64,000 nt of DNA from assembly GCA_947623225.1 (NCBI GenBank), contig CANQGO010000005.1, positions 423 through 64,422 of the forward strand, in the 5' to 3' direction. Both the position numbers and the translations under genes were made by a program. The notes under the pieces were generated by a model. The model was not told the DNA's origin and did not search any database. It saw only the letters and a program-made list of their open reading frames with translations. The stretch comes from an uncultured Clostridia bacterium. Its GTDB lineage: Bacteria > Bacillota > Clostridia > Christensenellales > CAG-314. Of this stretch, positions 1 to 64,000 are shown one piece after another (positions within the stretch are counted from its first letter, which is position 1; each line of letters starts with the position of its first letter).

Positions 1-3000
1 ATGAATTCGTTGATAAAGACTTCCATAAAGCGGTCGGTGACGGTGTGCGTATTGGTGATAGTGCTCATGGCGGTAGGCGTACTTGCCACGTTGGACATGT
101 CCACCAATCTGCTGCCGAATATACGCCTGCCCATGCTGGGGATATCCGTTGTATACCCCGGTGCAAGCGCGCGCAGTGTGGAAGAGGGCGTGACGGCGAA
201 GTTGGAGCAGGCATTGCAGACGGTGCCGGGCATCAAGGAGCTGTCTACCACTTCCTACGACAATGTAGCCGTAGCCGTGCTTACATTTGACTACGGCACG
301 GACATAGATGAAAAGATATCCGCCATAGAGGACAGTTTCGACTCCGTTGCCTTCCCCGACGGGTGCGAGGAGCCGGACTTCGTCAAGATAGACATGAACG
401 GCACAGCCACAGCCACCGTCGCGTTGTACAATTCGTCGGGCGACGTGGAGACGTTGACTGCCGACGCGGAGTCGCTTGCCGCAAAACTCAGCGGAATAGA
501 GGGCGTAGGCTCGGTAAGTGTGCTGGGTGCGCAGGAGCACGAGGTGCGTATCACCGCGCTCGAGGGGCTGGACATATCCGCGTTGCTCATAGTGCAGGCT
601 TTGCAAAACGAGAACCTCGACATACCGCTTGGCAGTATCATGCAGGACGGCACGACGGTATCCGTGCGCAATGCCACCGACGCGGACAGCGTATATGACA
701 TAATGCGCCTGCCCGTGCGACTGGATCTCGGCAGTGCGCTGCTCTCCAGACTGGACGGAGCCAAGAGCATGCTCACGTCGCTGGAGGAGTGCACGCTGGA
801 CGAATTCAAGCAAAACGTGCTATCGCCGCTATTCACGCTGCGGATGATATTGCCGCTTTATGCCTCCATGTCCGACGCGGAGGTGGCTGCGGCGTTGCAG
901 TCCAACCCCATCATTCCGCAATCTTCCAAATCCCTTATATCCGCAAGCCTTATACACATGCTGCGACAGCCCGATTGCTATATGGCGGCGGACTCGGGCA
1001 AGCCGGAAGGTCCGGACAATATATCCCCCGACTGCACGCTGGGGAAATTGCTCGCCGTCAAGAGCGCGCATGTGGACGATGAAGGCGCGCCGTTGTACGC
1101 CAACGGTACTCCGCTGACGGTAGTGGACGGCAAGCGTATGTCCGGAACGTTCTATGTAGATCCCTACGGCTATCTGATGGACGAAGAAGGTCACGCCGTG
1201 GACGAAGAGGGACACAGGGTCACATTGAATGAGCAGGAGGCGGCTGCGCGCTATGCTCGATACGGTGCGTATACGGTATTCACCGACCAAGAAACGGCGT
1301 CGCTTTGCGATATCCTGAGCCTGGGTGACAATCTCGGCGTGAGCGTCACGAGCGATCTGGTGCGGTTGGTGCGCCTGTGCGACTTCGGCGGCAGCACGGA
1401 CGGAAGCGCGGACGGAAGCGTGGTATACCCCGATAGCATAACGGTACCGCTGACGGTAGTGGGACGTGTGGAGTATGTGACGGAGCGCGCGGCGTATGCC
1501 GAATACAACGGTCTGGCAGCGGTGACGGTGGAAGTGTATGCCGTAGCCGACGCCAATACCACCCAAGTGGTGGACAGCGTCAAGAACGTGCTCGCGCGTT
1601 CGGACGTGAAGAGCAACGTATTGCTGCTGGACGACAAGGCGGAGTTCATCACGGACAGTATAAGCAATGTACTCAGCAGTATCATCATAGGCGGCGTGCT
1701 GGCGGTGCTGGTCATATACCTGTTCGTACGCAGGATAGGCTCGTCGCTGGTAGTGAGCATAACCATGCCGCTGTCGGTGCTGACGGCACTGGCAGGGCTG
1801 TGGATAATGAATATAAGCCTCAACCTCGTGTCCCTCGGCGGACTGGCTGTAGGCATAGGCATGCTGGTGGACAACAGTATCGTGGTGCTGGAGAGCATCA
1901 CCAAGCGCAGAGACAGGGGCGAGAGCGTATACGACGCCTGCCTCAACGGTACCAAAGAGGTGGCAGGCAGCCTGTTCGCCTCCACGCTGACCAATGTGTG
2001 CGTGTTCTTCCCGATACTGTTTGCAAGAGGACTGACGAGAGAGATATTCTACGACCTGGTGTGGGCGGTGCTGTTCTCCATAGTCATGTCCCTTATAGTG
2101 GCGATCACCGTCATACCTTCGCTGTACCACCTCATATACCGCAAGGGTCCGCGCAAGCGTTTCCGCAAGAACGCCGACGGCACCTACACGCAACTGAGCA
2201 GTTACGAGGACAACGAGCCGCGCGAGCGTATCAACAACCGCAACGACAAGTCCACCGAGCGGCGCAGACGCTTCAAAGAAAAGGCGGACAGACTGCGCGC
2301 ACGCCTGCACAGCGGCGCGACCATAAGCAAAATGGAATCGGGCTACGGCAAGATACTTTCCAAAGTGCTGACCAAGCGCGTACTTGTATGCGTGCTGGCA
2401 CTGGTGCTGTTCGGCTCCAGCGTGGCGTTGGTATTCACTACCGGTACGGAGTTTTTGCCGAGCGTCGACAAGGGCGTGATAGAGGTGGATATAGACTTCG
2501 ACACCGCCGCAGATATAGAAGTTGCCAATGCCGCGAGTAAGCAGGCGGCGGACGTCATACGCGAGCACTACGGCAACAAGTTGGAATACGTGTCGCTGAC
2601 GGTGGGCAAGCAGGGGCTGCTCGCCATGAGCAACAGCGGCGTTATACGCATACAGACCACCAAGCAATTGAAAACTTCCGAGACGGTGCAGGAGATACGC
2701 GACCTGCTCGCCGAGCAAAACATACAAGCCAAGAGCGTGACGGTGCGCGAGATGGACGGCGTCGTGGCGGAAGTGACGGGCGGTATGTCCGGTCAGTCGG
2801 TGACGTTGCTGTGCGACGACCAAGCCACATTGCGTGAGGCGGCGGCAAAGGTACGGGACGCGCTGCTCAAGGCGGACCCCGAGCACATAGTGTCCGCCGT
2901 GGACAATACTCCCGCGCTGAATACGGAGTATTCCTTCACCTTCGACCGCACCAAGTGCATAGAGCGCGGCGTGGACTACTCCACGGCAGTCATGCTGCTG

Positions 3001-4026
3001 CGCGTGGGCATGAGCGGCTATACCGCCGCCGATCTGGACATAGAGGACCGCTCCTGCGCCGTCAATGTCATATTCGCCGACAGTACGACTTCGAGCATGG
3101 ACGCGCTGTGCGAGCTGATAGTGGGCTTTGACGAGGCGGGTCCGGTACGTCTTAAGGACGTCCTCACTCCCGCAGCGGACGGGAAACTGTACAGCACCGA
3201 CACGGTGGCGGCAGCCATAGAAAAGGAGAACGGAAGGTATACCACGAGCATAGACCTCGAGATATACGGCACAGACAGCGGCAGCGCGGGCAAGGTCATC
3301 AAGCGCGCCGTGCACGAGGCGTTGTCCGGCTATCCCGACGTGGAGTATGAGGAGGGCGGCGTGTCCAGCTACCTCAATGACGCATTCGACGGGCTGGTGG
3401 TGTCGCTGATCGCGGCATTCGTACTGCTGTACAGCGTGATGGCGTGCCAGTTCGAGAGTCTGTCCAAGCCCTTTGTGGTCATCATGTCCATACCCTTCAG
3501 CTTCACGGGCGGTTTCCTCGCGCTGGCTATAACGGGAATGACGCTGAACGTAGTCTCCTTCGTGGGGCTTATAATGCTGATGGGCGTCATAGTCAACGGA
3601 GCCATAGTCATGATAGACAAGATCAATATGCTCATAGCCGAGGGCATGTCGCCGCAGGAGGCGGTGATAGAGGGTTGCAAGACGCGTCTGCGCCCCATCC
3701 TCATGACCACCCTGACCACGGTGCTGGCTCTGGTGCCTCTCGCACTCGGTCTCGGGCGCGGCGGCGAACTCATGCAGCCCATGGGCATAGTGGTGCTGGG
3801 CGGCTTGCTGCTGGGCACCCTCGTCACACTGGTGCTCATCCCCTGCTTCTACTGCCTTATCAAGCGTATCCGCTTCGACAAGCGCGCCCTGCCTGCCGCA
3901 GGTGAGCAAGAGGAAGGCGCAGGCGAAGAGAATAGCGACGAGCAAATTACAGACAATAGCGACATAGACAGTACGGATACCGACGCCGCAGAAGGTGCGG
4001 AGCCGAAGGATCCGTCGGAGGAATGA
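1..4026 (+). CDS. RND-family (AcrB/SwrC-like) efflux permease, 1341 aa, with an enlarged first extracytoplasmic loop and an acidic C-terminal tail
   Basis: The N-terminus MNSLIKTSIKRSVTVCVLVIVLMAVGVLATLDMSTNLLPNIRLPMLGISVVYPGASA matches RND TM1 plus the start of the porter domain. The protein has a 12-TM layout with two large loops and a GIGMLVDNSIVVLE TM4-type motif. The ATG sits at position 1, so the true 5' end is at or just beyond the window edge. Confidence 0.85.
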   Translation: MNSLIKTSIKRSVTVCVLVIVLMAVGVLATLDMSTNLLPNIRLPMLGISVVYPGASARSVEEGVTAKLEQALQTVPGIKELSTTSYDNVAVAVLTFDYGTDIDEKISAIEDSFDSVAFPDGCEEPDFVKIDMNGTATATVALYNSSGDVETLTADAESLAAKLSGIEGVGSVSVLGAQEHEVRITALEGLDISALLIVQALQNENLDIPLGSIMQDGTTVSVRNATDADSVYDIMRLPVRLDLGSALLSRLDGAKSMLTSLEECTLDEFKQNVLSPLFTLRMILPLYASMSDAEVAAALQSNPIIPQSSKSLISASLIHMLRQPDCYMAADSGKPEGPDNISPDCTLGKLLAVKSAHVDDEGAPLYANGTPLTVVDGKRMSGTFYVDPYGYLMDEEGHAVDEEGHRVTLNEQEAAARYARYGAYTVFTDQETASLCDILSLGDNLGVSVTSDLVRLVRLCDFGGSTDGSADGSVVYPDSITVPLTVVGRVEYVTERAAYAEYNGLAAVTVEVYAVADANTTQVVDSVKNVLARSDVKSNVLLLDDKAEFITDSISNVLSSIIIGGVLAVLVIYLFVRRIGSSLVVSITMPLSVLTALAGLWIMNISLNLVSLGGLAVGIGMLVDNSIVVLESITKRRDRGESVYDACLNGTKEVAGSLFASTLTNVCVFFPILFARGLTREIFYDLVWAVLFSIVMSLIVAITVIPSLYHLIYRKGPRKRFRKNADGTYTQLSSYEDNEPRERINNRNDKSTERRRRFKEKADRLRARLHSGATISKMESGYGKILSKVLTKRVLVCVLALVLFGSSVALVFTTGTEFLPSVDKGVIEVDIDFDTAADIEVANAASKQAADVIREHYGNKLEYVSLTVGKQGLLAMSNSGVIRIQTTKQLKTSETVQEIRDLLAEQNIQAKSVTVREMDGVVAEVTGGMSGQSVTLLCDDQATLREAAAKVRDALLKADPEHIVSAVDNTPALNTEYSFTFDRTKCIERGVDYSTAVMLLRVGMSGYTAADLDIEDRSCAVNVIFADSTTSSMDALCELIVGFDEAGPVRLKDVLTPAADGKLYSTDTVAAAIEKENGRYTTSIDLEIYGTDSGSAGKVIKRAVHEALSGYPDVEYEEGGVSSYLNDAFDGLVVSLIAAFVLLYSVMACQFESLSKPFVVIMSIPFSFTGGFLALAITGMTLNVVSFVGLIMLMGVIVNGAIVMIDKINMLIAEGMSPQEAVIEGCKTRLRPILMTTLTTVLALVPLALGLGRGGELMQPMGIVVLGGLLLGTLVTLVLIPCFYCLIKRIRFDKRALPAAGEQEEGAGEENSDEQITDNSDIDSTDTDAAEGAEPKDPSEE

Positions 4027-4027
4027 T

Positions 4028-5560
4028 ATGGCTGTCAAGATGAAAAAGTATCGCAACTACATGCCTTTCAGGTTCGTATTCAATATCCTGCTCATGCTCG
4101 CCGAGGTGGCGTTGGTGCTGTGCCTGGTCATATTGGTCAGCATACAGAGCAGATATTCCCTCATAGCCGAGGCGGTCACCCAGCTGGCTGTGGCTGTGGT
4201 GATAATCGCGAGCAACGACAACCCGGACTACAAGGTGCCCTGGCTGTTCTTCGTCATTGTGGTGCCGGTGGTGGGATTCATGTGCTACTTTATGTTCTAT
4301 TCGCGCAAACTCAACCCCGTAGCGCGGCGCAAACTGCGCTTGCTGGACATGAAGAGCAACATATCCGGCAGTCCGGACGGCGAGCGGCTGACGACGCACC
4401 CGCATGCGTACAGTCAGGCGGAGTTGCTGTGCCGTCTGAGCCAGACGCACATATACACCGACACCGACGTGAGGTACTTTACGCTCGGCGACGATATGTT
4501 CCCCGTCATGCTGGAGGACTTGAAGCGCGCGCAGAAGTTCATATTCCTCGAATACTTCATCATACAGGAGGGCAGATTCTGGAATACCATTCTGAACGTG
4601 CTGAAGCGCAAGGTAGACGAGGGCGTGGAGGTGCGCGTCATATACGACGACATAGGCTGTATGCGCACATTGCCCGGCAACTACTACAGGAAACTGCGCA
4701 GGATGGGCATCAAGTGCGTCACCTTTTCCCACCTGGTAGCGCAAGCCAACAACAAGTTCAACAACCGCAGCCACCGCAAGATACTGGTCATAGACGGCAC
4801 CGTGGGCTATACGGGCGGCGTCAACCTCGCCGACGAGTATATCAACGAGAGAGTGCGCTTCGGACACTGGAAGGACGTGGGACTGCGCCTGGAGGGCAAT
4901 GCGGTCAACGAGCTGACGCGGCTTTTCTTGGCGGACTACGCGCTCAATTCGCCCCTGCACAACGAGGATCTGTCCCGCTTCTACGACAACACCGTGCGCG
5001 CCACGCGACAGGGATATGTGGTGCCCTTCGGCGACGGGCCCAAGCCGCTGTACGACAGGGCTGTAGCCAAGACCGCGCTCATCAACCTGCTCGGACAGGC
5101 GACGCGCTATGTGTATATGACTACGCCCTACCTCATCATAGACAGCGAGTTGACGCAGGCGATAGAGAATGCCGCCCTGCGCGGAGTGGACGTGCGTATC
5201 ATAACGCCGCATATCCCCGACAAGAAGTTGGTATTCACCATGACGCGCAGCTACTACGCGCGGCTGATGGAGGCGGGAGTGAAGATATACGAGTATACGC
5301 CCGGCTTCATCCATGCGAAAATGTACCTTGCCGACGGTGACACGGCGATAGTGGGCACCGTCAACCTCGACTACCGCAGTCTGGTGCATCACTTCGAGAA
5401 CGCGGTGTGGATGCACGAGGTGCCCGCCATAGCGGATATGGAGAGCGACTTCATCGCCACCCAGAGCAAGTCGGAGCAGATGAGCATAGAGAACACCCGT
5501 GCCCGACTGCCCAGCAAGTTCGTGCGCGCCATCGTCAAGATCTTCGCGCCGTTGCTTTGA
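4028..5560 (+). CDS. cls: cardiolipin synthase (PLD superfamily)
   Basis: Two HKD motifs are present (NNRSHRKILVIDG and IHAKMYLADGD), preceded by two N-terminal TM helices. ATG 4028 (MAVKMKKYRNY) lies one nt after the RND stop. The track ORF start at 3995 falls inside the RND gene. Confidence 0.9.
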   Translation: MAVKMKKYRNYMPFRFVFNILLMLAEVALVLCLVILVSIQSRYSLIAEAVTQLAVAVVIIASNDNPDYKVPWLFFVIVVPVVGFMCYFMFYSRKLNPVARRKLRLLDMKSNISGSPDGERLTTHPHAYSQAELLCRLSQTHIYTDTDVRYFTLGDDMFPVMLEDLKRAQKFIFLEYFIIQEGRFWNTILNVLKRKVDEGVEVRVIYDDIGCMRTLPGNYYRKLRRMGIKCVTFSHLVAQANNKFNNRSHRKILVIDGTVGYTGGVNLADEYINERVRFGHWKDVGLRLEGNAVNELTRLFLADYALNSPLHNEDLSRFYDNTVRATRQGYVVPFGDGPKPLYDRAVAKTALINLLGQATRYVYMTTPYLIIDSELTQAIENAALRGVDVRIITPHIPDKKLVFTMTRSYYARLMEAGVKIYEYTPGFIHAKMYLADGDTAIVGTVNLDYRSLVHHFENAVWMHEVPAIADMESDFIATQSKSEQMSIENTRARLPSKFVRAIVKIFAPLL

Positions 5561-5580
5561 TGAAAAAATACACTTTTCCG

Positions 5581-5610
5581 ACGAAGTTTTGCACAAAAAC
5601 TTCGTTTTTT
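5581..5610 (+). terminator. rho-independent terminator after cls
   Basis: Stem ACGAAGTTTT, loop GCAC, stem AAAACTTCGT, followed by TTTTTT. Confidence 0.75.
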
Positions 5611-5641
5611 CATTTGTTGACGGAATTTTTCGAAAAAAGTA

Positions 5642-5670
5642 TTGAAAATGCCTCGGAAATGTAGTAATAT
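5642..5670 (+). promoter_or_regulatory. sigma-A type promoter for the GH13 gene
   Basis: TTGAAA at 5642-5647, a 17-nt spacer, then TAATAT at 5665-5670, about 70 nt upstream of ATG 5738. Confidence 0.55.
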
Positions 5671-5737
5671 ATTACAGGCATAATACATAGGGCGCGCATT
5701 TCGATAGGACAAGGTGCGCGACAGAGGAGGAATATAT

Positions 5738-7309
5738 ATGAGAGTGATGCCCGATTGGCTGAGTACGGCAATATTTTACCAGGTGTATCCGCAGTCCTTT
5801 TGCGACAGCAACGGCGACGGGATAGGGGATATCAACGGGATAACGTCGAAGTTGGACTACATACGGGAGACGGGGTTCAATGCGTTGTGGATCAATCCCT
5901 GCTACGTGTCTCCCTTCAGGGACGCCGGCTACGACGTGCAGAACTACCGCAAGGTGGCACCGCGCTACGGCACCAACGCCGACCTGGAGCGGCTTTTCGA
6001 AGAGGCGCACAAGCGGGGCATGCACGTGCTGCTGGACCTCGTGCCCGGGCACACCAGCGATCAGCACCGCTGGTTCCGCAAGAGCTGCAGTACCGAGCCG
6101 AACAGCTACAGCGACCGCTATATATGGTCGCGCAGCGTATGGGACCGTCCGGAAGGGTACAACTGGGTATCCGGCAATGCGGACAGGGACGGCGCGTATA
6201 TGTTGAATTTCTTCCTGAGCCAGCCGGCACTTAACTACGGATTTTCGCGGGTGTCGGACCCCAGTTGGCAGATACACTACAGAGACAAACGCGTGCGCGG
6301 TTCGCTGTACGAGCTGAAGGATATCATGGCGTTCTGGCTGGACAAGGGCGCGGACGGGTTCCGCGTGGACATGGCGGACAGCCTGGTCAAGGACGACCCG
6401 GACAAGTCCGCTACCTGCTGGATATGGCGCAAGATACGCGCGTATCTGAACAAGCACTATCCGCAAGCCGCCATCATATCCGAGTGGTGCAACGCGCCCT
6501 TAGCCATCAACGCGGCGGGATTTCACGGCGACTTCATACTGCATCACGACAAGAAGATGACGGACTACGCCTTCTATCGCAAGGGCGAGGACGGAGCAAG
6601 CCGCGCCTACTTCTGCAAGACGGCACACGTGCCTGCCAACGACATGCTCACGCCCTACATGCGCGATCTGCGCCTCACACGCGGCGGCGGATATCTGTGC
6701 CCCATCAGCGGCAACCACGACATGGTGCGACTGAGCAGTTTTCTGGACGAGAGGGAGCGCAAATTGGCGTTTACCTTCCTGCTCACGCAGCCCGGACTGC
6801 CCTTTGTGTACTACGGCGACGAGATAGGTATGAGATACCTGCCTCAGCCCTCCAAGGAAGGGGGATATCAGCGCACGGGCAGCAGAACGCCCATGCAGTG
6901 GGACAGAAACGCGCCAAATCTCGGCTTCTCCACGGCGGAGAGAGAGAAACTGTATCTGGACGTGGACCGCTCTGCCGACGCGCCCTGCGTAGCGCAGCAG
7001 ATGGAGGATGAGGACTCGCTGTGGAGCACGGTACGCGCGCTCAACCACCTGCGTATGACCCGTCCCGACCTGCAGGCGGACGGCGAACTGAGAATAGAGG
7101 AATGCACCCAGCACGGCACGCTGTGCTATCAGCGGGGCGAGAACACATACGTCATCATCAACCCCACCGACACGGTGCAAGATTGCCGTACCAAGGTGGG
7201 CAGGATACTCTTCGCCATAGGCGGAGCGACGCGCAGGCCCACAGTGACATATCTCGAGCCGCAGACGGCTATCATATTCGAAAAGGAAGACTACAAGGAG
7301 GAAGTATGA
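5738..7309 (+). CDS. GH13 alpha-glucosidase / oligo-1,6-glucosidase-type glycoside hydrolase
   Basis: Contains AIFYQVYPQSFCDSNGDGIGDINGI, DLVPGHTSDQHRWF, GADGFRVDMA (nucleophile region), ISEW (acid/base) and SGNHDMVR. An AGGAGG RBS at 5725-5730 precedes ATG 5738. Confidence 0.85.
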   Translation: MRVMPDWLSTAIFYQVYPQSFCDSNGDGIGDINGITSKLDYIRETGFNALWINPCYVSPFRDAGYDVQNYRKVAPRYGTNADLERLFEEAHKRGMHVLLDLVPGHTSDQHRWFRKSCSTEPNSYSDRYIWSRSVWDRPEGYNWVSGNADRDGAYMLNFFLSQPALNYGFSRVSDPSWQIHYRDKRVRGSLYELKDIMAFWLDKGADGFRVDMADSLVKDDPDKSATCWIWRKIRAYLNKHYPQAAIISEWCNAPLAINAAGFHGDFILHHDKKMTDYAFYRKGEDGASRAYFCKTAHVPANDMLTPYMRDLRLTRGGGYLCPISGNHDMVRLSSFLDERERKLAFTFLLTQPGLPFVYYGDEIGMRYLPQPSKEGGYQRTGSRTPMQWDRNAPNLGFSTAEREKLYLDVDRSADAPCVAQQMEDEDSLWSTVRALNHLRMTRPDLQADGELRIEECTQHGTLCYQRGENTYVIINPTDTVQDCRTKVGRILFAIGGATRRPTVTYLEPQTAIIFEKEDYKEEV

Positions 7310-8148
7310 GCAGACCTATAGTTGCATTGATATACGACTTCGACAATACGCTGTCCACGCATGACATGCAGGAATTTACATTCATACCCGCGCTGGGTAT
7401 GTCCCCTGCCGAGTTCTGGTCCAAGTGCGACGAGATATCTCACAGCAGGAATATGGACCACATATTGGCGTATATGTACCTCATGGCGCAGAAGGCGAGA
7501 GAAAAGGGCATAGACCTGTCCCCGGCGTCGCTGCGTGCCATGGGCAAGGACGTGGAGTTCTTCGAGGGTGTGGACACCTGGTTTCGGCGTATCAACGAAT
7601 ACGGCGACTCGCTGGGGCTGGAAGTGCGGCATTACATAATAAGCTGCGGACTGAAAGCCATGATAGAGGGCTGCCCCATAGGACACGAATTTCACAATAT
7701 CTTCGCCTGCGACTACATATACGGCGAGGACGGTCAGGTCATCTGGCCGGGCGTAGCCATCAACTACACCAGCAAGACGCAGTTCCTGTACCGTATCAAC
7801 AAGGGCGTAGAGGACGTGGGCGAGCACAAGAAGCTGAATATGTACATGCCCACCAACGAACGCGTCGTGCCCTTCGAGAATATGATATATATCGGCGACG
7901 GACTGACGGACGTGCCCAGCATGAAGCTGACGCGTAGCCGCGGCGGCTATGCCATAGGCGTGTATCGCAATCCGCAGGACGCCACCTACCTGGTCAAGGA
8001 GGACCGCGTGGACTTCTACGTGGAGTCCAACTACCTCGATGGCAGTGCCATGGACGTGGCGATGAAGGCGATACTCAACCGTATCAGCGCGCGCATCCGC
8101 TTCAAGGAACTGTCGGAGAACAGCTACAAGATAGCGCAGAAGAAGTAA
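7306..8148 (+). CDS. HAD-superfamily hydrolase
   Basis: DxDxT motif in ALIYDFDNTL and motif IV in YIGDGLTDVPSM. The start ATG overlaps the GH13 stop (ATGA), suggesting translational coupling. Confidence 0.7.
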   Translation: MSRPIVALIYDFDNTLSTHDMQEFTFIPALGMSPAEFWSKCDEISHSRNMDHILAYMYLMAQKAREKGIDLSPASLRAMGKDVEFFEGVDTWFRRINEYGDSLGLEVRHYIISCGLKAMIEGCPIGHEFHNIFACDYIYGEDGQVIWPGVAINYTSKTQFLYRINKGVEDVGEHKKLNMYMPTNERVVPFENMIYIGDGLTDVPSMKLTRSRGGYAIGVYRNPQDATYLVKEDRVDFYVESNYLDGSAMDVAMKAILNRISARIRFKELSENSYKIAQKK

Positions 8149-8154
8149 GATATG

Positions 8155-8182
8155 CCCCCGCACGAGTGCGTGCGGGGGTTTT
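8155..8182 (+). terminator. rho-independent terminator
   Basis: Stem CCCCCGCACG, loop AGTG, stem CGTGCGGGGG, then TTTT. Confidence 0.8.
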
Positions 8183-8273
8183 GTACGGCAAAGAAGGCAC
8201 CTTTACGACGTTATCCGACAAAAGAGTGCGCGGCGGGCTTGGTACAATGGTATGAGCAAGAGGAGGCACTGCC

Positions 8274-9104
8274 ATGTACTGCAAGCGGATACTTATTTTA
8301 CAACAGAGCGACGCCGCCTTTGCCGAGAGGGGCAAGGAACTGTGCGGATTGGTCAAGTTGGTACGCGAGGGGGAAACGGTACGCGTGACGGTATTCGTGA
8401 CCAACGCGGACGTGTCGGCGGCAGGAGAGTGGTGGCTGCTGCTGGCATTCGGCAGGGAGCCGTACGCTCGCAAACCGGACACGTTGAACAACTATACCTT
8501 CACATTGGAGTCCCGTCCGCTGGACAGCGTGAGTTGCCTGCTGGTCAAGAAGGAAGAGCGTTGCCGCGAGGCGGCGCGTGCGCACCTCGGGGAGGACGCC
8601 TGCGACAGCCTGTACAGGCAGATGGATACGCTGACTGCGGAAGCCACGCCCTACGAGCGATTCGTCGCGTCCTCTGACAACTTCTACGAGGGCGGCGTAG
8701 GGCAGCTGAAGAAGCAGGCGGAGAACAGGTACAGGAGCGTATCGGAGTACAGCGACGCATTCGAACGGTTTTACGCGGCGGGCAGCCATACCGACTACTA
8801 CGGCAGCGTGAGAGAGCAGATATGCAGGGTATTCATGCAGTTTCCGCCCTACTATCCGCTGATACAGAGGTACAGCGAGAGTTTCTTCGTGCGGATAGAC
8901 TTTCCGCGATCGGACAAGTACTTTGTACTGGGCGTATTGCAGCGGCAGGGGCGTATAAGATATATCTGCTACGGACTGCCCGCAGACGATGAAGGGCTGA
9001 CTGACAAGGACTTTGTGTACGTGGACAACGCGCCCACGGCGTTCTGGATGCTGTTTCAGGACGCGGATACGGGGCAAATATCCGCCATAAACGGGCTGGT
9101 GTAG
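8274..9104 (+). CDS. hypothetical cytoplasmic protein, 276 aa, no family recognised
   Basis: Clean ORF with genome-typical codon usage, sitting between a terminator and a promoter. No TM helix or signal peptide and no motif I can name. Confidence 0.55.
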   Translation: MYCKRILILQQSDAAFAERGKELCGLVKLVREGETVRVTVFVTNADVSAAGEWWLLLAFGREPYARKPDTLNNYTFTLESRPLDSVSCLLVKKEERCREAARAHLGEDACDSLYRQMDTLTAEATPYERFVASSDNFYEGGVGQLKKQAENRYRSVSEYSDAFERFYAAGSHTDYYGSVREQICRVFMQFPPYYPLIQRYSESFFVRIDFPRSDKYFVLGVLQRQGRIRYICYGLPADDEGLTDKDFVYVDNAPTAFWMLFQDADTGQISAINGLV

Positions 9105-9154
9105 CCTGCGCCTTTTTATTCTCAGGCTTATTGCGACAGATTGGTGCAAAATTG

Positions 9155-9183
9155 TTGCAATTTTCGGTTTTTTGTACTATAAT
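9155..9183 (+). promoter_or_regulatory. sigma-A type promoter
   Basis: TTGCAA, a 17-nt spacer, then TATAAT (9178-9183), upstream of the AAGGAG RBS and ATG 9221. Confidence 0.6.
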
Positions 9184-9220
9184 CTATAGCGTATGTACTA
9201 TCTACTTAAGGAGTAGTGTA

Positions 9221-10693
9221 ATGAAAAAGATGACGACAAGAAAAATATTGATCATCGCTGTCGCATTTGCACTCATGACGGCACTGACGCTGGCGGCTTG
9301 CTCACCCAAGCCCTTTACACCGGTGACGGACCCCGGCACGGGCAGCGTGGAAGGCAACGGCGGCATAGCGGTGAAGTACGGCGAGTGGCTGTACTATATC
9401 AACGGATACACCAGCGATACCAACGCGGAGAATACCTATACCGACGTGAAGGACGCGCCGCGCGTAGGCTCCGTAGTGCGTATGAAGTTGGCTGACCTGG
9501 AGCAGTGCTTTGAGATACAGAGCGACAAGAACAAGACCTCCGACGACATAGCGCAGTACGTGCGCGAACATGCCGAGACGGTAGTGCCCAGGATATACTA
9601 CAGCGGCAATACCACCACGACGCAGTTCAACGGACTGTATATCTTCGGCGACAGACTGTATATCACCACGCCCAATGACGAACTGACGGCGGGCGGCGAT
9701 ACGCAGACCAGCCAACTCGTGCTGTGCAGCTACAAGCTCGACGGCAGCGACGAGCAACGCCATTTCGTATTCGAGGACAACACAACCCAACTCTGCCTGC
9801 TGGAAAAGAGCGGCAAGGTGGTAGGCACGTACCTGACGGGCAGCAAACTGTACAGTCTGGACGTGGCTGCCGGACAGGGCAAGGAAGTGACGTTCGACGG
9901 TACCGACAAGGCTCCGACGGCGGAGAGCGCGTATACCTCTCCCACCTGGGATATGGCGGGCAAGTGCGTATTCTTCATCGACAAGCTGCTCAATATCTGC
10001 AAACTCGACTTCGGCGCGGACAAGTACACCGTAGTGGTGGACAACCCCGACGTGAAGGTGGAGGAGCACGAGGGCGAGGAGCATGCTCACGTGTCCAGCG
10101 AGGACAGGACCTATACCATCAACTCCGTCAACAACGGCGAAGTGTACTACACCGTAGCGTACAGCAAAAACCCCAGCGTTTCCAATGTCAAACTGTACTG
10201 GGCAGACTCTGCAGGTCAGGACAAGGTGGCATTCAACTCCACTTCCCAGAGCAACCTCAGAGGCTACAAGGGCGGCAAGGTGCTGTACACCGATACTACC
10301 ACTAACCAGGACGGCATATCCTTCTACGGCGTCACTATCATCACCGCCGCCGACGGCTCCACGCAGTCGATAGCATTGGTGCCCGCGTACAACAAGAACT
10401 CCATCACCATAGACAGACTGGAAGGAGATATCCTGTACTACACGGCCAACAGCATCAAGTACACGCTGGATCTGTCCGCTGCCGAGCAGCACAACGGTAC
10501 GCCGTACGCGCGCAACCTTTCCTCTGCGGCAGGCTGGGCGGCACCCGACTTCTTCGCTCACAACGGTACGCAGTATATCATCACCGCGTCCAGTTCCGGC
10601 GGCTTGACGGTAGCCAAGTTCGACCCCGCCAACCCCACCAAGACGCAGAACTCTCTGTCTGTCTTGCTGACGGCGGCTCCCGAAGAAGAGTAA
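9221..10693 (+). CDS. surface lipoprotein, beta-propeller-like (DUF5050-like YY-repeat protein)
   Basis: Lipobox signal MKKMTTRKILIIAVAFALMTALTLAAC. Recurrent strand motifs GEWLYYINGY, GEVYYTVAY and GDILYYTAN. The DUF5050 assignment is by recollection only. Confidence 0.6.
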   Translation: MKKMTTRKILIIAVAFALMTALTLAACSPKPFTPVTDPGTGSVEGNGGIAVKYGEWLYYINGYTSDTNAENTYTDVKDAPRVGSVVRMKLADLEQCFEIQSDKNKTSDDIAQYVREHAETVVPRIYYSGNTTTTQFNGLYIFGDRLYITTPNDELTAGGDTQTSQLVLCSYKLDGSDEQRHFVFEDNTTQLCLLEKSGKVVGTYLTGSKLYSLDVAAGQGKEVTFDGTDKAPTAESAYTSPTWDMAGKCVFFIDKLLNICKLDFGADKYTVVVDNPDVKVEEHEGEEHAHVSSEDRTYTINSVNNGEVYYTVAYSKNPSVSNVKLYWADSAGQDKVAFNSTSQSNLRGYKGGKVLYTDTTTNQDGISFYGVTIITAADGSTQSIALVPAYNKNSITIDRLEGDILYYTANSIKYTLDLSAAEQHNGTPYARNLSSAAGWAAPDFFAHNGTQYIITASSSGGLTVAKFDPANPTKTQNSLSVLLTAAPEEE

Positions 10694-10715
10694 AATAGTT
10701 TTATCTGATAAAAAC

Positions 10716-10744
10716 AGACCTTGCAGATCGCTGCAAGGTCTTTT
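10716..10744. terminator. bidirectional terminator between convergent genes
   Basis: Stem AGACCTTGCAG, loop ATCG, stem CTGCAAGGTCT, with an A-run upstream and a T-run downstream. Confidence 0.75.
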
Positions 10745-10783
10745 CTTTACGTCGTATAAGTTGTCTCGAGAGTGCGAGTAGAG

Positions 10784-11374
10784 TCATGCGAGAGCGCGAG
10801 TGCGGGCGGCAGAGGGTATAAGTTCTCCCGTCAGCCACTTGTAGCCCGCAGCCACAGGCAGTGCGCATAGGAAGGTGGCGGCTGCGCCGGCGAGTTGGTA
10901 GGGCAGGTCTGCGGCAATGTATGCGGCAGGCTGTACGTGCCAGATTAGAACGGTGGCGGCTATGGACACCCAGTAGTACGCTATCTCCGCCAGCGACGCC
11001 ATCGCGGCATAGGACAGCACGCTCATATCGCGGTGGGAGCGGTTGCACAGGCGATAGAGCAGGAAGGGCATCATATAGCCTATCCATACTTCTATGTACC
11101 ATAGGTGCGCGCGCAGCAGTTCGGCGGGGAACCACCCTACGCAGCTGAGTTCGAACAGGACGGCGTACAGCGTGACTATGAGCAGGTTTTTGCCCGCGCT
11201 CATGCTCGCCGCGCATATGATAAGCAATGGAAATACCACATTGGCAAAGGGTATATCCAGCACGAATTGGTCTGTGCACATGGCTGCGAGCACCGTCAGT
11301 GCCGCAAGCCAACCGCCTGCGCCGCCCGTGCGAGCGAGACGCTGTGACTTGGTAAGATTTGTGCAATTGTACAT
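10784..11374 (-). CDS. polytopic membrane protein, ECF S-component-like (putative corrinoid uptake component), 196 aa
   Basis: ATG 11374 with an AAAGGAG RBS. About 5-6 hydrophobic helices. It is the last gene of the riboswitch-controlled operon. The long upstream extension of the track ORF (to 11932) overlaps the real lipoprotein gene in another frame. Confidence 0.5.
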   Translation of the reverse strand: MYNCTNLTKSQRLARTGGAGGWLAALTVLAAMCTDQFVLDIPFANVVFPLLIICAASMSAGKNLLIVTLYAVLFELSCVGWFPAELLRAHLWYIEVWIGYMMPFLLYRLCNRSHRDMSVLSYAAMASLAEIAYYWVSIAATVLIWHVQPAAYIAADLPYQLAGAAATFLCALPVAAGYKWLTGELIPSAARTRALA

Positions 11375-11394
11375 ATATACATATTCTCCTTTGT

Positions 11395-11943
11395 TCAATA
11401 TAGCCAGCCTCTGTACACCAACGTGACCGTTTTGACGTCGTCGTCCGTGCCGAATACCCCGTCCGCGCCCTGTAGCGTCTGGAAATTGGCGGTGTTGCCG
11501 TATTCGCCGTCCACCGCTATGTAGCAGGTCTCGAGATCGTAGTGGCTGCCGTCGGCGAGAGTGCAGTCGTGGAACATATAGAATCGGTGCTGAGACAGGC
11601 GAAATGTGATACTGTCCTCGCTGTCCTCGAAGTACTTGACCACCGACTCGTACACCGTGTTGCCGTAGACGGGTATCGTCCACTCGGCTATGAGTTCGCC
11701 GTCGGCGGTAGAGTGCGGGTAGGCGTCTCCCTCCTCTCTCTCCGTCCTGTCGGTGGGCAGGCGCAGTTCCAGAAGGAACGTAAGGTACTCTTCGTCGCTT
11801 GTCGTGCCCGCTTCGGTGCTCGTCTGCGGCTCTTTCACGCGGTAGTCCGCGTCGTCGGAGGTGGCGTCTTTGCCCCATACTCCGCATGCGGTGAGCAGCA
11901 GGGCACAGGCTGCGAGCATCAGGGCAATGCATATCCGCTTCAT
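11395..11943 (-). CDS. small lipoprotein, 182 aa, unknown family
   Basis: Lipobox MKRICIALMLAACALLLTAC. The start overlaps the upstream gene's stop (ATGA). Confidence 0.7.
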   Translation of the reverse strand: MKRICIALMLAACALLLTACGVWGKDATSDDADYRVKEPQTSTEAGTTSDEEYLTFLLELRLPTDRTEREEGDAYPHSTADGELIAEWTIPVYGNTVYESVVKYFEDSEDSITFRLSQHRFYMFHDCTLADGSHYDLETCYIAVDGEYGNTANFQTLQGADGVFGTDDDVKTVTLVYRGWLY

Positions 11944-13757
11944 AGTACTATCACCTTCTCCGCCGCGTCGTATGCACCCAGCGGAGTGGGAGCGTCTATG
12001 CCCTGTATGTACGCCAGGTAGGCTATAGCTACGGCGAGGTCGATATTGTTGTCTATGACGTACTTGTCACCCTCTGCGGTGAGCGTCTCACGCCATAGCG
12101 TTATTATGTTGTACTCGGTCGGTTCGCCTTCTACGGGTCGAGCAACGGTATAGTGCTCCATGTCTATGCCGTGCATGTAGCCCGTGAGCACAGCCCACTC
12201 CGGCGTGACGTTGGCACCCGTTTCCAATTCGTGGTTGTAGTACTTGCCCAATGTGTCGAGCGTTATCATCTCCTCGAGGGGTTGATTCCAGCCGTCGGTG
12301 AAGGGGAAGTAGCCCTGACGGTACTTCTCGAAGTCCACGTCGTACTCCGGATAGTCGCGGTAGAGCGAGGCGGCTACGGGTCTGCCGCTGGGTCCTACCC
12401 AGTTGGGCGTGCCGCCCTTTCGGGTGAATTCGCCGTTGTCGTCCTTGGCGTAGTAGCCCAGTACGGTGGCGTCGGTGTAGGGCAACTCCGCGTTCAGTGC
12501 CAGATTGGCACGCACGATGGCGAGATAGCTGTACGCCGTCATGCCGAAGGATACCTGCGTCACGGGCAGAAAACTCTTGTAGCGTCCCGCGAAGTCCTTG
12601 CCGTTGGCGTAGGAAGTGAATTGCTGCTCCAGCGTATTCAGCGTGCCCTTGATCTCGCGTATCTGCGCATTGACAGCGGTGCGCTCGGCGGACACCTCGT
12701 CCATCTGCGCCTTGATGGCGGGCTTGTCCTCTTCGCTTGCCGCACGATATTGCGCGTTTAACTCGCTATATTGTACATTCAAAGCGTCGTTTCTGTCGCT
12801 CAGCGGTTGCAACAGCGGTGCTATGCGCTCCTGCTCCGCGAGTATGGCTTCGTATCTCGGCTGCAGCGTCGCGTAGTCGGCGAGGAAGTCGGCGTGACCT
12901 CTGTCGCTGCCCGTGGCTTGCTGTACCGCCGCGAGCAACTGCTCTACGTAGTCCGACGGCATCTCGGCATAGCGCGTGGAAGTCATATTGGAAAAGCGGC
13001 TGTACTTGGCGGCGAGATTGATCTGATATATATTTTCGTCTCCCACTTGGTAGGTATTCTTGGTACCGCCGGACTCCCAAGCGTCGGCTCTTTCCAGATA
13101 GCGCGCTATGGCGTCGGAGTACACGTCGAATGTATTGTCCGTCAGCCCCTTGCCGTGCAGGTACTCCTTGTAGGCATTGGCGGCGATGGAGTAGGTGTAC
13201 AGGTAGTCGAGGATGCCGTACCAGCCCTGAGCCTGCGCTGCGGAGCCGTTCCACTTGTAGTCGGACAACTCGCCCTCTTCTATGAGTTCCGGAAGCATAT
13301 TCATATACTTGCGGAATAGCGCGGCATTGGCGTCGGTGTAGAAGTCGCCCTGCACGTACCGCAGGTATGCAAGGGGCAGCCAGGCGGCAGCCGTCTTGGC
13401 GGAAGATACGGAAGCGGCGAACTCGTCCGAGGCGAGGTACACGCGCAACGCGTCGGCTATACGCTCGGCAAGCGGCGCGTACGAGAAGCGTGCAGTCAGC
13501 GTCACGTCCTCCGTCACGGTATAGGGGAATGACACCCGCACCTCTCCGTCGTAGTACCCGTCGAAGTCAAATCCCGACTTGTGCGGATCCTCCAGCGTCA
13601 GCGCGTCCCCTTCTTGTCGTTCGTAGCGCGTCTGTACGCCATCCACGACGACGGTCACAGTGTGAACAAGCGGCGCAGAGTGCGGCTTGCAAGCCGAGAT
13701 GAACAGGGCAAGCAAGCACACGCACAGCAACGCCGCCATGTGTCTGAGTCTTTTCAT
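11940..13757 (-). CDS. large surface lipoprotein (605 aa): Listeria-Bacteroides-repeat (Flg_new-like) domain plus a long helical region, unknown function
   Basis: Lipobox MKRLRHMAALLCVCLLALFISAC at ATG 13757 with a GGAG RBS. HTVTVVVDGVQTRYERQEGDALTLEDPHKSGFDFDGYYDGEVRVSFPYTVTEDVTLTARF fits the Flg_new repeat pattern. It is the first gene downstream of the cobalamin riboswitch. Confidence 0.7.
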   Translation of the reverse strand: MKRLRHMAALLCVCLLALFISACKPHSAPLVHTVTVVVDGVQTRYERQEGDALTLEDPHKSGFDFDGYYDGEVRVSFPYTVTEDVTLTARFSYAPLAERIADALRVYLASDEFAASVSSAKTAAAWLPLAYLRYVQGDFYTDANAALFRKYMNMLPELIEEGELSDYKWNGSAAQAQGWYGILDYLYTYSIAANAYKEYLHGKGLTDNTFDVYSDAIARYLERADAWESGGTKNTYQVGDENIYQINLAAKYSRFSNMTSTRYAEMPSDYVEQLLAAVQQATGSDRGHADFLADYATLQPRYEAILAEQERIAPLLQPLSDRNDALNVQYSELNAQYRAASEEDKPAIKAQMDEVSAERTAVNAQIREIKGTLNTLEQQFTSYANGKDFAGRYKSFLPVTQVSFGMTAYSYLAIVRANLALNAELPYTDATVLGYYAKDDNGEFTRKGGTPNWVGPSGRPVAASLYRDYPEYDVDFEKYRQGYFPFTDGWNQPLEEMITLDTLGKYYNHELETGANVTPEWAVLTGYMHGIDMEHYTVARPVEGEPTEYNIITLWRETLTAEGDKYVIDNNIDLAVAIAYLAYIQGIDAPTPLGAYDAAEKVIVL

Positions 13758-13786
13758 AGTCCAATCTCCATTCAATGTAATTTCAA

Positions 13787-13812
13787 GGGTCTCCCATAGA
13801 CAAAGAGACCCC
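13787..13812 (-). terminator. expression-platform hairpin (possible attenuator) of the riboswitch
   Basis: On the minus-strand RNA, GGGTCTC, loop TTTGTCTATG, GAGACCC, then TTGAAATT. It lies about 30 nt upstream of ATG 13757. The U-tract is weak. Confidence 0.4.
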
Positions 13813-13850
13813 TTTCCGCGCTTTTCTCGAAACGCAGACAAAATCTCAAC

Positions 13851-14008
13851 GTGGGCGTGGCATTCGGACTTGTCCGAGCACTGTGTGTCGGCTTACCGTT
13901 GCGGAACAGTCCCCGATTCTCACGGGGTTCCCCGTTTGATGCACATACTTGCGCCGTGCAACCCAGGTGTATTCAATTGAGATCATCGTACCCTCTCGGG
14001 CACATTAC
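13851..14008 (-). promoter_or_regulatory. cobalamin (B12) riboswitch
   Basis: The minus-strand RNA contains AAACGGGGAACCCCGUGAGAAUCGGGGACUGUUCCGCAACGGUAAGCC (the conserved GGGAA...GUG.GAAU.C...CCGCAAC.GUAA core). It also contains the B12-box AGUCCGAAUGCCACGCC. Confidence 0.8.
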
Positions 14009-14009
14009 C

Positions 14010-14038
14010 ATTATATACCCGCACCGTCCCGCCGTCAA
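14010..14038 (-). promoter_or_regulatory. sigma-A promoter driving the riboswitch operon
   Basis: Minus strand: TTGACG (14038-14033), a 17-nt spacer, then TATAAT (14015-14010). Confidence 0.65.
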
Positions 14039-14053
14039 GTGCCTGCTCGCGGT

Positions 14054-14082
14054 TTGACAAAAGCGGCGGACTACGCTATACT
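14054..14082 (+). promoter_or_regulatory. divergent sigma-A promoter for the DUF4430-like gene
   Basis: TTGACA (14054-14059), a 17-nt spacer, then TATACT (14077-14082). Only about 17 nt remain before ATG 14100, so this side has no room for a riboswitch. Confidence 0.6.
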
Positions 14083-14099
14083 CTTGGTACAGGTGAGTT

Positions 14100-14573
14100 A
14101 TGAAAAGGTATGTATATGTGCTCATATGTATATGTGCGGCGTTGATGATATGCCTGACGGGCTGCGTGGACAAGGCGGAAGGTACGACGCTCGAAGGTCT
14201 GACGTTGCCGACTCTCAGTGACGGTCAGATGGCGGTGGTGGTCAAGGGCGACGGCTACGAGTGCCACACCGTGACGTTGACGGAGGACATACGTACCTGC
14301 GAGGACGCGTTGGATAGCCTGTATGAGCAGGGCGCGTTGGATATCCGCTGGTCGGATACCGGCTACGGCAAGTATATAGAGAGCGTGGGCGGCGCGGTAC
14401 CCGGCACGGGTCAGTGGATAGCCGTGTACACCGACATGGAAGAGTATAGGGACAGCGGCGCGTATGCCGTGACGTACCTTGTAGGCGAGCGCACGCTGAC
14501 GTCGGCAAAGACGGGCGTGTCCGACCTGCCCGCAAGGAGCGGCTCCGTGCTGTATCTGGAGATCGCAGGCTGA
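14100..14573 (+). CDS. DUF4430-like (transcobalamin beta-domain-like) lipoprotein
   Basis: Lipobox MKRYVYVLICICAALMICLTGC. ALDSLYEQGALDIRWSDTGYGKYIESVGG...GQWIAVYTD resembles the DUF4430 GYG.Y(I/V).S(I/V).G pattern. The family call is from memory. Confidence 0.55.
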   Translation: MKRYVYVLICICAALMICLTGCVDKAEGTTLEGLTLPTLSDGQMAVVVKGDGYECHTVTLTEDIRTCEDALDSLYEQGALDIRWSDTGYGKYIESVGGAVPGTGQWIAVYTDMEEYRDSGAYAVTYLVGERTLTSAKTGVSDLPARSGSVLYLEIAG

Positions 14574-14578
14574 TAATT

Positions 14579-15178
14579 ATGAAACGTATCCGTTCACGAG
14601 GCGGCTATAGTGCCGTACTTATAGCGGTGGCAGCCATGTATGCCGCGCTGCTGGTAGGGGGCAAGGAGATACTCGCCGCCCTTCCCAATGTAGAGATAGT
14701 AACGCTGCTGACGGCGGTGTGCGCCTACGTATGGGGCGGCATGGCGTTTGCCTCGGTGAATGTATTCATCGCGGCGGATATGGCTATATGGGGCGTGAAT
14801 ACCTGGATATTGACCTACCTCGTGCACTGGAACGCCGTCGCGCTGTGCTTTTTCCTGCTGGGCAGGGCGCGCTTTCGCCACAGACGCGTGGAAGTGCTGT
14901 GTGTGACGGCGGCGGCAATTGTACTTACGGTGCTGTTCGGCGTGACGAGTACCATAGTGGATACGTCCATCGGCTACACGGGTAAGGGATTTTTCACCGA
15001 CTTTGAGCAGTTTTTCCCCCGCTTTGCCGCGTTGTACACCGCAGGCGCACCCTTTTTCATCACCCAGACAGTGTGCAATGCCGTCCTGTTCCCGACGGCT
15101 TTTGTGCCGCTGTGTCGGCTGAATGTCCGGGCAAAGACCCGCCTGCAGCCGCCGAGCGAAGAGGGGCAAAGCGATTGA
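14579..15178 (+). CDS. polytopic membrane protein, ECF S-component-like, probable paralog of 10784-11374
   Basis: About 5-6 TM helices, starting 5 nt after the DUF4430-like gene. Its helix and charge pattern is similar to that of the 10784-11374 product. Confidence 0.5.
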   Translation: MKRIRSRGGYSAVLIAVAAMYAALLVGGKEILAALPNVEIVTLLTAVCAYVWGGMAFASVNVFIAADMAIWGVNTWILTYLVHWNAVALCFFLLGRARFRHRRVEVLCVTAAAIVLTVLFGVTSTIVDTSIGYTGKGFFTDFEQFFPRFAALYTAGAPFFITQTVCNAVLFPTAFVPLCRLNVRAKTRLQPPSEEGQSD

Positions 15179-15203
15179 CAAATCCGACGCATTGCACTAT
15201 ACT
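15175..15203 (+). promoter_or_regulatory. sigma-A promoter for proS
   Basis: TTGACA, a 17-nt spacer, then TATACT. The -35 hexamer overlaps the stop codon of the upstream gene. Confidence 0.6.
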
Positions 15204-15245
15204 CATTGAGGTAAAGTTATAAATATATGTAAATAGGAGATATAT

Positions 15246-16682
15246 ATGGCAGACAAACAGTTTGTTACGCAGATAGCGGATATAGATACGGACTTCACGC
15301 AGTGGTACACCGACGTGGTCATCAAGACGCAGTTGGTGGACTACGGTCCCGTGAAGGGCACCATGGTCATACGCCCCTACGGCTATGCCATCTGGGAGAA
15401 TATCCAACGCGAGTTGGACGCGCGTATCAAGGCGACAGGGCATCAGAATGCCTACTTCCCCATGCTCATTCCCATGAGCCTGCTCACCAAGGAGGCAGAG
15501 CACGTGGAGGGCTTCGCTCCCGAGGTGGCGGTCGTGGATATTGCGGGCGGTGAGAAACTCGCCGAACCCCTCGTGGTGCGCCCCACCAGCGAGACCATCA
15601 TATGCAGTATGTACTCCAAGTGGATCAACAGCTACCGCGATCTGCCGCTGAAACTCAACCAGTGGGCAAACGTGGTGCGTTGGGAAAAGACCACCCGTCC
15701 GTTTTTGCGCACGTCGGAGTTCCTCTGGCAGGAGGGTCACACCGTCCACGCCACTCGCGAGGAGTCGGTAGAGGAGACGCTCACCATGCTGCACCTGTAC
15801 CAAGACTTCGCTCGCGAGATACTGGCTATGCCTACATTCATCGGGCGCAAGAGCGAAAAGGAAAAGTTCGCCGGCGCGGAAGAGACCTACGGCATGGAGG
15901 CTATGATGCTGGACGGCAAGAGCCTGCAGGCAGGTACCACTCACCACTTCGGTCAGAAGTTCAGCCGCGCCTATGATATCCAGTTCCTCGACAAGGACGG
16001 CACGCACAAGTACGTCTGGCAGTCCAGTTGGGGCGTGACTACACGCCTTATAGGCGGTCTCATCATGGCGCACGGCGACAAGCGCGGTCTCGTACTGCCG
16101 CCCAGGGTGGCTCCCGTGCAGGTGGTGGTCATACCCGTCGCCGCACACAAGGAGGGCGTTCTCGACAAGGCAGCCGCCGTGGCTCGGACGCTCAGAGACA
16201 AGGGTCTGCGCGTGGAGTTGGACACCCGCGATCAGTCTCCCGGCTGGAAGTTCAACGAGTGGGAGATGAAGGGCGTGCCCCTGCGCATAGAGATAGGTCC
16301 CCGCGATATAGAAAACGGCGTGGCTACCTGCTCCCGCCGCGACACGTTGGAGAAGTTCACATTGCCTCTCGAGGACATTGCCGACAGCGCGGCGCAGCTC
16401 ATGGATACGATACAGTCGGATATGTACCTCAAGTCCCTCGCCTTCCGCGACGCACACGTCAGATACGCCCACGATATGGACGAACTGGGCAGGATCCTCG
16501 ACGACAAGTGCTTTGCCAAGGTGGTCTGGGACAAGGACCCCGCCTGCGAGGCAGCCTTCAAGGAACGCTTCCAGGCTACCGTCCGCGTCATGCTGGACGA
16601 GGTTCCCTTCCAGGATAAGTGCACCTGCTGCGGCAGCAAGGGTGACGACCTGACAGTGGCGATAGTGGCAAGAGCCTACTGA
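15246..16682 (+). CDS. proS: prolyl-tRNA synthetase (archaeal/eukaryote-like short type)
   Basis: Contains FTQWYTDVVIKTQLVDYGPVKGTMVIRPYGYAIWENIQ, NAYFPMLIP and RPTSETI. It also has a C-terminal Zn-type CTCCG motif. Confidence 0.9.
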   Translation: MADKQFVTQIADIDTDFTQWYTDVVIKTQLVDYGPVKGTMVIRPYGYAIWENIQRELDARIKATGHQNAYFPMLIPMSLLTKEAEHVEGFAPEVAVVDIAGGEKLAEPLVVRPTSETIICSMYSKWINSYRDLPLKLNQWANVVRWEKTTRPFLRTSEFLWQEGHTVHATREESVEETLTMLHLYQDFAREILAMPTFIGRKSEKEKFAGAEETYGMEAMMLDGKSLQAGTTHHFGQKFSRAYDIQFLDKDGTHKYVWQSSWGVTTRLIGGLIMAHGDKRGLVLPPRVAPVQVVVIPVAAHKEGVLDKAAAVARTLRDKGLRVELDTRDQSPGWKFNEWEMKGVPLRIEIGPRDIENGVATCSRRDTLEKFTLPLEDIADSAAQLMDTIQSDMYLKSLAFRDAHVRYAHDMDELGRILDDKCFAKVVWDKDPACEAAFKERFQATVRVMLDEVPFQDKCTCCGSKGDDLTVAIVARAY

Positions 16683-16718
16683 TCCGCCCTGCAGTATGAG
16701 ATATTGACGATTTTTTAT

Positions 16719-16770
16719 GAGTGAGGTGTATCTATAAATTTTTTCTATACCTCACTCAAATATTTTTTAG
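16719..16770 (+). terminator. terminator after proS
   Basis: A 13-bp stem TGAGTGAGGTGTA / TATACCTCACTCA (one G-U pair) followed by a T-run at 16764-16769. Confidence 0.6.
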
Positions 16771-16791
16771 GAAAAAAGCCCGTCAAATCGT

Positions 16792-16820
16792 TTGGCTAAT
16801 ATCTCATAGTATGGTATAAT
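16792..16820 (+). promoter_or_regulatory. strong extended -10 promoter for the FMN-binding lipoprotein gene
   Basis: TTGGCT, a 17-nt spacer ending in TGG, then TATAAT (16815-16820). Confidence 0.6.
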
Positions 16821-16926
16821 GTCAAAGGCTGAGGCGAGGGCCACCCGCCGCACCGAAAAACGAGTGGTTTCAAGCAAATAAAATGCTTTGGAATACAAAA
16901 AATATATTTTTTGAAGGAGAAAAAAC

Positions 16927-17409
16927 ATGAAAAAACTTATTGTTATTGCTCTCGCAGTAGTAATGATGGTCTCTGCAGTAGCAGTTCTCGCTGCTTGCGG
17001 CAAGACTTATGAGGGTGAGTACAGCTATGTCAGCCCCTATAACGCTGCTCAGAAGTATGGCTGCAAAGTCAAGGTCACCGTCAAGGGCGACACGATCACG
17101 AACGTCGAAGTAGTCGCTGACACGGAGGACTTCTTCAACCTTACCTCTTCCTGGAATGACAAGTCCAAGTGGGAACAAGGCGGACAAGGCATGATCGACA
17201 GTTTCGTTGGTCTGACCATTGACGAAGTCAACAAGATCGTTGTTAAGTGCGATACCGAGACCAACTCTGAGACTCACGCTACGAAGGGACAACCCCAAGC
17301 CAATGGAATCTCCAATATTCCCACAGGTCTCAAGGTCGTTACCGGTGCTACACAGTCCAGTGGTCGTCTGATCCTTGCAGTTCAGAACGCTCTCAAGAAC
17401 GTTAAATAA
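16927..17409 (+). CDS. FMN-binding-domain lipoprotein (PplA-like flavinylation substrate)
   Basis: Lipobox MKKLIVIALAVVMMVSAVAVLAAC. The C-terminal VTGATQSSG matches the [S/T]GA[S/T] FMN-attachment motif of FMN_bind domains. GAAGGAGA RBS. Confidence 0.75.
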   Translation: MKKLIVIALAVVMMVSAVAVLAACGKTYEGEYSYVSPYNAAQKYGCKVKVTVKGDTITNVEVVADTEDFFNLTSSWNDKSKWEQGGQGMIDSFVGLTIDEVNKIVVKCDTETNSETHATKGQPQANGISNIPTGLKVVTGATQSSGRLILAVQNALKNVK

Positions 17410-17427
17410 TTGCATAACAATTCAGAA

Positions 17428-17463
17428 CAAAAAAACTCGACCCCAAACGGGTCGAGTTTTTTT
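17428..17463. terminator. bidirectional terminator
   Basis: A-run, stem CTCGACCC, loop CAAAC, stem GGGTCGAG, then TTTTTTT. It sits between convergent genes. Confidence 0.85.
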
Positions 17464-17471
17464 GTACGTAG

Positions 17472-18443
17472 TTATTGTTTGTGTACCACGATCTGGGGGA
17501 AGGGAATGCCGATACCGTTCTCGTCGAACATATTCTTGACGGCGGCATTGAGTTCTCTGCCGGCGGCGAATATGTCCGCTTCCTTGCAGGAGCAGCTGAA
17601 GCGCAGCGTCACGCCGCTGGCTCCGAGGCTGGTCACGCCGTCGTAGGTCACTTCACCCACGGCGTGTTCCACTTTCAGCTTGGACAGGTGCTTGCGAATG
17701 ATCTTCTCCGTCTCGGGCAGGCGTGCGCCGTACTCCACGTCGATGAAGGTGTGGGCGTAGCTCAACTCGGTATCGTGGTTGATGACGCCGCGCAGGTCGC
17801 TGTTGTTGAATATCTTCACGTCGCCGAAGGAGCGTACCTTGGTGGTGCGGATACCTATGCCTATCACCTCGCCGTGGAAGTCGCCCACGGTGATATAGTC
17901 ACCGACATTGAATTCGTTTTCGAATACGATGAACAGTCCCGCGACTATATCCGCGATGAGGCTCTGCATACCGAGACCGACTATGAGGGTGAGCACTCCC
18001 GCGCCGGTGATGAGGGCGGTGGTGTCCACGCCGAAGGCGGACAGGACGATGATTATCAATATGAGTGCCGTCACCCAGTTGAGCAGGTTGCATATCAGGC
18101 TGGAGATGGTCAGACCCCTGTGCGTCTTGCCGAAGGACTTGCGGATGATGAGGGACGCGATGGTGACGATCAGCAGCAGCACCGTCACCGACTGGATGCA
18201 CTTGATGAGGGTGGGCACCAGCATGATGAGTTTGTCAAAAAACAGCGAATCTGTGCCGGGAGTGGCTGTCGCGGGATCGCCGTCTACCATAGTAGAGGGA
18301 TCGAGGAACCAGTTGACGGCGGGATCCGTGCTGAAGAGTGGTTCGTAAAATACGTAGCTCAGTACCGTGATGATCAGCATGACGGCGAGTATCACCAGTC
18401 GGGCGGGACTCACCGCACGCAGGCGTTTGTTTTCTTTGGACAT
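17472..18443 (-). CDS. small-conductance mechanosensitive channel (MscS family)
   Basis: N-terminal TM helices plus LIADIVAGLFIVFENEFNVGDYITVGDFHGEVIGIGIRTTKVRSFGDVKIFNNSDL. Start taken at MSKENKRL (ATG 18443). Confidence 0.85.
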   Translation of the reverse strand: MSKENKRLRAVSPARLVILAVMLIITVLSYVFYEPLFSTDPAVNWFLDPSTMVDGDPATATPGTDSLFFDKLIMLVPTLIKCIQSVTVLLLIVTIASLIIRKSFGKTHRGLTISSLICNLLNWVTALILIIIVLSAFGVDTTALITGAGVLTLIVGLGMQSLIADIVAGLFIVFENEFNVGDYITVGDFHGEVIGIGIRTTKVRSFGDVKIFNNSDLRGVINHDTELSYAHTFIDVEYGARLPETEKIIRKHLSKLKVEHAVGEVTYDGVTSLGASGVTLRFSCSCKEADIFAAGRELNAAVKNMFDENGIGIPFPQIVVHKQ

Positions 18444-18571
18444 ATGTACCTCCGTGTATGTGATGAGTCCATTATACACCCGTATGCCTTTTGAGGCAAG
18501 CGCGTAGTGCTTTTTGCGCGTGCAAGCACTTGCAAAAATGCGGCGGATATAGTAAAATCATATATATAGTT

Positions 18572-20572
18572 ATGAAAAGAACGCTCGTATTATTTGCCAT
18601 AGTCATAGCCCTTGCGGTATGGTGCGCTCCGACTCTGTCGGGGCAAGTGGCGCATGCGGCGAGCGAGTATATGTATGAGTTTGAGTCGGGCGGCGATACG
18701 CTGTATATGCAGAATGTAGCCGACGAGCAGGAGCGCGTGATAGGCGTGAGTTTCAGCGGTAGCTACTTCGGAGATATCCCCGTGACTATGGAGGTGTACG
18801 CCGTGGGGGACAAGCCGCTGGACTTCAATATAGGCGGCACGCTCACGAGCGAGCAGAGAGCCTTGCGCGAGGACCTGGCGGATATGTTCGGCAGGATACA
18901 CGCCTTCATCGAGAGGATAGACGGCTTGGCGAATACGAGCTACGACGGCACGGACAAGCCGGCTTCGGACGTGTACAGGTACAACAACGCGGAGCAGGGA
19001 CAGCGTATAGAGATAGCGCGCGAGACGTACGAGATGCTGTGCGCGGCGAAGGAAATGTACGAGTTGACGGACGGAGCGTTCGATCCGGCAGTATACAGGC
19101 TGGTGGACTTGTGGGGATTCTCGTCGAGGATATACTCGCGCGGAGAGTTCGGCTTGCCCTACGACAGAGAGGTGAGCGCGGAGGAGTTCTTCACCAACGG
19201 TATGCCCTTGCCGGAGGAGAAGTATATAGAGGCGTTCTCCGCGGCGGAGTTTGTCGACTTTTCGGACAGTGCGGTGGTACTGGATACCGACGGCGGCTAC
19301 GGCGTGACCAAGAACGTACCGCCTGCCGTGGTGGACGGAGTGAGTTTCGGACAATGGATAGACCTGGGCGGCATAGCCAAGGGCTACGTGGTGGACGGGA
19401 TACGAGATATATTCGCCGAGCAGGGCATAGACCGCTTCTATGTGAGTGCCGGCGGCAGCAGCGTGGCGTACGGAAAGGACTATGACGGCACGGACAGCGT
19501 GCTGGGCATAGCGGACGCCTTCGACCCTATGTCGGCGTTGTATGCTACGCCGCTTTTCAGCCTGGAAGTGGGCGAGAGCAGCGTATCCACCAGCGGACAA
19601 AATGTGCGCAAGTACACCCGCGACGGCGTGGAGTATGCGCATATATTGGACGGAGAGACGGGCGCGCCTGCGCAGACGGGCGTCAGGAGCGTCACGGTGA
19701 TAGTGCCCAAGGAGCAGGGTCTCGACTGGGCGACCAAGGGGGACTGCCTGACCACCGCGCTGACGGTGATGGGCAGAGACGGCATCATCCGCCTTATCAA
19801 CGACTACTTCGACGAGCGGGGCATACTCGTGGCTGTGGAGTACGAGACGGCGGACGGCAGAAAGCAACTGCTGACCAACATTCCGAGAGAGGCTATCACG
19901 GCAAAAGCGGACAGTTTCGCCGAGTACGGCTGGGCACTGACCGCCACGGACAATGGGTTTGTGTACGACGCGAACGCCACGGGCGAACAGACCGCCCCGC
20001 GCAATACATACCGCGTATGGCTGATAGTCCTCGGCTGTATACTGGGCGCGGCTGCGGTGGCGTTGGTCATATACCGACTGGTCAAGGGCGGCGGCAGAAC
20101 GCTCAGGAACGTGCGTAATGCGCGCAGAGATAAGCCCTTTAAGCTCGGAGATATACTTATATATATGGGCGTGGTGCTGCTCATACTCGTACTGTTCGGC
20201 GTGTTCGTACTGGGAGATACGGGCAAGGGCGACATACAGCGCGTGAACGTGATAGACGAGCGCACGGGCGAGATACTGTTCGTATACAATACCGTCCGCG
20301 ACGAGTACACGGTCAACAGCACCAACTCCGGCGGTTGGCAGATAGAGGTAGAGGACATCTCCGGCGGCATACGTGTGACTCTGTACCGTACGGTGGACGG
20401 AGAAGAGAGGTACAACCAACTGACGGTGATGAGGGGCAGGGACGCTTCCGTGAAGATGACGGACAGCGTATGCGGCTTCCACCAGGACTGCGTGCGCAAC
20501 TTCCCCGAGATCAAGCGCGCCGGCGGCGTGATAGTATGCAGTCCAAATATGCTGAAGGTGGTGACGTTATGA
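18572..20572 (+). CDS. ApbE-family FAD:protein FMN transferase fused through two TM helices to a NusG_II (DUF1312-like) domain, 666 aa
   Basis: Signal peptide MKRTLVLFAIVIALAVWCAPTLSGQVAHA. ApbE motifs TDGAFDPAVYRLVDLWGF, DLGGIAKGYVVD and VSTSGQNVRKY..YAHILD. TM helices lie at about aa 478-500 and 527-550. The C-terminus RVNVIDERTGEILFVY...QIEVEDISGGIRV...VCSPNMLKV resembles NusG domain II. Confidence 0.75.
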   Translation: MKRTLVLFAIVIALAVWCAPTLSGQVAHAASEYMYEFESGGDTLYMQNVADEQERVIGVSFSGSYFGDIPVTMEVYAVGDKPLDFNIGGTLTSEQRALREDLADMFGRIHAFIERIDGLANTSYDGTDKPASDVYRYNNAEQGQRIEIARETYEMLCAAKEMYELTDGAFDPAVYRLVDLWGFSSRIYSRGEFGLPYDREVSAEEFFTNGMPLPEEKYIEAFSAAEFVDFSDSAVVLDTDGGYGVTKNVPPAVVDGVSFGQWIDLGGIAKGYVVDGIRDIFAEQGIDRFYVSAGGSSVAYGKDYDGTDSVLGIADAFDPMSALYATPLFSLEVGESSVSTSGQNVRKYTRDGVEYAHILDGETGAPAQTGVRSVTVIVPKEQGLDWATKGDCLTTALTVMGRDGIIRLINDYFDERGILVAVEYETADGRKQLLTNIPREAITAKADSFAEYGWALTATDNGFVYDANATGEQTAPRNTYRVWLIVLGCILGAAAVALVIYRLVKGGGRTLRNVRNARRDKPFKLGDILIYMGVVLLILVLFGVFVLGDTGKGDIQRVNVIDERTGEILFVYNTVRDEYTVNSTNSGGWQIEVEDISGGIRVTLYRTVDGEERYNQLTVMRGRDASVKMTDSVCGFHQDCVRNFPEIKRAGGVIVCSPNMLKVVTL

Positions 20573-21240
20573 GAGGCAGCAAGTTCTTTTCCGCCCGTAG
20601 GATAGCCACCCTCGCGGTGCTGACGGCTATGGGGCTTATAATGTTCATGGTGGAGAGCCTGTTTCCACCGCTGTTTTTGCCCGGTGCCAAGATGGGACTG
20701 TCCAATATATTCTCCCTGCTGACTCTGTTCGTACTGGGACCGACGGAGGCGTTCATATCCGTCATCGTGAGAACGACCTTGGGCAGCATGTTCACGGGCA
20801 ATATAAGTACCCTTATGTACAGCCTGACTGCAGGCATAGTGGCTGTGAGCGTGTCGGCGGTATTGGAAGAATTTCTCTATCCGCGCGTGTCCATAGTGGC
20901 TATATCCGTAGTCGCGGCGGTCATGCACAATCTGGCGCAGAATATCGTGTTCTGCCTCGCCAGCAATACTCCCGAGATGTTTGCCTATATGCCCTGGCTG
21001 GCACTCATAGGCGTGGTGGCGGGTATCATCGTGGGCTTCGCGGTGTGGTTCATCCTCCGCGCCGTCCCTGCCAAGGTATTCATAGGTGCGGCAGACTTCG
21101 GCGACGATACGCCCGCTCCGCCTGCAACGGTAGAAGAGACTACCCAAGATACGTCGGATAGCGAAGATACGACGGAAGAAAATGCGTCGGAGACCGAAGA
21201 GACTACTCAGGAGGAGTCGGAGACGGACGACGAGCAATAG
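20569..21240 (+). CDS. Gx transporter family / heptaprenyl-diphosphate-synthase-component-I-like membrane protein with an acidic tail
   Basis: MRGSKFFSARRIATLAVLTAMGLIMFMVESLFPPLFLPGAKMGLSNIFSLL is typical of PF07456-type proteins. The ATG overlaps the ApbE-fusion stop (ATGA). Confidence 0.65.
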   Translation: MRGSKFFSARRIATLAVLTAMGLIMFMVESLFPPLFLPGAKMGLSNIFSLLTLFVLGPTEAFISVIVRTTLGSMFTGNISTLMYSLTAGIVAVSVSAVLEEFLYPRVSIVAISVVAAVMHNLAQNIVFCLASNTPEMFAYMPWLALIGVVAGIIVGFAVWFILRAVPAKVFIGAADFGDDTPAPPATVEETTQDTSDSEDTTEENASETEETTQEESETDDEQ

Positions 21241-21267
21241 ACAGGGCTGAAAGTACAAAAAATAAGA

Positions 21268-21315
21268 CCCCGTGCGGGTGCAGTCTGCGGACTTGCGTCG
21301 GGCACGGGGCTTTTT
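21268..21315. terminator. bidirectional terminator
   Basis: CCCCGTGC ... GCACGGGG, followed by TTTTT and preceded by an A-run. It sits between convergent genes. Confidence 0.65.
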
Positions 21316-21329
21316 GTATGCAGTGAGCG

Positions 21330-23039
21330 TCAGTCGTCGCCGCCCAGCATCTCCAGTTTGTCCTTCGGAGCGGTGGGCTTGCTGTCGCCGTGTCGTACGA
21401 AGAGCATAGTGACGAAGGAGGCTGCGGCGAAGAACGCGCCGTAGGGGAAGAGCACGGACATGGAGCCGAATGCGTCCATGAGCGCGCCGGAAAGTATGGG
21501 AGTGATGACCTGTGCCGCCATGGAAGCGGTGTAGTAGAAGCCGGTGTATTTGCCGATATCGCCGCCCTTGGACATCTCTACCACCATGGGGAAGCTATTG
21601 ACATTGATGGTCGCCCAGCCTATACCTGCCAGGGCGAAGAGCAGCCACAGCAGCCAACTTGGGCTGGCGGCGGTGATGAATATCGCGCCGAAGAAGGCAC
21701 CCGTCAGCATGGCAATGCCGCCGAGAATGCACTTTTTGCGGCCGATCTTGCTCGCCAGCAAGCCTACGGGCACGTATGCGACTATAGCCGCGCCTTGGGC
21801 TATCATCAGGGTGGTGTTGTAGTCCTTGTTGAGTACGTTGAGCGCGTAGACGCTGTATTTGCTGGTGATGGCGTTGTAGCCGGTGAACCACAGCGCGACG
21901 GAAGCGAGTATGAGTATGAGGGAACGCAGTTGACCCTTGGACAGTTTGCCGTGGGCGGCCTGCGGCTCCTCGTCGGGAGCGGACTGCTTGTCCAACTCCG
22001 CCTGCGCCTCCAGCATATCCGCGTTCCAGCGACGTTCCTTCACGGTGAAGGCAAATACCACCAACGCTATGAGCATGATACCGCATACGGCACCGACGAA
22101 GCCGGTGTAGCTCATCAGTTGGTTTTTGACGTCGCCTGTAGCGAATAGCTTGCCCAGCAATAGCACCAGCAAGCCGCCGGCGGTACCCATCAGGTTGATA
22201 ACGGCGTTGGCTTTGCTGCGCAGAGGCTTGACGGTCACGTCCGGCATGAGTGCCACGGCAGGCGAGCGGAATGTCGCCATAGCCACCAGCGTGACAAGCA
22301 GAACCGCGATGAACAGTACCAGTACCTGCCAATTGGCGGCGGTCACCTGCTTGGCGAATTGCGCCTCGGCGTCGCTGACCAGAGCGGAGTAGGCATTGGA
22401 AGTACGCGCGGTCACTTCCGTGCCGTCGGTGTACAATACCTTTTTGTCCGCCGTCTTGTAGCACAGGCGGTAACTCTGCGCCTGATCGCCCGCGGGCTTG
22501 GAGTAGGTGTACAGCGTATCGTAGTCGAGCGTGTGCTTGTACCAATCCTCCACCTCGCGCTGCTGCTCGGCGGTCAGACTGTCGTAGTCGCTGCCGAAGT
22601 ACATTTCTGCGGCGTAGTCGTGCACGGTGTATTGCTCCGGGACGGTGTTGTTGGTTATATTGTGATAGTCGCGGTTCTCCACCGTGTAGTTTTGGCTCCA
22701 GTAGGTCTCCTTGGTGCCTTCGCTTATCTTGTGCAGTTGCGCATTGTCCGCAAATGTCAGCCCCATAAAGCATACTATAGCCACCGCCGCGCCTATGAGA
22801 ATGAAGGGCGTGCGCTTGCCCAGCCGAGTGTCCTTTTTGTCGGACAGCGCGCCGAATAGCGGCAGCATGAACAGTGCCAATACGTTGTCCAGAGACATTA
22901 TGACGCCCGACCAGCCCTGGCTCAGTCCGAATTTGTTGGTGAGCATCAGGGGGACTATGGTGTCATACGCCTGCCAGAATGCGGATATGAGGAAGAAGGC
23001 AAAGCCTACGAGTATGGTGCGTTTGTAATTCAATTTCAT
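21330..23039 (-). CDS. MFS transporter with a roughly 145-aa extracytoplasmic insertion between TM3 and TM4
   Basis: Start at MKLNYKRTILVGFAFF (ATG 23039). Loop 2-3 motif GALSDKKDTRLGKR. About 12 TM helices. The track ORF extends spuriously upstream to 23774. Confidence 0.8.
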   Translation of the reverse strand: MKLNYKRTILVGFAFFLISAFWQAYDTIVPLMLTNKFGLSQGWSGVIMSLDNVLALFMLPLFGALSDKKDTRLGKRTPFILIGAAVAIVCFMGLTFADNAQLHKISEGTKETYWSQNYTVENRDYHNITNNTVPEQYTVHDYAAEMYFGSDYDSLTAEQQREVEDWYKHTLDYDTLYTYSKPAGDQAQSYRLCYKTADKKVLYTDGTEVTARTSNAYSALVSDAEAQFAKQVTAANWQVLVLFIAVLLVTLVAMATFRSPAVALMPDVTVKPLRSKANAVINLMGTAGGLLVLLLGKLFATGDVKNQLMSYTGFVGAVCGIMLIALVVFAFTVKERRWNADMLEAQAELDKQSAPDEEPQAAHGKLSKGQLRSLILILASVALWFTGYNAITSKYSVYALNVLNKDYNTTLMIAQGAAIVAYVPVGLLASKIGRKKCILGGIAMLTGAFFGAIFITAASPSWLLWLLFALAGIGWATINVNSFPMVVEMSKGGDIGKYTGFYYTASMAAQVITPILSGALMDAFGSMSVLFPYGAFFAAASFVTMLFVRHGDSKPTAPKDKLEMLGGDD

Positions 23040-23205
23040 ACCTTGATTATACAGTATATATCCGCTTTTGTAAATCCCTTGCGCCCATTTGCTCCCGAGA
23101 GTGCGAGCCGTGCGACGGATTTCGGCAAATATCCGAAGGATCTTACTCAAAAGGGCGAAGTGGTGCGCATATGATATACGGATACTACCAAATGGAGGCA
23201 AAAAG

Positions 23206-24288
23206 TTGGATACGGGGACGAAGAACGGACGCAGATGGTCGAAGGTGGTGCTTCCCCTCATAGCGGTGACGGCGGCGGCTGTATTCGCGCTCATATGGGC
23301 ACCGGGTCGTCTGCCCGTCACGCCGAACGTGCAGAGCGGCGAGGAGTACGAGGGCATAGCGGAGTTGTGGAACGTGGAGAGCTTCGAGGGCGGTACAGGC
23401 AGCCGCGAGAGTTGGCTGAAGGCGCGCGCCGCGCGTTTCGAGAAGGAACACAAGGGCTTTTTCGTGCATGTGAGCACCCTGACGGCGGAGCAGGCGGAGG
23501 AAAAACTCCGACAGGGGGAGGGTTTCGATATGGTTTGCTTCTCGCGTGGCGTGGGAGAGTCGCTCGCGGACAAACTGGCGCAGGTGGAGAGCGGAGCGGA
23601 CATACGTGACAACTTTCTGGTGTCGGGGCAGATAGGGGGAGTGCAGTACGCGCTGCCGTTGTACACGGGAGTGTATTGCCTGTTTGCACGGGCGTCCATG
23701 CTGAGCGAGGACAGACTGCGCGAGGAGGCACTGACGCGGACGTACACGCGCAAGGTGGGCAAGACGGAAGTCACGTTGGCACCGCTGGTGTGCGGATTCG
23801 CGCCCTACGGCAGTCCGCTGTCCGCTCCGGCGATGAGCGGTATGAGAGGAAGCGTACAGGCGGACGAGAATATGACTCAGTACGCCGCGTACGAGGCATT
23901 CGTCGCCAACAGAACGGCGGTGACGCTGCTGGGCACCCAGCGGGATATGTTCCGACTGGGACAGCGGGAGCGTGACGGCAGACTGGAGAGTCTGGCGTTT
24001 CAGCCGCTGGGCGGATATACCGACCTGGTGCAGTATGTGGGTATTTCCGCAGAGACAGGCTACGCCGACGCCTGCGCCGCCTTCACGGACCAACTGCTGA
24101 GCGACGAAGCGCAGTCCGCGCTCGCGCAACTGTGCCTGTTTTCCGTGACAAGCAACCATATATACACGGAGGGCAGATTCGCCGACAGCGAGGCATTGCT
24201 GGGAGAGGCGTACGTGCCCAATGTATTCGGCGGCAGCGACGCGGTGGCACGCCAGCGCAGGATAGCACTGGAGACGTTGGCGGCGTGA
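23206..24288 (+). CDS. membrane-anchored extracytoplasmic protein, unknown function (solute-binding-protein-like by impression only)
   Basis: TTG 23206 lies 7 nt after GGAGG. N-terminal anchor WSKVVLPLIAVTAAAVFALIW. The gene ends 1 nt before murB. Confidence 0.5.
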   Translation: MDTGTKNGRRWSKVVLPLIAVTAAAVFALIWAPGRLPVTPNVQSGEEYEGIAELWNVESFEGGTGSRESWLKARAARFEKEHKGFFVHVSTLTAEQAEEKLRQGEGFDMVCFSRGVGESLADKLAQVESGADIRDNFLVSGQIGGVQYALPLYTGVYCLFARASMLSEDRLREEALTRTYTRKVGKTEVTLAPLVCGFAPYGSPLSAPAMSGMRGSVQADENMTQYAAYEAFVANRTAVTLLGTQRDMFRLGQRERDGRLESLAFQPLGGYTDLVQYVGISAETGYADACAAFTDQLLSDEAQSALAQLCLFSVTSNHIYTEGRFADSEALLGEAYVPNVFGGSDAVARQRRIALETLAA

Positions 24289-24289
24289 T

Positions 24290-25246
24290 ATGGACGTATT
24301 CGAGCAGATAAAGCGTAGAGCCGAGCGGCTGAAGATAGCCTGCGGCGAGGGGGAGAGTTTCGCCCGACTGACTACCATAGGCACCGGCGGAGACATACGT
24401 CTCACGCTCCGACCGGACAGCGTGAAGAAACTATACAAGATACTCCTGTACCTGCAGCGCAAGCACGTCCCGACGGTATTGGTGGGCAGAGGCAGCAATA
24501 TACTGGCTGCGGACGAACCGTATGAGGGCGTGGCGGTGGTGACTACGCAGGTGAACGGGCTGTGCATACGGGGCAGACGGCTGTATGCCGAGTGCGGAGC
24601 GAGCGCGCCTGCTGCGGCTGCCGCGCTTGCGGACAGGGGACTGACGGGAGGGGAATTTCTCGCCTGTCTGCCCGCTACCATAGGCGGGGCTGTGGTGGGC
24701 AATGCCGGCTGCTTCGGACAGGACGTGAGCGGCGTATTCGTACGCGCACGCGTGCTCCGTAGCGGAAAAGTACGTACGTACAGGCGCAGAGATTGCGCGT
24801 TTGCCAAGCGGTACAGCGTATTTCGCGAGGGCGGAGGCGTGGTATTGTCCGTCACGCTGCGCTTCGAGCGGTCGAGTAGCGAGCAGGTGCGGGAGAACAT
24901 AGCGCGTATGCGCCGAGTCAAGGCACAGACCCAGCCGCTGGGCGCGCGCTCTGCCGGCTGCGTGCTGTATCACGATCGCGTGGCGGTGTCGGCGTTGCTG
25001 GACAGGTGCGGACTGAAAGGCTGCCGTATAGGCGGCGCGGAAGTGTCCGCAAAACACGCGGGATTCGTTATAAATATTGACAAAGCCACCTCTTTGGATA
25101 TATACTTATTAGTACGGCGCATGCGTGACGCGCTTTGGCAAAAATACGGCATACGTGCCAAAAATGAACTTCAAGAGATAAATTTTCATCGGAATTATGA
25201 CATTTTCACAGAGTGTAAAGGCTTGGATACTGAAGAGCGTACGTAA
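24290..25246 (+). CDS. murB: UDP-N-acetylenolpyruvoylglucosamine reductase
   Basis: FARLTTIGTGGDIRL, VLVGRGSNIL and GGEFLACLPATIGGAVVGNAGCFG form an FAD-binding PCMH domain. Confidence 0.85.
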   Translation: MDVFEQIKRRAERLKIACGEGESFARLTTIGTGGDIRLTLRPDSVKKLYKILLYLQRKHVPTVLVGRGSNILAADEPYEGVAVVTTQVNGLCIRGRRLYAECGASAPAAAAALADRGLTGGEFLACLPATIGGAVVGNAGCFGQDVSGVFVRARVLRSGKVRTYRRRDCAFAKRYSVFREGGGVVLSVTLRFERSSSEQVRENIARMRRVKAQTQPLGARSAGCVLYHDRVAVSALLDRCGLKGCRIGGAEVSAKHAGFVINIDKATSLDIYLLVRRMRDALWQKYGIRAKNELQEINFHRNYDIFTECKGLDTEERT

Positions 25247-26129
25247 TGTAAAGTCCTGCTGCGCTACGGCGTTTCTGACGGCGGTGGTGAAGTCCGTCGG
25301 GTCGCTGACGATAGGGCGGGGCGGATACGGATTCAGCGTGGAGAGCGACAATGAAGAATTTCTCGGGCTGCTGAGCAATCTGGCACAGGAGCACCTCGAT
25401 GAGGAGTCGAAAACGGAAGCGTACAACCTCTCCGCCAAGGGGACGGCGGTGTACAGTTGCCGCTTCGACGCGAGCATGGGGGAGAAGTTGGGCATAGTCC
25501 TTCGGGACGCCGACGGTGCGTTGGAACTCGCGCCGGCGGAGACGTTGCTGCCGACAAAGCACTGCTGCAAGAAGGCGTTTTTGCAGGGGCTGTTCGTGTC
25601 CTGCGGCTCGGTGGTGATACCGCATCCGGATGACGTGGGCACGTCGGACAATGCGCGCTACCACCTGGAGTTGCGCTTCTCGGACGGGGAATTTGCACGG
25701 GCTGTGGAGGCGGCATATTCCGATCTGGGCTTTCGTGCCACCGCGCGGAAAAATCACACGGTGCTGTACCTGAAGGACAGCGAGAGCATATCCGATCTGC
25801 TGGTGTATGTGAATGCCACCTCGGCTAAGTTCGAGTTGGAAAATATACGCGTGATGCGCAGCATACGCAACGACGCCAACAGGCAGAGCAACTGCACCGT
25901 AGCCAATATAGAGAAGGCGGTAGCGGCGGCGGCGCGGCAGCTGGAGGCTATAGCCCTGCTGCGCAAGAAGGGGCTGTTCGATACATTGCCGGACAATCTG
26001 CGCGAGATAGCACTGGCGCGGGAAGAGTATCCCGAGGCGACGCTGGAGGAGATAGCCGCGCGACTGCACATATCCAAGAGCGGAGCCAGTCACCGCTTTG
26101 CCAAGCTGTCGGAGATAGCATTCGACTGA
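25197..26129 (+). CDS. whiA: DNA-binding protein WhiA
   Basis: MTFSQSVKAWIL...CCATAFLTAVVKSVGSL, a LAGLIDADG-like middle region, and the C-terminal HTH ATLEEIAARLHISKSGASHRFAKL. Confidence 0.85.
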   Translation: MTFSQSVKAWILKSVRNVKSCCATAFLTAVVKSVGSLTIGRGGYGFSVESDNEEFLGLLSNLAQEHLDEESKTEAYNLSAKGTAVYSCRFDASMGEKLGIVLRDADGALELAPAETLLPTKHCCKKAFLQGLFVSCGSVVIPHPDDVGTSDNARYHLELRFSDGEFARAVEAAYSDLGFRATARKNHTVLYLKDSESISDLLVYVNATSAKFELENIRVMRSIRNDANRQSNCTVANIEKAVAAAARQLEAIALLRKKGLFDTLPDNLREIALAREEYPEATLEEIAARLHISKSGASHRFAKLSEIAFD

Positions 26130-26149
26130 GGTATACTAAGGAAGAGAGT

Positions 26150-29100
26150 ATGAAACAATTTGTACACCTGCACCTGCACACGGAATACAGTCTGCTGGAC
26201 GGAGCGACGCGCATAGACGATATGCTGCGCCGTTGTCAGGAACTGAATATGCCCGCCATAGCCGTCACGGACCACGGCAATATGTACTGCGCCTGGAAGT
26301 TTCTCAAGGCGGCGCACGCGGCGGGGATCAAGCCCATCATAGGCTGCGAATTCTATATGTGCGAGAACCTGCACAGCGTAGGCTTCGAGAATAAAGAGTA
26401 TTTCCACCTCATATTGCTTGCCAAGAACAATGTCGGCTACTACAATCTGTGCCGACTGAATTCCATCGCATTCGTAGAGGGCTTCTACTACAAGCCGCGT
26501 ATAGACTTCGAGACGCTCACCAAGTACTCCGAGGGGCTTATATGCCTGTCCGCCTGCATAGCGGGGCAGTTGCCGAGACTGTTGCTCATGGACCGCCCGG
26601 ACGAGGCGCGGGAGTTGGCATTGCAGTACAAGGCACTCTTCGGCGAGGACTATTATATAGAGATACAACGGCACGGCATAGAGGAAGAGGACGCCGTCAT
26701 GCCGCAACTGATCGCGTTGGCGCGGGAGTTGGGCATCAAGATAGTGGTCACCAACGACGTGCATTATCTGAACAAGGAAGACGCGGAGTTGCAGGATGTG
26801 ATGCTGTGCGTGCAGATGGGCAAGTACCTGGACGATACGGACAGAATGAAGTTCCATGGCGAGGAGTTCTATCTCAAGGACTACGACGAGATGGCGATGC
26901 TGTTTCCAAATCTGCCCGAGGCGATGGAGACGACGCTGGAGATAGCGGACAAGTGCAATGTGGACTTCGGCAAGGAGAAGCTGCTGCCGCTGTACACGCC
27001 GCCGGACGGTATGTCCTCCCCCGACTATCTGTGGCTGCTGGTGCAGAAGGGGTTGGAAAAGAAGTATCCCGACCCTACCAAGGAGATACTGGACCGTATC
27101 GACTACGAGTACGGCGTCATATGCAGTATGGGATTCGTGGACTACTATCTCATAGTGTGGGACTTCATCAACTACGCCAAGCAAAACGGTATCCCCGTAG
27201 GCCCCGGACGCGGCAGCGGAGCGGGCAGTGTGATAGCCTACCTCATAGGTATCACGGAGGTGGAACCTTTCCGCTTCAATCTCATGTTCGAGAGATTCCT
27301 CAACCCCCAGCGCAAGTCTATGCCGGACTTCGACGTGGACTTCTGCATGGACCGCCGTGGAGAGGTCATAGACTATGTGCACCGCAAGTACGGCAATGAC
27401 AACGTGTGCCAGATAGTCACCTTCGGCACGATGGCTGCGAAGAACGCCATCAGAGACGTGGCGCGCGTGATGCGCTTTCCCATCAGCGAGTCCAACCGTC
27501 TGGCGAAGATGGTCCCGGACAACTTCAAGTACACGCTCAGGCACCTGCTGGGGCTGGTACCGTACAAGAAGGAAGCGGACGCATACGTGTCCGACGAACT
27601 CATACGCGCATACCATGACCCTGCCACGCACAAACTCATCGACATAGCCATGCGTATAGAAGGCTCGCCGCGTCAGACGGGCATGCACGCAGCGGGAGTG
27701 GTCATCTGCCGTGAGAAGGTGAGCGACCACGTGCCTCTGCAGACCAACGGCGGTTCGTTGGCAAAGGGCGGCATCGTCACCACGCAGTATACCATGACGG
27801 AAGTGGAAGAGTTGGGCTTGCTCAAGATGGACTTCCTCGGACTGCGTACGCTGACGGATATCAAGAAGGCGTGCGACTACGTGTATGAGGACTACGGCGT
27901 CAAGGTGGACTTCAGTACGGACAACTACGACGACCCGAATGTATTCAACCTCATAGGCAGCGGGGACACCATGTGTATATTCCAACTGGAGAGCGGCGGC
28001 ATGTGCGACCTGATGCGCAAGATGAAGCCGACTCACCTGGAAGAGATCATAGCAGGTATCAGCCTGTACCGTCCCGGTCCCATGCAGTATATAGGGGACT
28101 ATATCGACTGCAAGTTCGACAAGTCCAAGATCAAGTACCTGCACCCCTCTATGGAGTCCATACTTGCCGTGACCAACGGCTGTATAGTGTACCAGGAGCA
28201 GGTCATGCAGTTGGTGCAGAAGTTGGCGGGCTTCTCCATGGCACTGGCAGACAACGTGCGCTACGCCATGAGCAAGAAGAAGGCGCAGATGATGAAGGAC
28301 CTTGGGGAGTTGTTCGTACACGGCGGCACCTGGACCAACGGCGAAACGGTGCCCGGCTGCGTCAAAAACGGCATACCCGAGGACGTCGCGCTGGAGATAT
28401 ACAAGCAGCTGGACGACTTCTCGCAGTACGCCTTCAACAAGTCCCACGCCACATGCTACGCATACGTGACCTATCAGACGGCATGGCTCAAGAACTACTA
28501 CCCCGTGGAGTTCATATGCGCCCTGCTCAACAACCGTATCAACGATATCTCCCAGATCAAGAAGTATATGGCGTACGCCAAGTCTCAGGGCATAGAGGTA
28601 TTGCCGCCGGATATCAACAAGAGTCGCGACGAATTCCGCGTGGAGAACGGTGCCATCCGTTTCGGACTGGGCGGTATACGCAATATCGGCGTAGGCGTTG
28701 TGAAAAAGATCGTGGACGAGCGCGAGCGCGGCGGCGAGTTCAAGGATATGCAGGACCTGTTCGAACGCTGTATCGAGCGCGAGACCACAGCCACAGCACG
28801 CGAGGGACAGAGTTTCATCAACAAGCGCATGGTGGAGAACTTCATCAAGGGCGGAGCATTCGACTGCTTCGGCAGGACGCGGGCGGATATGATAGCCCAC
28901 TACAATATAGAATACAACGAGTCTATGGACTCTCTTAAGTCCCGCGCGACGGGTCAGTTGTCCATATTCGACCTCGTGCCCGACGTGAATAAAAGCTCGC
29001 GCAAGAGCCATCAGCAACTGCCCGAGTTCAGCAAGGATATACTGTACAACTACGAAAATGAGGTACTGGGCGTGTATATGACCGGCTCGCCGCTGGACGA

Positions 29101-29710
29101 GTACACGGATATATCCCGACAGTTCCGCTTCGACTTCACCACACAGGAGACCAACGCCGTCGCTGAGTCGGATGAGGAGGACGAACTCTTCCGTCCCACG
29201 GTGAATAAGCGTTTCGTGACCACAGGCGGTATACTCCACGATATCCGCGTAGTGGTGGGCAGAGACAACCAACGTATGGCTTTCGGCACGCTGGAGGATA
29301 TGTGGGGCACCATCGAGGTGAGCGTATTCGGCGCGGTATACGAGAAGTGCAAGGAGATGCTGGCAGAGGACGCCTTTTTGGTGGTACGCGGCAATGTCAC
29401 CGACGCTCGCGAGGGCTACAAGATCAACGTCCGCGAACTCATCAACCCCCACAGCGAGGACGCCATGAAGAACCGCCCCGCTCCGCCCGAGCACAATATC
29501 GTACTCTGGCTGAAGATGGACGAGCGCGACGACGAGAAGTATTCGCGCGTGCTGGAGACGCTGCTACGCTACGAGGGCGAGATCCCCGTGCGCATCAAGA
29601 TAGAAGGCAAACCATACCGTATGGATACCTGCGTGCGCAATTGCCCCGGTATAGTGTACGAACTGGGCGGCATCCTCGGCGACTCCAACGTCATCTTCTT
29701 CGAGAAATAA
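26150..29710 (+). CDS. dnaE: DNA polymerase III alpha subunit
   Basis: PHP domain FVHLHLHTEYSLLDGA, GRGSGAGSVIAYLIGIT, MPDFDVDF and an OB-fold C-terminal region. Confidence 0.92.
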   Translation: MKQFVHLHLHTEYSLLDGATRIDDMLRRCQELNMPAIAVTDHGNMYCAWKFLKAAHAAGIKPIIGCEFYMCENLHSVGFENKEYFHLILLAKNNVGYYNLCRLNSIAFVEGFYYKPRIDFETLTKYSEGLICLSACIAGQLPRLLLMDRPDEARELALQYKALFGEDYYIEIQRHGIEEEDAVMPQLIALARELGIKIVVTNDVHYLNKEDAELQDVMLCVQMGKYLDDTDRMKFHGEEFYLKDYDEMAMLFPNLPEAMETTLEIADKCNVDFGKEKLLPLYTPPDGMSSPDYLWLLVQKGLEKKYPDPTKEILDRIDYEYGVICSMGFVDYYLIVWDFINYAKQNGIPVGPGRGSGAGSVIAYLIGITEVEPFRFNLMFERFLNPQRKSMPDFDVDFCMDRRGEVIDYVHRKYGNDNVCQIVTFGTMAAKNAIRDVARVMRFPISESNRLAKMVPDNFKYTLRHLLGLVPYKKEADAYVSDELIRAYHDPATHKLIDIAMRIEGSPRQTGMHAAGVVICREKVSDHVPLQTNGGSLAKGGIVTTQYTMTEVEELGLLKMDFLGLRTLTDIKKACDYVYEDYGVKVDFSTDNYDDPNVFNLIGSGDTMCIFQLESGGMCDLMRKMKPTHLEEIIAGISLYRPGPMQYIGDYIDCKFDKSKIKYLHPSMESILAVTNGCIVYQEQVMQLVQKLAGFSMALADNVRYAMSKKKAQMMKDLGELFVHGGTWTNGETVPGCVKNGIPEDVALEIYKQLDDFSQYAFNKSHATCYAYVTYQTAWLKNYYPVEFICALLNNRINDISQIKKYMAYAKSQGIEVLPPDINKSRDEFRVENGAIRFGLGGIRNIGVGVVKKIVDERERGGEFKDMQDLFERCIERETTATAREGQSFINKRMVENFIKGGAFDCFGRTRADMIAHYNIEYNESMDSLKSRATGQLSIFDLVPDVNKSSRKSHQQLPEFSKDILYNYENEVLGVYMTGSPLDEYTDISRQFRFDFTTQETNAVAESDEEDELFRPTVNKRFVTTGGILHDIRVVVGRDNQRMAFGTLEDMWGTIEVSVFGAVYEKCKEMLAEDAFLVVRGNVTDAREGYKINVRELINPHSEDAMKNRPAPPEHNIVLWLKMDERDDEKYSRVLETLLRYEGEIPVRIKIEGKPYRMDTCVRNCPGIVYELGGILGDSNVIFFEK

Positions 29711-29754
29711 GCCCCTGTCTACAGAAACGCGAATAAAACATTAGACCGCATACG

Positions 29755-29783
29755 AGCGGCTTGGCAACTGCCAAGCCGCTTTT
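29755..29783 (+). terminator. terminator after dnaE
   Basis: AGCGGCTTGG, a loop, CCAAGCCGCT, then TTT. The U-tract is short. Confidence 0.55.
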
Positions 29784-29870
29784 CGTGCTGTATAAGTGTG
29801 TAGAAGTGGTGCCTGAGCGGGGAGAGGGATATCCCGAGCGCACAGAAGCGGATAAGGAAGGGCGTGACTG

Positions 29871-30749
29871 CTAAACGAAACTGTCCTGCAGTTCTTTCAG
29901 AAATACCTCGGCGCACTTGGGGAATACCTGATATTTTTTCCAGGCGATATCGAGGTGAGATACGAGCCTCGGATAGAGCGGACGAAAACACAGTCGGCTG
30001 TCGCCGGTGGTGTTGATTATATGTTCCAGTCCCACGGCATAGCCCACGCCCTCGGTGACGAAGAGCGAGGCGTTATACATAAGGTTGTATGTGGCGACGA
30101 TATTCAGCTCGTCCGATCTTTTTCTGAACCAATCTGTGATGACGCTTTTGTCCAGCGAATGACGGGAGCGGATAAGAGGCGCGTCCCATAGGTCTTCGGG
30201 GGTTATATATTCCTTCTCCGCGAGCGGACTGTCTTTGCGCATCAGAACGCCCCAGGTATCTACGAGAGGAAGGCGGATATAGTCGTACTTGGTGAGGTCT
30301 GCCGGCTCGATGAATACGCCAAAGTCGATAAGCCCCTTGTCGAGTTTTTCCGCTATAGTTGCCATATCTCCGCTGTAGAGATGAAACTTGACGGCGGGAT
30401 ATCTCTCCCTCACGGCATGCGCCGCCTTCGCCACAAGTTGCATGACGTAACTCTCTCCGCCGCCTATATAGACGTCGCCGCGTATCTCCGCGACGGGCAA
30501 GGCAAGCTCCGATTCCGTCTTTTTTTGCAATTCTATAATTTCCTCGGCGCGTTTTTTGAGAAGCTGACCCGCTTCGGTGAGCGTGATCTTTCTGCTGCCG
30601 CGTATGAAGAGTTGCTGCCCGAGTTCTTCTTCCAGACGCTTCATCTGCCGCGACAGGTTGGGCTGGGATATATACAGCGATTCCGCCGCTTTCAAAATAC
30701 TTTCTTCCCGTGCCACCGCCAAAAAATATCTGAGTTCCCGCAGTTCCAT
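29871..30749 (-). CDS. LysR-family transcriptional regulator
   Basis: MELRELRYFLAVAREESILKAAESLYISQPNLSRQMKRLEEELG wHTH domain. It is divergent from the acetyltransferase operon. Confidence 0.9.
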   Translation of the reverse strand: MELRELRYFLAVAREESILKAAESLYISQPNLSRQMKRLEEELGQQLFIRGSRKITLTEAGQLLKKRAEEIIELQKKTESELALPVAEIRGDVYIGGGESYVMQLVAKAAHAVRERYPAVKFHLYSGDMATIAEKLDKGLIDFGVFIEPADLTKYDYIRLPLVDTWGVLMRKDSPLAEKEYITPEDLWDAPLIRSRHSLDKSVITDWFRKRSDELNIVATYNLMYNASLFVTEGVGYAVGLEHIINTTGDSRLCFRPLYPRLVSHLDIAWKKYQVFPKCAEVFLKELQDSFV

Positions 30750-30880
30750 ACATATACACTCCTTTTTAAGTATTATATTGCCGAAAACTATACTTGTCAA
30801 GCATAGATATTCTATAATATATAAGTATTGGACATATAATATTTTTTCGTATATAATATCGGTGTATATTCGAGGTGGAT

Positions 30881-31450
30881 ATGGACAGAGAACGATTTGC
30901 CGAAACTACGAAGGCAGGGACCTGCCTTGTTGCGGGATCGGAGACGCACCAATACATGCACGACATGTCGCAGCGCGCGCTTGCGCTGACGGCGGAGATC
31001 AACGGAACATATCACAAGCCGGAGGAAGTGAGGCGGTTGTTTTTTGAACTCATCGGAAAAGAATATGACGAAACTTTCGGACTGTTCCCGCCCTTTTCCA
31101 CCGACTACGGGCTGAATATAACGCTCGGCAAGCGCGTTTTTATCAATTCGGGTTGTTGCTTCCAAGATCAGGGCGGTATAGAGATCGGAGACGACTGCCT
31201 CATCGGACAGCAGGTGGTGATCGCAACCTTAAATCACGATTTGGATCCCGAAAGGCGCGGCAATATGTTTCCCGCACCCGTGAAGATCGGAAACAAAGTT
31301 TGGATCGGCGCACACGCCACAATTTTGCCGGGAGTAACGATCGGTAATGGGGCTGTTGTCGGCGCGGGTGCGGTAGTCACCAAGGACGTTCCGGACAATG
31401 CCATCGTGGCAGGCGTTCCGGCAAAAATCATAAAAATCATCAAGGAGTGA
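30881..31450 (+). CDS. sugar (maltose/galactoside-type) O-acetyltransferase, left-handed beta-helix
   Basis: An N-terminal Mac-like region is followed by hexapeptide repeats [13 protein letters not shown] and [31 protein letters not shown] at 30875 is an alternative start. Confidence 0.8.
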
Positions 31451-31454
31451 GATC

Positions 31455-32438
31455 ATGGAAGAATTGAAATTGACGAGAGAGTGGGACAAAGTATTCCCCA
31501 AGAGCGAGCAGGTGGAGCACAGTAAGGCGACGTTCCATAACCGTTACGGCATCACTCTCGCATGCGACGTATACAAGCCGAAAGGTGCAGAGGGCAAACT
31601 CTCCGCAGTTGCGGTGTGCGGTCCCTTCGGCGCGGTCAAGGAACAAAGTTCGGGACTGTATGCACAGGAACTTGCCAAGCGCGGCTTTTTGGCTATCGCG
31701 TTCGACCCGTCTTTCACGGGCGAGAGCGGAGGAATGCCCCGCTATGTTGCCTCTCCGGATATCAATACCGAGGACTTCTCGGCGGCGGTGGACTATCTCT
31801 CCTGCCGCGAGGACGTGGACGCGGACAAGATCGGTATATTGGGTATTTGCGGCTGGGGCGGAATGGCGATAAACGCCGCGGCAATGGATACGAGGATAAA
31901 GGCGACCGTCGCTTCCACCATGTACGATATGACGCGAGTGAACGCCAAAGGCTACTTCGACGCGCAGGACAGCGAGGAGGCGCGCTTTGAAACGAAAAAA
32001 GCCCTCAACGCACAGCGTACCCTCGATTACAAAAAGGGCAACTACGAACTCGGTGGCGGTGTGGTGGATCCGCTTCCCGACGACGCGCCCTTCTTCGTCA
32101 AGGACTATTACGACTACTACAAGACCAAGCGCGGCTACCATGTCCGCAGTCTGAACTCCAACGGCGGCTGGAACAAAACTTACTCGCTTTCCTTTATGAA
32201 TATGCCCATTCTGGCGTATAGCAACGAGATAAGGAGCGCGGTGCTGCTCATTCACGGCGAAAAGGCGCACTCATGCTACTTCTCGAAGGACGCCTACGTC
32301 GCGATGACAAAGGACAGCAAGTACGCGGGTAATAAGGAACTTCTCATTATCCCGAACGCCGTGCATACCGACCTCTACGACCGGCTCGACGTCATTCCGT
32401 TCGACAAGATCGAGACGTTTTTCAAGGCAAATTTGTAA
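31455..32438 (+). CDS. alpha/beta hydrolase, dienelactone-hydrolase-like (Cys nucleophile elbow)
   Basis: The nucleophile elbow is GICGWGG (G-x-C-x-G). Confidence 0.7.
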   Translation: MEELKLTREWDKVFPKSEQVEHSKATFHNRYGITLACDVYKPKGAEGKLSAVAVCGPFGAVKEQSSGLYAQELAKRGFLAIAFDPSFTGESGGMPRYVASPDINTEDFSAAVDYLSCREDVDADKIGILGICGWGGMAINAAAMDTRIKATVASTMYDMTRVNAKGYFDAQDSEEARFETKKALNAQRTLDYKKGNYELGGGVVDPLPDDAPFFVKDYYDYYKTKRGYHVRSLNSNGGWNKTYSLSFMNMPILAYSNEIRSAVLLIHGEKAHSCYFSKDAYVAMTKDSKYAGNKELLIIPNAVHTDLYDRLDVIPFDKIETFFKANL

Positions 32439-32450
32439 TAGCGTAAAGTT

Positions 32451-32969
32451 ATGAAGAAAGTATTCGGAATATCTATACTTATTTTATGGTTATGCTTTTT
32501 TGTCTTTGCGCTTGCGGCTTGCGTTCCGGATGAGCCGTTGCCCGAGCAGACCGCGCCAGAAAAGAATGAACAGTCGTCCGAAAAGTCAAATGCGGACAGC
32601 GAGGCAGAGATGACAGATACGATTTATTTTACGATAGGAACGCATAAAATCGCCGTGAAACTCGAAAACAATGCCGCGACAAAGGCACTTGTCGAGTTGC
32701 TGCAAGAGGGCGACATTACATACACCGCGCACGACTACGGCGGCTTTGAAAAGGTGGGCGATTTGGGACATACCCTCCCACGCGAAGATAAGCAGATGAC
32801 GACCGAAGCGGGCGACGTGATACTCTATCTGGGCGATCGGATCGTACTGTTTTACGGCAGTAATTCGTGGAGTTATACAAAACTCGGCAAGATGCAATGC
32901 TCCGCGAGCGAGATCAAGGAGATTCTTACGGAAAACGACGCCGTCACGGTGAATATCTGTTTGCAATAA
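32451..32969 (+). CDS. cyclophilin-like fold lipoprotein
   Basis: Lipobox LCFFVFALAAC. IYFTIGTHKIAVKLENNAATKALVELL...AGDVILYLGDRIVLFYGSNSWSYTKLGKM matches the pattern of cyclophilin-like fold proteins. Confidence 0.7.
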   Translation: MKKVFGISILILWLCFFVFALAACVPDEPLPEQTAPEKNEQSSEKSNADSEAEMTDTIYFTIGTHKIAVKLENNAATKALVELLQEGDITYTAHDYGGFEKVGDLGHTLPREDKQMTTEAGDVILYLGDRIVLFYGSNSWSYTKLGKMQCSASEIKEILTENDAVTVNICLQ

Positions 32970-32986
32970 CTTCGGAGGAAATATCT

Positions 32987-33526
32987 ATGAACAAAAAAGT
33001 TTTGGTCATATCGTCAAGTTACAGGACTAAAGGCAACTCGGCAAGGCTCGCCGAGCAATTTGCAAAAGGTGCCCTCGAGGCGGGAAACGACGTAGAGTAT
33101 ATCTCCCTGCATGACAAAAAGATAGGTTTCTGCCGCGGGTGTCTTGCCTGTCAAAAGACGAAGAAGTGCGTCATTTCCGACGACGCCGACATTATACGCG
33201 AGAAAATGCTGCATGCGGACGTGGTGGTATTTGCAACGCCCGTTTACTACTACGGCGTAAGCGGACAGCTTAAAACTTTGCTCGATCGCTGCAACCCGCT
33301 GTACGCTTCGGACTATCGATTCCGCGACATATACCTGCTCTTTGCAGCGGCAGAGGACGGCGACGACGCCGAGAAGCGGACGCTGGACAACTTCGACGGC
33401 TGGGCGGTCTGCTTTGACAAGGCACGCTTTGCCGGCTATGTGTTCTGCGGCGGAGTGAACGACGTGGGCGACATAGAAGGCAATATTAAACTCGAAGAAG
33501 CCTACCGACTGGGAAAGTCCGTTTGA
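32987..33526 (+). CDS. flavodoxin-like NAD(P)H-dependent FMN reductase / iron-sulfur flavoprotein family
   Basis: MNKKVLVISSSYRTKGNS, CRGCLAC and FATPVYYYGVSGQLKTLLDR. A GGAGG RBS lies 8 nt upstream of ATG 32987. Confidence 0.8.
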   Translation: MNKKVLVISSSYRTKGNSARLAEQFAKGALEAGNDVEYISLHDKKIGFCRGCLACQKTKKCVISDDADIIREKMLHADVVVFATPVYYYGVSGQLKTLLDRCNPLYASDYRFRDIYLLFAAAEDGDDAEKRTLDNFDGWAVCFDKARFAGYVFCGGVNDVGDIEGNIKLEEAYRLGKSV

Positions 33527-33707
33527 TACGTACCGTTATCTTTCGGTGCGATAGACATAAAATGATACAATAGAATAAACCATCATCAAAGTACAGCGAG
33601 ACCCTCGCTGTGCTTGCATTTTGTACGGGTATAAGCGCGAAAGCGGCGAGGTTTTTACGACCACGCGCGAAATATTATATTTGCAGCGAATTTTTTGGTG
33701 CAGTTGC

Positions 33708-33736
33708 TTGACAAATGCGGCGATTGGTAGTACTAT
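33708..33736 (+). promoter_or_regulatory. sigma-A promoter for the MarR-ABC operon
   Basis: TTGACA, a 17-nt spacer, then TACTAT. Confidence 0.55.
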
Positions 33737-33779
33737 AGGTGAAAGTTCAATTTGGGACTAATTGTCCGGGAAGGGAAAT

Positions 33780-34217
33780 ATGGCAAAAAATGATATATTT
33801 GAGTATATACATAATATATTTTTGGTGAAGCGATACGCCTATGAGGAGACGAGCAGGCGCAACGGGCTGTTGCCAATAGACGTGCATATATTGACATTTG
33901 TGGATATGCACGCGGACGACTCCACGGCGGCGGACATAGAGCGTGATCACAAGATAAAGAAGAATACCATCTCGGTACACGTGGACTATCTGATGAAGAA
34001 CGGGTATCTGGAGCGGCAGTGCAGCGAGGATGACAGGCGCAAGATGGTGCTCCTGCTGACGCCTTCGGGCAAAGCCATCGCCGCCGAGTGCGAGGAGATG
34101 CTTCTGGATATGAACAAGAAGCTGAACGAAGGTCTGACGGACGAGGACAAGGCGACGCTGCTGCGCTGTTTCGAGAGGGTGAACGAGAACGCTCTGAGAC
34201 TACTGAGCGAGCATTGA
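33780..34217 (+). CDS. MarR-family transcriptional regulator
   Basis: Winged-helix region AADIERDHKIKKNTISVHVDYLMKNGYLERQCSEDDRRKMVLLLTPSG. Confidence 0.8.
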   Translation: MAKNDIFEYIHNIFLVKRYAYEETSRRNGLLPIDVHILTFVDMHADDSTAADIERDHKIKKNTISVHVDYLMKNGYLERQCSEDDRRKMVLLLTPSGKAIAAECEEMLLDMNKKLNEGLTDEDKATLLRCFERVNENALRLLSEH

Positions 34218-34291
34218 CATAAAATACAGGCATATTGCATATATATGAGAGCCTCTGCCTTTCATAGGAAGGGCGAGGGCAAGGAGGCAAC

Positions 34292-36172
34292 TTGATAAGA
34301 AAACTTTTGAAAGGAGCGAAAGGGTACGAACTCCAGTCTATATTCACCGTGGTGCTGGTGCTGTGCGAGACGGCACTGGAGGTAGTCCTGCCCATATTCA
34401 TGTCGAATATACTGAACGTGATGCAGTTGTACGCCATGGATCCGACGGGCAAAGGGCTTACGTCCGCCATCACCGTATACGATTTTTGCGGAGGGACGCA
34501 TACGCTCCTGACGTATGGAGTGGGCACGATCGTGCTGGGTATCAAGGACATATTGCTGAACACGGTCTATTCATACGGCATACTCATGGTCATATCCGCG
34601 CTGTGCTCGCTGACATTCGGCGGACTGGCAGGCTGGCTGTGCGCTGTGGCGGGAGCGGGATTCTCCAAGAATATGAGGGGGATGCTGTTCACCAAGATAC
34701 AGAGTTTTTCCTTTGCCAACGTGGACAAGTTCAGCACCGCGTCGCTGGTGACGCGCTCGACTACCGACGTGAACAACGCGCAGAACTCCTTCATGATGAT
34801 CATACGTACCGTCATACGTGCGCCGGCTATGCTCATATTCAGCACGGTCATGGCATTCATGACGGAGCCGAAGATGGCTTGGATATTCTTTGCCGCCATA
34901 CCCGCGCTGGGGTTGGTAATGTTCCTTATATCCACGCGCGTACATCCGCTGTTCAAGGCGATGCTCAAGAAGTACGACAAGATGAACGCCGACGTGCAGG
35001 AGGACCTGGTGGCTATACGCGTGGTGAAGGCATTCGTGAGGGAGGACTACGAGGAGCAAAAGTATCGTGAGTCCACCGAGGCGGTGCGCAAGGCGCAGTT
35101 GAAAGCCGAGAGGTTGATGATATTCATGAACCCGCTGACCAGCTGTATCATGTACGGAACTATAGTGGGCTTGCTCATCATAGGGGGCAAGGATATAGCC
35201 GTAGGCACCATGCAGGGCGGTACGTTGACAGCCATGATGAACTATTGCACGCAGATATTGAGCAGCGTGATGATGATATGCTTCATCGCGGTACAACTCG
35301 TTTTGAGCCGTGCCAGCATAGACCGTATATACGAGGTGCTGGAGACGGAGTCGGATATACGGGACGGCGAGCAGTCGGACAAGACGGTGGACAGCGGCAG
35401 TATAGAGTTCTGCGACGTGGACTTCAGCTATTCGTCCAACGCCGACAACCTGACGCTCGAGCATATCAACTTGTCCGTCAAGGCCGGCGAGACGGTGGGT
35501 ATCATCGGCGGCACCGGAGACGGCAAGAGCAGTCTGGTGCAGTTAATACCGCGATTTTACGACGTATTCAACGGCTGTGTGAAGGTGGACGGCACGGACG
35601 TGAGGGAGTACAGCGTGTACAACCTGCGCGAGGGCGTGTCCATGGTGCTGCAGAAGAACGTTCTTTTCAGCGGTACCATCAGGGAAAACCTGCTGTGGGG
35701 CAACAAGGACGCCACGCAGGAGGAGATAGAGGCGGCTTGCCGCGCCGCATGCGCGCATGACTTCATCATGTCCTTCCCGGGTGGCTACGATACCGATCTG
35801 GGACAGGGCGGCGTGAACGTGTCCGGCGGACAGAAACAGCGTCTGTGCATAGCCAGAGCACTGCTTAAAAAGCCTAAGATAATGATCCTCGACGACTCCA
35901 CCAGCGCGGTGGATACCGCCACGGACGCGCAGATACGCAAAGGTCTCAAAGAGTTGTCGGCGGATATGACCACCATCATAATCGCTCAGCGTCTGTCCTC
36001 TGTGCAGGATTGCGACAAGATAGTCATACTGGATGACGGCAAAATAAACGCCGTAGGCACGCACGAGCAGTTGTTGGCGAGCAACTCCATATACCAGGAG
36101 ATATACCGCTCGCAGCAGAAGGGCACGGCAGACGCCGACGGAGATATACATACGGAAGGGGGTGAGAACTGA
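34292..36172 (+). CDS. ABC exporter, fused permease-ATPase (half-transporter A)
   Basis: TTG start 4 nt after AAGGAGG. Six TM helices, then Walker A GGTGDGKSS, signature VSGGQKQR and Walker B ILILDDSTS-type (IMILDDSTSAVD). Confidence 0.9.
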   Translation: MIRKLLKGAKGYELQSIFTVVLVLCETALEVVLPIFMSNILNVMQLYAMDPTGKGLTSAITVYDFCGGTHTLLTYGVGTIVLGIKDILLNTVYSYGILMVISALCSLTFGGLAGWLCAVAGAGFSKNMRGMLFTKIQSFSFANVDKFSTASLVTRSTTDVNNAQNSFMMIIRTVIRAPAMLIFSTVMAFMTEPKMAWIFFAAIPALGLVMFLISTRVHPLFKAMLKKYDKMNADVQEDLVAIRVVKAFVREDYEEQKYRESTEAVRKAQLKAERLMIFMNPLTSCIMYGTIVGLLIIGGKDIAVGTMQGGTLTAMMNYCTQILSSVMMICFIAVQLVLSRASIDRIYEVLETESDIRDGEQSDKTVDSGSIEFCDVDFSYSSNADNLTLEHINLSVKAGETVGIIGGTGDGKSSLVQLIPRFYDVFNGCVKVDGTDVREYSVYNLREGVSMVLQKNVLFSGTIRENLLWGNKDATQEEIEAACRAACAHDFIMSFPGGYDTDLGQGGVNVSGGQKQRLCIARALLKKPKIMILDDSTSAVDTATDAQIRKGLKELSADMTTIIIAQRLSSVQDCDKIVILDDGKINAVGTHEQLLASNSIYQEIYRSQQKGTADADGDIHTEGGEN

Positions 36173-38112
36173 TGCCTCCGCGCAACAGTAAATATATGGG
36201 CGCACAACGCCCTGCCAATCTGAAAGGCACGCTGGGCAGACTGCTCGGCTATCTCAAACCGTACAAGGGACGCATGGCGTTGGTATTCATCTGCGTTATA
36301 TTGCAGAGCATTGCCAACGTACTGGCTACCACGCTGCTCCGACCGCTCATCAACGGTCTTGCGGTGAGCGCGGACGCCACGGGCGTATCTCTGACGGGAA
36401 TAGGATTCATAGACCAACTCGCCTACACCGATAAGATAGCCTATCTCGGCACGGTGGTGGGATTGATGGTGGCGGTGTACCTGTTGAGCCTCGGCGCGAA
36501 CTATCTGTTCAATCGCCTGCTCATCGCGGTATCCACGTCCACTATCAAGCGTCTGCGCGACGAATTGTTCACGCACATGCAGTCGCTGCCCATCAAGGTA
36601 TTCGACGGCACCACGCACGGCGAACTGATGAGTCGGTATACCAACGATATAGATATGATGAACGAGTTCATAGCGCGCGCTTTGCCGCAGTTCGTGAGCA
36701 GTTTCGTCACCATAGTGGGGGTGTTCACCGCCATGTTCGTGATGGATTGGAAGTTGTCGCTGGTCATGGTGGGAATGCTCATAGTCATGGGCATACTCGT
36801 CAAGGTCATAGGCGGCCGTTCCAAGCGCAACTTCGTGGCACAGCAGGAGGCAGTAGGCAAACTGAACGGCTATGTCGAGGAGATGACGGAAGGACAGAAA
36901 GTGGTGAAGGCATTCAACCACGAAGCGCAGGCGTCGGCGGATTTCGATAAGATCAACAGCCACTGGGCAAAGGTGTCCGCCCGCGCCAACAGTTACGCCA
37001 ATATAATGGGTCCCATCATGAACAACCTGTCCCACTTCTTCTATGCGGGTATAGCCATATTCGGCGCGCTCATAGCCACCAATTCGGCAAATCCGCTCAA
37101 CTACGTGGGAACCATCGCCACATTCTTGCTGTTCGTGCGTACCATCACCATGCCGATACAGCAGATATCTCAGCAGATCAACCTGCTGTTCATGGCGGTA
37201 GCGGGCGGCGAACGCGTATTCGCACTGATGGATACTCCCTCCGAGACGGATGACGGATATGTCACTTTGGTCAATGCCGTCATAGACGAGTCGGGCAATA
37301 TAACCGAGAGCGAGACACGTACCGGACGCTGGGCATGGAAACATCCGCACAGCGACGGCACCGTGACATATACGGAACTGAAGGGCGACGTGGTGTTCGA
37401 AGACGTTACATTCGGCTACGAAGAGGGCAAGACGGTACTGCACGACGTGTCGCTGTACGCCCATCCCGGTCAGAAGATAGCCTTCGTGGGCAGCACGGGC
37501 GCAGGCAAGACTACCATAACCAACCTTATCAACAGGTTCTACGACGTGCCGGACGGCAAGATACGCTACGACGGTATCAATATAACCAAGATAAAGAAGG
37601 CGGCCCTGCGCAGATCGCTGGCGATGGTGCTGCAGGATACGCACCTGTTCACCGGTACCGTGATGGACAATATCCGCTACGGCAGACTGGACGCTACCGA
37701 CGAGGAGTGCATAGCCGCCGCCAAGTCGGCAAACGCCCATCAGTTCATCAAGCACCTGCCTGAGGGCTACGATACCATGCTGACCCGCGACGGAGAGAAC
37801 CTCTCTCAAGGTCAGCGTCAGCTGCTCGCCATAGCCAGAGCGGCGGTGGCGGATCCGCCGGTGCTCATACTGGACGAGGCTACCAGCAGTATAGATACCC
37901 GTACGGAGTGGCTCATAGAAAAAGGTATGGACGCACTCATGGAGGGCAGGACCACCTTCGTCATAGCGCACAGACTGTCCACCGTACGCAACAGCGACGC
38001 CATCATGGTGCTGGAGCACGGCGTCATCATCGAGCGCGGCAACCACGACGACCTCATAGCGCAGAAGGGCAAATATTACCAACTCTATACCGGTATGTTC
38101 GAGTTGTCCTGA
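36172..38112 (+). CDS. ABC exporter, fused permease-ATPase (half-transporter B)
   Basis: The ATG overlaps the upstream stop. Walker A GSTGAGKTT, signature LSQGQRQL and Walker B LILDEATSSID. Confidence 0.9.
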   Translation: MPPRNSKYMGAQRPANLKGTLGRLLGYLKPYKGRMALVFICVILQSIANVLATTLLRPLINGLAVSADATGVSLTGIGFIDQLAYTDKIAYLGTVVGLMVAVYLLSLGANYLFNRLLIAVSTSTIKRLRDELFTHMQSLPIKVFDGTTHGELMSRYTNDIDMMNEFIARALPQFVSSFVTIVGVFTAMFVMDWKLSLVMVGMLIVMGILVKVIGGRSKRNFVAQQEAVGKLNGYVEEMTEGQKVVKAFNHEAQASADFDKINSHWAKVSARANSYANIMGPIMNNLSHFFYAGIAIFGALIATNSANPLNYVGTIATFLLFVRTITMPIQQISQQINLLFMAVAGGERVFALMDTPSETDDGYVTLVNAVIDESGNITESETRTGRWAWKHPHSDGTVTYTELKGDVVFEDVTFGYEEGKTVLHDVSLYAHPGQKIAFVGSTGAGKTTITNLINRFYDVPDGKIRYDGINITKIKKAALRRSLAMVLQDTHLFTGTVMDNIRYGRLDATDEECIAAAKSANAHQFIKHLPEGYDTMLTRDGENLSQGQRQLLAIARAAVADPPVLILDEATSSIDTRTEWLIEKGMDALMEGRTTFVIAHRLSTVRNSDAIMVLEHGVIIERGNHDDLIAQKGKYYQLYTGMFELS

Positions 38113-38180
38113 TACGGACAGTCGGCGACTGCTTGCAGTATCATATAGCCTTACCTGCTTGCATAAGTAGCACAATAGAC

Positions 38181-38208
38181 AACGTCGGAGGTGTGTACCT
38201 CCGACGTT
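38181..38208. terminator. strong hairpin between convergent genes (possible terminator, no U-tract)
   Basis: AACGTCGGAGGT, loop GTGT, ACCTCCGACGTT. There is no T/A run on either side. Confidence 0.4.
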
Positions 38209-38263
38209 GCTGTATATATACATATTTTTTGTTTACGGTATAGGGTATCGACGTACGGCGCGC

Positions 38264-39004
38264 CTACTCCGTATCGGAGGAGTCCGACGGGACGACGTCT
38301 GTGCGGATATGCTGCTCGAATAGCTCATTGACCTGACGGCACAACTCCGCAGCCATCTGTCTGCGATCCAGACCGCGCTGCTCGTAGTCGGTGTAGTAGG
38401 AGGGGAAACCTATCACCATCTTTTTCAGCTTGGCGTGGTAGTAGACGGGATATATGGGTATATCCTCCCCCGTCTGCTTGCGGTAGTACTGAGCCAGCAC
38501 GGCAAATCCGGCATAGAACTCCGTCAGGTGCTCGTGGTATCCGTCGTCGCTGTTTTCCGGAAAGATGATGATACCTACGTCGTTTTCCAACGTCTGCATG
38601 CTCTTGCGCAGAGTGGTGATGAAGCGTTGGTCGTTGTAGCTGGGCAGTACGCGCAGTCCCTTGTAGAAAAAACCGGAGAAGCACGCCTCTATGACGGCGA
38701 GGAAGGTGGCGGCGAATTTGTTCTTGTGCCGCTTCTGTATGAAGTACACGTTCCTGAGATACCGGTAGCGCGACTTCCAATTGCCAAACATGGGCCAGGC
38801 ACCCCACGGCGCGACGGTCGCCGGCAGGTACAGGTTGTACATGACGGGTCCGAACATTGCCGCATGGTTGGCTACGTATATAGCCTTGTCGGGCAGGTCT
38901 CCGGACAGACTGAGTATCTGAGGCTTCTTGAAAAACAGTTTCAGAAACCTTGACACGCCCTTCCATATCGGTTGTTTCTTCCTGAATTGCTCCTTCTTTT
39001 TCAT
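38264..39004 (-). CDS. PlsC-like lysophospholipid acyltransferase family protein (divergent)
   Basis: Block I-like VANHAAMFGP (the Asp is missing) and block III-like IIFPENSDDG. Assignment is tentative. Confidence 0.45.
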   Translation of the reverse strand: MKKKEQFRKKQPIWKGVSRFLKLFFKKPQILSLSGDLPDKAIYVANHAAMFGPVMYNLYLPATVAPWGAWPMFGNWKSRYRYLRNVYFIQKRHKNKFAATFLAVIEACFSGFFYKGLRVLPSYNDQRFITTLRKSMQTLENDVGIIIFPENSDDGYHEHLTEFYAGFAVLAQYYRKQTGEDIPIYPVYYHAKLKKMVIGFPSYYTDYEQRGLDRRQMAAELCRQVNELFEQHIRTDVVPSDSSDTE

Positions 39005-39234
39005 TTTGTTCCTTCACGGCTTTCGTTTTATATATTGTACAATATTTCCGCATTTTTTTCAACCTTTTTGCTTATAAATATTTCACAAAAGTTAAATATC
39101 CGTCTTGTTTGCGCATCTGTGCATTTTATCTCGGATCCGTCCGTGCAAAATTGCGGAAAACTGTTTACCTTTTGACGGTTTTACGCTAAAATATAAGGGA
39201 CAGTATGAAAAACGCTATGCAGAGAGGTATGGCT

Positions 39235-39912
39235 ATGTTTGATATTCTGGTGGTAGAGGACGACAAGAATACTCGCAAACTGCTCACGGCTATATTGAGC
39301 GGGGAGGGGTACAATGTCCTGCAGGCGAAGAACGGCGTAGAGGCGTTGGAGGCGATGGAGCACAATCACGTGGACCTGATGGTGCTGGACGTGATGATGC
39401 CGCAGATGGACGGCTTCACGCTCACGCAGACGCTGAGGGAGAGCGGCAGTCAGCTGCCCATGCTGATACTGTCTGCCAAGCAGAACGTAATGGATATCAA
39501 GAAGGGCTTTCTGGTGGGCATAGACGACTACCTGACCAAGCCGTTCGACCCGGATATGCTCATATTGCGCATCAAGGCATTGCTCAGGCGCAGCAAGATA
39601 GTTACGGAAAACAAACTGACTGTGGGCAATGTGACTCTGGACTACAACGCCTACACGGTGACCACGCCCGAGTGGCAGGAGCAACTGCCGCAGAAGGAGT
39701 TTTTGCTGCTGTTCAAGTTGCTCAGCTATCCCAATGTGGTATTCACGCGCATGCAGCTGATGGACGAGATATGGGGCATGGACGCGGAGAGCGACGAGCA
39801 CACGGTGAACGTGCACATAAACAGACTGCGTACGCGTTTTGCCGACACGCCGGACTTCGAGATAGTGACGGTGCGCGGCTTGGGATACAAGGCGGTGAGA
39901 CACGATGAGTAG
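39235..39912 (+). CDS. OmpR-family response regulator
   Basis: MFDILVVEDD receiver domain with DLMVLDVMMP, and winged helix TVNVHINRLRTRF...VRGLGYK. ATGs at 39205 and 39229 are alternative starts. Confidence 0.88.
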   Translation: MFDILVVEDDKNTRKLLTAILSGEGYNVLQAKNGVEALEAMEHNHVDLMVLDVMMPQMDGFTLTQTLRESGSQLPMLILSAKQNVMDIKKGFLVGIDDYLTKPFDPDMLILRIKALLRRSKIVTENKLTVGNVTLDYNAYTVTTPEWQEQLPQKEFLLLFKLLSYPNVVFTRMQLMDEIWGMDAESDEHTVNVHINRLRTRFADTPDFEIVTVRGLGYKAVRHDE

Positions 39913-40945
39913 ACGCAAAAAGAGAAATATATTCAACCGCATCACCCTCATAGTGGTGCTGTGCCTGTTCGTGCTGCTGATGGTGACCATGATAGCCACG
40001 CTGGGGCTTACCTCCCTCATAGCGCAGCATTGGATGGTGGACGAGGACAATATATTCCTGTTCGGTACCATCATCATGGCATTCAGTATCGTATTCGGCG
40101 TTGCCTTGTCCTTTGCATACTCCGCCATCATAGTGAAGGCGAGCAGACCCTACCTCGACGCTTTGCAGAAGGTGGCGGAAGGAGACTTCTCCGTGAGGAT
40201 AGAGGACCCGGTAGTATTTGCCAACTTCAATATAGCCAAGAACTTCAACTATATGGTCAGTCAACTGCAGAGCGTGGAGACGCTGCGCGAGAACTTCGTG
40301 TCCGACTTCTCTCACGAGTTCAAAACGCCCATCAGTTCCATATCCGGCTTTGCAAAACTGCTCAAGAATCCCAACCTGTCCGTCGAGGCGCGCAACGAGT
40401 ACCTGGACGCCATCATAGACGAGTCCCGTCGGCTGGTGGAGTTGTCCGAGAGCGTGCTCATGCTGAACAGGCTGGACTCCACGGAGGAGGTGGACAAGCA
40501 GCTGTACAGTCTGGACGAGCAGTTGAGGCAATGCGTGCTCATGTTCGAACAGCAATGCGATGCCAAGCATATAGAGTTGAATGTCGACTTGGAGGAGATG
40601 AAGATACTCAGCAATTACAAGTTGCTCAGTCAGGTCGTAGTCAATCTGCTGTCCAATGCCGTCAAGTTCACGGACGAAGGGGGATCCATAGACGTGAGGT
40701 GCAAGACGGTGGGGCTGAATGTGCTCATATCCGTCACCGACAGCGGCTGCGGTATGGATGAGGAGACCAAGAACAATATTTTCAACAAATTTTATCAGGG
40801 GGACAAGTCGCATACCACCGAGGGCAACGGCTTGGGACTGTGTATAGTCAAGAAGATCGTGGATATGCTGGGCGGTCAGATATTCGTGGAGAGCAAGCCT
40901 GGTGCGGGCAGTACCTTCTCCGTGCTGCTGCTCAAGGGGAATTGA
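39905..40945 (+). CDS. sensor histidine kinase (two TM helices, minimal extracellular loop)
   Basis: H-box FVSDFSHEFKTPISSI, N-box LLSNAVKFT and G-boxes DSGCGM and GNGLGL. It overlaps the response regulator gene by 8 nt. Confidence 0.88.
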   Translation: MSRRKKRNIFNRITLIVVLCLFVLLMVTMIATLGLTSLIAQHWMVDEDNIFLFGTIIMAFSIVFGVALSFAYSAIIVKASRPYLDALQKVAEGDFSVRIEDPVVFANFNIAKNFNYMVSQLQSVETLRENFVSDFSHEFKTPISSISGFAKLLKNPNLSVEARNEYLDAIIDESRRLVELSESVLMLNRLDSTEEVDKQLYSLDEQLRQCVLMFEQQCDAKHIELNVDLEEMKILSNYKLLSQVVVNLLSNAVKFTDEGGSIDVRCKTVGLNVLISVTDSGCGMDEETKNNIFNKFYQGDKSHTTEGNGLGLCIVKKIVDMLGGQIFVESKPGAGSTFSVLLLKGN

Positions 40946-40946
40946 C

Positions 40947-42302
40947 GTGCTGAAGGTCAACGATACCATCACCTATACCGCACGGGACTATGCCAATGCC
41001 GAAACGGTGGGCGTATACGACGATACGACCGTATTCGTACCGCAGATGATAGCGGGCGAGTGCGCACGTGTGCGTATCGACTACGTGGGCAGAGGCGTGG
41101 CGTACGGCTCCGTGAAGGAGATACTGACCTCGTCTCCGGCACGTGTGCAGCCCGTATGCGAGCATGTGGGCAAGTGCGGCGGCTGCGTATTGGCGCATAT
41201 GCGCTACTCCGAGCAACTGCGCTTCAAGCAGAACAAGGTGCGCTCCGTTCTGCGCAAGATAGGCGGTCTCGACATAGACGTACCGCCTTGTATGCCTTCG
41301 CCCCTGCCGCTGGGCTATCGCAACAAGCTGAGTCTGCCCGTCCGCGGCAGACGGGGCAACGTGCAGGTGGGCATGTTCGAGCGCAACAGCCACCGCGTGG
41401 TACCTACGGCACGGTGCGCTCTGGGCGGAGACTGGGCCGAGACGCTGGTGTCCGACTTTGTGGAGTTTTGTAACAGATACGGCGTTGAACCCTACAATGA
41501 AAGGACGTTTAAGGGCGTTATCCGACACTTGACGGGGAGATACGTGGACGGTCAGCTGCTGGTGACGGCAGTGGTCAACGGCGAAACGGATACGGACTGG
41601 TCTTCGCTGGTGCAGTCGCTGAGCAGCCGCTTTGACCGATTCGGAGTGTTTGTGAATATCAATACCGCGCACAACAACGTGATACTGGGCAAGGTCACGC
41701 GCCACGTGAGCGGGATAGAGTACATAGAAGGTGAACAGTGCGGAGTGAAGTTCCGCCTGCGCCCGGACAGTTTCTTTCAGGTGAATGACGGCGTGAAGGA
41801 TATGCTGTACGCCTGCGTACGCGAGCAGCTGGACCTGTCCGAGACGGAGGTGCTGGTGGACTGTTTCAGTGGTATAGGCTTGCTTACCAATACGCTTGCC
41901 TGTCCGCGCTTCGACACGTACGCCATAGAGATAGAACCCTCTGCCGTACGCGACGCTCGGGATATGGCAGAGTTGAACGGTACGCCGCGGCTGGTGAATG
42001 TGTGCGGCGACGTGACGACGGAGTTGCCCAAGATAGTGGCGGCGAATAGTGGCAAACGCATGACTGCGGTGGTGGATCCGCCCAGAAAGGGGCTGAATCC
42101 CGCCCTGTACGATACATTCAGACAAGCCGCACCGGACTGTATAGTGTATATCAGTTGCGATCCGGCGACATTGGCAAGGGACATAGCGGCACTGTCCGAC
42201 GCTTACGAAGTGGCGTACGTGCAGCCGTACGATATGTTCCCGCAGACAGATCAGGTGGAAACTGTGGTGAGATTGACACACAGAAAGGAGGAAATATGTT
42301 AG
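40947..42302 (+). CDS. 23S rRNA (uracil-C5)-methyltransferase, RumA/RlmD type
   Basis: GTG start directly after the kinase stop. TRAM-like N-terminus, Fe-S Cys cluster CEHVGKCGGCVLAHM, and SAM fold LVDCFSGIGL and VVDPPRKG. Confidence 0.8.
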   Translation: MLKVNDTITYTARDYANAETVGVYDDTTVFVPQMIAGECARVRIDYVGRGVAYGSVKEILTSSPARVQPVCEHVGKCGGCVLAHMRYSEQLRFKQNKVRSVLRKIGGLDIDVPPCMPSPLPLGYRNKLSLPVRGRRGNVQVGMFERNSHRVVPTARCALGGDWAETLVSDFVEFCNRYGVEPYNERTFKGVIRHLTGRYVDGQLLVTAVVNGETDTDWSSLVQSLSSRFDRFGVFVNINTAHNNVILGKVTRHVSGIEYIEGEQCGVKFRLRPDSFFQVNDGVKDMLYACVREQLDLSETEVLVDCFSGIGLLTNTLACPRFDTYAIEIEPSAVRDARDMAELNGTPRLVNVCGDVTTELPKIVAANSGKRMTAVVDPPRKGLNPALYDTFRQAAPDCIVYISCDPATLARDIAALSDAYEVAYVQPYDMFPQTDQVETVVRLTHRKEEIC

Positions 42303-42997
42303 GAGCAAGACTGGACCGCGTCGAGATGATGCTGGGGGACAAGATAAACGACGTACGCAAAGCACGCGTAGCGGTGATAGGCGCAGGCGGCGTAGGCTGT
42401 TTCGCATTGGAGATGCTGGCGCGCTCGGGGATAGAGCATATCACGGTGATGGATGACGATATATTCACCGAGAGCAATATGAATCGACAACTGTACGCGC
42501 TGTATTCTACATTGGGCGAGTACAAGGTGGACGTAGTCAAGACGCGTATAAAGGATATCAACCCCGACTGCGAAGTGACGGTGTATCGTGAGCGTTACAC
42601 GGCGGCTACGGCGTCCATGCTGGACTTGACTGCGTTTGACTACGTGATAGACGCCATCGATACGGTGACGGACAAGGTATTGCTGATACGCAACTGCTTG
42701 GAGGCGCATACGTATATCATATCCTGTATGGGTACAGGCAACAGACTGAATCCGGGCGACTTGCGCGTGGCGGATATATCCGAGACGACGGTGTGCCCGC
42801 TGGCGAAGGCAGTGCGCAAGTTGCTGCGGGAGCAGGGCATCACGAGCGGAGTACCGACGGTGTACTCCAGCGAGGAGCCCGTCTCGTCATACACGGAAAC
42901 GGTGAAGTCCCGTCACGTGCCGGGCAGTATATTCTCGGTGCCTGCCACGGCGGGTATCATGCTCGCCGTCGAGGTCGTCAGACAGATCGTCGAGTAA
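42296..42997 (+). CDS. tcdA: tRNA threonylcarbamoyladenosine dehydratase (ThiF/E1-like)
   Basis: VAVIGAGGVGCFALEMLARSGIEHITVMDDDIFTESNMNRQ. AGGAGG RBS. It overlaps the methyltransferase stop. Confidence 0.8.
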   Translation: MLGARLDRVEMMLGDKINDVRKARVAVIGAGGVGCFALEMLARSGIEHITVMDDDIFTESNMNRQLYALYSTLGEYKVDVVKTRIKDINPDCEVTVYRERYTAATASMLDLTAFDYVIDAIDTVTDKVLLIRNCLEAHTYIISCMGTGNRLNPGDLRVADISETTVCPLAKAVRKLLREQGITSGVPTVYSSEEPVSSYTETVKSRHVPGSIFSVPATAGIMLAVEVVRQIVE

Positions 42998-43010
42998 GAT
43001 CGTATATATG

Positions 43011-43043
43011 AAAAACTCTCCGAAGCGTATCGGAGAGTTTTTT
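43011..43043. terminator. bidirectional terminator
   Basis: AAAAA, CTCTCCGA, loop AGCGTA, TCGGAGAG, then TTTTTT. Confidence 0.85.
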
Positions 43044-43054
43044 GTATACTATTT

Positions 43055-45712
43055 TTATTTGCGCCGCAGACGCAGTTTCCCGATACCGTTGACGGCGAGT
43101 TTTTGCAACTCCACCAGCGGGATAATGGCAAATGCGAGTGCCAGCGCGATGAAGTATTCCGCCGCGGATATGCTCACGAAGCCGAATGCCGTATTGAGAC
43201 CGGGTATATATATGACGGCGGTGGTCAGCGCGAGACTGAGCAGCATGGCACCCCACAGCAACAGGTTCTGATTGCGGATACGGAAGATACTTCCGGACAT
43301 GCTGCGTGCGTTGTACGCGTGGAATATCTCCGTCATGCTCATGGTCATGAACGCCATAGTCATACCCTGCTCGGATATGTGCCAATCCACGCCCTCGAGG
43401 TACGCGCCTACGAAGTATGCCGCCAGGGTGATACCTGCCACGAACAGCCCGTGCAGTGCCACATTGACGCCGAGACCGCCTGCGAATATGCCTTCTTTCT
43501 TGAGGCGCGGAGGACGGTCCATCACGTCCGGTTCCGCCTTTTCCATGCCCAGTGCCACGGCGGGCAGTGTGTCGGTGATGAGGTTTATCCACAGCAAGTG
43601 TGCCGGTCTGAGCAATGTGAACCCGCACAACGTGGAAATGAATACCGCCAGCACTTCGGCAAGGTTGCTGGAGAGCAGATACTGAATGGCTTTGCGGATA
43701 TTGTCGTATATCCTGCGTCCTTCGCCCACAGCGGTGACGATGGTGGCGAAGTTGTCGTCGGTGAGTATCATATCGGCGGTGTTTTTGGTGACGTCCGTAC
43801 CCGTGATACCCATACCTACGCCTATATCCGCGCTCTTGATGGAGGGCGCGTCGTTCACGCCGTCTCCCGTCATGGCGCATACCTTACCGCATCTCTTCCA
43901 GGCATTGACTATGCGCACCTTGTGCTCCGGTTGGACGCGGGCGTATACGGAATAGTCGGCTATATGCCTGTCCAGCTCATCGTCGCTCATGTCGTCCAGA
44001 GCGGAGCCGAGCACCGCCTGCGAACGGTCGGTGATGATGCCCAGTTGCATTGCTATGGCTACGGCGGTGTCTATGTGATCGCCCGTGATCATGATGGGGC
44101 GGATACCGGCGTGCTTGCAGCGCACGATGGCGTCGTAGACTTCTTCACGTACGGGATCTATCATGCCGCACATTCCCACGAATATCATATCCCGCTCGAG
44201 GGCTTCGGCGGATATATCGTCGGGCAGGTCGGCGTACTGTCTGTACGCTACGGCAAGTACGCGCAGTGCCTTGTCCGCCATGCCCTTGTTGGCGGAGAGT
44301 ATATGCTCGCGCGTCTGCTCTGTCAGCGGACGGACCTCGCCCTCCTCCAGAATGTATGAGCAGTGCGCGACTATCTCGTCCGGTGCGCCCTTGGTGTACT
44401 GGGTGACGCCCTCTTTCGTGCGGTGCAGGGTGCTCATCATCTTGCGCAGGCTGTCGAAGGGGGCTTCCGCCACGCGCGGAGACTGCTCTTGCAGCAGCGT
44501 CTTGTCCAGTCCTCTGCTCAGCGCGAAGTTTACCAAAGCGCACTCCGTAGGTTCGCCTACCGCCTCGCCGCCGTTGACCTGAGCGTCACAGCACAGAGCC
44601 ATACCCCTTGCCAGCAATTCGGCGTCGCCGTAGGTCTCTACGACGGTCATCTTGTTTTGCGTGAGCGTGCCCGTTTTGTCCGAGCATATTATCTCCGCAC
44701 AGCCCAGCGTCTCCACAGCCGTCATCTTGCGTATCACGGCGTGCTTCTTGCTCATATTGGTAACGCCGATGGACAGCACGATGGTGACTACCGTAGCCAG
44801 ACCTTCGGGAATGGCCGCTACAGCCAAGCCTATGGCTATGAGCAGCGAATCCATGACCACGTCAGCGTCGAAACCGCTTCCGTTGACGTAGCTCATCAGC
44901 AGTTTGAAGAGGAATATGAATACGGAAATGCCTATCACCACATAGGTGAGTATACGGGACAGTTGCGCCATCTTGATCTGTAAGGGCGTCTTTTCCTCTT
45001 GAGTGGTGGCGAGCACATTGGCTATCTTGCCCATCTCGGTATCCATTGCCGCAGCCACTATGACGGCTTTCGCCCGACCGTAGGCTATGGAACTGCCCAT
45101 GAAGAGCATATTTTTTCTGTCACCGAGCGGCACTTCGCGTTCTATGACGGCGTCCGTCTTGTCCACCGGTACGCTCTCGCCCGTCAGCGAGGACTCTTCC
45201 GCTTTGCAACTCGCCGCTTCCAGTATCCTGCAGTCGGCAGGTACGCTGTCGCCCGCCTCCAGCAGTACTACGTCGCCTACTACGAGGTCGCAGCTGTCGA
45301 TGAAACTCATCTTGCCGTCGCGCAGCACTTTGCACTTGGACTCCGTCATGGATTGCAACGCTTCTATGGCTTGCTCCGCCTTGCTTTCCTGTATGACGCC
45401 CAGCGTGGCATTGAGCAATACGACCACGGCGATGATGATGACGTCGGCAAATGACTCTTTTTCGTTGGAGGGGTCGGCATTGTTCACCAATGTAAGGACC
45501 AAACTGACCAGCGCAGCCACCAGCAGAATGATGATCATGGGATCGGCAAGCTGCTTGAGGAACCGAATGAAGATATTCTGCTTTTTGCCCTCGGCGAGTT
45601 TGTTCTTGCCGTTACGCTGCAGCCTCTCCGCCCCTTCCTGCTCGCTGAGACCTTGTGCGGAGGAGCCGACCTCCCGCAACGTCTCTTCGACGGACATTTG
45701 GTAGTATTTCAT
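43055..45712 (-). CDS. P-type IIA cation (Ca2+/Mn2+)-transporting ATPase
   Basis: Phosphorylation motif CSDKTGTLTQNKM, TGES in SLTGESVPV, hinge MTGDGVNDAPS and PAVALGME in TM6. Confidence 0.9.
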   Translation of the reverse strand: MKYYQMSVEETLREVGSSAQGLSEQEGAERLQRNGKNKLAEGKKQNIFIRFLKQLADPMIIILLVAALVSLVLTLVNNADPSNEKESFADVIIIAVVVLLNATLGVIQESKAEQAIEALQSMTESKCKVLRDGKMSFIDSCDLVVGDVVLLEAGDSVPADCRILEAASCKAEESSLTGESVPVDKTDAVIEREVPLGDRKNMLFMGSSIAYGRAKAVIVAAAMDTEMGKIANVLATTQEEKTPLQIKMAQLSRILTYVVIGISVFIFLFKLLMSYVNGSGFDADVVMDSLLIAIGLAVAAIPEGLATVVTIVLSIGVTNMSKKHAVIRKMTAVETLGCAEIICSDKTGTLTQNKMTVVETYGDAELLARGMALCCDAQVNGGEAVGEPTECALVNFALSRGLDKTLLQEQSPRVAEAPFDSLRKMMSTLHRTKEGVTQYTKGAPDEIVAHCSYILEEGEVRPLTEQTREHILSANKGMADKALRVLAVAYRQYADLPDDISAEALERDMIFVGMCGMIDPVREEVYDAIVRCKHAGIRPIMITGDHIDTAVAIAMQLGIITDRSQAVLGSALDDMSDDELDRHIADYSVYARVQPEHKVRIVNAWKRCGKVCAMTGDGVNDAPSIKSADIGVGMGITGTDVTKNTADMILTDDNFATIVTAVGEGRRIYDNIRKAIQYLLSSNLAEVLAVFISTLCGFTLLRPAHLLWINLITDTLPAVALGMEKAEPDVMDRPPRLKKEGIFAGGLGVNVALHGLFVAGITLAAYFVGAYLEGVDWHISEQGMTMAFMTMSMTEIFHAYNARSMSGSIFRIRNQNLLLWGAMLLSLALTTAVIYIPGLNTAFGFVSISAAEYFIALALAFAIIPLVELQKLAVNGIGKLRLRRK

Positions 45713-45763
45713 ACTCTTCTCCTGTCTGTGAGGGAGAGCGGACGCTGTTTATTCAAAAACTCA

Positions 45764-45796
45764 CGCAACCGAGCGGTTGCGTGAGTCTTATCATTC
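45764..45796 (-). terminator. intrinsic terminator inside the 5' leader of the ATPase gene
   Basis: Minus-strand RNA: ACUCACGCAACC, loop GCUC, GGUUGCGUGAGU, then UUUUU. It lies about 55 nt upstream of the ATG. Confidence 0.7.
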
Positions 45797-45876
45797 AAAA
45801 CAGTACCAGACGGCTTGCCGTCGGTTGTTGGTATCTGCTACGCTATGCGCCGATTACTCCCTCACGGATGATTCAA
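45790..45876 (-). promoter_or_regulatory. candidate yybP-ykoY-like (Mn2+) riboswitch aptamer
   Basis: P1 is CGUGAG / CUCACG. It is flanked by GGAGUAAUC on the 5' side and UAAGA on the 3' side, compared with GGGGAGUAG ... CAAGA in known Mn riboswitches. The 3' strand of P1 is the left arm of the terminator, giving ON-switch logic. Confidence 0.4.
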
Positions 45877-45896
45877 TTATATTGTAATCATACCAT

Positions 45897-45925
45897 ACAA
45901 CAAATATGTTGTCAACTGCTTATAG
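45897..45925 (-). promoter_or_regulatory. extended -10 promoter for the ATPase leader
   Basis: Minus strand: TTGACA (45925-45920), a 17-nt spacer ending in TGG, then TATGAT (45902-45897). Confidence 0.6.
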
Positions 45926-45948
45926 GGTGTGGTATAATCAATTTCATC
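45919..45948 (+). promoter_or_regulatory. extended -10 promoter for the thioesterase gene
   Basis: TTGTCA (45919-45924), an 18-nt spacer ending in TGG, then TATAAT (45943-45948). Confidence 0.5.
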
Positions 45949-45972
45949 GATGAAAAGGGTACGGTAAAATAT

Positions 45973-46698
45973 ATGCTGCCTTCCAAAACCTATTTGCAAC
46001 AGAATATACCCGTCAGGCAGGGGGACTGTGACGCAAGCGGTTGCGTGAGCCTGCATGCGGTGGCGCGTTGGCTGCAGGACGCGGCAAGCGAGCACGCAGA
46101 GAGATTGGGCTTCGGCTGGGACAGCCTGGACGCCGCCGGGTGCCTGTGGGTGCTGTCCAAGCTGAAGATACGCCTCGACATACCCTTCGCCGCGGATACA
46201 GCCGACTTCACGCTGTATACCTGGCCGCTCCGCCCCGCGCGCTTCTTTGCGGAACGTTGCTTTGCGGGGGTGAAGGAGGACAGAACGCTGTTTTCCGCCA
46301 CCTCGCTGTGGACGGTGATAGACCGCAATACACGAAGGATCGTCTCCGCGGACAAGCTGAACAGCATATATCGCTGTGACTTCGACGACGCGCATTGCGA
46401 CGTGACGGCGGACTTTGTGCGCCTTCGCCGCGACGAAAGCTATGTACAGTGCTATACCAAGACCGTGCGCCGCAGCGATCTGGACGTGAACGGACACGTG
46501 AACAACACCAACTATGTCAACTACGCGCTGGACGTGCTGCAGCCGGGCGAGCGTGTGACGGAGGCGGAGATAGTGTTTCAGAAGGAATTACTCTTCGGCG
46601 ATACCGTTACGGTGTATGCCAAGCGGGAAAGCGGCAAAGTATACGTCATAGGCGAACGGGACGAGACCTGCTTCACCGCCGTACTGACTATAGCATAG
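45973..46698 (+). CDS. acyl-ACP thioesterase (Fat-type, double hotdog)
   Basis: MLPSKTYLQQNIPVRQGDCDASGCVSL...LQDAASEHAERLG and the second-hotdog motif DLDVNGHVNNTNYVNYALD. Confidence 0.8.
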   Translation: MLPSKTYLQQNIPVRQGDCDASGCVSLHAVARWLQDAASEHAERLGFGWDSLDAAGCLWVLSKLKIRLDIPFAADTADFTLYTWPLRPARFFAERCFAGVKEDRTLFSATSLWTVIDRNTRRIVSADKLNSIYRCDFDDAHCDVTADFVRLRRDESYVQCYTKTVRRSDLDVNGHVNNTNYVNYALDVLQPGERVTEAEIVFQKELLFGDTVTVYAKRESGKVYVIGERDETCFTAVLTIA

Positions 46699-46710
46699 GA
46701 TAAAACGCAA

Positions 46711-46736
46711 CAAAAAAGCCCGACGACCGTCGGGCT
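46711..46736 (-). terminator. terminator for the minus-strand MarR gene
   Basis: GCCCGAC / GTCGGGC hairpin. The U-run is present only in the minus-strand sense (plus-strand CAAAAAA). Confidence 0.6.
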
Positions 46737-46750
46737 GTAATATTGTAAGG

Positions 46751-47191
46751 CTATTCTTCGCGGTAGCCGAAGTAACTCATCACGTACGCTATGCTGTCGT
46801 ACAGTTTGTCTATCTCGTCGGATGACTTCTTGCTCAGCACATAGCCCAACTTGCGGTCTATCTCGTTTTTGAGCGAGTTGAGCAACTCCGTGCCCTTGGG
46901 CGCGAGACGCGCGTAGAACTTGCGGCGATTGTGCTCGTCACAGACGCGTTCTACCATGTCCATATCCGTCAGCACGTCTATCACCTTGGTGAGTTGTTGA
47001 TTGCTCATGCACAGATCGGCGGCGAGTTCGGACATGCTGAGTTGGCTGCTCTGGTTGAGAATGTGCAGGCAGGTCAGCTGAGTGATGGAGATGGGAATAT
47101 CCTTGATGGATACCAGATTGCGATACATTTTGCGCATCTTGGGATAGTACGCAAAGATAAGGTCGGCGAGTTCGGAAACACTTCTGCTCAT
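46751..47191 (-). CDS. MarR-family transcriptional regulator
   Basis: ITQLTCLHILNQSSQLSMSELAADLCMSNQQLTKVIDVLTDMDMVERVCDEHNRRKFYARLAPKG. Confidence 0.85.
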   Translation of the reverse strand: MSRSVSELADLIFAYYPKMRKMYRNLVSIKDIPISITQLTCLHILNQSSQLSMSELAADLCMSNQQLTKVIDVLTDMDMVERVCDEHNRRKFYARLAPKGTELLNSLKNEIDRKLGYVLSKKSSDEIDKLYDSIAYVMSYFGYREE

Positions 47192-47353
47192 ATGTAAGCC
47201 TCTTTATGTCCAAATTATAGCCGTTTTACGCCGTTTTGTCAACATGAGCGTCGGGCAAAAGCGAAATAATTTTTGCTCTGTTTTGTTCTGCGCTCTTGCA
47301 ATATATCGCTTTTTGGTGTAAACTGATACGGAATGGATGGAATGGAGGTTCAG

Positions 47354-47902
47354 ATGAACAAAGCAGTTGCGGTAGTGGGAATGTGCGGCTCCGGCAAGAG
47401 CGTACTGTGCAAGTATTTCACCGATATGGGTTGGGAGAGCGTGTACTTCGGCGGCGTGGCGGTGTCACAGCTGCAGAAGGACGGTATCCCCGTCAACGAA
47501 GCCAACGAGCGTCGCGTGCGCGAGCAACTTCGTCACGACCTGGGCATGGGCGCGTTCGCCATAGTGCTCAAAGACGAGATCTTGGATAAACTCTCTCGCG
47601 GCAATGTGGTGCTGGACGGGCTGTACAGCTGGAGCGAGTACCTTATACTCAAGCAATTGCTGGGCGACGACCTCGTGATACTTGCCGTCGTCACCAACAG
47701 CGATATTCGCAAGCAGCGTCTTGCCTGCCGTCAGGTACGCCCCCTGTCCGCAGAGATGGTGGATAGCCGCGACGTGGCGGAGATAGAACATTCCGAAAAG
47801 GGCGGTCCCATAGCCAAAGCCGACTACTACGTGATGAATAACGGCACAGAAGCGGAGCTTAAAGCGCAATTCCAAGCCTTCATGCAGTGGCTGTGCAGAT
47901 GA
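47354..47902 (+). CDS. P-loop nucleotide/nucleoside kinase-like protein (dephospho-CoA-kinase-like fold)
   Basis: Walker A VVGMCGSGKS. GGAGG RBS 5 nt upstream. Substrate is unknown. Confidence 0.6.
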   Translation: MNKAVAVVGMCGSGKSVLCKYFTDMGWESVYFGGVAVSQLQKDGIPVNEANERRVREQLRHDLGMGAFAIVLKDEILDKLSRGNVVLDGLYSWSEYLILKQLLGDDLVILAVVTNSDIRKQRLACRQVRPLSAEMVDSRDVAEIEHSEKGGPIAKADYYVMNNGTEAELKAQFQAFMQWLCR

Positions 47903-47916
47903 TCCCGAGCAATATA

Positions 47917-47949
47917 AAACGCTCTTCCTTGTAGGGGAGAGCGTTTTTT
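47917..47949. terminator. bidirectional terminator
   Basis: AAACGCTCTTCC, a loop, GGGGAGAGCGTTT, then TTT. The upstream flank is A/T-rich. Confidence 0.7.
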
Positions 47950-47956
47950 ACGTTAT

Positions 47957-49390
47957 CTACTTCTTCGCTCGGTGCGGCTTTGCGGTATCTTCCACCGGAG
48001 TGCACGGGCGGATGAAGAAGCGTATGAGTATGGGCAGACTGACCGCCGCCGTCAGAAAGTCGGCTATGGGCTGGGCTATCTGTATGCCCGTCAGTCCCCA
48101 TATGCCTGTGGTGAGCAGCAGTACGGGTATGAATATAAGCCCCGAGCGCAGCAGCGCGAGGAAGGACGCCATGCCTGCCTTGCGTATGCTCTGGTAGGTC
48201 ATATTGAGCGGAATGAACAGCGGCATGAACAGCTGACCGAATATGGCATAGCGCATGGCGGGAGTGGCAAAGGCTATGACTGCCGGATCTTCCTGGAATA
48301 TGCGTACGAAGAAGCGCGGAGCGGCTATGATGGGCAAGCCGAGTACCGTCACACAGCCCAGACAGATGAGACATGCCACCCATAGTCCCTGCTTGACGCG
48401 GGAGTACTTGCGCGCCTGATAGTTGAAGGAAGCCACAGGCTGCAGACCTTGACTGATGCCCATGCCCACGCACATGACGAAGTTGCTTATGCGGTTGACC
48501 ACCGTCATACCGTCTATGGCTACGTCCGCCATTTGCTCGCTCACCGTGCCGCCGTATCTGCCCGCGAGAGTATTGAGCAGTCCGCTGCTGATACTGTTCA
48601 GCCCCTGACGTATGAAGGAGGGAAATCCCGTGCGGAATATCTGCGCGTACAGCCTGCCTTGACGGCTTATATGCCGTAGGCGTATCTTGCTCTGGGCGGT
48701 GCGGATGAAGCCTATGAGCAGTATGACGAAACTTATTATCTGCGATATGGCAGTCGCCATACCCGCGCCGAATACGCCGAGACCGCACAGGCGGATGAAT
48801 ATATAGTCCATGCCCATATTCAGCAGTCCGCCGCTGACCAGCCCTATCATGGCGAAAAAGGCTTTGCCCTCGTAGCGCAGGTTGTTGTTCAATATGAGAC
48901 TGCATATCATGAATGGGCAACTGATGAGCACCCACATGCCGTAGTCGCGGGCGTAGGGCAGTATGGTCTCGGTAGAGCCGAGCAGGCGCATGAGCGGGGA
49001 CAGGAATATAAGCCCCAACGCCGTCATCAGCAGACCTATCGCTCCGCCGAGGAAAAATGCGGACGATACGTACTTGGACGCACGGGGGACGTTTTTCTCC
49101 GCGAGTTCTTTGGAAACGTATGTGCCAGAGCCGTGTCCGAGCATGAATGCGATCGCTTGTATGATGGACTGCAACGTGAAGAGTATACCTATGGACCCCT
49201 GCGCACTGGTGTTCAACTCGCCGCTTGCGTTGGTGATGGTACCAACGAAGTAGGTATCCGCCATATTGTATATACTGGTGATGAGCATGCTCACGGTGGT
49301 GGGTATCCCCAGCCGTACGACCAGCCGCGCTACCGGCGTGCGCGTCATTTTATTGTAGTATATTTCCGTTGCCTGTTGCTGTTCATTCAT
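47957..49390 (-). CDS. MATE-family efflux transporter
   Basis: MNEQQQATEIYYNKMTRTPVARLVVRLGIPTTVSMLITSIYNMADTYFVG, with 12 TM helices. Confidence 0.88.
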   Translation of the reverse strand: MNEQQQATEIYYNKMTRTPVARLVVRLGIPTTVSMLITSIYNMADTYFVGTITNASGELNTSAQGSIGILFTLQSIIQAIAFMLGHGSGTYVSKELAEKNVPRASKYVSSAFFLGGAIGLLMTALGLIFLSPLMRLLGSTETILPYARDYGMWVLISCPFMICSLILNNNLRYEGKAFFAMIGLVSGGLLNMGMDYIFIRLCGLGVFGAGMATAISQIISFVILLIGFIRTAQSKIRLRHISRQGRLYAQIFRTGFPSFIRQGLNSISSGLLNTLAGRYGGTVSEQMADVAIDGMTVVNRISNFVMCVGMGISQGLQPVASFNYQARKYSRVKQGLWVACLICLGCVTVLGLPIIAAPRFFVRIFQEDPAVIAFATPAMRYAIFGQLFMPLFIPLNMTYQSIRKAGMASFLALLRSGLIFIPVLLLTTGIWGLTGIQIAQPIADFLTAAVSLPILIRFFIRPCTPVEDTAKPHRAKK

Positions 49391-49507
49391 AAGTGTATAT
49401 AGTTTACTACCACGACAATAATATGTCAACAAACCGAGCACGGACACTCGGTCAACACTTGCAAGAGGTACTCATATGTGGTATAATCTTGCCATACGGA
49501 GGCGCAA

Positions 49508-49948
49508 GTGAAAGCGGTCATACAGAGAGTAAGCGGTGCGACATTGACGGCGGAGGGACGAGAAGTATCCCGCATAGGCAACGGATTGGTGGTGTTTTTC
49601 TGCGTGGAGCGGGAGGATCCCGAGCCGCTGTGTGCGCGTTTCGCGGACAAGTTGGCAAAGTTGCGTATATTCGAGGACGGCGCAGGCAAGATGAACCTGT
49701 CCGTGACGGACGTGGGTGGCGAGGTGCTGCTGGTGTCTCAGTTCACGCTGGCGGCGGATCTGCGTCACGGCAACAGACCGAGTTTCACGGAGGCAGAGCA
49801 GCCGGAGCGTGCGAAGGAATTGTACCTCAGGACGGCGGACCTGCTGCGCGACAGGGGCATACCTACGCAGTTGGGCATATTCGGCGCGGATATGACGGTG
49901 TCCCAGCACAATGCCGGTCCCGTCACCGTGATCTGGGAGGAAAGATGA
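49508..49948 (+). CDS. dtd: D-aminoacyl-tRNA deacylase
   Basis: MKAVIQRV...LLVSQFTL..D...GNRPSF, with C-terminal NAGPVT. GTG start. Confidence 0.9.
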   Translation: MKAVIQRVSGATLTAEGREVSRIGNGLVVFFCVEREDPEPLCARFADKLAKLRIFEDGAGKMNLSVTDVGGEVLLVSQFTLAADLRHGNRPSFTEAEQPERAKELYLRTADLLRDRGIPTQLGIFGADMTVSQHNAGPVTVIWEER

Positions 49949-51138
49949 AGAGTCTCAGACAGTTATATAAGATAGGAGTAGGTCCTTCTTCGTCCCATAC
50001 TATGGGACCGGTGAAGGCTACGGAGATGTTTCTCGCCCGGCACGGCGACTGCGACAGTTATACGGTGACGCTCATGGGCTCTCTCGCCATGACGGGAGAG
50101 GGGCACGGCACGGACGTGGCGATCAGGCGCGCCTTCGGCGACAGAGACGTGACGGTAGTGTTCGACAGACAGACCAAGTGCGTCCATCCCAATACCATGG
50201 AGTTCGTGGGCTACAAGCAGGGGCAGGAACCGGTGCGTATGCAGATATTCAGCATCGGCGGCGGAGACATACTGGTCGCCGGAGACAATCCCGTCGAGGG
50301 CGAGGAAGTGTATCCCGAGAATACATTCGAGCAGATCAAGTCCCGTTGCAACAGCGAAGGCATACGCCTGTGGCAGTACGCCATAGAGCAGGAAGGCGAG
50401 GGTATCCTCGAGTATATGTACGCTATATGGCAGGTCATGCAGCGGTGTGTGGCGGAGGGACTGGACGCAGAAGGAGTACTGCCCGGCGGACTGAACGTAC
50501 AGCGTCGCGCGCGCAAGTTGCTCAACGAGCAAAACGATATCACCCGCCATACGCGCCGTGACAGGATAGTGGCGGCGTACGCCTTTGCGGTAGGCGAGCA
50601 GAACGCTGCCGGCGGAGTGGTGGTGACCGCGCCCACGTGCGGCGCAAGCGGAGTGCTGCCGGCGGTATTGGTGTATGCCAAGCAGCAGCAGGACTACACC
50701 GACGAGCAGATATGCCGCGCCTTGCTCACGGCAGGTATAGTGGGCAATGTAGTCAAGACCAACGCCTCCATCTCCGGTGCGGAGTGCGGCTGTCAGGCGG
50801 AGATAGGCACGGCAGGCTCTATGGCTGCCGCCGCTCTGGCGGAGTTGTACGGTATGACGCTCGACGAGATAGAGTACAGCGCGGAAGTGGCACTCGAGCA
50901 CCAACTGGGTCTCACATGCGACCCCGTGAACGGTCTGGTGCAGATACCCTGCATAGAGCGCAATGCCGTCTGTGCCATGCGCGCCATCAACGCCGTCAGT
51001 CTCGCCACATTCCTTGCGGACAGCCGCAAGATCAGTTTCGACACGGTAGTACGCGTCATGTACGAGACGGGCAGGGATATATCGGAAAAGTACCGCGAGA
51101 CGTCGGTGGGCGGACTCGCCAAAATGTACACCAAATAA
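49945..51138 (+). CDS. sdaA: L-serine ammonia-lyase, iron-sulfur dependent, single chain
   Basis: MKSLRQLYKIGVGPSSSHTMGP and TAPTCGASGVLPAV. The ATG overlaps the dtd stop. Confidence 0.88.
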   Translation: MKSLRQLYKIGVGPSSSHTMGPVKATEMFLARHGDCDSYTVTLMGSLAMTGEGHGTDVAIRRAFGDRDVTVVFDRQTKCVHPNTMEFVGYKQGQEPVRMQIFSIGGGDILVAGDNPVEGEEVYPENTFEQIKSRCNSEGIRLWQYAIEQEGEGILEYMYAIWQVMQRCVAEGLDAEGVLPGGLNVQRRARKLLNEQNDITRHTRRDRIVAAYAFAVGEQNAAGGVVVTAPTCGASGVLPAVLVYAKQQQDYTDEQICRALLTAGIVGNVVKTNASISGAECGCQAEIGTAGSMAAAALAELYGMTLDEIEYSAEVALEHQLGLTCDPVNGLVQIPCIERNAVCAMRAINAVSLATFLADSRKISFDTVVRVMYETGRDISEKYRETSVGGLAKMYTK

Positions 51139-51215
51139 TTTTCGCAAACGTATTTACTTGACGGGAAAAAAGTTGTACAATAATAAATACACCAAATAAA
51201 TTTCGGAGATAGACT

Positions 51216-53021
51216 ATGACACAACAGAGAAAAGTCAGACTGACATTGTCCATCATAGTGTTGGCGGCACTCCTGCTCGCCGTGGCAATGCCTTTTGCTC
51301 TGAAAACTTCTGCCGCGGACGCCGCACCTGTATTGGCGGATACGTCTGCAACAAATACGTACTACAGCGGCAATTACTACAACAATCTGAATACCAACCT
51401 GACGGGCACGGCATTCAGGACGGAATTGTACAATTTGATATCCAATCCGCATAAGAATTCTACTTATGACGGATTGAAAACGGTATACAAGACATCCGAC
51501 GCGGACCCCAACAGAAACGGCAATATATTGTGGTTCTATACCGGTACGTCCACGTCCTACAACGGAAGTATGGGCAGTTCCGCAGGGACAACGAATCGTG
51601 AACACGTATGGCCCAAAAGAGGGGGCAAAGCCTTCACTCCCATAGAATCGGAAGCAGGCAGCGACGCTCACCATCTTCGCCCGACGGATGCGACGCTGAA
51701 TAGTACTCGCGGCGAAAAAGATTTCGACGAAGTGCCTCAGACCTCTTCGAATATAGTGTCCGAAGCCGGCAAGAAAAACTACGGCTCTTCTCCGGACGGA
51801 CTTTGCTATTCTACCAGTACGTCGTTCTATCCCGCCAAAGGCTATCGCGGAGCGACGGCGCGCATTTTGTTCTATGTGCAGGTGCGCTGGGGAGACAAAA
51901 ACAGTTTGCGATTTGTAGACACGGTGGGCACCTCCGGCAAGACGCTGGGCAAGATATCCACTTTGCTCAAGTGGCACCTGGAGGAGCCGCCTACAGAGGA
52001 GGAGATACGCCGCAACGAAGTGGTATTCGGCTTACAAAATAACCGCAACCCCTTCATAGATCACCCGGAGTATGCCGAGATGATATACTGCTACGACGGT
52101 CAGACTTACAACAACGCGCTCAAGGCGGTCGTGGAGTCACACGGCGGCGGATATATGAGCGGTACGCCCGTAGTGCCGCCGACGCCGGATGAGACGCCGA
52201 CGCAGTTGACGTTGTCGGCAAGTTCGCTCAGTCTGAAAGTGGGCGAGACCTCGCAGCCGATAACGGTATCGGCATTGCCGCAGGGCGCGAGCAACAGCGT
52301 GGTATGGGGCACGAGCGACAACAGCGTCGCCACCGTCAACAACGGCGCAGTGACTGCCGTGGGCGCAGGTACTGCCACCATCACGGCGGTAAGCGTACTG
52401 GACGAGAATGTGAAGGCAAGCCTTACGGTGACGGTGACGCAGGCGGAAGCACCGCCCGTTGTCATAGAAAAGTTGGAGATCTTTCCTTCTTCGCTATCCA
52501 TGACGCAGGGAGGTACGCGGCAACTCTCGGTGCAGGTGACGCCCGAGAGGGCGAGCACCGCAGTCACCTGGAGCAGTACGCAGCCCGACGTGGCTACGGT
52601 ATCGGCAAGCGGACTGGTCACGGCGGTGAAGGAAGGGGAGACTGTGATCACCGCGACGTCGGTGGCGGATCCCAACGTGTCTGCCAGCGTCAAGGTGAAA
52701 GTAGTGTCGCAGGCGGTGAATACGGAGACGTTCCGCTCGGCGATGGCGTCATACGGCGTGGCGCAGACATTGGAAGATAAGTATAACGCGCTGCAACGGG
52801 CGATAGAAGCCTACGGCAATATGGACGAAGCCTCCAAGGCTACGGTGACGGCGGAGCATGAGCAGATGATAGAAGCCGTCGAGAAGTTCAACGGCAGCGT
52901 GGGGATATACAACAACGAGATATACAACGCTGCACAGTTTGCTTCTCAGACGACGGCGTTGAGCATATCCGCTGTACTGCTGGCGATAGTCGCCATAGTA
53001 GGCAAGGCACTGGGGAGGTGA
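51216..53021 (+). CDS. secreted endonuclease I-family nuclease fused to two Big_2 Ig-like domains, with a C-terminal TM anchor
   Basis: Signal peptide, then NREHVWPK, DAHHLRPTD, NSTRGEKDF and NRNPFIDHPE (Endonuclease_1 motifs). Two Big_2-like repeats follow (VWGTSDNSVATV..GTATITA and VTWSSTQPDVATV..GETVITA). The terminal helix is ALSISAVLLAIVAIVGKALG. Confidence 0.8.
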   Translation: MTQQRKVRLTLSIIVLAALLLAVAMPFALKTSAADAAPVLADTSATNTYYSGNYYNNLNTNLTGTAFRTELYNLISNPHKNSTYDGLKTVYKTSDADPNRNGNILWFYTGTSTSYNGSMGSSAGTTNREHVWPKRGGKAFTPIESEAGSDAHHLRPTDATLNSTRGEKDFDEVPQTSSNIVSEAGKKNYGSSPDGLCYSTSTSFYPAKGYRGATARILFYVQVRWGDKNSLRFVDTVGTSGKTLGKISTLLKWHLEEPPTEEEIRRNEVVFGLQNNRNPFIDHPEYAEMIYCYDGQTYNNALKAVVESHGGGYMSGTPVVPPTPDETPTQLTLSASSLSLKVGETSQPITVSALPQGASNSVVWGTSDNSVATVNNGAVTAVGAGTATITAVSVLDENVKASLTVTVTQAEAPPVVIEKLEIFPSSLSMTQGGTRQLSVQVTPERASTAVTWSSTQPDVATVSASGLVTAVKEGETVITATSVADPNVSASVKVKVVSQAVNTETFRSAMASYGVAQTLEDKYNALQRAIEAYGNMDEASKATVTAEHEQMIEAVEKFNGSVGIYNNEIYNAAQFASQTTALSISAVLLAIVAIVGKALGR

Positions 53022-53025
53022 CGTG

Positions 53026-53625
53026 ATGAAGAAGATATATATATTGCTTGTCGCAGTCATACTCACGCTGACGCTGGTGTGCGCGGCGGCATGCGAGTCC
53101 GAAGAACTCACGGAGCAGATCAACGAAGCACTCAAAAAAGACTACACTTCCGTCACGGTGAATACCGTCGTGAAGATGGAAAGTTACACGTTGAACGGCG
53201 TGTACAATATCCGCTATGACGGAGATTCCGCCACGGTGGAGTATACATTTGACAAATTCAACACGCTGGACCCGAACGGGGACAACAGCGACTCCCTGAT
53301 ATCCACCGTATCCGGCACGGCGTCCGTGGTGGACGGCAAGATAGTCGGAGAGGACGTCGACCTCAATGCCGGTGTGCTGGCATATACGGGGTTCAGCTTC
53401 AAAAAGAATTTTCTCAAAGTGACCAACGACTCCAGGACGGTGCTGAACGCTCAGGTGCTCAACCCGAAGGCATTCGTAGGCAACAACGACTTCGGCGGCA
53501 CGGATATGACCGTCAGCGTCATCTGCGGCGGCGGTATCTTGCAAAAACTTGCCGTGGAGTACACATCCGTACAGGGCGCGAACGTCTCCGTGACCTACCT
53601 GTTCCAAACCGACTCTGCAAATTAA
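53026..53625 (+). CDS. lipoprotein, unknown function
   Basis: Lipobox MKKIYILLVAVILTLTLVCAAAC. It directly follows the nuclease gene. Confidence 0.7.
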   Translation: MKKIYILLVAVILTLTLVCAAACESEELTEQINEALKKDYTSVTVNTVVKMESYTLNGVYNIRYDGDSATVEYTFDKFNTLDPNGDNSDSLISTVSGTASVVDGKIVGEDVDLNAGVLAYTGFSFKKNFLKVTNDSRTVLNAQVLNPKAFVGNNDFGGTDMTVSVICGGGILQKLAVEYTSVQGANVSVTYLFQTDSAN

Positions 53626-53653
53626 CTTTTGCGCCTATTATATTGTTACAGAT

Positions 53654-53686
53654 CGTCCCCGAAGGATATCGGGGACGGTTTTTTTT
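53654..53686 (+). terminator. rho-independent terminator
   Basis: CGTCCCCGA, loop AGGATA, TCGGGGACG, then GTTTTTTTT. Confidence 0.85.
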
Positions 53687-53811
53687 GTTTTTTTATATTT
53701 ATATATAATATATCTACGATTTTTCTTTGAAAATTTACCTAAAATTTACTTGACGCGGTTACAATCATCTACAAGAGTGAAATTTCAGCCCAAAACAAAA
53801 GGAAATCAACT

Positions 53812-56800
53812 ATGCCGAAATTCAAAATAATATGTTTTGTAGTAGCCGCGATCATGGCGGCGGTAGGCACGATGCTGGTATTGAAGAACCTCAATAACGA
53901 CTTCGTGCCGCCGGACAAAGTAGTCTCGACGGACATGAATACCTATCTGGACAGGACGGAGGATATGGATATATCCGACCGTACTCGTGACGCACGCGAA
54001 TTTTTGTTCGTGGCGCACAAGATACTGCTGCAGCGTCCCGCCTTCAAGGGCGTATCCAGCGGAACGTCCACTGCTATGGGCGGTATCGAGCAGAGCGTAT
54101 TGAATACTCGCGTGGTTTTGGGTGAATTCGGCAACAAGCGCGTATTTAAGGAAATGGTGACCAAGGGCATAGTCAGCAACGCTTACCAACTGTATCTGGT
54201 AGGACTGGGCGAAACGGGCAACTACATATACCGCGGATTCGACAGAGTACGCGAGATAGACAACGTGGAGTGGAGCGGACAGGCTCAGCCGCTGTCCATG
54301 CAGGCATTTTACAACAGGTTCGGTCATCGCTCGGATAAGCTGACCAGCTACATACTGAACTGGGACACCGTTACCGACGGAGAGTTCGTGGAAGAGAAGG
54401 ACGGTCTGTACACATTCCTGTACAACCTCGACACTGAGACGGCACCGGCGGATCTGCGCTACGAGATGGTGACCAACGGCAATCTGGCTGACTTCCCCAA
54501 ATTTACCAAGTGCCGCATATACGTCACTATGGACGCCGACTTCAATATCCGTTCTCTGCGCACGGACTGCGCTTACCAAGCCACTACGATGGGTATCAAC
54601 GCACCCTGTGCGGAGGATATCACCGAGGTCATAGAGGACTACGAGGGAGATCTGCCCTATACGGACTTCTTCTCGGCGTATCTCGGTCAGGTGGGCGGCA
54701 ATGACATACAGAGCGATCCCACCGCGCTGAATATGCTTATGGATATGTTCGCGCCGTATCTCGGCGGTGAAGAGCTGAGAGCGTATATGACCGTCACGAA
54801 GGAGGGCGAAGCCGTCACCGACGCGCTCATCTCCCTGTCCGGACTGGATATAAGCGACCTGTCCAAGTTGACGGTGGATATGCGCTTGGGCGAGCTGAAC
54901 GTCTGCTACAAGCACGGCGAAGGCAAGATATTGGTCAATTGGCAAGACTTCAACGGCAGCGCGACGGTGGATGGTATCATGCAACTGGTCGAGGCGTTCT
55001 CTTCGCTCGGGGAGCCGCAAGCCCTCTCGGAGAGTGCTATGCCCGAGATAGACTTGGGCGCATTGCTGGAGGGGCTGACTTTCAGTACGGAAGGCAATAT
55101 ATGCACGGTGGACTTGCCTGTATCGCTCGAGCAGCTCATCGGCGTGGATATGCAGGTGAACGCTCGCTTCACGGGAGTGCTGCAGGGCGATAAGTATGTA
55201 TTCGACCACGCGGATATAAGTATCAACGATACCGATATACACATATCTCTGCGTGAGTGGACTCCGACGGTCATAGACGGCAACGCGCCCGAGATATTGG
55301 GACTTGCCGATCTGATAGTGAACGGCAAACTTGCGCTGAGCGCGGACGTGGAACTGCCGCTGTCCGACAGGACATACCGCGTGCAGGCAAACGTATTGGC
55401 TGATCTGGGCAACGGCTCCGTCAGCGCAGACGCGATACTGGGCAACAACGGCTCCGCGCACATTGTGTATGCGGACAACATAGCGTATCTCGCCCTTGGC
55501 AATGTGAAGGTGCGTCTGGACGTAGACGACACCGATGACCTGCTGACGCTCATAGGTCAATTCGCAGGCGACGGTCTGACGGGCGGAGCATTGCCGCAAG
55601 TAGACGTTGTGGAGATACTGGCACTGCTCGGCGGCTTCCGCGCAGAGGGCGACGGCAGCAACATAACGCTGTCGCTGAGTACGGATGAGCTGACGGTCGG
55701 ACTGGATATAGTCTCCGAACTCGGCAGATGGAATGTACGCTCCGTGACGGTACGGGGCATGGGCATAGAGGCGCAACTGACGCCGTCGGACATGCAGGGT
55801 GAGGTGACTGTACCCGCAGACGGCGACGAATACGCCGACATAACCGAGATGGTAGCCCAATTCGACGGGCCCATACTGGGACTGGCTGTAGCCAACGGCT
55901 ATGCGTTGAATGCGAATGTGGATCTCCTCTCCGACGGCACGGGATACCATCTTGCGGCGCAGGCGTATATAGACGAAGAGGGCAGCGTGAGCGTGAGTGC
56001 TTCCGTAGACAACGGCAATGTCAAGTTGCTGTGTGCGGATGCGGTGTACGCAAAAGACGCGTTGTATCTGCAACTCAACGGTATCAAGGTAGCTTTGCCT
56101 ATATCGGGAAGTGACGGGGACGTGGATATGTCCGCAGCACTTGACCGCCTTGCAGCAGATGAGCAGGTACGGCAGTTGCTGGCAGACAGCGGTATAGTGA
56201 AGATAGTCGCACTTGTCAGACAGTTGGCGGAGTTCGACCCGACGACGCTATTGGACGTGGACTTTGCCGCGCTCATCACCGACTTTGGATACGCTGACGG
56301 CGTACTGTCGCTGGCGGCAGACGGCAGCGCACTCGGGCTGGAGGGCGTGAGCATAGCTTGCTCGCTGTACGTACGCGACGGCGGACTGGCACTGGATATA
56401 GACCGACTGACATTTGCGGATATGACCCTGAGCGGAGACGTAGCGGTGGCTCCGTACAACAGAACGATAGCATTGCCCGACGCGAAGGAGTACGTGACGG
56501 CATTGTATGCCGAGTTGATGGGCGCGCAGGCGTATATCACGGCGGATCTTCTGAATGACGACATATGGGCAAGTGTACATATAGGCAACGAGGATATACT
56601 GCTGCGTTACACGGCAGGCAAGGTATATTTGGTATACGGCGGAGCGCGTATAGCGATAGATACGAAAGAACTGGACACGCTGACGGAGAAGATAGAACAA
56701 CTGACAGGCACTGTCGATACGGCTATGCCGGATATGACGCAACTGCTGGCGGTATTTGCCGCATTGAGCGCGGACTTCACAGGCGAACCGAATATCTCCC

Positions 56801-59800
56801 TCGTATACGGCGATATAGACCTGAGAGTGAACTTCACCGAGCGGGACGGCGCGTTGCTGTTTGAGGAAGTGTGTGTGACATTCGCCATAGAGGGCGAGAC
56901 GTACGAGGCGCGCCTGACGCAGAGCGACAGGCAAGCGGACAAGTTGAGTACGGCGGGCGAATTCGTCAACGGCAATGTGCTTGCAGAGCAACTGATGGAT
57001 ACCGTGCTGACGCTGAAGGACGCCGAAGCGGTGCAATTGACGATAGAGAACGCTCGTCTTACGGTGGGCGGAAGCGTGTATTCGGCGGACGTGACGCTGA
57101 ACACCAACGGCGGCACGGCATTGACGCTGTCACTGCGTGACGGCACCACACGCAAGGCGTTGGTATACGCCGACATACGTATACTGGACGGCGTGGCATA
57201 TATAGACTTCAACGGTATCAGACAGGCTTTGGACCTGACCGAGATACTCCCGTCCGGTCAGACGGATATGCCCGAGGCGGCTGCCGTCATAGCCGTACTG
57301 TACGAGTTGAGAGGTATGAACGGCGTATTGGACAGCATACTGGACGCTGTGGACAGGTTGCCGCGCGACCTTGACGGTATCACATTCTCGCAGATAATAG
57401 AGCATGTGACGCAGACGCAAAACGGTATAAGCGTTCGTCTGGATCCGTCGCAATTTGCACTGGACGGCGTCACGCTGGATATAGGCTTGGGCGTTGCGCC
57501 GACGATAGGCGTGGACGGTTTCACGTTGGGCGAGGTATCGGTATCCTTCGAGGCGGCATTGGATTGCTCGACAGAGCCGGTGACGGAGCCGGAAGGCGAC
57601 TACGGCACGGTGCTGAGCGTGAGTTATGGCGAGATGAGCGGTGCCGTGATGCTGGACCTGTACGGCAAGAGCGTGTACGGTCAGCTGGATATCACGGACA
57701 AGGACACGGTGCTCTTTGAGTACGAAGGCGGCAATGTATACCTGCAATACGGCAATGTGAATGTCGTATGCGGTACCAAGGATATAGGTCTGCTGCTGGC
57801 TGCGGTGAGCAAGTTCGTCACACTGCCCGAATTGCCGCAGACGGACGGCACAGACATATTGCAGACTGTGAAAGAGGTATTTTCGCAGATGGGATATACC
57901 CGTACAGACACGGAAGAAGGCTATATGCTGACCGTGCGCTACGGCGACATGAGCGTATATGTGCGCTTCCGTTGCGACGGCGACAGAGTGAGCGCGGACA
58001 GCATAGAGATACTGCCCGACGGTACACAGACTATCGCGTTGCGCTTCGGCGAGGCGGATATAGCACGGCTGGACACGCAAGCGCGCTTCGACGATATCAC
58101 CCGTATAGTGGATACATTCGCTCAACCCGTTGCGGATATCCTGAACGCAAACAGCTATGGCGCGCACTTCGATATCTCGCTGGACGCGGGCGGCGAATAC
58201 TACGCCGAGGGCGACTTCACGCTGGATGCGCAGGGCAATATATCCGTCGCGGCACTGGTGAAGGATGGCGATATCGATATTTTGGATATAGCTCTGACGC
58301 GCATGGGCGAGTCGGTATATCTCACCGTCAACGGCATAAGCGTGAGGTTCCGTATGCAGGGTACCGAGGGCGCAGACGTGAGCGGTATAGCGCAGCTGCT
58401 GGAGGACGAACGAATACAGGCTGTGCTGAGCGAACACCCGAGTATAGCCGCGCTGATAGACCGGATACAGACCGTCGCGGACAAACTCGCGCATACGGAT
58501 ATCGCTACGATAGCCTTTGCCAAGCTCATAGACTCGTTTGAGTTCGATGACGGCACGGATACATTGACGGTGGGCGTCGACGCGAGCGACCTGTCGCTGG
58601 GCAGATTCACTCTCCGTCTGTGCAACGACGACGGCAACCTCGTGCTGTCGCTGAGCGATCTGGAATTGGCGGATATACGCCTGAGAGAGGCGGAAGTGAC
58701 GCTCATGACGAACGTTGCGGACGTGACGGTGCCGGGCGAGGCGCAGGACTACATACTCAAACTGAACATATCCGGCTTCGGCGCAAATATAGACCTCGCG
58801 GCGGATCTGTACAATATGGACATATGGGCACAGATACACTACACGCACGAGGAGATACAGGGTATCACAATAGACGAGTACGCTTCGGTACTCTTCAGTG
58901 ACAATATCCTGTATGTGGATCTGAACAATATACACCTCAAGTTCCGCACGTCGGGACTTATGGACGCCGTAACGCGTATCATGGCTCTGGCAGGAGCAAG
59001 CGGATCGGTGAATGTCGCCGATATAGACGTGAATGACATCCTGTCTCGCCTGGACTACGAGATAGTGGGCGGCAACCCGCTGTTGACATACGAGAGCAAC
59101 GGATTGACGCTGGCGGTACGCTTCGGACGCGACGAGCAAGGCAGATTGGCATTTGCCGGCGTGACGGGAGACATAGGCGGCGAGAAGATAGAGATAACTC
59201 CGCAGCAGTCTGCCGTGACGGAGCAGCCGTCTACTGAAGGAACGTATACCGACGGCAACGATATGCTGGATACGGTAAGCAACGTGCTGAATATACTGGA
59301 CGTCAAGGCATTGGCAGCTGGCACCAAGGGTATAGATACCAACTTCGACCTGTCGCTGAGCCTCGACGGCAGAGCGTACACGGCGGCACTGCGCGTGCAG
59401 TACTTCGAGGGACTGAAAGTATGGCTGACGCTGTACGACGGAAGCGCGGAAGAGGGTAAACTCATCGCCCAAGGCAGCGTAACGTTCAAGGCGGGCGTAC
59501 TGTACATAGACGTCAACGGTATCCGACAGGCTGTGGATCTGAGGAGTCAAGGCGAGCACGCGGGCGAAGGTGCGACAAGCGTACAGGGCGGCGAGAAGAA
59601 GTTCTCGCTCGATCAACTGAGCGGTGCGCTGGAGCAGTACAGACATATGCATGGCGTCATAGACGCTGTCATAGACCTGGTGCAGGGACTGCCCGAGCGT
59701 CTGCGCTCGATAGATACGGTATCCTCACTTATAGTTGGACTCACGGCGGATGACGGCAAGGTGACATTGGCACTCAACGGACCTGCTATAGGTCTCAAGC

Positions 59801-62800
59801 GCAACGTAGCCGTCACGGTGGGAGTACAGGACGGCAAAGCGACCTACTCCATAGGAGATATAGCACTGCCGAGCGTTACGCCTACGGCGAAGGCAACGTA
59901 TGCGTTGTTCGCCACGCTGTCCGGCAGTATATGCGCCACAAGCGAAGCGGTGAAGGTAGAGGGCAGCGCAGAGGACTATATCACCGACCTGTCCCTCGAC
60001 CTGACTCAGTCCGCGCCCGTCATGACGATGGCGTACGGCGAGAGCGTACAGCAGGTGTTGCACGCGGGCATACGTCTGGATCTGTATCACGGGCTCATAC
60101 ACGCGACCGTCTCCTACGGCGGCAACCAAGTGACGCTGGAGGTGGATATATCCGAAGGCATAGCCGACGGCGTCGTGTATGTATTGGTGGGCAAGGATAT
60201 CTCCTCCGGCACCAAGATGAAGTTCGACCTCGCCGATACGGACAGCCTAATGCAGGCACTGGCTCAGATGGGCATCGAGTTGCCCGAGACGAGCGGCAAC
60301 GGCGGCAGCGTCTCCGATACGGCAAGCAAATTGCTTGGCGGCATACGCTACGAGCGTGCTGTACAGGGCGGCAAGGACGTCGGCTACACGCTGGCACTGA
60401 ATATAGAAGGTATATCAGTGGGCGTGGGCTTCCGTGCCGAGTCGGACGGACTGACGCTGGACGATCTGTCCCTGTACGGCGGTAACTTCCTGCTGAGCAA
60501 GGCGTCTACCGACTACGACGTGACGGAGTTGAACGCGGCAGACAACGCGCAGGCTTACTCCTTCGACGCGGCGGAGGTGCTGGAGGCATTCGCACCCTCT
60601 ATCGGCAGTCTGCTGGCTCCCGAGGGCGGCTACACGCTGCAACTGAATGGCGTCACGCTGGGACTGCTCCGTCAGGGCAATTCCTACTACAAGGTAGACG
60701 GCTCCGTCACGATAGCGGAGGGCAATATACATATCAAATTGACCGCTCACAGCGGCTCGGACAAGTACAACTTCGCAGGCAATGCGTTGCTGAGCGACGT
60801 GGAAGTATGGCTGTATGAGGACGCGCTGTATATCGATCTGGGCGGTATCAGAGTGAGAGTGCCGATGAATAACTCGGACGAGCAGCAGTCGGATACGGAT
60901 ATAGACTCCGTGCTGAACGCGCTCAAGGGCTACAGCGACAGCATAGACGCCGTGGTGACCCTGATCGAGAATATATTAGCTACGGACTTGCACACGCTCA
61001 ACGTGACGGATATGCTGGGTTTGAAGTATGCAGACGGTACGCTCACTGCCAACGTGGACGGCAGCAGGTGGGGTATCAACGAATTCTCGCTGAACGCACA
61101 GCCGCTGGACAAGGGTATATCGATCACTCTGGGCGATCTGGAGAGTGATAACACGCTGTATCTCGGCGGTAATATCACCGTCACGGGCGACGGCAGCGTC
61201 GACAAGCCCATAGGCAATGACTGGGCGACGGATCTGGATATCACCATCGACGATCACGGCGACATGAGCAACAAAGTCCACGTCAGAGTAGACCTGACGG
61301 ACAAAAAAGTATACGCCGAGATAGAGTCTCCCTCTGCGACCGACACCGCCAGACTGTATGTCAAGTACGATATCCCGACCAATACATTGTGGGTAACCGA
61401 CAAGAATAAAGTTAACGCGTCCGTGAATATAGACAGCGTGAGCCGTCTCGTGGACGAGGTGCAGAAGATAGTCGTGCAGGTATCCGGCGACGAGAATGAG
61501 AAACTGCCCGACCTTATAGGCGGCGGCTTGGATCTCAAGGCTATCAAGGACTCTTTGGAGATCACCCACGACACCGCACGCGGCACTCTCGGCGCGTCGC
61601 TCACCGCTATGGGCTTCGGAGTGACTGTGGAGATAGCCAACGGTGCTATCACGGCAAAAGTGAATGTCGGCAGCATATTCCCCGAGACCGCTTTGCACGT
61701 GGGCAGAGCACAGGCGTCTCAGAAGGGTATGGCTGAGGACCTCGACGAGTATATCGGCAAGTACGACAAGCAGGACTCTTCCCGCAAGTTCGTCTCGCTG
61801 GATACCATACTGAACTACTGGTTCTACAAGAACGGCGAGGTGAGCGAGGATCCCGAGGACAACGGCGTCATATACGACCTTGTCAATACCAACGCCTGGA
61901 TGTTTGCCTTCGACGGCGACGTACAGGGCGACAACAGTACGGAACTCACGCTCAACGGTACCACTTACCGCATAGGTCAAGGCTCCTTCCTCTCCTTCTA
62001 CTTCGACAAGGCAGAGACCTCCTTCAGTATGGAGACGCTCATAGACGAATTCGGTCAGAAGGACAAGACGCAGGCGTACAACGATCTGTTCATCCTGCTC
62101 AACTCTCTGCAACTGCGCGCCAAGTTGAATATATACAAGGGCACTACGGACGCAAGCGGCAATATGACCTTCTCCGAGTGCATGCTGCTGGACGTGGCAT
62201 TGCTGCGCGACACGGCAAGCAAGGAAGCGGACAAGAACACTTCCCGCCTGTATGTGAGCTACGATACGAGCAGCAACTCGAGTCGTCCCGGTACCCTGCG
62301 CGCTACTCTCAGCGTGGATACCTTGAAGAACGTCATCCAACTCAAGGACGAACTGGATAAGGTGCTGGGCGGTGCCATCACCGGTATGGTCAACTCCATC
62401 ACCAAGATGATAGCCGACATGCAGCAGAACGCGGCAGAGTTGCGCATTGGCAAACTCGCTCGCCTGTTCAACGAAGTGAGCTACGGCGGCGAGGACCGCA
62501 CGGGCACCAACCTGGTACTGAGGCTCAACGGCTCCGTGCTGGGCGGCGACATAGGCGAGATCGGTCTGGACGTACAACCCTACAACAGCGCGGACGCGAG
62601 CATAGGCAACGGCTTGCAGGTCAACGCTCTGCAGTTCTCCTACGGCGATATCAGCCTGGATCTCCGCAATGTGACGGTCACGGCAAGTCCCTTCACCTCC
62701 ACAGGCGACGGCGACACCGCAGACGCTCGCAAGTATACATACGTGGATTCCCGTATAGACTCCTACCGCACGGACAACCGCGCAGGCGCAGCCACCGGCA

Positions 62801-64000
62801 GCGCGTCGGATATGACCGCCAGCGGCTATGACAGAGCCAACGACCACGGCAGCGATATGACCAACTTCATCAACCTGGACAGCCTGTACGAGTTGGCGTC
62901 CTCCGTCATCATCACCGCATCCAACTACGGTGCCAAGACGCCCGCAGGTACCACACCCGCGCGCGTAGATGAGGGCTATCGCTCCTTCAGGATAGAAGGG
63001 GATCTGACTATTAGTCTGCATTTGTTGGGTAGAGATATACAATTGAGTAATATTCATCTTACTATGTATGCGGATATAGATAAGGACGGAGAGAGTTACT
63101 TCGCTGTCAAGATCCATAGAGATGAGGATAATATCCCATTAGTGGAGGCGTTCGCAGATAAGGGAGGAGACAGTTATCTGACATTCGATACGGTCAGCAA
63201 AACATTCAGTGTGTACAGGGATTCAATTTTGAGTAGGAAAATTTGCCCGGGATGTGGATTATCCATTTACCATGTTGTTAAGGAAAAAAGGAATGGTGAC
63301 TGGCGGGCAGTTGAATATGGTTATTGCGATAATCCCGAATGTAAGGATAGGAATAGTTACAAATTGAGTGCGTGGGCGTCTGCTGATAAACTTGGTTCTG
63401 AGGCGACCGGCATGCCGGATTTCCATGATACCGGTATCACTCCCGCCGAGTTCATGAGCAACTTGATGAGCGGCACGGCAGACGCGAGATGCCCGCGTGG
63501 ATATCTGTTTGAGATGATAAATCTTGGCTCGCTCTTAGGTCAAAAAATTGAAAAAATTATAATGGATCAAATAGGTAAACAGGATAGCAAAGTATTCGGT
63601 GTGGACTATGGTGTGGAGGATATACTGGACAGCGGCGACTCGTACAACTACGGCGACGCCGTGGACAATAGCAACAAACCCGTAACCGACCACAAACAGT
63701 TCCAGGTCAAGGCAAATCTTAAACCTATATCGAGTGCGTTGGGTACGCTGGATATCAAGATACACCACAGCGGCGACTTCAAGCAGTTGATGCAGTATCA
63801 GGACGGCAAGTGGGTGTATGACGAGAGTAAGTTGGCAGAGATCAAACTGGACAGACTGTGCGGCGGATTAAATATAGTTACTTCAACCGGGTTAACGATT
63901 ATACAAATTGATTTCGACCTTACGCACACGACGCCGGGATACGGTACAGCGGCGTATTACGTACAGAACAACGCGGATATGTGGAACTTGAGTATACCGT
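53812..64000 (+). CDS. giant membrane-anchored repeat protein, 5' part only (at least 3,396 codons in the window, no stop reached), no recognised family
   Basis: ATG 53812 follows AAAAGGAAA. I translated the frame by hand to position 63999 and met no stop. Frame checkpoints were confirmed at 54001, 55000, 57001 and 60001, and codon by codon from 63001 to 63999. No fragment of this frame appears in the ORF track, which is consistent with an ORF lacking an in-window stop. The N-terminus MPKFKIICFVVAAIMAAVGTMLVLKNL is a single TM anchor. Confidence 0.85.
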   Translation, partial: MPKFKIICFVVAAIMAAVGTMLVLKNLNNDFVPPDKVVSTDMNTYLDRTEDMDISDRTRDAREFLFVAHKILLQRPAFKGVSSGTSTAMGGIEQSVLNTRVVLGEFGNKRVFKEMVTKGIVSNAYQLYLVGLGETGNYIYRGFDRVREIDNVEWSGQAQPLSMQAFYNRFGHRSDKLTSYILNWDTVTDGEFVEEKDGLYTFLYNLDTETAPADLRYEMVTNGNLADFPKFTKCRIYVTMDADFNIRSLRTDCAYQATTMGINAPCAEDITEVIEDYEGDLPYTDFFSAYLGQVGGNDIQSDPTALNMLMDMFAPYLGGEELRAYMTVTKEGEAVTDALISLSGLDISDLSKLTVDMRLGELNVCYKHGEGKILVNWQDFNGSATVDGIMQLVEAFSSLGEPQALSESAMPEIDLGALLEGLTFSTEGNICTVDLPVSLEQLIGVDMQVNARFTGVLQGDKYVFDHADISINDTDIHISLREWTPTVIDGNAPEILGLADLIVNGKLALSADVELPLSDRTYRVQANVLADLGNGSVSADAILGNNGSAHIVYADNIAYLALGNVKVRLDVDDTDDLLTLIGQFAGDGLTGGALPQVDVVEILALLGGFRAEGDGSNITLSLSTDELTVGLDIVSELGRWNVRSVTVRGMGIEAQLTPSDMQGEVTVPADGDEYADITEMVAQFDGPILGLAVANGYALNANVDLLSDGTGYHLAAQAYIDEEGSVSVSASVDNGNVKLLCADAVYAKDALYLQLNGIKVALPISGSDGDVDMSAALDRLAADEQVRQLLADSGIVKIVALVRQLAEFDPTTLLDVDFAALITDFGYADGVLSLAADGSALGLEGVSIACSLYVRDGGLALDIDRLTFADMTLSGDVAVAPYNRTIALPDAKEYVTALYAELMGAQAYITADLLNDDIWASVHIGNEDILLRYTAGKVYLVYGGARIAIDTKELDTLTEKIEQLTGTVDTAMPDMTQLLAVFAALSADFTGEPNISLVYGDIDLRVNFTERDGALLFEEVCVTFAIEGETYEARLTQSDRQADKLSTAGEFVNGNVLAEQLMDTVLTLKDAEAVQLTIENARLTVGGSVYSADVTLNTNGGTALTLSLRDGTTRKALVYADIRILDGVAYIDFNGIRQALDLTEILPSGQTDMPEAAAVIAVLYELRGMNGVLDSILDAVDRLPRDLDGITFSQIIEHVTQTQNGISVRLDPSQFALDGVTLDIGLGVAPTIGVDGFTLGEVSVSFEAALDCSTEPVTEPEGDYGTVLSVSYGEMSGAVMLDLYGKSVYGQLDITDKDTVLFEYEGGNVYLQYGNVNVVCGTKDIGLLLAAVSKFVTLPELPQTDGTDILQTVKEVFSQMGYTRTDTEEGYMLTVRYGDMSVYVRFRCDGDRVSADSIEILPDGTQTIALRFGEADIARLDTQARFDDITRIVDTFAQPVADILNANSYGAHFDISLDAGGEYYAEGDFTLDAQGNISVAALVKDGDIDILDIALTRMGESVYLTVNGISVRFRMQGTEGADVSGIAQLLEDERIQAVLSEHPSIAALIDRIQTVADKLAHTDIATIAFAKLIDSFEFDDGTDTLTVGVDASDLSLGRFTLRLCNDDGNLVLSLSDLELADIRLREAEVTLMTNVADVTVPGEAQDYILKLNISGFGANIDLAADLYNMDIWAQIHYTHEEIQGITIDEYASVLFSDNILYVDLNNIHLKFRTSGLMDAVTRIMALAGASGSVNVADIDVNDILSRLDYEIVGGNPLLTYESNGLTLAVRFGRDEQGRLAFAGVTGDIGGEKIEITPQQSAVTEQPSTEGTYTDGNDMLDTVSNVLNILDVKALAAGTKGIDTNFDLSLSLDGRAYTAALRVQYFEGLKVWLTLYDGSAEEGKLIAQGSVTFKAGVLYIDVNGIRQAVDLRSQGEHAGEGATSVQGGEKKFSLDQLSGALEQYRHMHGVIDAVIDLVQGLPERLRSIDTVSSLIVGLTADDGKVTLALNGPAIGLKRNVAVTVGVQDGKATYSIGDIALPSVTPTAKATYALFATLSGSICATSEAVKVEGSAEDYITDLSLDLTQSAPVMTMAYGESVQQVLHAGIRLDLYHGLIHATVSYGGNQVTLEVDISEGIADGVVYVLVGKDISSGTKMKFDLADTDSLMQALAQMGIELPETSGNGGSVSDTASKLLGGIRYERAVQGGKDVGYTLALNIEGISVGVGFRAESDGLTLDDLSLYGGNFLLSKASTDYDVTELNAADNAQAYSFDAAEVLEAFAPSIGSLLAPEGGYTLQLNGVTLGLLRQGNSYYKVDGSVTIAEGNIHIKLTAHSGSDKYNFAGNALLSDVEVWLYEDALYIDLGGIRVRVPMNNSDEQQSDTDIDSVLNALKGYSDSIDAVVTLIENILATDLHTLNVTDMLGLKYADGTLTANVDGSRWGINEFSLNAQPLDKGISITLGDLESDNTLYLGGNITVTGDGSVDKPIGNDWATDLDITIDDHGDMSNKVHVRVDLTDKKVYAEIESPSATDTARLYVKYDIPTNTLWVTDKNKVNASVNIDSVSRLVDEVQKIVVQVSGDENEKLPDLIGGGLDLKAIKDSLEITHDTARGTLGASLTAMGFGVTVEIANGAITAKVNVGSIFPETALHVGRAQASQKGMAEDLDEYIGKYDKQDSSRKFVSLDTILNYWFYKNGEVSEDPEDNGVIYDLVNTNAWMFAFDGDVQGDNSTELTLNGTTYRIGQGSFLSFYFDKAETSFSMETLIDEFGQKDKTQAYNDLFILLNSLQLRAKLNIYKGTTDASGNMTFSECMLLDVALLRDTASKEADKNTSRLYVSYDTSSNSSRPGTLRATLSVDTLKNVIQLKDELDKVLGGAITGMVNSITKMIADMQQNAAELRIGKLARLFNEVSYGGEDRTGTNLVLRLNGSVLGGDIGEIGLDVQPYNSADASIGNGLQVNALQFSYGDISLDLRNVTVTASPFTSTGDGDTADARKYTYVDSRIDSYRTDNRAGAATGSASDMTASGYDRANDHGSDMTNFINLDSLYELASSVIITASNYGAKTPAGTTPARVDEGYRSFRIEGDLTISLHLLGRDIQLSNIHLTMYADIDKDGESYFAVKIHRDEDNIPLVEAFADKGGDSYLTFDTVSKTFSVYRDSILSRKICPGCGLSIYHVVKEKRNGDWRAVEYGYCDNPECKDRNSYKLSAWASADKLGSEATGMPDFHDTGITPAEFMSNLMSGTADARCPRGYLFEMINLGSLLGQKIEKIIMDQIGKQDSKVFGVDYGVEDILDSGDSYNYGDAVDNSNKPVTDHKQFQVKANLKPISSALGTLDIKIHHSGDFKQLMQYQDGKWVYDESKLAEIKLDRLCGGLNIVTSTGLTIIQIDFDLTHTTPGYGTAAYYVQNNADMWNLSIP
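54915..61700 (+). repeat. degenerate in-frame tandem protein repeats inside the giant ORF (sub-unit about 190 aa, unit about 380 aa, super-unit about 755 aa)
   Basis: A recurring strand motif, x-Y-[IL]-x-[LFV]-N/G-G-I-x-x-x, appears at 55480, 56059, 56620, 57193, 57733, 58312, 58906, 59497 and 60823. NGIRQA(L/V)DL occurs at 57193 and 59497. ADL(L/Y)N.DIWA..H occurs at 56542 and 58801, 2,259 nt apart. Confidence 0.7.
63244..63342 (+). other. Cys4 zinc-ribbon-like motif encoded inside the giant ORF
   Basis: The sequence CPGC-GLSIYHVVKEKRNGDWRAVEYGY-CDNPEC gives the spacing CxxC-x23-Cx4C. It lies inside the low-GC patch. Confidence 0.45.

Follow-up and report, generated by a model that had tools for sequence, protein, structure and literature searches.

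Organisation of the locus

The minus strand of the window, by which we mean the whole 64-kb stretch of DNA that was analysed, carries a cobalamin riboswitch followed by three genes in the order g1, g2 and g3, and the operon is closed by an intrinsic terminator which also serves a convergent lipoprotein gene (Table 1). A sigma-70-type promoter had been described upstream of the riboswitch and was found there, and transcription of the operon would start from it. A promoter scan over 5 kb returned 8 promoter-like sites against 3.0 +/- 2.1 expected, the operon promoter being one of three sites tied for the top score. The three genes had also been described as translationally coupled, which holds for g1 and g2, where the reading frames overlap, but not for g2 and g3, which are separated by 20 nt.

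Searches of Pfam, NCBIfam and PDB sequences gave no family match for g1, g2 or g3, in agreement with the preliminary description of the operon as uncharacterised. The domains of a BtuFCD-type importer (Peripla_BP_2, FecCD and ABC_tran), readily detected in a positive case (L129), are absent from all three proteins, and a scan of the ten window ORFs around them revealed no EcfA/A'/T module.

A divergent promoter on the plus strand precedes two further genes, d1 and d2, which lack riboswitch control because their leader is only about 18 nt long. The d1 lipoprotein, conserved beside the trio in loci L005-L008, is possibly a degenerate DUF4430 protein. The relationship is weak: a single homologue gives PF14478 as its sole match, at E 0.1, and d1 shows a 21-column motif match with a probability of 41%.

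Table 1. Features of the riboswitch operon and its divergent neighbours (positions counted from the first nucleotide of the window).
Feature	Position	Strand	Detail
Intrinsic terminator ending the operon, bidirectional	10716..10741	-	11-bp stem, 6 G-C pairs, T-run
g3, 196-aa membrane protein	10784..11374	-	own RBS AGGAG at 11390..11386
g2, 182-aa lipoprotein	11395..11943	-	invariant lipobox Cys20; start overlaps g1 stop (ATGA)
g1, 605-aa lipoprotein	11940..13757	-	lipobox ISAC, with invariant Cys23
RBS-containing strand UUGAAUGGAGA	13765..13775	-	GGAG at 13769..13766, start codon 13757
Expression-platform hairpin 2 (GGGUCUC...GAGACCC)	13785..13811	-	10 pairs, several with compensatory changes
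Expression-platform hairpin 1	13819..13834	-	conserved 5-bp stem
Cobalamin riboswitch aptamer (RF00174)	13837..13981	-	cmscan
5' leader strand UCUCAAUUGAA, able to pair with RBS region	13972..13982	-	consensus helix
Promoter TTGACG-N17-TATAAT, riboswitch operon	14010..14038	-	sigma-70 type, 11/12 consensus matches
Promoter TTGACA-N17-TATACT, d1-d2	14054..14082	+	divergent, 11/12 matches
d1, 157-aa lipoprotein	14100..14573	+	lipobox LTGC
d2, 199-aa membrane protein	14579..15178	+	remote CbrT-family profile match

The riboswitch and its conservation with the trio

The aptamer matches RF00174 over the full length of the model (1-189) with 48.2 bits, above the cut-off of 31.5 (cmscan, E 5.4e-9), and RF00174 is the sole Rfam family to reach its gathering score within the window. 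This bears out the riboswitch originally proposed from its core and B12 box, both of which are present in the sequence as quoted. In an alignment of the leaders of 8 relatives, two-sided changes fall at 17 of the 55 predicted pairs, and the aptamer helices show compensatory changes. A single hairpin had been noted after the riboswitch; a hairpin is indeed present, but there are two. Both lack a U-tract, and hairpin 2 was not called by a terminator scan. The 5' leader strand and the region of the ribosome-binding site form a consensus helix (alignment columns 29-39 with 241-251) which is kept in the 8 relatives, with some two-sided changes. This pairing would depend on ligand, and control is probably translational rather than transcriptional.

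The order g1-g2-g3 is preserved in 26 of 27 GTDB species loci, all from Christensenellales-like gut Clostridia, and a cobalamin-type aptamer lies upstream of the trio in 24 of the 26 assessable species loci. RF00174 reaches or exceeds its cut-off directly upstream in 13 loci; 11 further loci carry a divergent aptamer subtype missed by Rfam and matched at E 3e-12 to 9e-20 by a subtype model trained solely on Rfam-confirmed riboswitches of one subtype. The leader is absent from the trio loci of two species (L024 and L026). With the riboswitch and trio recovered together in other Clostridia to this extent, the corrinoid link is much stronger than a single riboswitch implies. Elsewhere the same subtype precedes DUF4430 proteins, EcfT, EcfAA' and CbrT-like S-components, as well as a Peripla_BP_2 and FecCD pair and a CbiK-domain lipoprotein, that is, it fronts corrinoid-uptake genes.

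The two surface lipoproteins

In g1, g2 and d1 alike the signal peptide ends in a lipobox. The g1 lipoprotein belongs to a family of 59 unnamed clusters and comprises a B-repeat/Flg_new-like domain (residues 30-93), an aromatic-rich helical domain (95-296), a coiled-coil hairpin (298-387) and a conserved alpha/beta domain (395-605). Its predicted secondary structure is helical, and the AlphaFold model has a pLDDT of 89.6 and a pTM of 0.80. The core is retained in homologues without the B-repeat and coiled coil. Phe, Trp and Tyr together make up 14-15% of each of the two core domains, consistent with the long helical region rich in aromatics noted earlier, and the invariant residues are mostly aromatic, plus the motifs GGTPNWVG and QGYFPFTDGW. 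The proposed single Flg_new-type repeat stood as a fold and not as a Pfam assignment: PF09479, which is carried by many g1 homologues, scores 16.6 bits in g1, under the Pfam cut-off of 27, but Foldseek aligned residues 30-93 with the InlB B-repeat (2y5p chains C/D) at a target TM of 0.75-0.78 and E 6e-3, and the superposition has an rmsd of about 2 A over 70 residues at 30% identity.

The helical part of g1 had further been suggested to resemble the alpha/alpha barrel of transcobalamin. This was not borne out, as Foldseek against PDB matched only the N-terminal B-repeat and found neither a fold relative for the body of g1 nor an alpha6/alpha6 barrel; transcobalamin, intrinsic factor, haptocorrin and prenyltransferase gave no match, and the best non-repeat matches had TM <0.2.

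The weak transcobalamin-family signal at the locus belongs to g2 and not to g1. Confirmed as a lipoprotein of the size first described, g2 represents a family of 50 unnamed clusters with 25 invariant residues, H77 included, and has a beta-rich domain of about 125 aa predicted to be a small beta-alpha domain (pLDDT 90.7). Its top fold match is intrinsic factor-cobalamin (3kq4_A; probability 0.75, query TM 0.39), which is not significant (E 0.34); all other fold matches have a probability of 0.09 or less, and transcobalamin and haptocorrin chains are absent from the top 50. PF14478 (DUF4430) is matched by 0 of 38 members of the g2 family, and in hhalign comparisons with DUF4430 profiles only the signal peptides align.

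DUF4430, a domain type present in the C-terminal part of transcobalamin-family proteins (PMC4350170), turns up together with both g1-like and g3-like proteins. P0039 and P0042 each join a g1-like core to DUF4430, and in L003 the operon of P0039, under a 92-bit riboswitch, also encodes another DUF4430 protein and a complete ECF transporter. On two contigs a riboswitch (97 and 93 bits) is followed by a DUF4430 gene and, directly 3' of it, by the gene for P0241, a distant relative of g3; g2 occupies the slot held by the DUF4430 protein in such two-gene operons. Within the same regulon, locus L048 encodes a true bacterial two-domain analogue of the transcobalamin type, in which a prenyltransferase-like toroid is combined with DUF4430.

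A remote CbrT-type S-component

In a crude hydropathy plot of g3, five segments are clearly hydrophobic and one is amphipathic; the two ends of the protein and the 109-116 loop carry basic residues. The family comprises 137 unnamed clusters, has just 14 representatives in a set of 1.84 billion proteins, and shows three invariant cysteines (Cys33, Cys78 and Cys170). No match was obtained in Pfam or NCBIfam, none in PDB sequences at E up to 10, and no pairwise or HMM-to-sequence similarity to 6FNP_A, the CbrT chain of ECF-CbrT, was detectable; PF07155 is matched just by a distant relative (P0234, E 0.15). Profile-profile comparison (hhalign) links the g3 family to P0241/P0242 at 98% (E 2e-13), and the g3 superfamily profile (A8) to CbrT-type S-components at 90.8% (E 1.2e-6, 162 colinear columns), a link which requires the distant members as a bridge between thin profiles, as the g3 family profile alone (A4) reaches 1.3% against S-components. 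Controls for A8 gave 1.7% (reversed) and 0.2% (EcfT), and all controls were at or below 4.6%. The CbrT-type proteins used as profile themselves match 6FNP_A at E 2.1e-8. On this profile evidence, g3 is very probably a remote CbrT-family ECF S-component, as its appearance had suggested, and d2 is predicted to be a second one (89.7%, E 1.8e-6 and 180 colinear columns, with 4.6% for the reversed control). The earlier view that none of the three genes encodes a BtuFCD, BtuB or CbrT-operon product holds at ordinary sensitivity, but at the profile-profile level it no longer does for g3. CbrT is a B12-specific S-component which gives no uptake by itself (PMC5997447).

Proposed function and alternatives

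The operon is likely to serve the capture and uptake of corrinoids (the vitamin B12 family) and to be shut down while the cell contains ample cobamide. Under cobamide shortage the ribosome-binding site would be left open by the riboswitch, and g1, g2 and g3 would be produced. In a cell of Gram-positive type the two lipoproteins would sit on the outside of the cytoplasmic membrane, tethered by their lipid anchors, and the B-repeat domain and coiled-coil stalk may hold g1 out from the membrane. Corrinoid would be bound by g1 and g2 and then handed to g3, the direction of transfer being the one we infer, and g3, probably a six-helix S-component, would bring it through the membrane, most probably docked on a shared EcfA/A'/T module encoded elsewhere. 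Several observations weigh against this reading: the fold match of g2 is not significant and its DUF4430 comparisons align signal peptides alone, the body of g1 has no PDB relative, the g3 link needs bridging members, the scanned neighbourhood has no ECF module although CbrT gives no uptake by itself, two species have the trio without a leader, and L018 has g1 on its own. The trio offers concrete candidates for extracellular B12 capture in Gram-positive gut bacteria, with g1 and g2 as surface lipoproteins of uncharacterised families.

Of the alternatives, the one that fares best, although we regard it as unlikely, accepts g3 as a B12-type S-component and takes g1 and g2 for co-expressed structural or accessory surface proteins that do not bind corrinoids, such as scaffolds spanning the wall, proteins that stabilise g3, or adhesins siting the cell near B12 producers. 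An adhesin-type B-repeat and coiled-coil stalk in g1, together with an architecture that varies highly among homologues (373 to 978 aa), would suit such a role, as would the lack of a significant match of either protein to any known B12 binder and the established ability of canonical ECF transporters to work without an extracytoplasmic binding protein (PMC5997447). However, g2 matches g3 in its degree of conservation (50-69% identity), is invariably the gene directly before g3, and takes the DUF4430 position of two-gene operons. The g1 core is found fused to DUF4430, its mostly aromatic invariant residues recall known corrin pockets, as in BtuH (PMC13616437), and at one locus (L018) g1 is kept without g2 and g3 behind a 105-bit riboswitch. 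These observations speak against a purely accessory role.

Less probable still is a module that imports a relative of cobamides, such as cobinamide or other corrinoid precursors, a lower-ligand base, or cobalt. Cobalamin riboswitches also regulate cobalt and precursor transport. CbrT was itself first predicted to be a precursor transporter, and ECF-CbrT carries cobinamide as well as cobalamin (PMC5997447); g3 is strongly unlike CbrT, and its invariant cysteines could fit another ligand. Against this, the partners of g1-like and g3-like proteins carry the transcobalamin-family domain type, no CbiM/N/Q/O-type signature was found in g1, g2 or g3 (Pfam, NCBIfam), and big aromatic-rich surface binders are unexpected for a metal ion. 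That the trio is simply B12-repressed and has a role outside corrinoid acquisition (envelope remodelling or a B12-independent substitute activity) is very improbable, for although all three families are uncharacterised and two species lack the riboswitch, the aptamer coupling across species, the remote homology of g3 to CbrT-type S-components, the independent DUF4430 associations and the absence of any enzyme-like signature from the three proteins (Pfam, NCBIfam) all speak against it.

Comparison with known systems

The corrinoid capture-and-uptake module proposed here can be set beside several described systems. With ECF-CbrT of Lactobacillus delbrueckii (PDB 6FNP; PMC5997447) it shares cobalamin-riboswitch control in relatives and an S-component of similar size that probably has about six helices; g3 and d2 both align full-length with the CbrT-type profile at about 90%, and the motif after helix 1 reads IPNVQPVT in CbrT, LPNVEIVT in d2 and IPFANVVF in g3. 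Unlike ECF-CbrT, which lacks dedicated lipoproteins, g3 invariably comes with such partners, and it forms an isolated family with no EcfA/A'/T genes nearby. Operons of gut Clostridia that combine a surface protein, DUF4430 and ECF-CbrT (L003, L041, L043, L047, L072 and L130) have the same type of regulatory RNA and likewise place one or more extracytoplasmic proteins before an S-component. EcfT, EcfAA' and a CbrT homologue that can be recognised as such (E 2e-8 to 6FNP) are all encoded within these operons, whereas in the trio a new family, g2, replaces DUF4430, the divergent g3 replaces the S-component and the energising module is absent.

The Bacteroides relay of BtuJ, BtuH, BtuK and BtuG with BtuB (PMC13616437) resembles the trio in having riboswitch-controlled extracellular proteins, predicted in the trio to be lipid-anchored, that are encoded beside a transporter. 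In both, a conserved core is preceded by N-terminal domains of variable make-up (Ig-like or repeats), and binder modules occur as fusions. The host cell of the trio has no outer membrane or TonB transporter, and the acceptor would be an ECF S-component and not BtuB. The BtuG beta-propeller, the BtuH domain and the DUF4465 jellyroll of BtuJ were not found in g1 or g2 (Pfam, NCBIfam, Foldseek against PDB), and no Btu chain is among the fold matches. The BtuG/BtuH-type analogy drawn in the preliminary description consequently survives as a functional one only, with no resemblance of sequence or fold.

Transcobalamin, intrinsic factor and haptocorrin join an alpha/alpha barrel to a DUF4430 beta-domain. 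They provide the best fold match of g2, which sits in the DUF4430 slot, but that match falls short of significance, PF14478 gives no signal in g2, and g1 has no alpha/alpha-barrel match. BtuM (Rempel et al. 2018) is reportedly a solitary S-component-like B12 transporter of Proteobacteria, a small membrane protein with conserved cysteines that may need no ECF module of its own; it is not known to have lipoprotein partners. Although g3 has no sequence match to any PDB chain, where solved BtuM chains would be included, it too is a small protein of the S-component type with conserved cysteines and may likewise function without a dedicated ECF module.

A cobalamin riboswitch operon

The sole Rfam family matched in the window at gathering thresholds is RF00174 (whole model, 48.2 bits against a cut-off of 31.5, E 5.4e-9), which bears out the cobalamin riboswitch claimed in the preliminary description. 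The riboswitch itself is ordinary and precedes three minus-strand genes encoding a 605-aa lipoprotein (g1), a 182-aa lipoprotein (g2) and a 196-aa membrane protein (g3), here termed the trio. Two hairpins, both without a U-tract, follow the aptamer, where a single one had been described. When this leader was aligned with its counterparts from seven close relatives, the consensus fold showed two-sided changes in 17 of 55 pairs and retained the aptamer, the second hairpin (with several compensatory changes) and an outer helix. This helix pairs a segment directly 5' of the aptamer (UCUCAAUUGAA) with the region of the ribosome binding site (UUGAAUGGAGA). Because the leader carries no terminator-like element, we infer that the switch more likely acts at translation initiation.

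Divergent from the trio is a plus-strand pair, a 157-aa lipoprotein (d1) and a 199-aa membrane protein (d2), which adjoins the trio only in its closest relatives (L005-L008) and is not riboswitch-controlled, since its leader is about 18 nt long. The lipoprotein d1 may be a degenerate DUF4430 (PF14478, a transcobalamin-type domain); its match to g2 was driven by the signal peptide and was rejected, as was direct kinship of d2 with g3, where the match was insignificant and the two are related only via a CbrT-type profile. Another lipoprotein, without a family match, converges on the operon terminator and occupies the same position in L006-L008 with 55-68% identity. No energising module is encoded near the trio, among the ten neighbouring ORFs scanned.

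Coordinates of features in the window, in g1 and in comparison loci
Feature	Position	Strand	Remarks
Promoter TTGACG-N17-TATAAT	14038..14010	-	just 5' of aptamer; 11 of 12 positions matched
Outer helix, 5' segment	13982..13972		
Cobalamin riboswitch RF00174	13981..13837	-	
Outer helix, RBS region	13775..13765		
g1	13757..11940	-	605 aa; lipobox ISAC ends at Cys23
g2	11943..11395	-	182 aa; lipobox Cys20; start overlaps g1 stop (ATGA)
g3	11374..10784	-	196 aa; 20 nt 3' of g2; own AGGAG
Bidirectional terminator, strong	10741..10716		operon end
Lipoprotein	9221..10693	+	490 aa
d1 + d2	14054..15178	+	own promoter, 11 of 12 positions
g1 small beta domain	residues 30-93		predicted structure
g1 helical domain	residues 95-296		predicted structure
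g1 long antiparallel coiled-coil hairpin	residues 298-387		predicted structure
g1 alpha/beta domain	residues 395-605		predicted structure
Trio without riboswitch-like leader	L024:5887-8284		short-form g1
Trio without riboswitch-like leader	L026:5938-8231		short-form g1
Divergent g2-like gene, 104-aa ORF, g3-like gene	L143:3-1485		
SAM riboswitch RF00162	L011:234-318		54 bits
Divergent riboswitch subtype	L001:7856-8240		
Divergent riboswitch subtype	L016:3284-3575		
Large secreted protein locus	L037:4224-8078		
645-aa protein	L003:10912-12849		no Pfam match

Conservation of the trio

The preliminary description had proposed a search for the trio in other Clostridia, and, with each GTDB species represented by one genome, such a scan located 27 loci, all from animal gut, in Christensenella, Pumilibacter and unnamed Clostridia, 26 of which keep the order g1-g2-g3 (tblastn). 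Upstream of g1, RF00174 reaches its cut-off at 13 loci and a divergent cobalamin-type aptamer is present at 11, while two have no leader (L024 and L026) and the region is truncated at one (L009). At L018, g1 stands without g2 and g3 behind a 105-bit riboswitch. No paper describing the trio was found in the searchable literature.

The two trios without a riboswitch-like leader, one of them in Pumilibacter muris, lie directly 3' of a housekeeping gene's terminator; their nearest relatives (L025, L027 and L030) have RF00174. At L011 a SAM riboswitch is located about 450 nt upstream of the trio's divergent cobalamin-type leader. The 2.4-kb contig L143 carries a g3-like gene (34% identity) and a highly divergent relative of g2, along with several small ORFs of unknown function; the g2/g3 pairing thus exists outside the main clade.

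A divergent riboswitch subtype and its regulon

Leaders of trio loci without an RF00174 match share a T-arm-like hairpin, which gave a 19-bit partial tmRNA match and in which ARAGORN called nothing. A pattern scan located this motif at 111 places in metagenomes, and at 10 of 14 re-scanned metagenome loci RF00174 scored 36-89 bits over exactly the same segment. By these scans, the "T-arm" is the T-loop hairpin of the aptamer itself, and the AAGUC...CCGU 3' of it is the B12 box. A tRNA mimic, a tmRNA-like RNA and T-box-like UGGN/NCCA pairing were rejected, as genuine cobalamin riboswitches proved to have this motif as their P1-P5 core. A sequence model of the subtype (R1), built only from nine Rfam-confirmed members, matches the leaders of all remaining trio loci except L024 and L026 (E 3e-12 to 9e-20). 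Together with the RF00174 loci, an aptamer therefore precedes the trio in 24 of the 26 assessable species. The divergent subtype (L001, L011, L013-15, L016, L017, L019, L021, L023, L028 and L029) lacks the usual GCCAUUGGG...GAGAAGGC extension and keeps the 5' core (E down to 9e-20 against R1), with a B12-box-like element in most members and a terminator in several. Its scores fall below the RF00174 cut-off, and L016 is absent from the Rfam list even at E up to 10. About 40% of trio-carrying species use this subtype, which marks a gap in Rfam, where the element fronting their operon goes uncalled.

The regulon of the riboswitch subtype carrying the motif is corrinoid uptake. At loci other than those of the trio, the motif stands before a Peripla_BP_2 lipoprotein and a FecCD permease, or before proteins with DUF4430, the domain at the C-terminus of transcobalamin-family proteins (PMC4350170), after which EcfT, EcfAA' and an S-component are encoded. 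The g1-like core is itself found fused to DUF4430 in P0039 and P0042, separated from it by Ig-like domains; the P0039 operon has a 92-bit riboswitch and also encodes EcfT, EcfAA', an S-component and one more DUF4430 protein, with neither g2 nor g3. In the riboswitch operon of L003, a 645-aa protein encoded between the g1-DUF4430 fusion and the DUF4430/ECF genes may be a further uncharacterised component.

Several other gene types lie behind these riboswitches. Very large secreted proteins (600-1400 aa) are encoded 3' of the subtype riboswitch in L037, L043, L046, L047, L033, L034 and L042, with a GLUG motif in L037 (the one scanned) and a terminal DUF4430 in several; in L043 and L047 a DUF4430 protein and EcfT follow, and L047 also has a CbrT-like S-component. 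They are candidate surface corrinoid capture proteins of another kind. A 612-aa protein in L048 (end near 5635) and its counterpart in L111, behind a cobalamin riboswitch, have an alpha/alpha toroid resembling prenyltransferase/squalene cyclase together with a membrane helix and, at the C-terminus, DUF4430 (PF14478, E 3e-18), the two-domain plan also seen in transcobalamin; split versions occur in L076 and L114. In L036, two lipoproteins, the first with a CbiK cobalt-chelatase domain (E 3e-69) and the second weakly matching NEAT, are encoded 365 and 1558 nt 3' of the motif, behind a riboswitch-type leader that goes uncalled by Rfam there, and L124 is similar. The CbiK-domain lipoprotein could represent a chelatase fold put to use in binding tetrapyrroles outside the cell.

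Structures of the two lipoproteins

None of the trio proteins has a significant Pfam or NCBIfam match, the nearest being a sub-threshold Flg_new in g1, and all three families are without a model in either database. Profile searches of PDB sequences with g2 and g3 were empty. Homologue searches gave 59, 50 and 137 clusters for g1, g2 and g3 (for g3, at least 54% identity to the query among the 120 listed of 137), all unnamed or "hypothetical" and derived from gut metagenomes and Clostridia MAGs.

The predicted structure of g1 (pLDDT 89.6, pTM 0.80) has four regions. By Foldseek against the PDB, the first is the only one with a match, to the InlB B-repeat (target TM 0.75-0.78), and the body has no solved relative; the transcobalamin-like barrel guessed at earlier was not detected in this search. 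ABC-exporter and coiled-coil fold matches were disregarded (TM < 0.2). Because short g1 homologues (373-394 aa) lack both the B-repeat and the coiled coil, the conserved core consists of the aromatic-rich helical and C-terminal domains, where F+W+Y content is 14-15% and invariant residues are mostly Tyr, Trp and Phe. An aromatic cluster comprises Y131, Y134, W179, W453, Y483 and F484.

For g2, in which H77 is invariant, the model (pLDDT 90.7) comprises a beta-rich domain and one helix. Its best Foldseek match is intrinsic factor with bound cobalamin (3kq4_A, probability 0.75, query TM 0.39, E 0.34); other matches have probabilities of at most 0.09, with no other transcobalamin-family chain among the matches listed, so this modelled likeness serves as a lead only. 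At sequence level nothing marked g2 as a cryptic DUF4430, and the idea was discarded: none of the 38 members matched it in Pfam at E up to 10, and signal peptides alone aligned in two profile comparisons, one thin and one built from ten members and paired with a reversed control.

The membrane protein as a remote CbrT relative

The preliminary description had remarked that g3 looks like an ECF S-component. Searches of ordinary sensitivity gave no direct link (Pfam, NCBIfam, PDB HMM search with three profiles, HMMER over 1.84 billion representatives), but the resemblance stands at profile-profile level. The exhaustive HMMER search retrieved only 14 representatives, divergent members included, and these supplied the bridging sequences. 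One of them, P0241 (28% identity to g3), is encoded directly 3' of a 141-aa DUF4430 protein on two contigs with upstream riboswitches of 97 and 93 bits, while P0234 (34% identity) is preceded by a g2-like gene. The g3 and P0241/P0242 families match at 98% probability (hhalign). The dedicated S-components of DUF4430-ECF operons in turn match ECF-CbrT (6FNP_A) over the full length at E 2.1e-8. This vitamin B12 ECF transporter carries cobalamin and cobinamide and requires the ECF module (PMC5997447).

Against a profile that combines CbrT with these S-components, the g3 superfamily with its distant bridging members (A8) scores 90.8% (E 1.2e-6, 162 columns) and d2 scores 89.7% (E 1.8e-6, 180 columns), compared with at most 4.6% for reversed-sequence controls and at most 0.4% for EcfT controls. 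The g3 family alone (A4) reaches 1.3%, and the assignment is therefore remote and dependent on the bridging sequences. At this level of sequence comparison, both g3 and d2 are placed as putative remote CbrT-family S-components.

Probable corrinoid capture and uptake

The trio is probably a B12-repressed system for the capture and uptake of corrinoids, which is the best explanation of the operon. That g1 and g2 are accessories that do not bind corrinoids is unlikely; that the substrate is a corrinoid precursor or cobalt is less likely still, and a function unrelated to corrinoids is very improbable. If capture and uptake is the function, the trio would be a new variety of riboswitch-controlled B12 uptake, unusual for an ECF system.

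Gut communities are shaped by competition for cobamides. To our knowledge, the machinery for capture at the surface has been worked out in detail only for Bacteroidota, and among B12 S-components no family other than CbrT has been characterised. For Gram-positive Firmicutes, extracellular capture "remains entirely uncharacterized" according to a 2026 review (PMC13616437). The trio consists of three small, conserved, riboswitch-tied genes that are directly expressible and testable; two of the products are lipoproteins that model confidently and have no relative of solved structure, and they are coupled to a divergent CbrT-family member. Should g1 and g2 bind corrinoids, they would represent two new B12-binding folds, and ECF transporters would be able to recruit extracellular capture proteins.

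By definition, ECF transporters have no extracytoplasmic substrate-binding protein, and in the textbook scheme the S-component is the sole binder. We tentatively propose a different arrangement for Christensenellales-type gut Clostridia, in which g1 and g2, with corrinoid-binding folds not seen before, might catch cobamides at the surface and pass them to a highly diverged CbrT-like S-component that is not the sole binder, which would make the system a Gram-positive equivalent of the BtuJ/H/G relay in Bacteroides. Such a surface relay may not need a dedicated ECF module. The larger Clostridial B12 operons follow the same logic of a surface protein, a small extracytoplasmic protein and an S-component; in the window operon g1 is the surface protein, g2 takes the position of DUF4430 and g3 is a strongly diverged CbrT relative.

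Follow-up and report, generated by a model that had tools for sequence, protein, structure and literature searches.

A giant gene of an uncultured Clostridia bacterium probably encodes a membrane-anchored tandem array of LolA-fold modules

The end of a 64,000-nucleotide stretch of DNA from an uncultured gut Clostridia bacterium (hereafter the window, at its full length) is occupied by one reading frame that opens at ATG 53812, and the question raised by this locus is whether the frame is a gene and, if so, what its product looks like and does. Machine translation of positions 53812-63999 gave 3,396 codons with zero stops, and neither an in-frame stop nor a frameshift was encountered in 53812-64000, so that the single giant ORF of the original prediction runs open to the window edge. 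Each of the other five frames contained 13-258 stops over the same stretch. Given this base composition, the chance of 3,396 stop-free codons is ~1e-63, and the codon positions were coding-like, with 40% G at position 1 and a GC3 of 70%. The three long antisense ORFs (53806-56073, 57130-59652 and 60976-63117) and the Arg/Gly-rich ORFs in another forward frame were present as described before, and the reading of the antisense ORFs as shadows of the coding frame was upheld. A public protein of 3,412 aa (P0003) was 100% identical across all 3,396 residues in the window, which places the 3' end of the gene 16 codons past the window edge.

Six of the seven ortholog contigs terminate within the gene and one homolog (P0002, locus L002) ends at codon 773, which would suit a chance frame, an assembly artefact or a polymorphic toxin or RHS-type effector missed by profiles. 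Such an origin is nevertheless extremely improbable. Besides the open frame and its strong codon-position bias, orthologs of about 40% identity are collinear with it, one of which (L009) is complete at 3,361 aa and collinear over residues 1-3391, and an exhaustive search with the giant protein returned 266 matching cluster representatives at E<=1e-3. No DNA-level repeats able to cause misassembly were found, the structure model of aa 1-890 is confident, and the toxin or RHS version is opposed both by profile searches without any RHS/YD or toxin domain and by a C-terminus that is conserved, not polymorphic. The open frame, codon bias, orthologs, confident model and conserved C-terminus together effectively refute the non-gene reading, and the giant frame is a real protein-coding gene.

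The start codon and the features around the gene are listed in Table 1. The nearest upstream in-frame stop lies at 53740, no ATG, GTG or TTG occurs between 53740 and 53812, and all orthologs begin MPK[FV]KI. The terminator-like hairpin closes the upstream lipoprotein-like gene and isolates the giant gene on its 5' side; of the terminator-bounded transcription unit proposed earlier, the 5' hairpin and T-run were thereby confirmed, and the 3' boundary lies outside the window. The predicted nuclease and lipoprotein neighbours were recovered as an Endonuclease I protein with Big_2 domains and a lipoprotein-like ORF. The latter stands directly upstream of the giant gene in seven of the eight distinct loci of the close clade and has no profile relation to the modules described below, and the upstream position of the Endonuclease I/Big_2 gene is likewise kept in the close clade only. 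At the L009 locus, the giant gene is followed downstream by two convergent ORFs without a Pfam match and then by rplK-rplA. Distant relatives stand alone, in unrelated contexts, and no transporter, acceptor or other partner gene conserved beside the gene across the family was found. The giant gene is monocistronic, and the term "system", which the original prediction had used, does not fit a single gene whose neighbours are kept only among close relatives.

Table 1. Features of the giant gene and its upstream flank (positions in the window)
Feature	Position	Strand	Description or basis
Endonuclease I with two Big_2 domains, putative secreted nuclease	51216..53021	+	upstream neighbour
Lipoprotein-like upstream ORF, 200 aa, MKKIYILLVAVILTLTLVCAAAC...	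53023..53625	+	no known family
Terminator-like hairpin and T-run	53650..53691	+	stem 53650-53681, 13 pairs, 7 G-C, then TTTTTGTTTT
Ribosome-binding site AAGGA and start ATG 53812	53798..53814	+	sequence read
Giant ORF	53812..64000	+	3,396 codons in window; full protein 3,412 aa, about 368 kDa, pI 4.3
N-terminal membrane helix, aa 4-27	53821..53892	+	preceded by K3 and K5; modelled as helix
N1, family signature domain, aa about 60-310	53989..54741	+	N-terminal helix, then 6 + 5 strands with intervening helices (model)
N2, first repeat-type module, type-A-like, aa 311-500	54742..55311	+	6 strands, helical lid, 5 strands (DSSP of model); hhalign 98.0-99.6% to A1-A5
Super-repeat 1: A1 (aa 500-695) and B1 (aa 691-890)	55309..56481	+	slice-HMM cross-matches, hhalign, 6+5 strands per module in model
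Super-repeat 2: A2 (aa 882-1078) and B2 (aa 1070-1260)	56455..57591	+	slice-HMM cross-matches, hhalign
Super-repeat 3: A3 (aa 1260-1450) and B3 (aa 1440-1640)	57589..58731	+	slice-HMM cross-matches, hhalign
Super-repeat 4: A4 (aa 1633-1835) and B4 (aa 1836-2082)	58708..60057	+	slice-HMM cross-matches, hhalign
Super-repeat 5: A5 (aa 2083-2285) and B5 (aa 2286-2450)	60058..61161	+	slice-HMM cross-matches, hhalign
C1, type-A-like module, aa 2450-2650	61159..61761	+	hhalign 95.6-99.4% to A1-A5
C2-C3, aa 2650-3020	61759..62871	+	C2 unique; start of C3 B-like
Distal C-terminal region, aa 3020-3396 and 16 aa beyond window	62869..64000	+	sequence unique
4-Cys insertion CPGC...CDNPEC, aa 3145-3177	63244..63342	+	zinc-ribbon-like or disulfide-knuckle-like

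Neither the protein nor any of 16 diverse relatives had a match in searches of Pfam, NCBIfam, PHROGs, PADLOC and PDB sequences, in agreement with the earlier statement that the protein contains no named sequence domain, and no confident profile match to a characterised adhesin, toxin or AsmA-like family was obtained. The SLH, CW_binding, cohesin and choline-binding profiles and the RHS/YD and toxin profiles did not match the giant protein. Ig-like, cadherin, Big, FIVAR or other adhesin repeats were not detected with Pfam and NCBIfam, and the modelled modules are not beta-sandwiches. The full C-terminus, taken from the identical 3,412-aa protein, ends ...WNLSIPYWTNNCGINGQIEKQA and has no LPXTG motif, in line with the earlier note, which had not seen this end; the motif is absent from the complete ortholog L009 as well. 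Two classes were rejected on these grounds: a wall-anchored adhesin of the known types (LPXTG/MSCRAMM, SLH, cohesin-dockerin, Ig-like or cadherin repeat proteins), for want of an LPXTG motif, a wall-binding module or known adhesin repeats, and a polymorphic toxin or RHS/YD protein, for want of such profiles and with a C-terminus (aa 3201-3396) of 60-63% identity.

Members of the family are already present in public databases as "hypothetical protein"; relatives were found among Clostridia MAGs and in the genus Pumilibacter (Pumilibacteraceae), including one cultured species, Pumilibacter intestinalis (WP_251548384.1). The word undescribed in the original prediction holds for the architecture, which was not found in any Pfam or NCBIfam family or in the papers searched, and needs correction for the proteins themselves. 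Some carriers, for example Pumilibacteraceae, are small gut Clostridia that grow slowly and have few carbohydrate-active enzymes. No outer-membrane gene was found in the 64 kb window or in related loci, and we infer that the host has a single membrane.

The short basic tail and hydrophobic helix that had been noted at the N-terminus were confirmed, with aa 1-28 forming the sole hydrophobic segment of the entire protein, and an N-terminal hydrophobic segment was present in every family member inspected. The membrane helix is read as a putative uncleaved signal anchor, and the positive-inside rule would place the N-terminus inside and the body outside, which sustains the earlier reading of a signal-anchor-like N-terminus and a presumably extracytoplasmic body. 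The composition of the protein (L 11%, D 9.7%, G 9.2%, A 8.7%, V 7.7% and T 7.3%) and its pI of 4.3 agree with the description of an acidic chain rich in D, G, L, V and T. A cell-surface role for the body is plausible.

For the N-terminal part, aa 1-890, the fold was modelled with AlphaFold2 from 55 sequences, with a mean pLDDT of 87.8 and a pTM of 0.63. In this model the membrane helix is followed by four modules, each with a sheet of 11 strands (6+5) and a helical lid. By DSSP, the two strand groups were located at 77-161 and 187-276 in N1, at 322-385 and 423-480 in N2, at 506-570 and 610-658 in A1, and at 697-763 and 822-881 in B1. The pLDDT was 88-98 in N1 and about 88-95 at the module junctions, and the lowest values (55-73) were found in lid segments. 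The LolA fold consists of strands 1-6 and 7-11 with a long lid loop between them and a hydrophobic pocket, the lid segment packing on the concave face of a highly curved antiparallel sheet, and most of its solved members are monomeric (PMC6363788). All four modelled modules showed this arrangement of 6+5 strands and a lid.

In Foldseek comparisons the model resembled solved structures of this superfamily, which includes LolA, LolB, LprG, LppX, RseB, VioE and EPDR1. Among the best 50 of 1,256 PDB matches, only LolA-superfamily proteins reached a probability of about 1.0, namely the LolA entries 2zpc, 9azz and 8cgm, LolA3 (9tp6), LprG (3mh8), LppX (2byo), RseB (2v42), 3bk5 and EPD-BCP1 (8i34), all at 0.99-1.00, and the AttH/BFA1 proteins 2ich and 5yvf, which have two barrels. 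The target-normalised TM was 0.43-0.53 for the best matches with a single domain (2zpc, 8i34, 3mh8, 9azz and 2byo) and 0.31-0.36 for 9tp6, 3bk5 and 8cgm, values that are moderate and go with an rmsd of 6-10 Å in an output that does not report the aligned part of the query; the assignment of each module to the LolA fold is based on strand topology and on the homology between modules. At the profile level, Pfam LolA, LolB, MucB_RseB, LppX_LprAFG, LolA_like and DUF4367 did not match the protein or the 16 relatives at E<=10, and searches against PDB sequences and profiles were likewise empty. As members of the LolA superfamily share <12% sequence identity (PMC6363788), this failure places the protein outside the named families, yet not outside the fold superfamily.

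An N-terminal anchor followed by a very long beta-rich region, in which groups of 5-6 strands are broken by helices about every 95 residues, would also be expected of an AsmA-like or repeating-beta-groove bridge of the TamB, YhdP or VPS13 type, with one continuous beta-taco groove and with the LolA matches as a local resemblance of curved amphipathic sheets. The repeating-beta-groove unit comprises five strands and a crossing element, which the strand groups resemble, and the confident junctions between modules would fit a continuous sheet. We consider this alternative improbable, since about ten independent LolA-fold entries matched at a probability of about 1.0, whereas no TamB, VPS13, ATG2 or bridge-like structure occurred in the best 50 of the 1,256 PDB fold matches, and the protein and its 16 relatives had no Pfam match to AsmA, AsmA_2 or TamB (DUF490) at E<=10. 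Further, the 6+5 topology with a long lid is the LolA signature, and the host apparently has no outer membrane for a bridge to reach. The preferred reading, which we regard as probable, is that of tandem LolA-fold modules (at least 13 half-barrels of about 190-250 aa) on a membrane anchor. As a correction to the original prediction, the protein is not featureless, and at the level of the fold it probably falls within a superfamily already known for binding hydrophobic ligands.

Relations between the modules were examined with module HMMs built from orthologs only. These cross-detected one another, A with A and B with B down to 1e-40 and A with B at about 1e-10. The hhalign probability for A-B comparisons was 81-98%, and 95-98% in all pairs but three involving A5; N2 and C1 were tied to type A at 96-99.6%, and profile comparisons traced module type through residue 2650. 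It is strongly supported that the protein contains 12 mutually homologous modules of about 190 aa, comprising N2, five alternating A-B pairs and C1. The earlier note had mentioned only "one repeat unit" of undescribed structure; repeats do exist, and they are ~190-aa modules of two alternating types. N1, C2 and the distal C-terminal region had no significant profile relation to the modules. C3 begins with roughly 100 residues that resembled the second half of a B module (hhalign against B1-B5: 95-97%, 79-100 columns), and C2-C3 may represent a B module that has degenerated or been interrupted.

N1 was the most conserved part, with 60-84% identity among close orthologs, and most of the 266 family representatives matched the giant protein there. 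The distal C-terminal region, some 400 aa long, showed 45-63% identity to the L009 ortholog as compared to 29-44% for the repeats (aa 501-2450), and the repeats were about 40% identical where flanking housekeeping genes were 64-87% identical. The distal region is common to relatives of differing length, and the C-terminal region begins at residue 858, 956, 1254, 1611, 2346 or 2450, depending on the member. Relatives keep both ends and vary in the number of A-B pairs, from about one to five as these start positions suggest. The 4-Cys insertion was present in only 7 of the 124 long family members, in variable form and at a similar distance to the C-terminus, and is a variable accessory feature.

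For the function, the best reading, which we put forward tentatively, is that the LolA-like pockets form a rod that spans the envelope and would handle hydrophobic cargo. The cargo proposal follows from the LolA fold being a pocket for hydrophobic ligands, apolar inside and with a charged rim, and, taken by itself, a hydrophobic-cargo function is possible but doubtful. The rod would be rigid, in keeping with the confident module junctions, and several tens of nanometres long, starting at the membrane, crossing the Gram-positive wall and projecting past it, and it might bind lipid, glycolipid or lipoprotein acyl chains. N1 could load or unload cargo at the membrane surface, and the serial pockets could hold the cargo or pass it from module to module, much as LolA hands its cargo "mouth-to-mouth" to LolB. 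The distal region might attach to a surface layer, to some component of the wall or to another cell, and how far the rod reaches would depend on its count of A-B pairs.

The cargo rod is only slightly more likely than a stalk or adhesin with a purely structural role. The LolA-like modules would then be rigid blocks, as Ig-like domains are elsewhere, that carry no lipid and hold the C-terminal region tens of nanometres out, where it might bind host material, mucus, bacteria, or extracellular DNA or matrix. Most giant acidic repeat proteins known from Gram-positive surfaces serve as adhesins or spacers, and this prior is joined by the much faster divergence of the repeats than of neighbouring genes, by the variable number of repeat pairs between conserved ends, and by the secreted-type nuclease with Big_2 domains and the lipoprotein-like gene that adjoin the gene in the close clade. 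The fold itself is no guarantee of lipid handling, as GerS of C. difficile, which is LolA-like, is reported to be an allosteric activator of an amidase (10.1101/2025.01.13.632879), and the LolA-fold proteins RseB and VioE are a regulator and an enzyme, respectively (PMC6363788). A stalk or adhesin fits less well with the lack of any adhesin-type domain or LPXTG, SLH, cohesin or choline-binding anchor, and with a protein that is anchored by an N-terminal helix and has its best-conserved domain next to the membrane, unlike the tip expected of an adhesin. The strict A-B alternation and the confident junctions suggest a defined continuous structure and not interchangeable spacers. Fast repeat evolution, variable repeat number and high acidity are equally typical of surface stalks and adhesins.

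A role in the envelope during sporulation or division, in the intermembrane space at engulfment or in cortex or coat morphogenesis, appears very unlikely. SsdC (YdcC) of Bacillus subtilis, a membrane-anchored RseB-like protein, and GerS, as reported, exemplify the sporulation or germination roles that LolA/RseB-fold proteins of Firmicutes have where a role is known. One distant member of the family lies two genes downstream of spoIIE, but this synteny was seen at one locus only, the other contexts being unrelated, and no sporulation gene was found beside the giant gene in the window. A rod of at least 13 modules would also be far longer than the intermembrane space.

If the pockets of the cargo rod are functional, they would show how one-membrane bacteria could pass lipids, glycolipids and lipoproteins through a thick wall, and the protein would be a new class among bridge-like lipid transport proteins. 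A more far-reaching interpretation, which we consider rather unlikely, is that of a third, independent envelope route for hydrophobic molecules besides the beta-groove bridges (AsmA/TamB/VPS13) and the Lpt/MCE bridges, in which at least 13 LolA-type pockets in a rod of roughly 50 nm would lead from the membrane through the thick wall to the surface or to a neighbouring cell. Were this true, its use to the carriers could be the export of lipids or lipoproteins of the envelope or the scavenging of lipids from other cells or the host, and the A-B pair count would be tuned to envelope thickness. If the modules are only structural, giant bacterial surface fibres would have a building block of a new type. 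In both cases, a structural annotation would be gained for at least 266 sequence clusters of proteins of 1,000-3,400 aa from gut Clostridia, and the cultured carrier makes experiments possible.

Known LolA-fold proteins are carriers or regulators with a single domain; the fold superfamily is known and the tandem array is new, with no description in the literature searched and no Pfam or NCBIfam family. Of the known systems, the AsmA-like bridges (TamB, YhdP, VPS13) have in common with the giant protein an N-terminal anchor and a very long beta-rich extracytoplasmic rod, and they move lipids across an aqueous or wall compartment, as is proposed here. The giant protein differs in its discrete 6+5 LolA-type units, in the lack of AsmA or DUF490 matches, and in a host apparently without an outer membrane.

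GerS and SsdC/YdcC share the fold superfamily, the phylum, the extracytoplasmic site and the membrane tether with the giant protein, and they exemplify a Gram-positive use of the LolA-type fold without a Lol pathway (for GerS, as reported). Both are single-domain proteins with sporulation or germination roles, and no sequence relation to the giant family was detected; GerS is reported to activate its amidase by protein-protein contact and not by lipid transport.

The structural alignments with the model were longest for RseB/MucB, AttH and BFA1 (392-453 columns, probability 0.9-1.0), which is consistent with two consecutive half-barrels, like an A-B pair, in the modelled chain. Their two-domain TM of 0.21-0.36 and rmsd of 15-24 Å indicate that the domain orientation differs from that in the model. 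They are proteins of about 300 aa that serve as regulators or assembly factors or are of unknown function, and they are not repeat arrays.

The mycobacterial glycolipid and PDIM carriers LprG and LppX have a LolA-type fold (probability-1.0 matches, TMt 0.47-0.49) and, like the predicted layout of the giant protein, are extracytoplasmic and membrane-tethered. Both are believed to carry hydrophobic lipids of the envelope outward across a thick wall (PMC6363788 for LprG). Both are single-domain lipoproteins of about 200-240 aa without a tandem array, and they belong to Pfam LppX_LprAFG, which found no match here.

LolA and LolB each have a single domain and about 180-200 aa, and they occur, soluble or anchored by lipid, in the periplasm of two-membrane bacteria, whereas the giant protein, from a Clostridia lineage, fuses at least 13 predicted modules in a 3,412-aa chain behind an N-terminal membrane helix, has no sequence similarity to them and has no LolCDE-type partner nearby. 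The predicted fold of its modules is nevertheless the same, with 6+5 strands and a lid and with Foldseek probabilities of ~1.0 to LolA of several species, and the hand-over of cargo from LolA to LolB would be the model for transfer between adjacent modules.

Machine translation of the frame opened by ATG 53812 gave 3,396 codons and zero stops, the last codon being the final complete one in the window, which confirmed the single open frame of the original prediction. The nearest upstream in-frame stop was located at 53740, with no ATG, GTG or TTG between it and the start codon, and a ribosome-binding site (AAGGA) was present 8-9 nt 5' of the ATG. The remaining five frames of the same 10.2 kb contained 13-258 stops each, and the chance of 3,396 stop-free codons at the local base composition was ∼1e-63. 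As in a coding frame, G made up 40% of first codon positions, and GC made up 39% of second and 70% of third positions; this composition and the open frame together ruled out a non-coding artefact. The three long antisense ORFs and the Arg/Gly-rich +2-frame ORFs, which had been called shadows of this frame, were present. An identical public protein (P0003; 3,412 aa, NCBI assembly, 67,350-bp contig) matched all 3,396 window residues at 100% identity; the gene therefore ends 16 codons past the window and the protein has the tail ...NLSIPYWTNNCGINGQIEKQA. LPXTG was absent from this complete C-terminus, so that its reported absence, claimed when the C-terminus was unseen, holds, and an LPXTG adhesin was rejected. 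The giant gene is real and nearly complete in the window.

To collect relatives, residues 1-1200 were compared exhaustively by HMMER with 1.84 billion cluster representatives. The 50%-identity clusters hit at E<=1e-3 numbered 266, of which 60 also passed E<=1e-30; a length of 1,500-3,400 aa was common among the 266 representatives. The exhaustive search was needed because the word-indexed protein index was nearly blind to the family: shorter queries and an N-domain profile returned just 2-3 proteins. The sole name on any family member was 'hypothetical protein'. Seven orthologous loci turned up among the species-representative genomes scanned; each lay in a MAG of an uncultured Clostridia bacterium, and rabbit gut was the main source. 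One of them (L009, 150-kb contig) contained a complete gene of 3,361 aa, the product of which was collinear with the window protein (residues 1-3349 versus 1-3391, 40% identity). A further member, WP_251548384.1, came from the cultured mouse-gut species Pumilibacter intestinalis (strain CLA-AA-M10). The Pumilibacteraceae (GTDB family CAG-552 of 'Christensenellales') are poor in carbohydrate-active enzymes; they were isolated by 0.45-um filtration and grow slowly, on agar only.

Six of the seven ortholog-bearing MAG contigs ended within the giant gene (L003, L004, L005, L006, L007 and L008), and L007 shares its contig with another locus, L001. In the window copy, a search for direct, inverted and tandem DNA repeats gave no tandem array and nothing long or near-identical, just short imperfect matches of which the largest spanned 49 nt at 82%; exact DNA repeats therefore do not explain the contig breaks, which may reflect strain-level heterogeneity in a fast-evolving gene or the size of the gene relative to short contigs. 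On an ENA metagenome contig (L002, 1104-3425) the reading frame of the relative P0002 is closed by a stop following codon 773, with the contig running on beyond it; a sequencing error, a pseudogene or truncation of the allele may lie behind this.

The giant protein has a mass of 368 kDa and a pI of 4.3. Its single hydrophobic segment comprises residues 1-28, with K3 and K5 ahead of the core, and a basic-then-hydrophobic N-terminus was found in every relative inspected. No small-x-small cleavage motif was seen after the hydrophobic core, in line with the original prediction of no obvious signal-peptidase site. As judged from sequence, the N-terminal helix is probably an uncleaved signal anchor and, following the positive-inside rule, the body would lie outside the cytoplasm. 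Searches of the giant protein against Pfam, NCBIfam, PHROGs and PADLOC were empty, and the entire set of PDB sequences gave no match by phmmer or in two profile searches. Pfam likewise gave nothing for 16 diverse relatives at E<=1e-3, and at E<=10 non-recurring singleton noise alone. An RHS or toxin protein was rejected, as neither Pfam nor NCBIfam gave such a profile match, and we consider the chance that the gene is an artefact or encodes a toxin to be negligible.

The supposed lack of any named sequence domain thus stood, but the protein was not featureless: it contains alternating modules of ∼190 residues with a LolA-like predicted fold. BLASTP self-comparison detected no repeats, and a motif, [VA]Y[LI]x[LV]NG[IV][KR]V, recurred approximately every 190 residues. 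The repeats were revealed only by hhalign and by HMMs built from orthologous columns only, for individual 190-aa slices, and tested on the other slices. The slice HMMs resolved two alternating module types, A and B, with scores of ∼1e-10 to 1e-6 between types. Homology of A and B was supported by hhalign with a probability of 81-98% (95-98% in all pairs but three with A5). In profile-profile comparisons N2 (residues 311-500; 98.0-99.6%) and C1 (residues 2450-2650; 95.6-99.4%) were type-A-like, and the start of residues 2850-3020 resembled the second half of a B module (95-97%). N1 (40-310), 2650-2850 and 3020-3412 were unrelated to the modules in these comparisons.

Conservation was uneven along the protein. 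N1 showed 60-84% identity among close orthologs; relative to the complete L009 ortholog, identity was 29-44% in the repeat region (aa 501-2450) and 60-63% in the last two hundred residues (aa 3201-3396). The N- and C-terminal regions were kept in relatives and the number of intervening A-B pairs varied, the C-terminal region starting at residue 858, 956, 1254, 1611, 2346 or 2450 depending on the member. Short full-length relatives such as P0042 and P0045 measure ∼1,030 aa. In a distant subgroup of ∼2,400-2,600 aa (P0084, P0089, P0106 and P0120), Ala/Thr/Asn/Gln-rich, coiled-coil-looking tails replaced the window-type C-terminal region, which suggests alternative distal ends within the family. 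The zinc-ribbon-like four-Cys insertion was found in 7 of 124 long family members, and in the relatives P0015 and P0023 that position was taken by a more extended Cys-rich stretch, which reached 55 aa and 12 Cys. This variable insertion was rejected as a core zinc-binding feature.

AlphaFold2 with 3 sequences gave a pLDDT of 35, which was of no use for 3D analysis. With a 55-sequence family alignment, residues 1-890 were modeled at a mean pLDDT of 87.8 and a pTM of 0.63, 565 residues reaching a pLDDT of 90 or above. The model consisted of a helix (4-27) followed by four modules, each with six antiparallel strands, a helical/loop segment and five strands. The pLDDT was ∼88-95 across the module junctions and lowest, 55-73, between strands 6 and 7. 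The LolA fold is an 11-stranded antiparallel curved sheet in which strands 1-6 and 7-11 are joined via a long lid loop packed on the concave face, and it has a hydrophobic pocket (PMC6363788); the predicted topology of all four modeled modules matches it.

Among the best 50 of 1,256 Foldseek matches in the PDB, which could not be assigned to one module, only LolA-superfamily proteins reached a probability of ∼1.0: LolA (2zpc, 9azz, 8cgm), LolA3 (9tp6), LprG (3mh8), LppX (2byo), RseB (2v42/2v43), a 'lipoprotein-sorting' domain (3bk5) and an ependymin-type carotenoprotein (8i34). Their target-normalized TM scores were moderate (0.31-0.53). Alignments of 433-453 columns were obtained with two proteins of two barrels each, AttH (2ich) and BFA1 (5yvf), and other matches (DDB1, pre-ribosome etc.) had a low probability and a TM of ∼0.06. 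A fold search of viral structures gave low-probability tail-fibre/clamp matches and a few small uncharacterized LolA-sized ones. Members of the LolA fold share <12% sequence identity and are mostly monomeric (PMC6363788), and this low identity explains why sequence methods were blind to the relationship. Homology links the other A/B modules and C1 to A1, B1 and N2, and by extension the giant protein would carry at least 13 LolA-fold modules, the first four (residues 1-890) being covered by the model and the later ones by homology. No TamB, VPS13 or ATG2-type structure was among these best 50 matches; since both profile and fold tests failed, a beta-groove (AsmA-like) bridge is unlikely.

Features of the window and of the giant protein (nt, window coordinates; aa, residues of the giant protein)
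Feature	Position	Strand	Remarks
AcrB/RND-type transporter ORF	nt window start-4026	+	
Cardiolipin-synthase-like PLD protein	nt 3995-5560	+	3' of RND ORF
633-aa ORF	nt 11940-13841	-	No Pfam match; directly downstream of cobalamin riboswitch
Cobalamin riboswitch RF00174	nt 13837-13981	-	48.2 bits, E 5e-9
Endonuclease I protein, secreted-type	nt 51216-53021	+	Two Big_2 Ig-like domains
200-aa lipoprotein-like ORF (MKKIYILLVAVILTLTLVCAAAC...)	nt 53023-53625	+	No Pfam family; imperfect lipobox
Strong terminator-like hairpin	nt 53650-53681		Between lipoprotein-like ORF and giant gene
CPGC...CDNPEC four-Cys insertion, zinc-ribbon-like	nt 63244-63342, aa 3145-3177	+	C-terminal region
N1 strands	aa 77-161 (first six), 187-276 (last five)		AlphaFold2 model
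N2 strands	aa 322-385 (first six), 423-480 (last five)		AlphaFold2 model
A1 strands	aa 506-570 (first six), 610-658 (last five)		AlphaFold2 model
B1 strands	aa 697-763 (first six), 822-881 (last five)		AlphaFold2 model
Type A modules	aa ∼500-695, 882-1078, 1260-1450, 1633-1835, 2083-2285		Within-type cross-detection down to 2e-28
Type B modules	aa ∼691-890, 1070-1260, 1440-1640, 1836-2082, 2286-2450		Within-type cross-detection down to 1.5e-40

The nuclease and lipoprotein pair said to adjoin the giant gene was found directly upstream on the same strand. The lipoprotein-like ORF lay directly 5' of the giant gene in 7 of 8 distinct close-clade loci (34-46% identity); it had no profile relation to the modules and was rejected as a free-standing module copy. 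The Endonuclease I/Big_2 gene product ranged from 392 to 601 aa across related genomes, and at L001 its precomputed Pfam list contained only the Endonuclease_1 domain. The gene order MatE, serine dehydratase, nuclease, lipoprotein, giant gene was kept in the close clade, where the neighbors were 64-87% identical as compared to ∼40% for the giant protein, which thus evolves much faster. At L009, two convergent ORFs without Pfam match followed 3' of the giant gene, and then rplK-rplA. Synteny did not extend beyond the close clade: two distant family members stood alone in unrelated chromosomal contexts, and there is therefore no family-wide conserved operon partner. One of the two was near spoIIE; a sporulation-specific role of the family is nevertheless very improbable. 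Of the 'cell-surface system' originally proposed, an envelope or surface protein remains plausible, but a multi-gene system was not demonstrated.

The rest of the window was ordinary chromosome, with DnaE, ProRS, MurB, ABC and MFS transporters and a P-type ATPase. The 633-aa ORF may be the gene of a B12-related binding protein or transporter that has gone unannotated. Next to the RND ORF we saw neither a TolC-like nor a membrane-fusion gene, and no outer-membrane genes were found in the 64-kb window. The carrier bacteria are apparently single-membraned.

There is strong support for an acidic extracytoplasmic body that has one membrane anchor, ends that are conserved on both the proximal and the distal side, and A-B pairs that vary in number; the predicted structure makes a membrane-anchored chain of LolA-fold modules likely. 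Because what unites the members of the LolA fold is a pocket that takes up hydrophobic ligands, and the module adjoining the membrane is the best conserved, a cargo-binding rod is the best-supported mechanism; a function in handling hydrophobic cargo is proposed tentatively, as a possibility rather than a probability. The rod would bind lipid, glycolipid or lipoprotein acyl chains and relay or hold them between the membrane and the outer envelope or surface. The lid segments, which were less confidently modeled, could gate the pockets, and the reach of the rod would depend on how many A-B pairs it has. At an estimated 3-4 nm per module, based on the size of LolA-type domains, its length would be roughly 45-60 nm. 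A role as nothing but a structural stalk or adhesin, with the C-terminal region on display, would agree equally well with acidic repeats that evolve fast and vary in number, and non-lipid LolA-fold proteins exist, namely RseB (PMC6363788) and, as reported, GerS (10.1101/2025.01.13.632879); this is the main rival explanation, and we consider it almost as possible as cargo handling.

No tandem LolA-fold array, and no account of this family, came to light in literature searches on giant Clostridia proteins, AsmA-like Firmicutes proteins and tandem LolA-like domains; the architecture is thus taken as new and the fold as known. A giant membrane-anchored tandem array of a ligand-binding fold, with a function that we infer, would come as a surprise in cell-envelope and lipid-transport research, and one carrier has been cultured. 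In its overall logic the giant protein is like the anchored bridges of AsmA/TamB, but it is not a member of that family. At the level of the predicted fold its modules group with LolA, LolB, LprG, LppX and RseB, whereas by sequence they fall outside all of these named families.

Follow-up and report, generated by a model that had tools for sequence, protein, structure and literature searches.

A giant membrane-anchored protein of gut Clostridia with a hierarchical array of probably LolA/LolB-like units

The giant gene, its neighbours and its family

The window, that is, the whole stretch of 64,000 nucleotides of an uncultured Clostridia bacterium analysed here, carries a giant gene downstream of an endonuclease gene and a lipoprotein gene:

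51216..53021, + strand: Endonuclease I carrying two Big_2 domains and ending in a C-terminal hydrophobic tail (Pfam Endonuclease_1 2.8e-38, Big_2 2.4e-24)
53023..53625, + strand: ~200-aa lipoprotein in synteny with the giant gene, family unassigned, lipobox LVCAAAC
53650..53691, + strand: intrinsic terminator separating the lipoprotein and giant genes (13-bp stem with 7 G-C pairs, 6-nt loop, T-run)
53812..63999, + strand: giant gene, 3,412 aa, with the stop codon and the last 16 codons past the window end
53827..53895, + strand: N-terminal signal-anchor or transmembrane helix, aa 6-28 (Kyte-Doolittle)
53932..54846, + strand: membrane-proximal N-domain, aa 41-345, the best-conserved part of the giant protein
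62689..63999, + strand: C-terminal module, aa 2960-3412, conserved family-wide, including members that lack the N-domain
63244..63342, + strand: zinc-ribbon-like Cys cluster CPGC...CDNPEC, aa 3145-3177; part of the C-terminal module's variable insertion

The reading frame of the giant gene is open from 53743 and starts with the ATG at 53812, with AAGGAA lying 8 nt 5' of it. Because the ORF is identical to the database protein P0013 (3,412 aa), the part in the window lacks only 16 codons. The protein (368 kDa, pI 4.3, few Cys) runs from an N-terminal transmembrane helix through a conserved N-domain and 13 tandem units to a conserved C-terminal module. Pfam and NCBIfam searches with the whole protein returned no match, and PDB profile searches gave no sequence match. 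In the comparison with its ortholog at locus L005, dN/dS is 0.12-0.35, with dS being saturated. The order endonuclease-lipoprotein-giant gene is also present in L001, L003-L004, L006-L015, L018 and L019. The lipoprotein gene, whose product has no match in Pfam, is directly upstream in all 16 related loci with sufficient flank whose N-domain is 39% or more identical, and was not found at 16 more distant loci.

In 19-residue Kyte-Doolittle windows, values above 1.6 are confined to aa 1-28, and the giant protein has no other hydrophobic segment. The membrane anchor of the original prediction is therefore a single N-terminal transmembrane helix, as is present in 136 of the 145 full-length family representatives. 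No LPXTG-like motif occurs anywhere in the giant protein, which ends in ...NNCGINGQIEKQA, and a C-terminal LPXTG is found in only 1 of the 145 representatives. By this predicted topology, the single helix anchors the protein in the cytoplasmic membrane and leaves ~3,380 residues extracellular. The array matches none of the known stalk or adhesive domains (Ig-like, Rib, G5-E, FIVAR and others) in Pfam and NCBIfam. A sortase-anchored repeat adhesin was rejected, as there is no LPXTG and the array matches no known stalk or adhesive family.

The N-domain, detected in 120 of 158 family proteins, is 75% identical to that of the L005 ortholog, compared with 36-46% for the repeats; it has no match in Pfam or PDB, and hhalign shows no relationship between it and the repeat units. 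The C-terminal module was found by Jackhmmer in 78 of the 158 family proteins and aligns with the C-termini of all close homologs, with no match in Pfam or PDB. Its Cys-cluster insertion is absent from P0001 and P0012 and is expanded, with many CxxC motifs, in P0024 and P0026. It is also evident that these proteins form a sizeable, hitherto undescribed family of 287 clusters at 50% identity in public data, for which the only name found in databases is 'hypothetical protein'. The relatives found are from gut MAGs of Clostridia, Christensenellaceae and Oscillospiraceae. Family proteins have 1-19 units, and their length tracks the unit number (r = 0.89, ~245 aa per unit). In distant family members only, Flg_new (Listeria-Bacteroides) repeats follow the C-terminal module.

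Hierarchy and growth of the repeat array

The 13 units occupy aa 345-2959 (nt 54844-62688), with module sizes of 150-300 aa:

54844..55815, + strand: units 1-2 (aa 345-499, 500-668), the first two modules of predicted LolA-like fold, from the unit HMM
55816..58065, + strand: units 3-6 (aa 669-889, 890-1039, 1040-1262, 1263-1418), copy 1 of the four-unit segment, blocks X1 and Y1
58066..60537, + strand: units 7-10 (aa 1419-1641, 1642-1803, 1804-2042, 2043-2242), copy 2 of the four-unit segment, blocks X2 and Y2
60538..62688, + strand: units 11-13 (aa 2243-2466, 2467-2651, 2652-2959), terminal block Z

The array had been placed at 54915-61700; it is real, and its true extent is slightly wider. 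The unit HMM matches aa 345-482 (E 5e-15) and aa 500-669 (E 5e-42), and unit 13 is divergent, with an insertion. Every motif listed in the original prediction, including IAYLALGNVKVRLD at 55480 within units 1-2, lies exactly at its nucleotide coordinate and all are in one open frame. Unit 10 has its hairpin close to aa 2143, which had been overlooked. The conserved hairpin of the units, (V/I)Y(L/I)xxxG(I/V)(K/R), stands at the end of a six-strand meander; what was described as a short beta-strand motif does recur, and is more correctly the last hairpin of the six-strand half. Short Pro-containing connectors (IxxPxxxDY) link the modules.

When 150-aa chunks were compared by BLASTP with the remainder of the giant protein, matches were found at offsets of ~190, ~375 and 752-768 aa, the top ones with E = 1e-12 to 1e-10 and 29-32% identity. 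Unit pairs are most similar at a lag of four units, with Z-scores of 26 (3/7), 23.5 (5/9), 17 (7/11), 10 (4/8) and 10.7 (6/10), followed by a lag of two units (13 for 3/5 and 12.7 for 4/6) and of one unit (9 for 2/3 and 5.5 for 3/4), and unit 11 resembles both units 3 and 7 (Z 16-17). Similarity among the repeats, which are 15-30% identical to one another, is thus highest at four units (~755 aa), intermediate at two (~380 aa) and lowest at one (~190 aa). The offsets and the Z-scores together bear out the three-level, deeply diverged hierarchy (~190, 380 and 755 aa) that had been proposed.

At the DNA level, no repeats survive other than the stretch shared by 57193 and 59497, where an estimate of ~85% nucleotide identity compares with 34 of 39 nt (87%) identical and 82% over 49 nt. 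The lack of visible DNA repeats and the shortness of the listed motifs might suggest that the motifs recur by compositional chance or as a non-coding artefact. The self-comparison suggested earlier as a check for chance recurrence gave E-values down to 1e-12 and empty shuffled controls: 11 of the 22 real chunks score at least 30 bits, whereas 10 local shuffles that preserve composition yield no such chunk (maximum 25.8 bits). Moreover, profile E-values for the repeats go down to 1e-100, there are 287 related clusters in public data, and dN/dS between orthologs is below 1. These results refute the chance or artefact reading, whose probability we regard as negligible.

Growth by duplication of a ~2.3-kb block, as originally predicted, agrees with a repeat of ~2.26 kb that equals two 380-aa blocks (four units), and with the relatives, which form a series of 1, 2, 3 and 5 two-unit blocks. 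Block 1 of the giant protein shows 39-40% identity to block 1 of P0015 and P0012, compared with 27% to its own block 3. Hence the duplication is old and the blocks have kept their positions. Block Z has its ortholog in the final block of every relative, and related species share the XYXYZ arrangement position by position. As judged from these sequence relationships, the ~2.26-kb duplication is ancient and its order has been kept position by position across species. The array grew in steps, from a single unit to a two-unit block (types X, Y and Z) and, after duplication of the XY pair, to XYXYZ.

Predicted fold of the unit

The AlphaFold2 model of unit 5 (aa 1040-1262; pLDDT 80.7, pTM 0.73) shows one compact domain with 11 antiparallel strands and helices, in which DSSP assigns a helix (15-30), six strands (35-102), helices at 116-126, 132-148 and 153-156, and five strands (157-213). 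By DSSP of this predicted model, the unit has the size (~180-200 aa) and content (~11 antiparallel strands plus helices) of a LolA/LolB-like domain. In a first model, a 377-aa stretch cut in another phase, unit 4 has pLDDT 82-93 and the same secondary-structure pattern as unit 5; the pTM of the whole stretch is 0.44 and its pLDDT falls at the connectors, as would fit separate domains and not a single rigid sheet. Each module would thus be built as a helix, a six-strand meander with the hairpin, two to three helices and a five-strand meander. The helices, which had been predicted to form a linker after every second copy, are instead inside the unit, between the six-strand and five-strand halves; they are present in every unit and longer in alternate units.

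The ten best Foldseek matches of the unit model in PDB are LolB (3wjt, 1iwm, 3wjv, 8cm1, 9tpm, 9rlg_L), LprF (4qa8), SAOUHSC_02783 (4egd), a LolA-LolB complex (8orn_B) and LolA (9azz), with probabilities of 0.99-1.0 and E-values of 1e-4 to 3e-3, but with TM-scores of 0.27-0.39 and rmsd of 8-11 A. The two-unit model matches RseB/MucB. The top matches of the two independent models are thus LolB, LprF, LolA, RseB/MucB, SAOUHSC_02783 and Csa1 (probability 0.97-1.0), with TM-scores across both models of only 0.27-0.44. No family of the LolA/LolB clan (LolA, LolB, MucB_RseB, LppX_LprAFG, DUF4367 and others) was found for 21 individual units even at E <= 10. These models suggest that each unit is probably a compact LolA/LolB-like open beta-barrel; the fold is probable and not certain because TM-scores are 0.3-0.44 and the modelling alignments are shallow (19-21 sequences).

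The compact 11-strand domain and its matches to LolB, LolA, LprF and RseB do not agree with the repeating-beta-groove or Ig-like module envisaged in the original prediction. A repeating-beta-groove (beta-taco) protein truly related to VPS13-like or AsmA-like proteins would share the N-terminal transmembrane anchor and the long beta-rich body with periodic helices. However, no Pfam match to Chorein_N, AsmA or DUF490 was found, and VPS13, ATG2, TamB, AsmA, Lpt and Ig-like proteins are absent among the Foldseek matches listed. Furthermore, the unit is modelled as compact, with 6+5 strands and internal helices (pTM 0.73), and not as the five-strand-plus-crossing-loop element of a continuous sheet. 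This relationship is thus largely refuted and very improbable.

Possible functions and comparison with known systems

With about an even chance of being right, the most likely interpretation is that the giant protein is a length-tunable extracellular stalk resembling beads on a string. Such a stalk would owe its length to the number of units, 1-19 in family proteins, and would cross the wall and keep the C-terminal module at a fixed distance from the membrane; its reach could be tens of nanometres, as roughly estimated from the known size of LolA. In distant relatives the stalk would also carry the added Flg_new (Listeria-Bacteroides) surface repeats, and the predicted LolA-like pockets may additionally bind hydrophobic ligands. 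A stalk is favoured by protein length following unit number (r = 0.89), by the topology (one N-terminal transmembrane helix, no LPXTG, pI 4.3, few Cys), by the stalk-like faster evolution of the repeats (36-46% identity to the ortholog) than of the N-domain (75%), and by the similarly stalk-like position of Flg_new repeats after the C-terminal module in distant members. The hierarchical array, the series of 1, 2, 3 and 5 blocks with its positional orthology and the separate domains of the models also favour it, as do the gut Clostridia hosts of the relatives and the reported lack of LPS outer-membrane genes in Christensenella minuta (PMC11448272). Against it, LolA-like domains are to our knowledge not a known stalk building block, and no adhesive or wall-binding domain was recognised in the giant protein. 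The best-conserved part is adjacent to the membrane and not at the tip, which suits a membrane-linked activity no less than a display stalk.

The interesting alternative to a stalk, to which we give a small chance, is a relay or bridge for hydrophobic cargo, in which lipids, lipoprotein acyl chains or glycolipids would travel from the membrane out through the envelope along the chain of LolA/LolB-like units, either handed from unit to unit as in a bucket brigade or carried in one continuous groove. Such a relay would be a functional analogue, with a different fold, of LptC-LptA-LptD, AsmA/TamB/YhdP and the eukaryotic bridge-like lipid transfer proteins. The fold class matched (LolA, LolB, LprF/LppX, RseB, ependymin-like) consists almost entirely of hydrophobic-ligand binders, the layout is AsmA-like (a transmembrane anchor, the most conserved domain at the membrane, variable carrier-like units and a conserved C-terminal module), and unit number and order are kept position by position between species. 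Christensenella minuta, the only cultured Christensenellaceae member checked, is reported to have a Gram-negative-type wall, yet to lack the genes for an LPS outer membrane, including LpxABCD, Lpt (LptA), OmpH and BamA (PMC11448272); this wall type speaks for a relay, but the hosts have no known second membrane. Lpt, AsmA, TamB and VPS13 are absent among the Foldseek matches listed, the units are modelled as separate compact domains with low-confidence connectors, and the unit helices occupy the position of the LolA lid or plug, and therefore the pockets may be closed. Moreover, no part of the protein evolves faster than the repeats, and distant relatives terminate in surface Flg_new repeats and not in a membrane-insertion domain.

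A multivalent adhesin or matrix protein, whose units bind host, dietary or bacterial surface ligands and whose copy number tunes avidity and not reach, appears quite unlikely. The gut habitat, the very acidic extracellular protein, copy numbers that differ between species from 1 to 19, the quick divergence of the repeats and the Flg_new repeats of distant relatives would all fit. However, the repeats diverged long ago and are orthologous by position, unlike the homogenised or recently expanded repeats of typical adhesins, and both a sortase signal and known adhesive domains (Pfam, NCBIfam) are absent.

Among known systems, the giant Gram-positive stalk or surface proteins (such as Ebh, SasG/Aap and Rib-domain proteins) similarly have an extracellular tandem array with lineage-variable copy number, and are acidic and probably project through or past the wall. 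Their signal peptide is cleaved and their anchor is a C-terminal LPXTG, whereas the giant protein has an N-terminal transmembrane helix and no LPXTG; their repeats are Ig-like, G5-E, Rib or helical-bundle and often near-identical in DNA, whereas those of the giant protein are 15-30% identical and positionally orthologous between species. The Lpt bridge (LptC-LptA(n)-LptD N-terminal domain) is similar in concept, being an envelope-spanning chain of small grooved beta domains from a membrane anchor, but it is made of beta-jellyroll (OstA-like) domains on separate oligomerising polypeptides, with no structural match to the unit among those listed by Foldseek, and C. minuta is reported to lack LPS genes (PMC11448272). 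The AsmA-like proteins (TamB, YhdP, YdbH) and VPS13/ATG2 share with the giant protein an N-terminal anchor, giant size, a conserved anchor-proximal domain, a beta-rich modular body whose length varies by the addition of modules, and a fold class associated with hydrophobic cargo. Their continuous beta-taco differs from the discrete LolA-like barrels modelled here, no sequence or structure match was found, and the hosts of the giant protein have no known outer membrane. The closest likeness is to the LolA/LolB/LppX-LprG-LprF/RseB-MucB superfamily, which provides the top Foldseek matches of both unit models (probability ~1) and shares the modelled architecture of ~180-220 aa with 11 antiparallel strands and 2-3 helices. 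The units have no sequence-level relationship to this superfamily (Pfam, NCBIfam and PDB profile searches negative), and its known members are single-domain (two-domain in RseB), whereas the giant protein fuses 13 units on one anchor.

Organization of the giant gene and its surroundings

The giant gene, which runs off the end of the window, most plausibly starts at the ATG at 53812. An exhaustive HMMER search returned a database protein of 3,412 aa (P0013) that is identical to the window translation of the gene; the window thus lacks only its last 16 codons. The product (368 kDa, pI 4.3, few cysteines) is hydrophobic in a single segment only (aa 6-28) and lacks LPXTG motifs altogether; it is therefore anchored in the membrane by its N-terminus, and some 3,380 residues are extracellular. 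The protein is a chain of 13 discrete domains that lies outside the cell, is anchored N-terminally and has conserved modules at its ends.

Features of the giant gene and its upstream neighbours (window positions unless marked aa)
Within 51216-53625: Endonuclease I carrying a pair of Big_2 domains and, at its C-terminus, a hydrophobic tail; membrane-tethered, upstream
Within 51216-53625: 200-aa lipoprotein of no known family, lipobox LVCAAAC, directly upstream of the giant gene
53650-53691: intrinsic terminator (13-bp stem and T-run) between the lipoprotein and giant genes
Frame open from 53743, ATG 53812, to beyond the window end, + strand: giant gene, AAGGAA 8 nt upstream of the ATG
53932-54846 (aa 41-345), + strand: membrane-proximal N-domain, conserved in 120 of 158 family proteins examined
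aa 345-2959, + strand: repeat array of 13 units, 12 of them detected by the unit HMM (E = 5e-8 to 5e-42)
aa 2960-3412, + strand: C-terminal module, conserved across the family
63244-63342 (aa 3145-3177), + strand: zinc-ribbon-like Cys cluster CPGC...CDNPEC in a variable insertion of the C-terminal module

In comparison with the closest complete ortholog (locus L005), the N-domain is the best-conserved part of the protein (75% identity), the repeats sharing 36-46% and the C-terminal module 43%. The dN/dS against this ortholog is 0.12-0.35 with saturated dS, and between units the ratio cannot be interpreted, synonymous sites being saturated (dS >1.5 even between the closest orthologs). The N-domain, which bears the motif (D/N)x(L/I)T(G/S)YILN, has no match in Pfam, nor in the PDB by sequence and profile searches, and hhalign detects no relationship of the repeat unit with either the N-domain or the neighbouring lipoprotein. 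A homolog search with the C-terminal module as query matched a single protein. The insertion that holds the Cys cluster, an element unusual in an extracellular protein, is missing from two family proteins (P0001 and P0012) and has expanded to carry many CxxC repeats in two others (P0024 and P0026).

The nuclease-lipoprotein-giant gene order recurs in each of the 16 closer loci whose flank is long enough, and in none of the 16 more distant ones. Because of the terminator, a promoter of its own is probable for the giant gene despite the conserved order; this strong terminator, together with the loss of the order in distant relatives, points to synteny and not an operon, and nothing beyond that synteny supports a functional connection with the nuclease. 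The stop codon of the Endonuclease I gene overlaps the lipoprotein gene, and an AT-rich stretch lies 3' of the terminator. Elsewhere the window has the content of an ordinary Firmicute chromosome, with WhiA, MurB, DnaE, ProRS, ApbE and transporters. No Pfam match at E <= 1e-4 was found for the ORFs at 8274-9104, 9131-10693, 10784-11932 (- strand), 11940-13841 (- strand), 17475-18494, 23089-24288 and 39181-40131 (- strand), some of which may be wrong-strand shadow ORFs. The first ORF (1-4026, 1,341 aa), truncated at the beginning of the window, matches AcrB/RND transporters over its C-terminal half, with a weak MFS match upstream; it may merge two genes, or its N-terminal part may be something else.

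Repeat hierarchy and growth of the array

The short motifs from which a repeat hierarchy had been proposed were all found exactly where the original prediction placed them, in one + strand ORF, and internal similarity extends beyond them, with 150-aa chunks matching the rest of the protein at E down to 1e-12. Against the rest of the protein, 11 of the 22 chunks reach 30 bits or more, compared with none in ten local shuffles. Self-similarity far above chance is confirmed at the protein level; that the repeats arose by chance is essentially excluded, its probability being close to nil. The chunk offsets (~190, ~375 and 752-768 aa) agree with the proposed periodicities of about 190, 380 and 755 aa. 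The same hierarchy is directly visible in pairwise unit comparisons, where the Z-scores are 26 (units 3/7), 23.5 (5/9), 17 (7/11), 10.7 (6/10) and 10 (4/8) at lag 4, 13 (3/5) and 12.7 (4/6) at lag 2, and 9 (2/3) at lag 1. The DNA similarity noticed between 57193 and 59497 also holds (34 of 39 nt match; 82% over 49 nt) and is the only DNA-level repeat found in the giant gene. The 380-aa period results from the alternation of a longer unit type (~220-240 aa, with long internal helices) and a shorter one (~150-200 aa); the thirteenth unit, of the longer type, is divergent, bears an insertion and reaches ~310 aa.

Blocks of two units fall into three types, and the giant protein reads XYXYZ. Block counts in the family, obtained by iterating a profile built from the 380-aa block, rise with protein length.

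Full blocks and protein length
1 block: ~1,620 aa
2 blocks: ~2,000 aa
3 blocks: 2,400-2,670 aa
5 blocks: 3,100-3,400 aa

Block 1 of the giant protein shares 39-40% identity with block 1 of the relatives P0015 and P0012 and only 27% with its own block 3, and blocks 2 to 5 follow the same pattern, each being nearer to the same-position blocks of relatives. It follows that the 2.26-kb XY duplication is old and that each position has been kept since. The predicted growth by duplication of a two-block segment of about 2.3 kb is thus borne out by the block series (1, 2, 3, 5) and by positional orthology, which together make a clean case of hierarchical repeat growth followed by long-term length conservation. 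In species-representative genomes the unit counts are 7, 9, 12 or at least 15 and follow relatedness; across the family they range from 1 to 19 and correlate with protein length (r = 0.89, ~245 aa per unit). One close relative (L007:9881-19564, from a rabbit-gut MAG) has a gene that encodes no fewer than 15 units and 3,228 aa up to the point where it runs off the contig, and because it is still open there, near relatives have versions longer than the giant protein.

Predicted fold of the repeat unit

An AlphaFold2 model of one 377-aa block (19-sequence alignment) has a pLDDT of 76.9 and a pTM of 0.44, and its confidence drops at two connectors. For a unit recut from connector to connector (aa 1040-1262, 21 sequences), the values are 80.7 and 0.73, although the smaller model size may account for part of the gain in pTM. 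In the unit model, an initial helix leads into six antiparallel strands; two to three helices then separate these from a final set of five strands. In this model the recurring motif is strand-forming, as had been proposed, and makes up the final hairpin of the half with six strands; the helices that had been taken for a linker between units sit instead inside a unit, between its halves.

Foldseek searches of the unit against the PDB returned LolB, LprF, LolA, S. aureus SAOUHSC_02783, Csa1A/B, RseB and an ependymin-like protein (probability 0.92-1.0), and the two-unit model matched RseB and MucB. The unit fold is probably a LolA/LolB-like barrel; the TM-scores of these matches are modest (0.3-0.44), so the assignment falls short of proof. 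Nearly all members of this fold class bind lipids or lipoproteins, which favours the main rival reading, that the array is a relay or bridge for hydrophobic cargo, a reading we nevertheless consider unlikely. The suggested analogy with a beta-groove or an Ig-like string should give way to the LolA/LolB-like assignment; repeating-beta-groove, AsmA/TamB, Lpt and Ig-like structures are absent among the Foldseek matches listed; true membership of the repeating-beta-groove family is highly improbable and essentially excluded.

Sliding-clamp matches were rejected (probability ~0.1-0.8, TM-score ~0.1), and a phage origin is unsupported, with nothing significant found among viral structures by Foldseek. 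Pfam and NCBIfam searches gave no family for the giant protein, its close and distant homologs or 21 single units, and no solved structure could be linked to the protein, block, N-domain or unit by sequence or profile searches of the PDB. In the literature we found no report of tandem LolA-like arrays or of comparable giant Firmicute proteins. As far as our searches show, the tandem array of a LolA/LolB-like fold is new, apparently a new use of a known carrier fold.

The family and its possible roles

The block profile matched 287 clusters (50% identity) at E <= 1e-3 and 187 at E <= 1e-10 among 1.84 billion representatives. Together the 287 clusters comprise 700-950 copies of the unit. The 150 best-scoring of the 287 matches range from ~200 to 6,215 aa, those of ~200 aa evidently being fragments, and 136 of 145 full-length members have an N-terminal TM segment. 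The sole database name found is "hypothetical protein [Clostridiales bacterium]". This is a sizeable family of giant, predicted envelope proteins without prior description. A search of species-representative genomes with an 8-sequence N-domain alignment yielded 32 related loci, nearly all from MAGs of uncultured gut Clostridia, Christensenellaceae and Oscillospiraceae of rabbit, mouse, chicken and human, among them Christensenellaceae-related lineages of interest for host health. Two loci (L020 and L025) are titled "Corallococcus sp." (a myxobacterium) though the others are from Clostridia, and the label is probably that of a mislabelled bin.

The best-supported reading, to which we give about an even chance, is that the giant protein is a length-tunable stalk, which would carry its C-terminal module outward through the wall and, in relatives, extra surface repeats as well. 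This reading is suggested by the modelled units, which are separate compact domains with low-confidence connectors, by a unit number that changes stepwise between lineages, by repeats that evolve faster than the ends, and by distant members, in which Listeria-Bacteroides (Flg_new) repeats are appended beyond the C-terminal module. A role as a multivalent adhesin seems to us decidedly unlikely. The stalk is also supported by hosts without a known outer membrane; Christensenella minuta, for example, lacks LpxABCD, LptA, OmpH and BamA (PMC11448272). The same species is reported to have a Gram-negative-type wall (PMC11448272), which speaks for the relay.

A broader form of the relay, that the family is a third, independent envelope route for hydrophobic molecules, is a doubtful prospect. 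In it, a single chain anchored in the membrane would link as many as 19 carrier domains of LolA/LolB type into a relay or conduit, acting in Clostridia that lost the LPS outer membrane, some of which, such as Christensenellaceae, still have an envelope that is multilayered and atypical. Cargo loading at the membrane would fall to the conserved N-domain, and unit number would fit envelope thickness. Should the units prove to bind lipid, the family would open envelope lipid traffic in monoderm or atypical Firmicutes to direct testing. Such a route would stand beside the jellyroll chain of Lpt and the beta-groove of the AsmA/VPS13 type. The relay reading is further favoured by layout, since the order of anchor, conserved proximal domain, repeated putative carrier units and cap parallels that of AsmA-like proteins.
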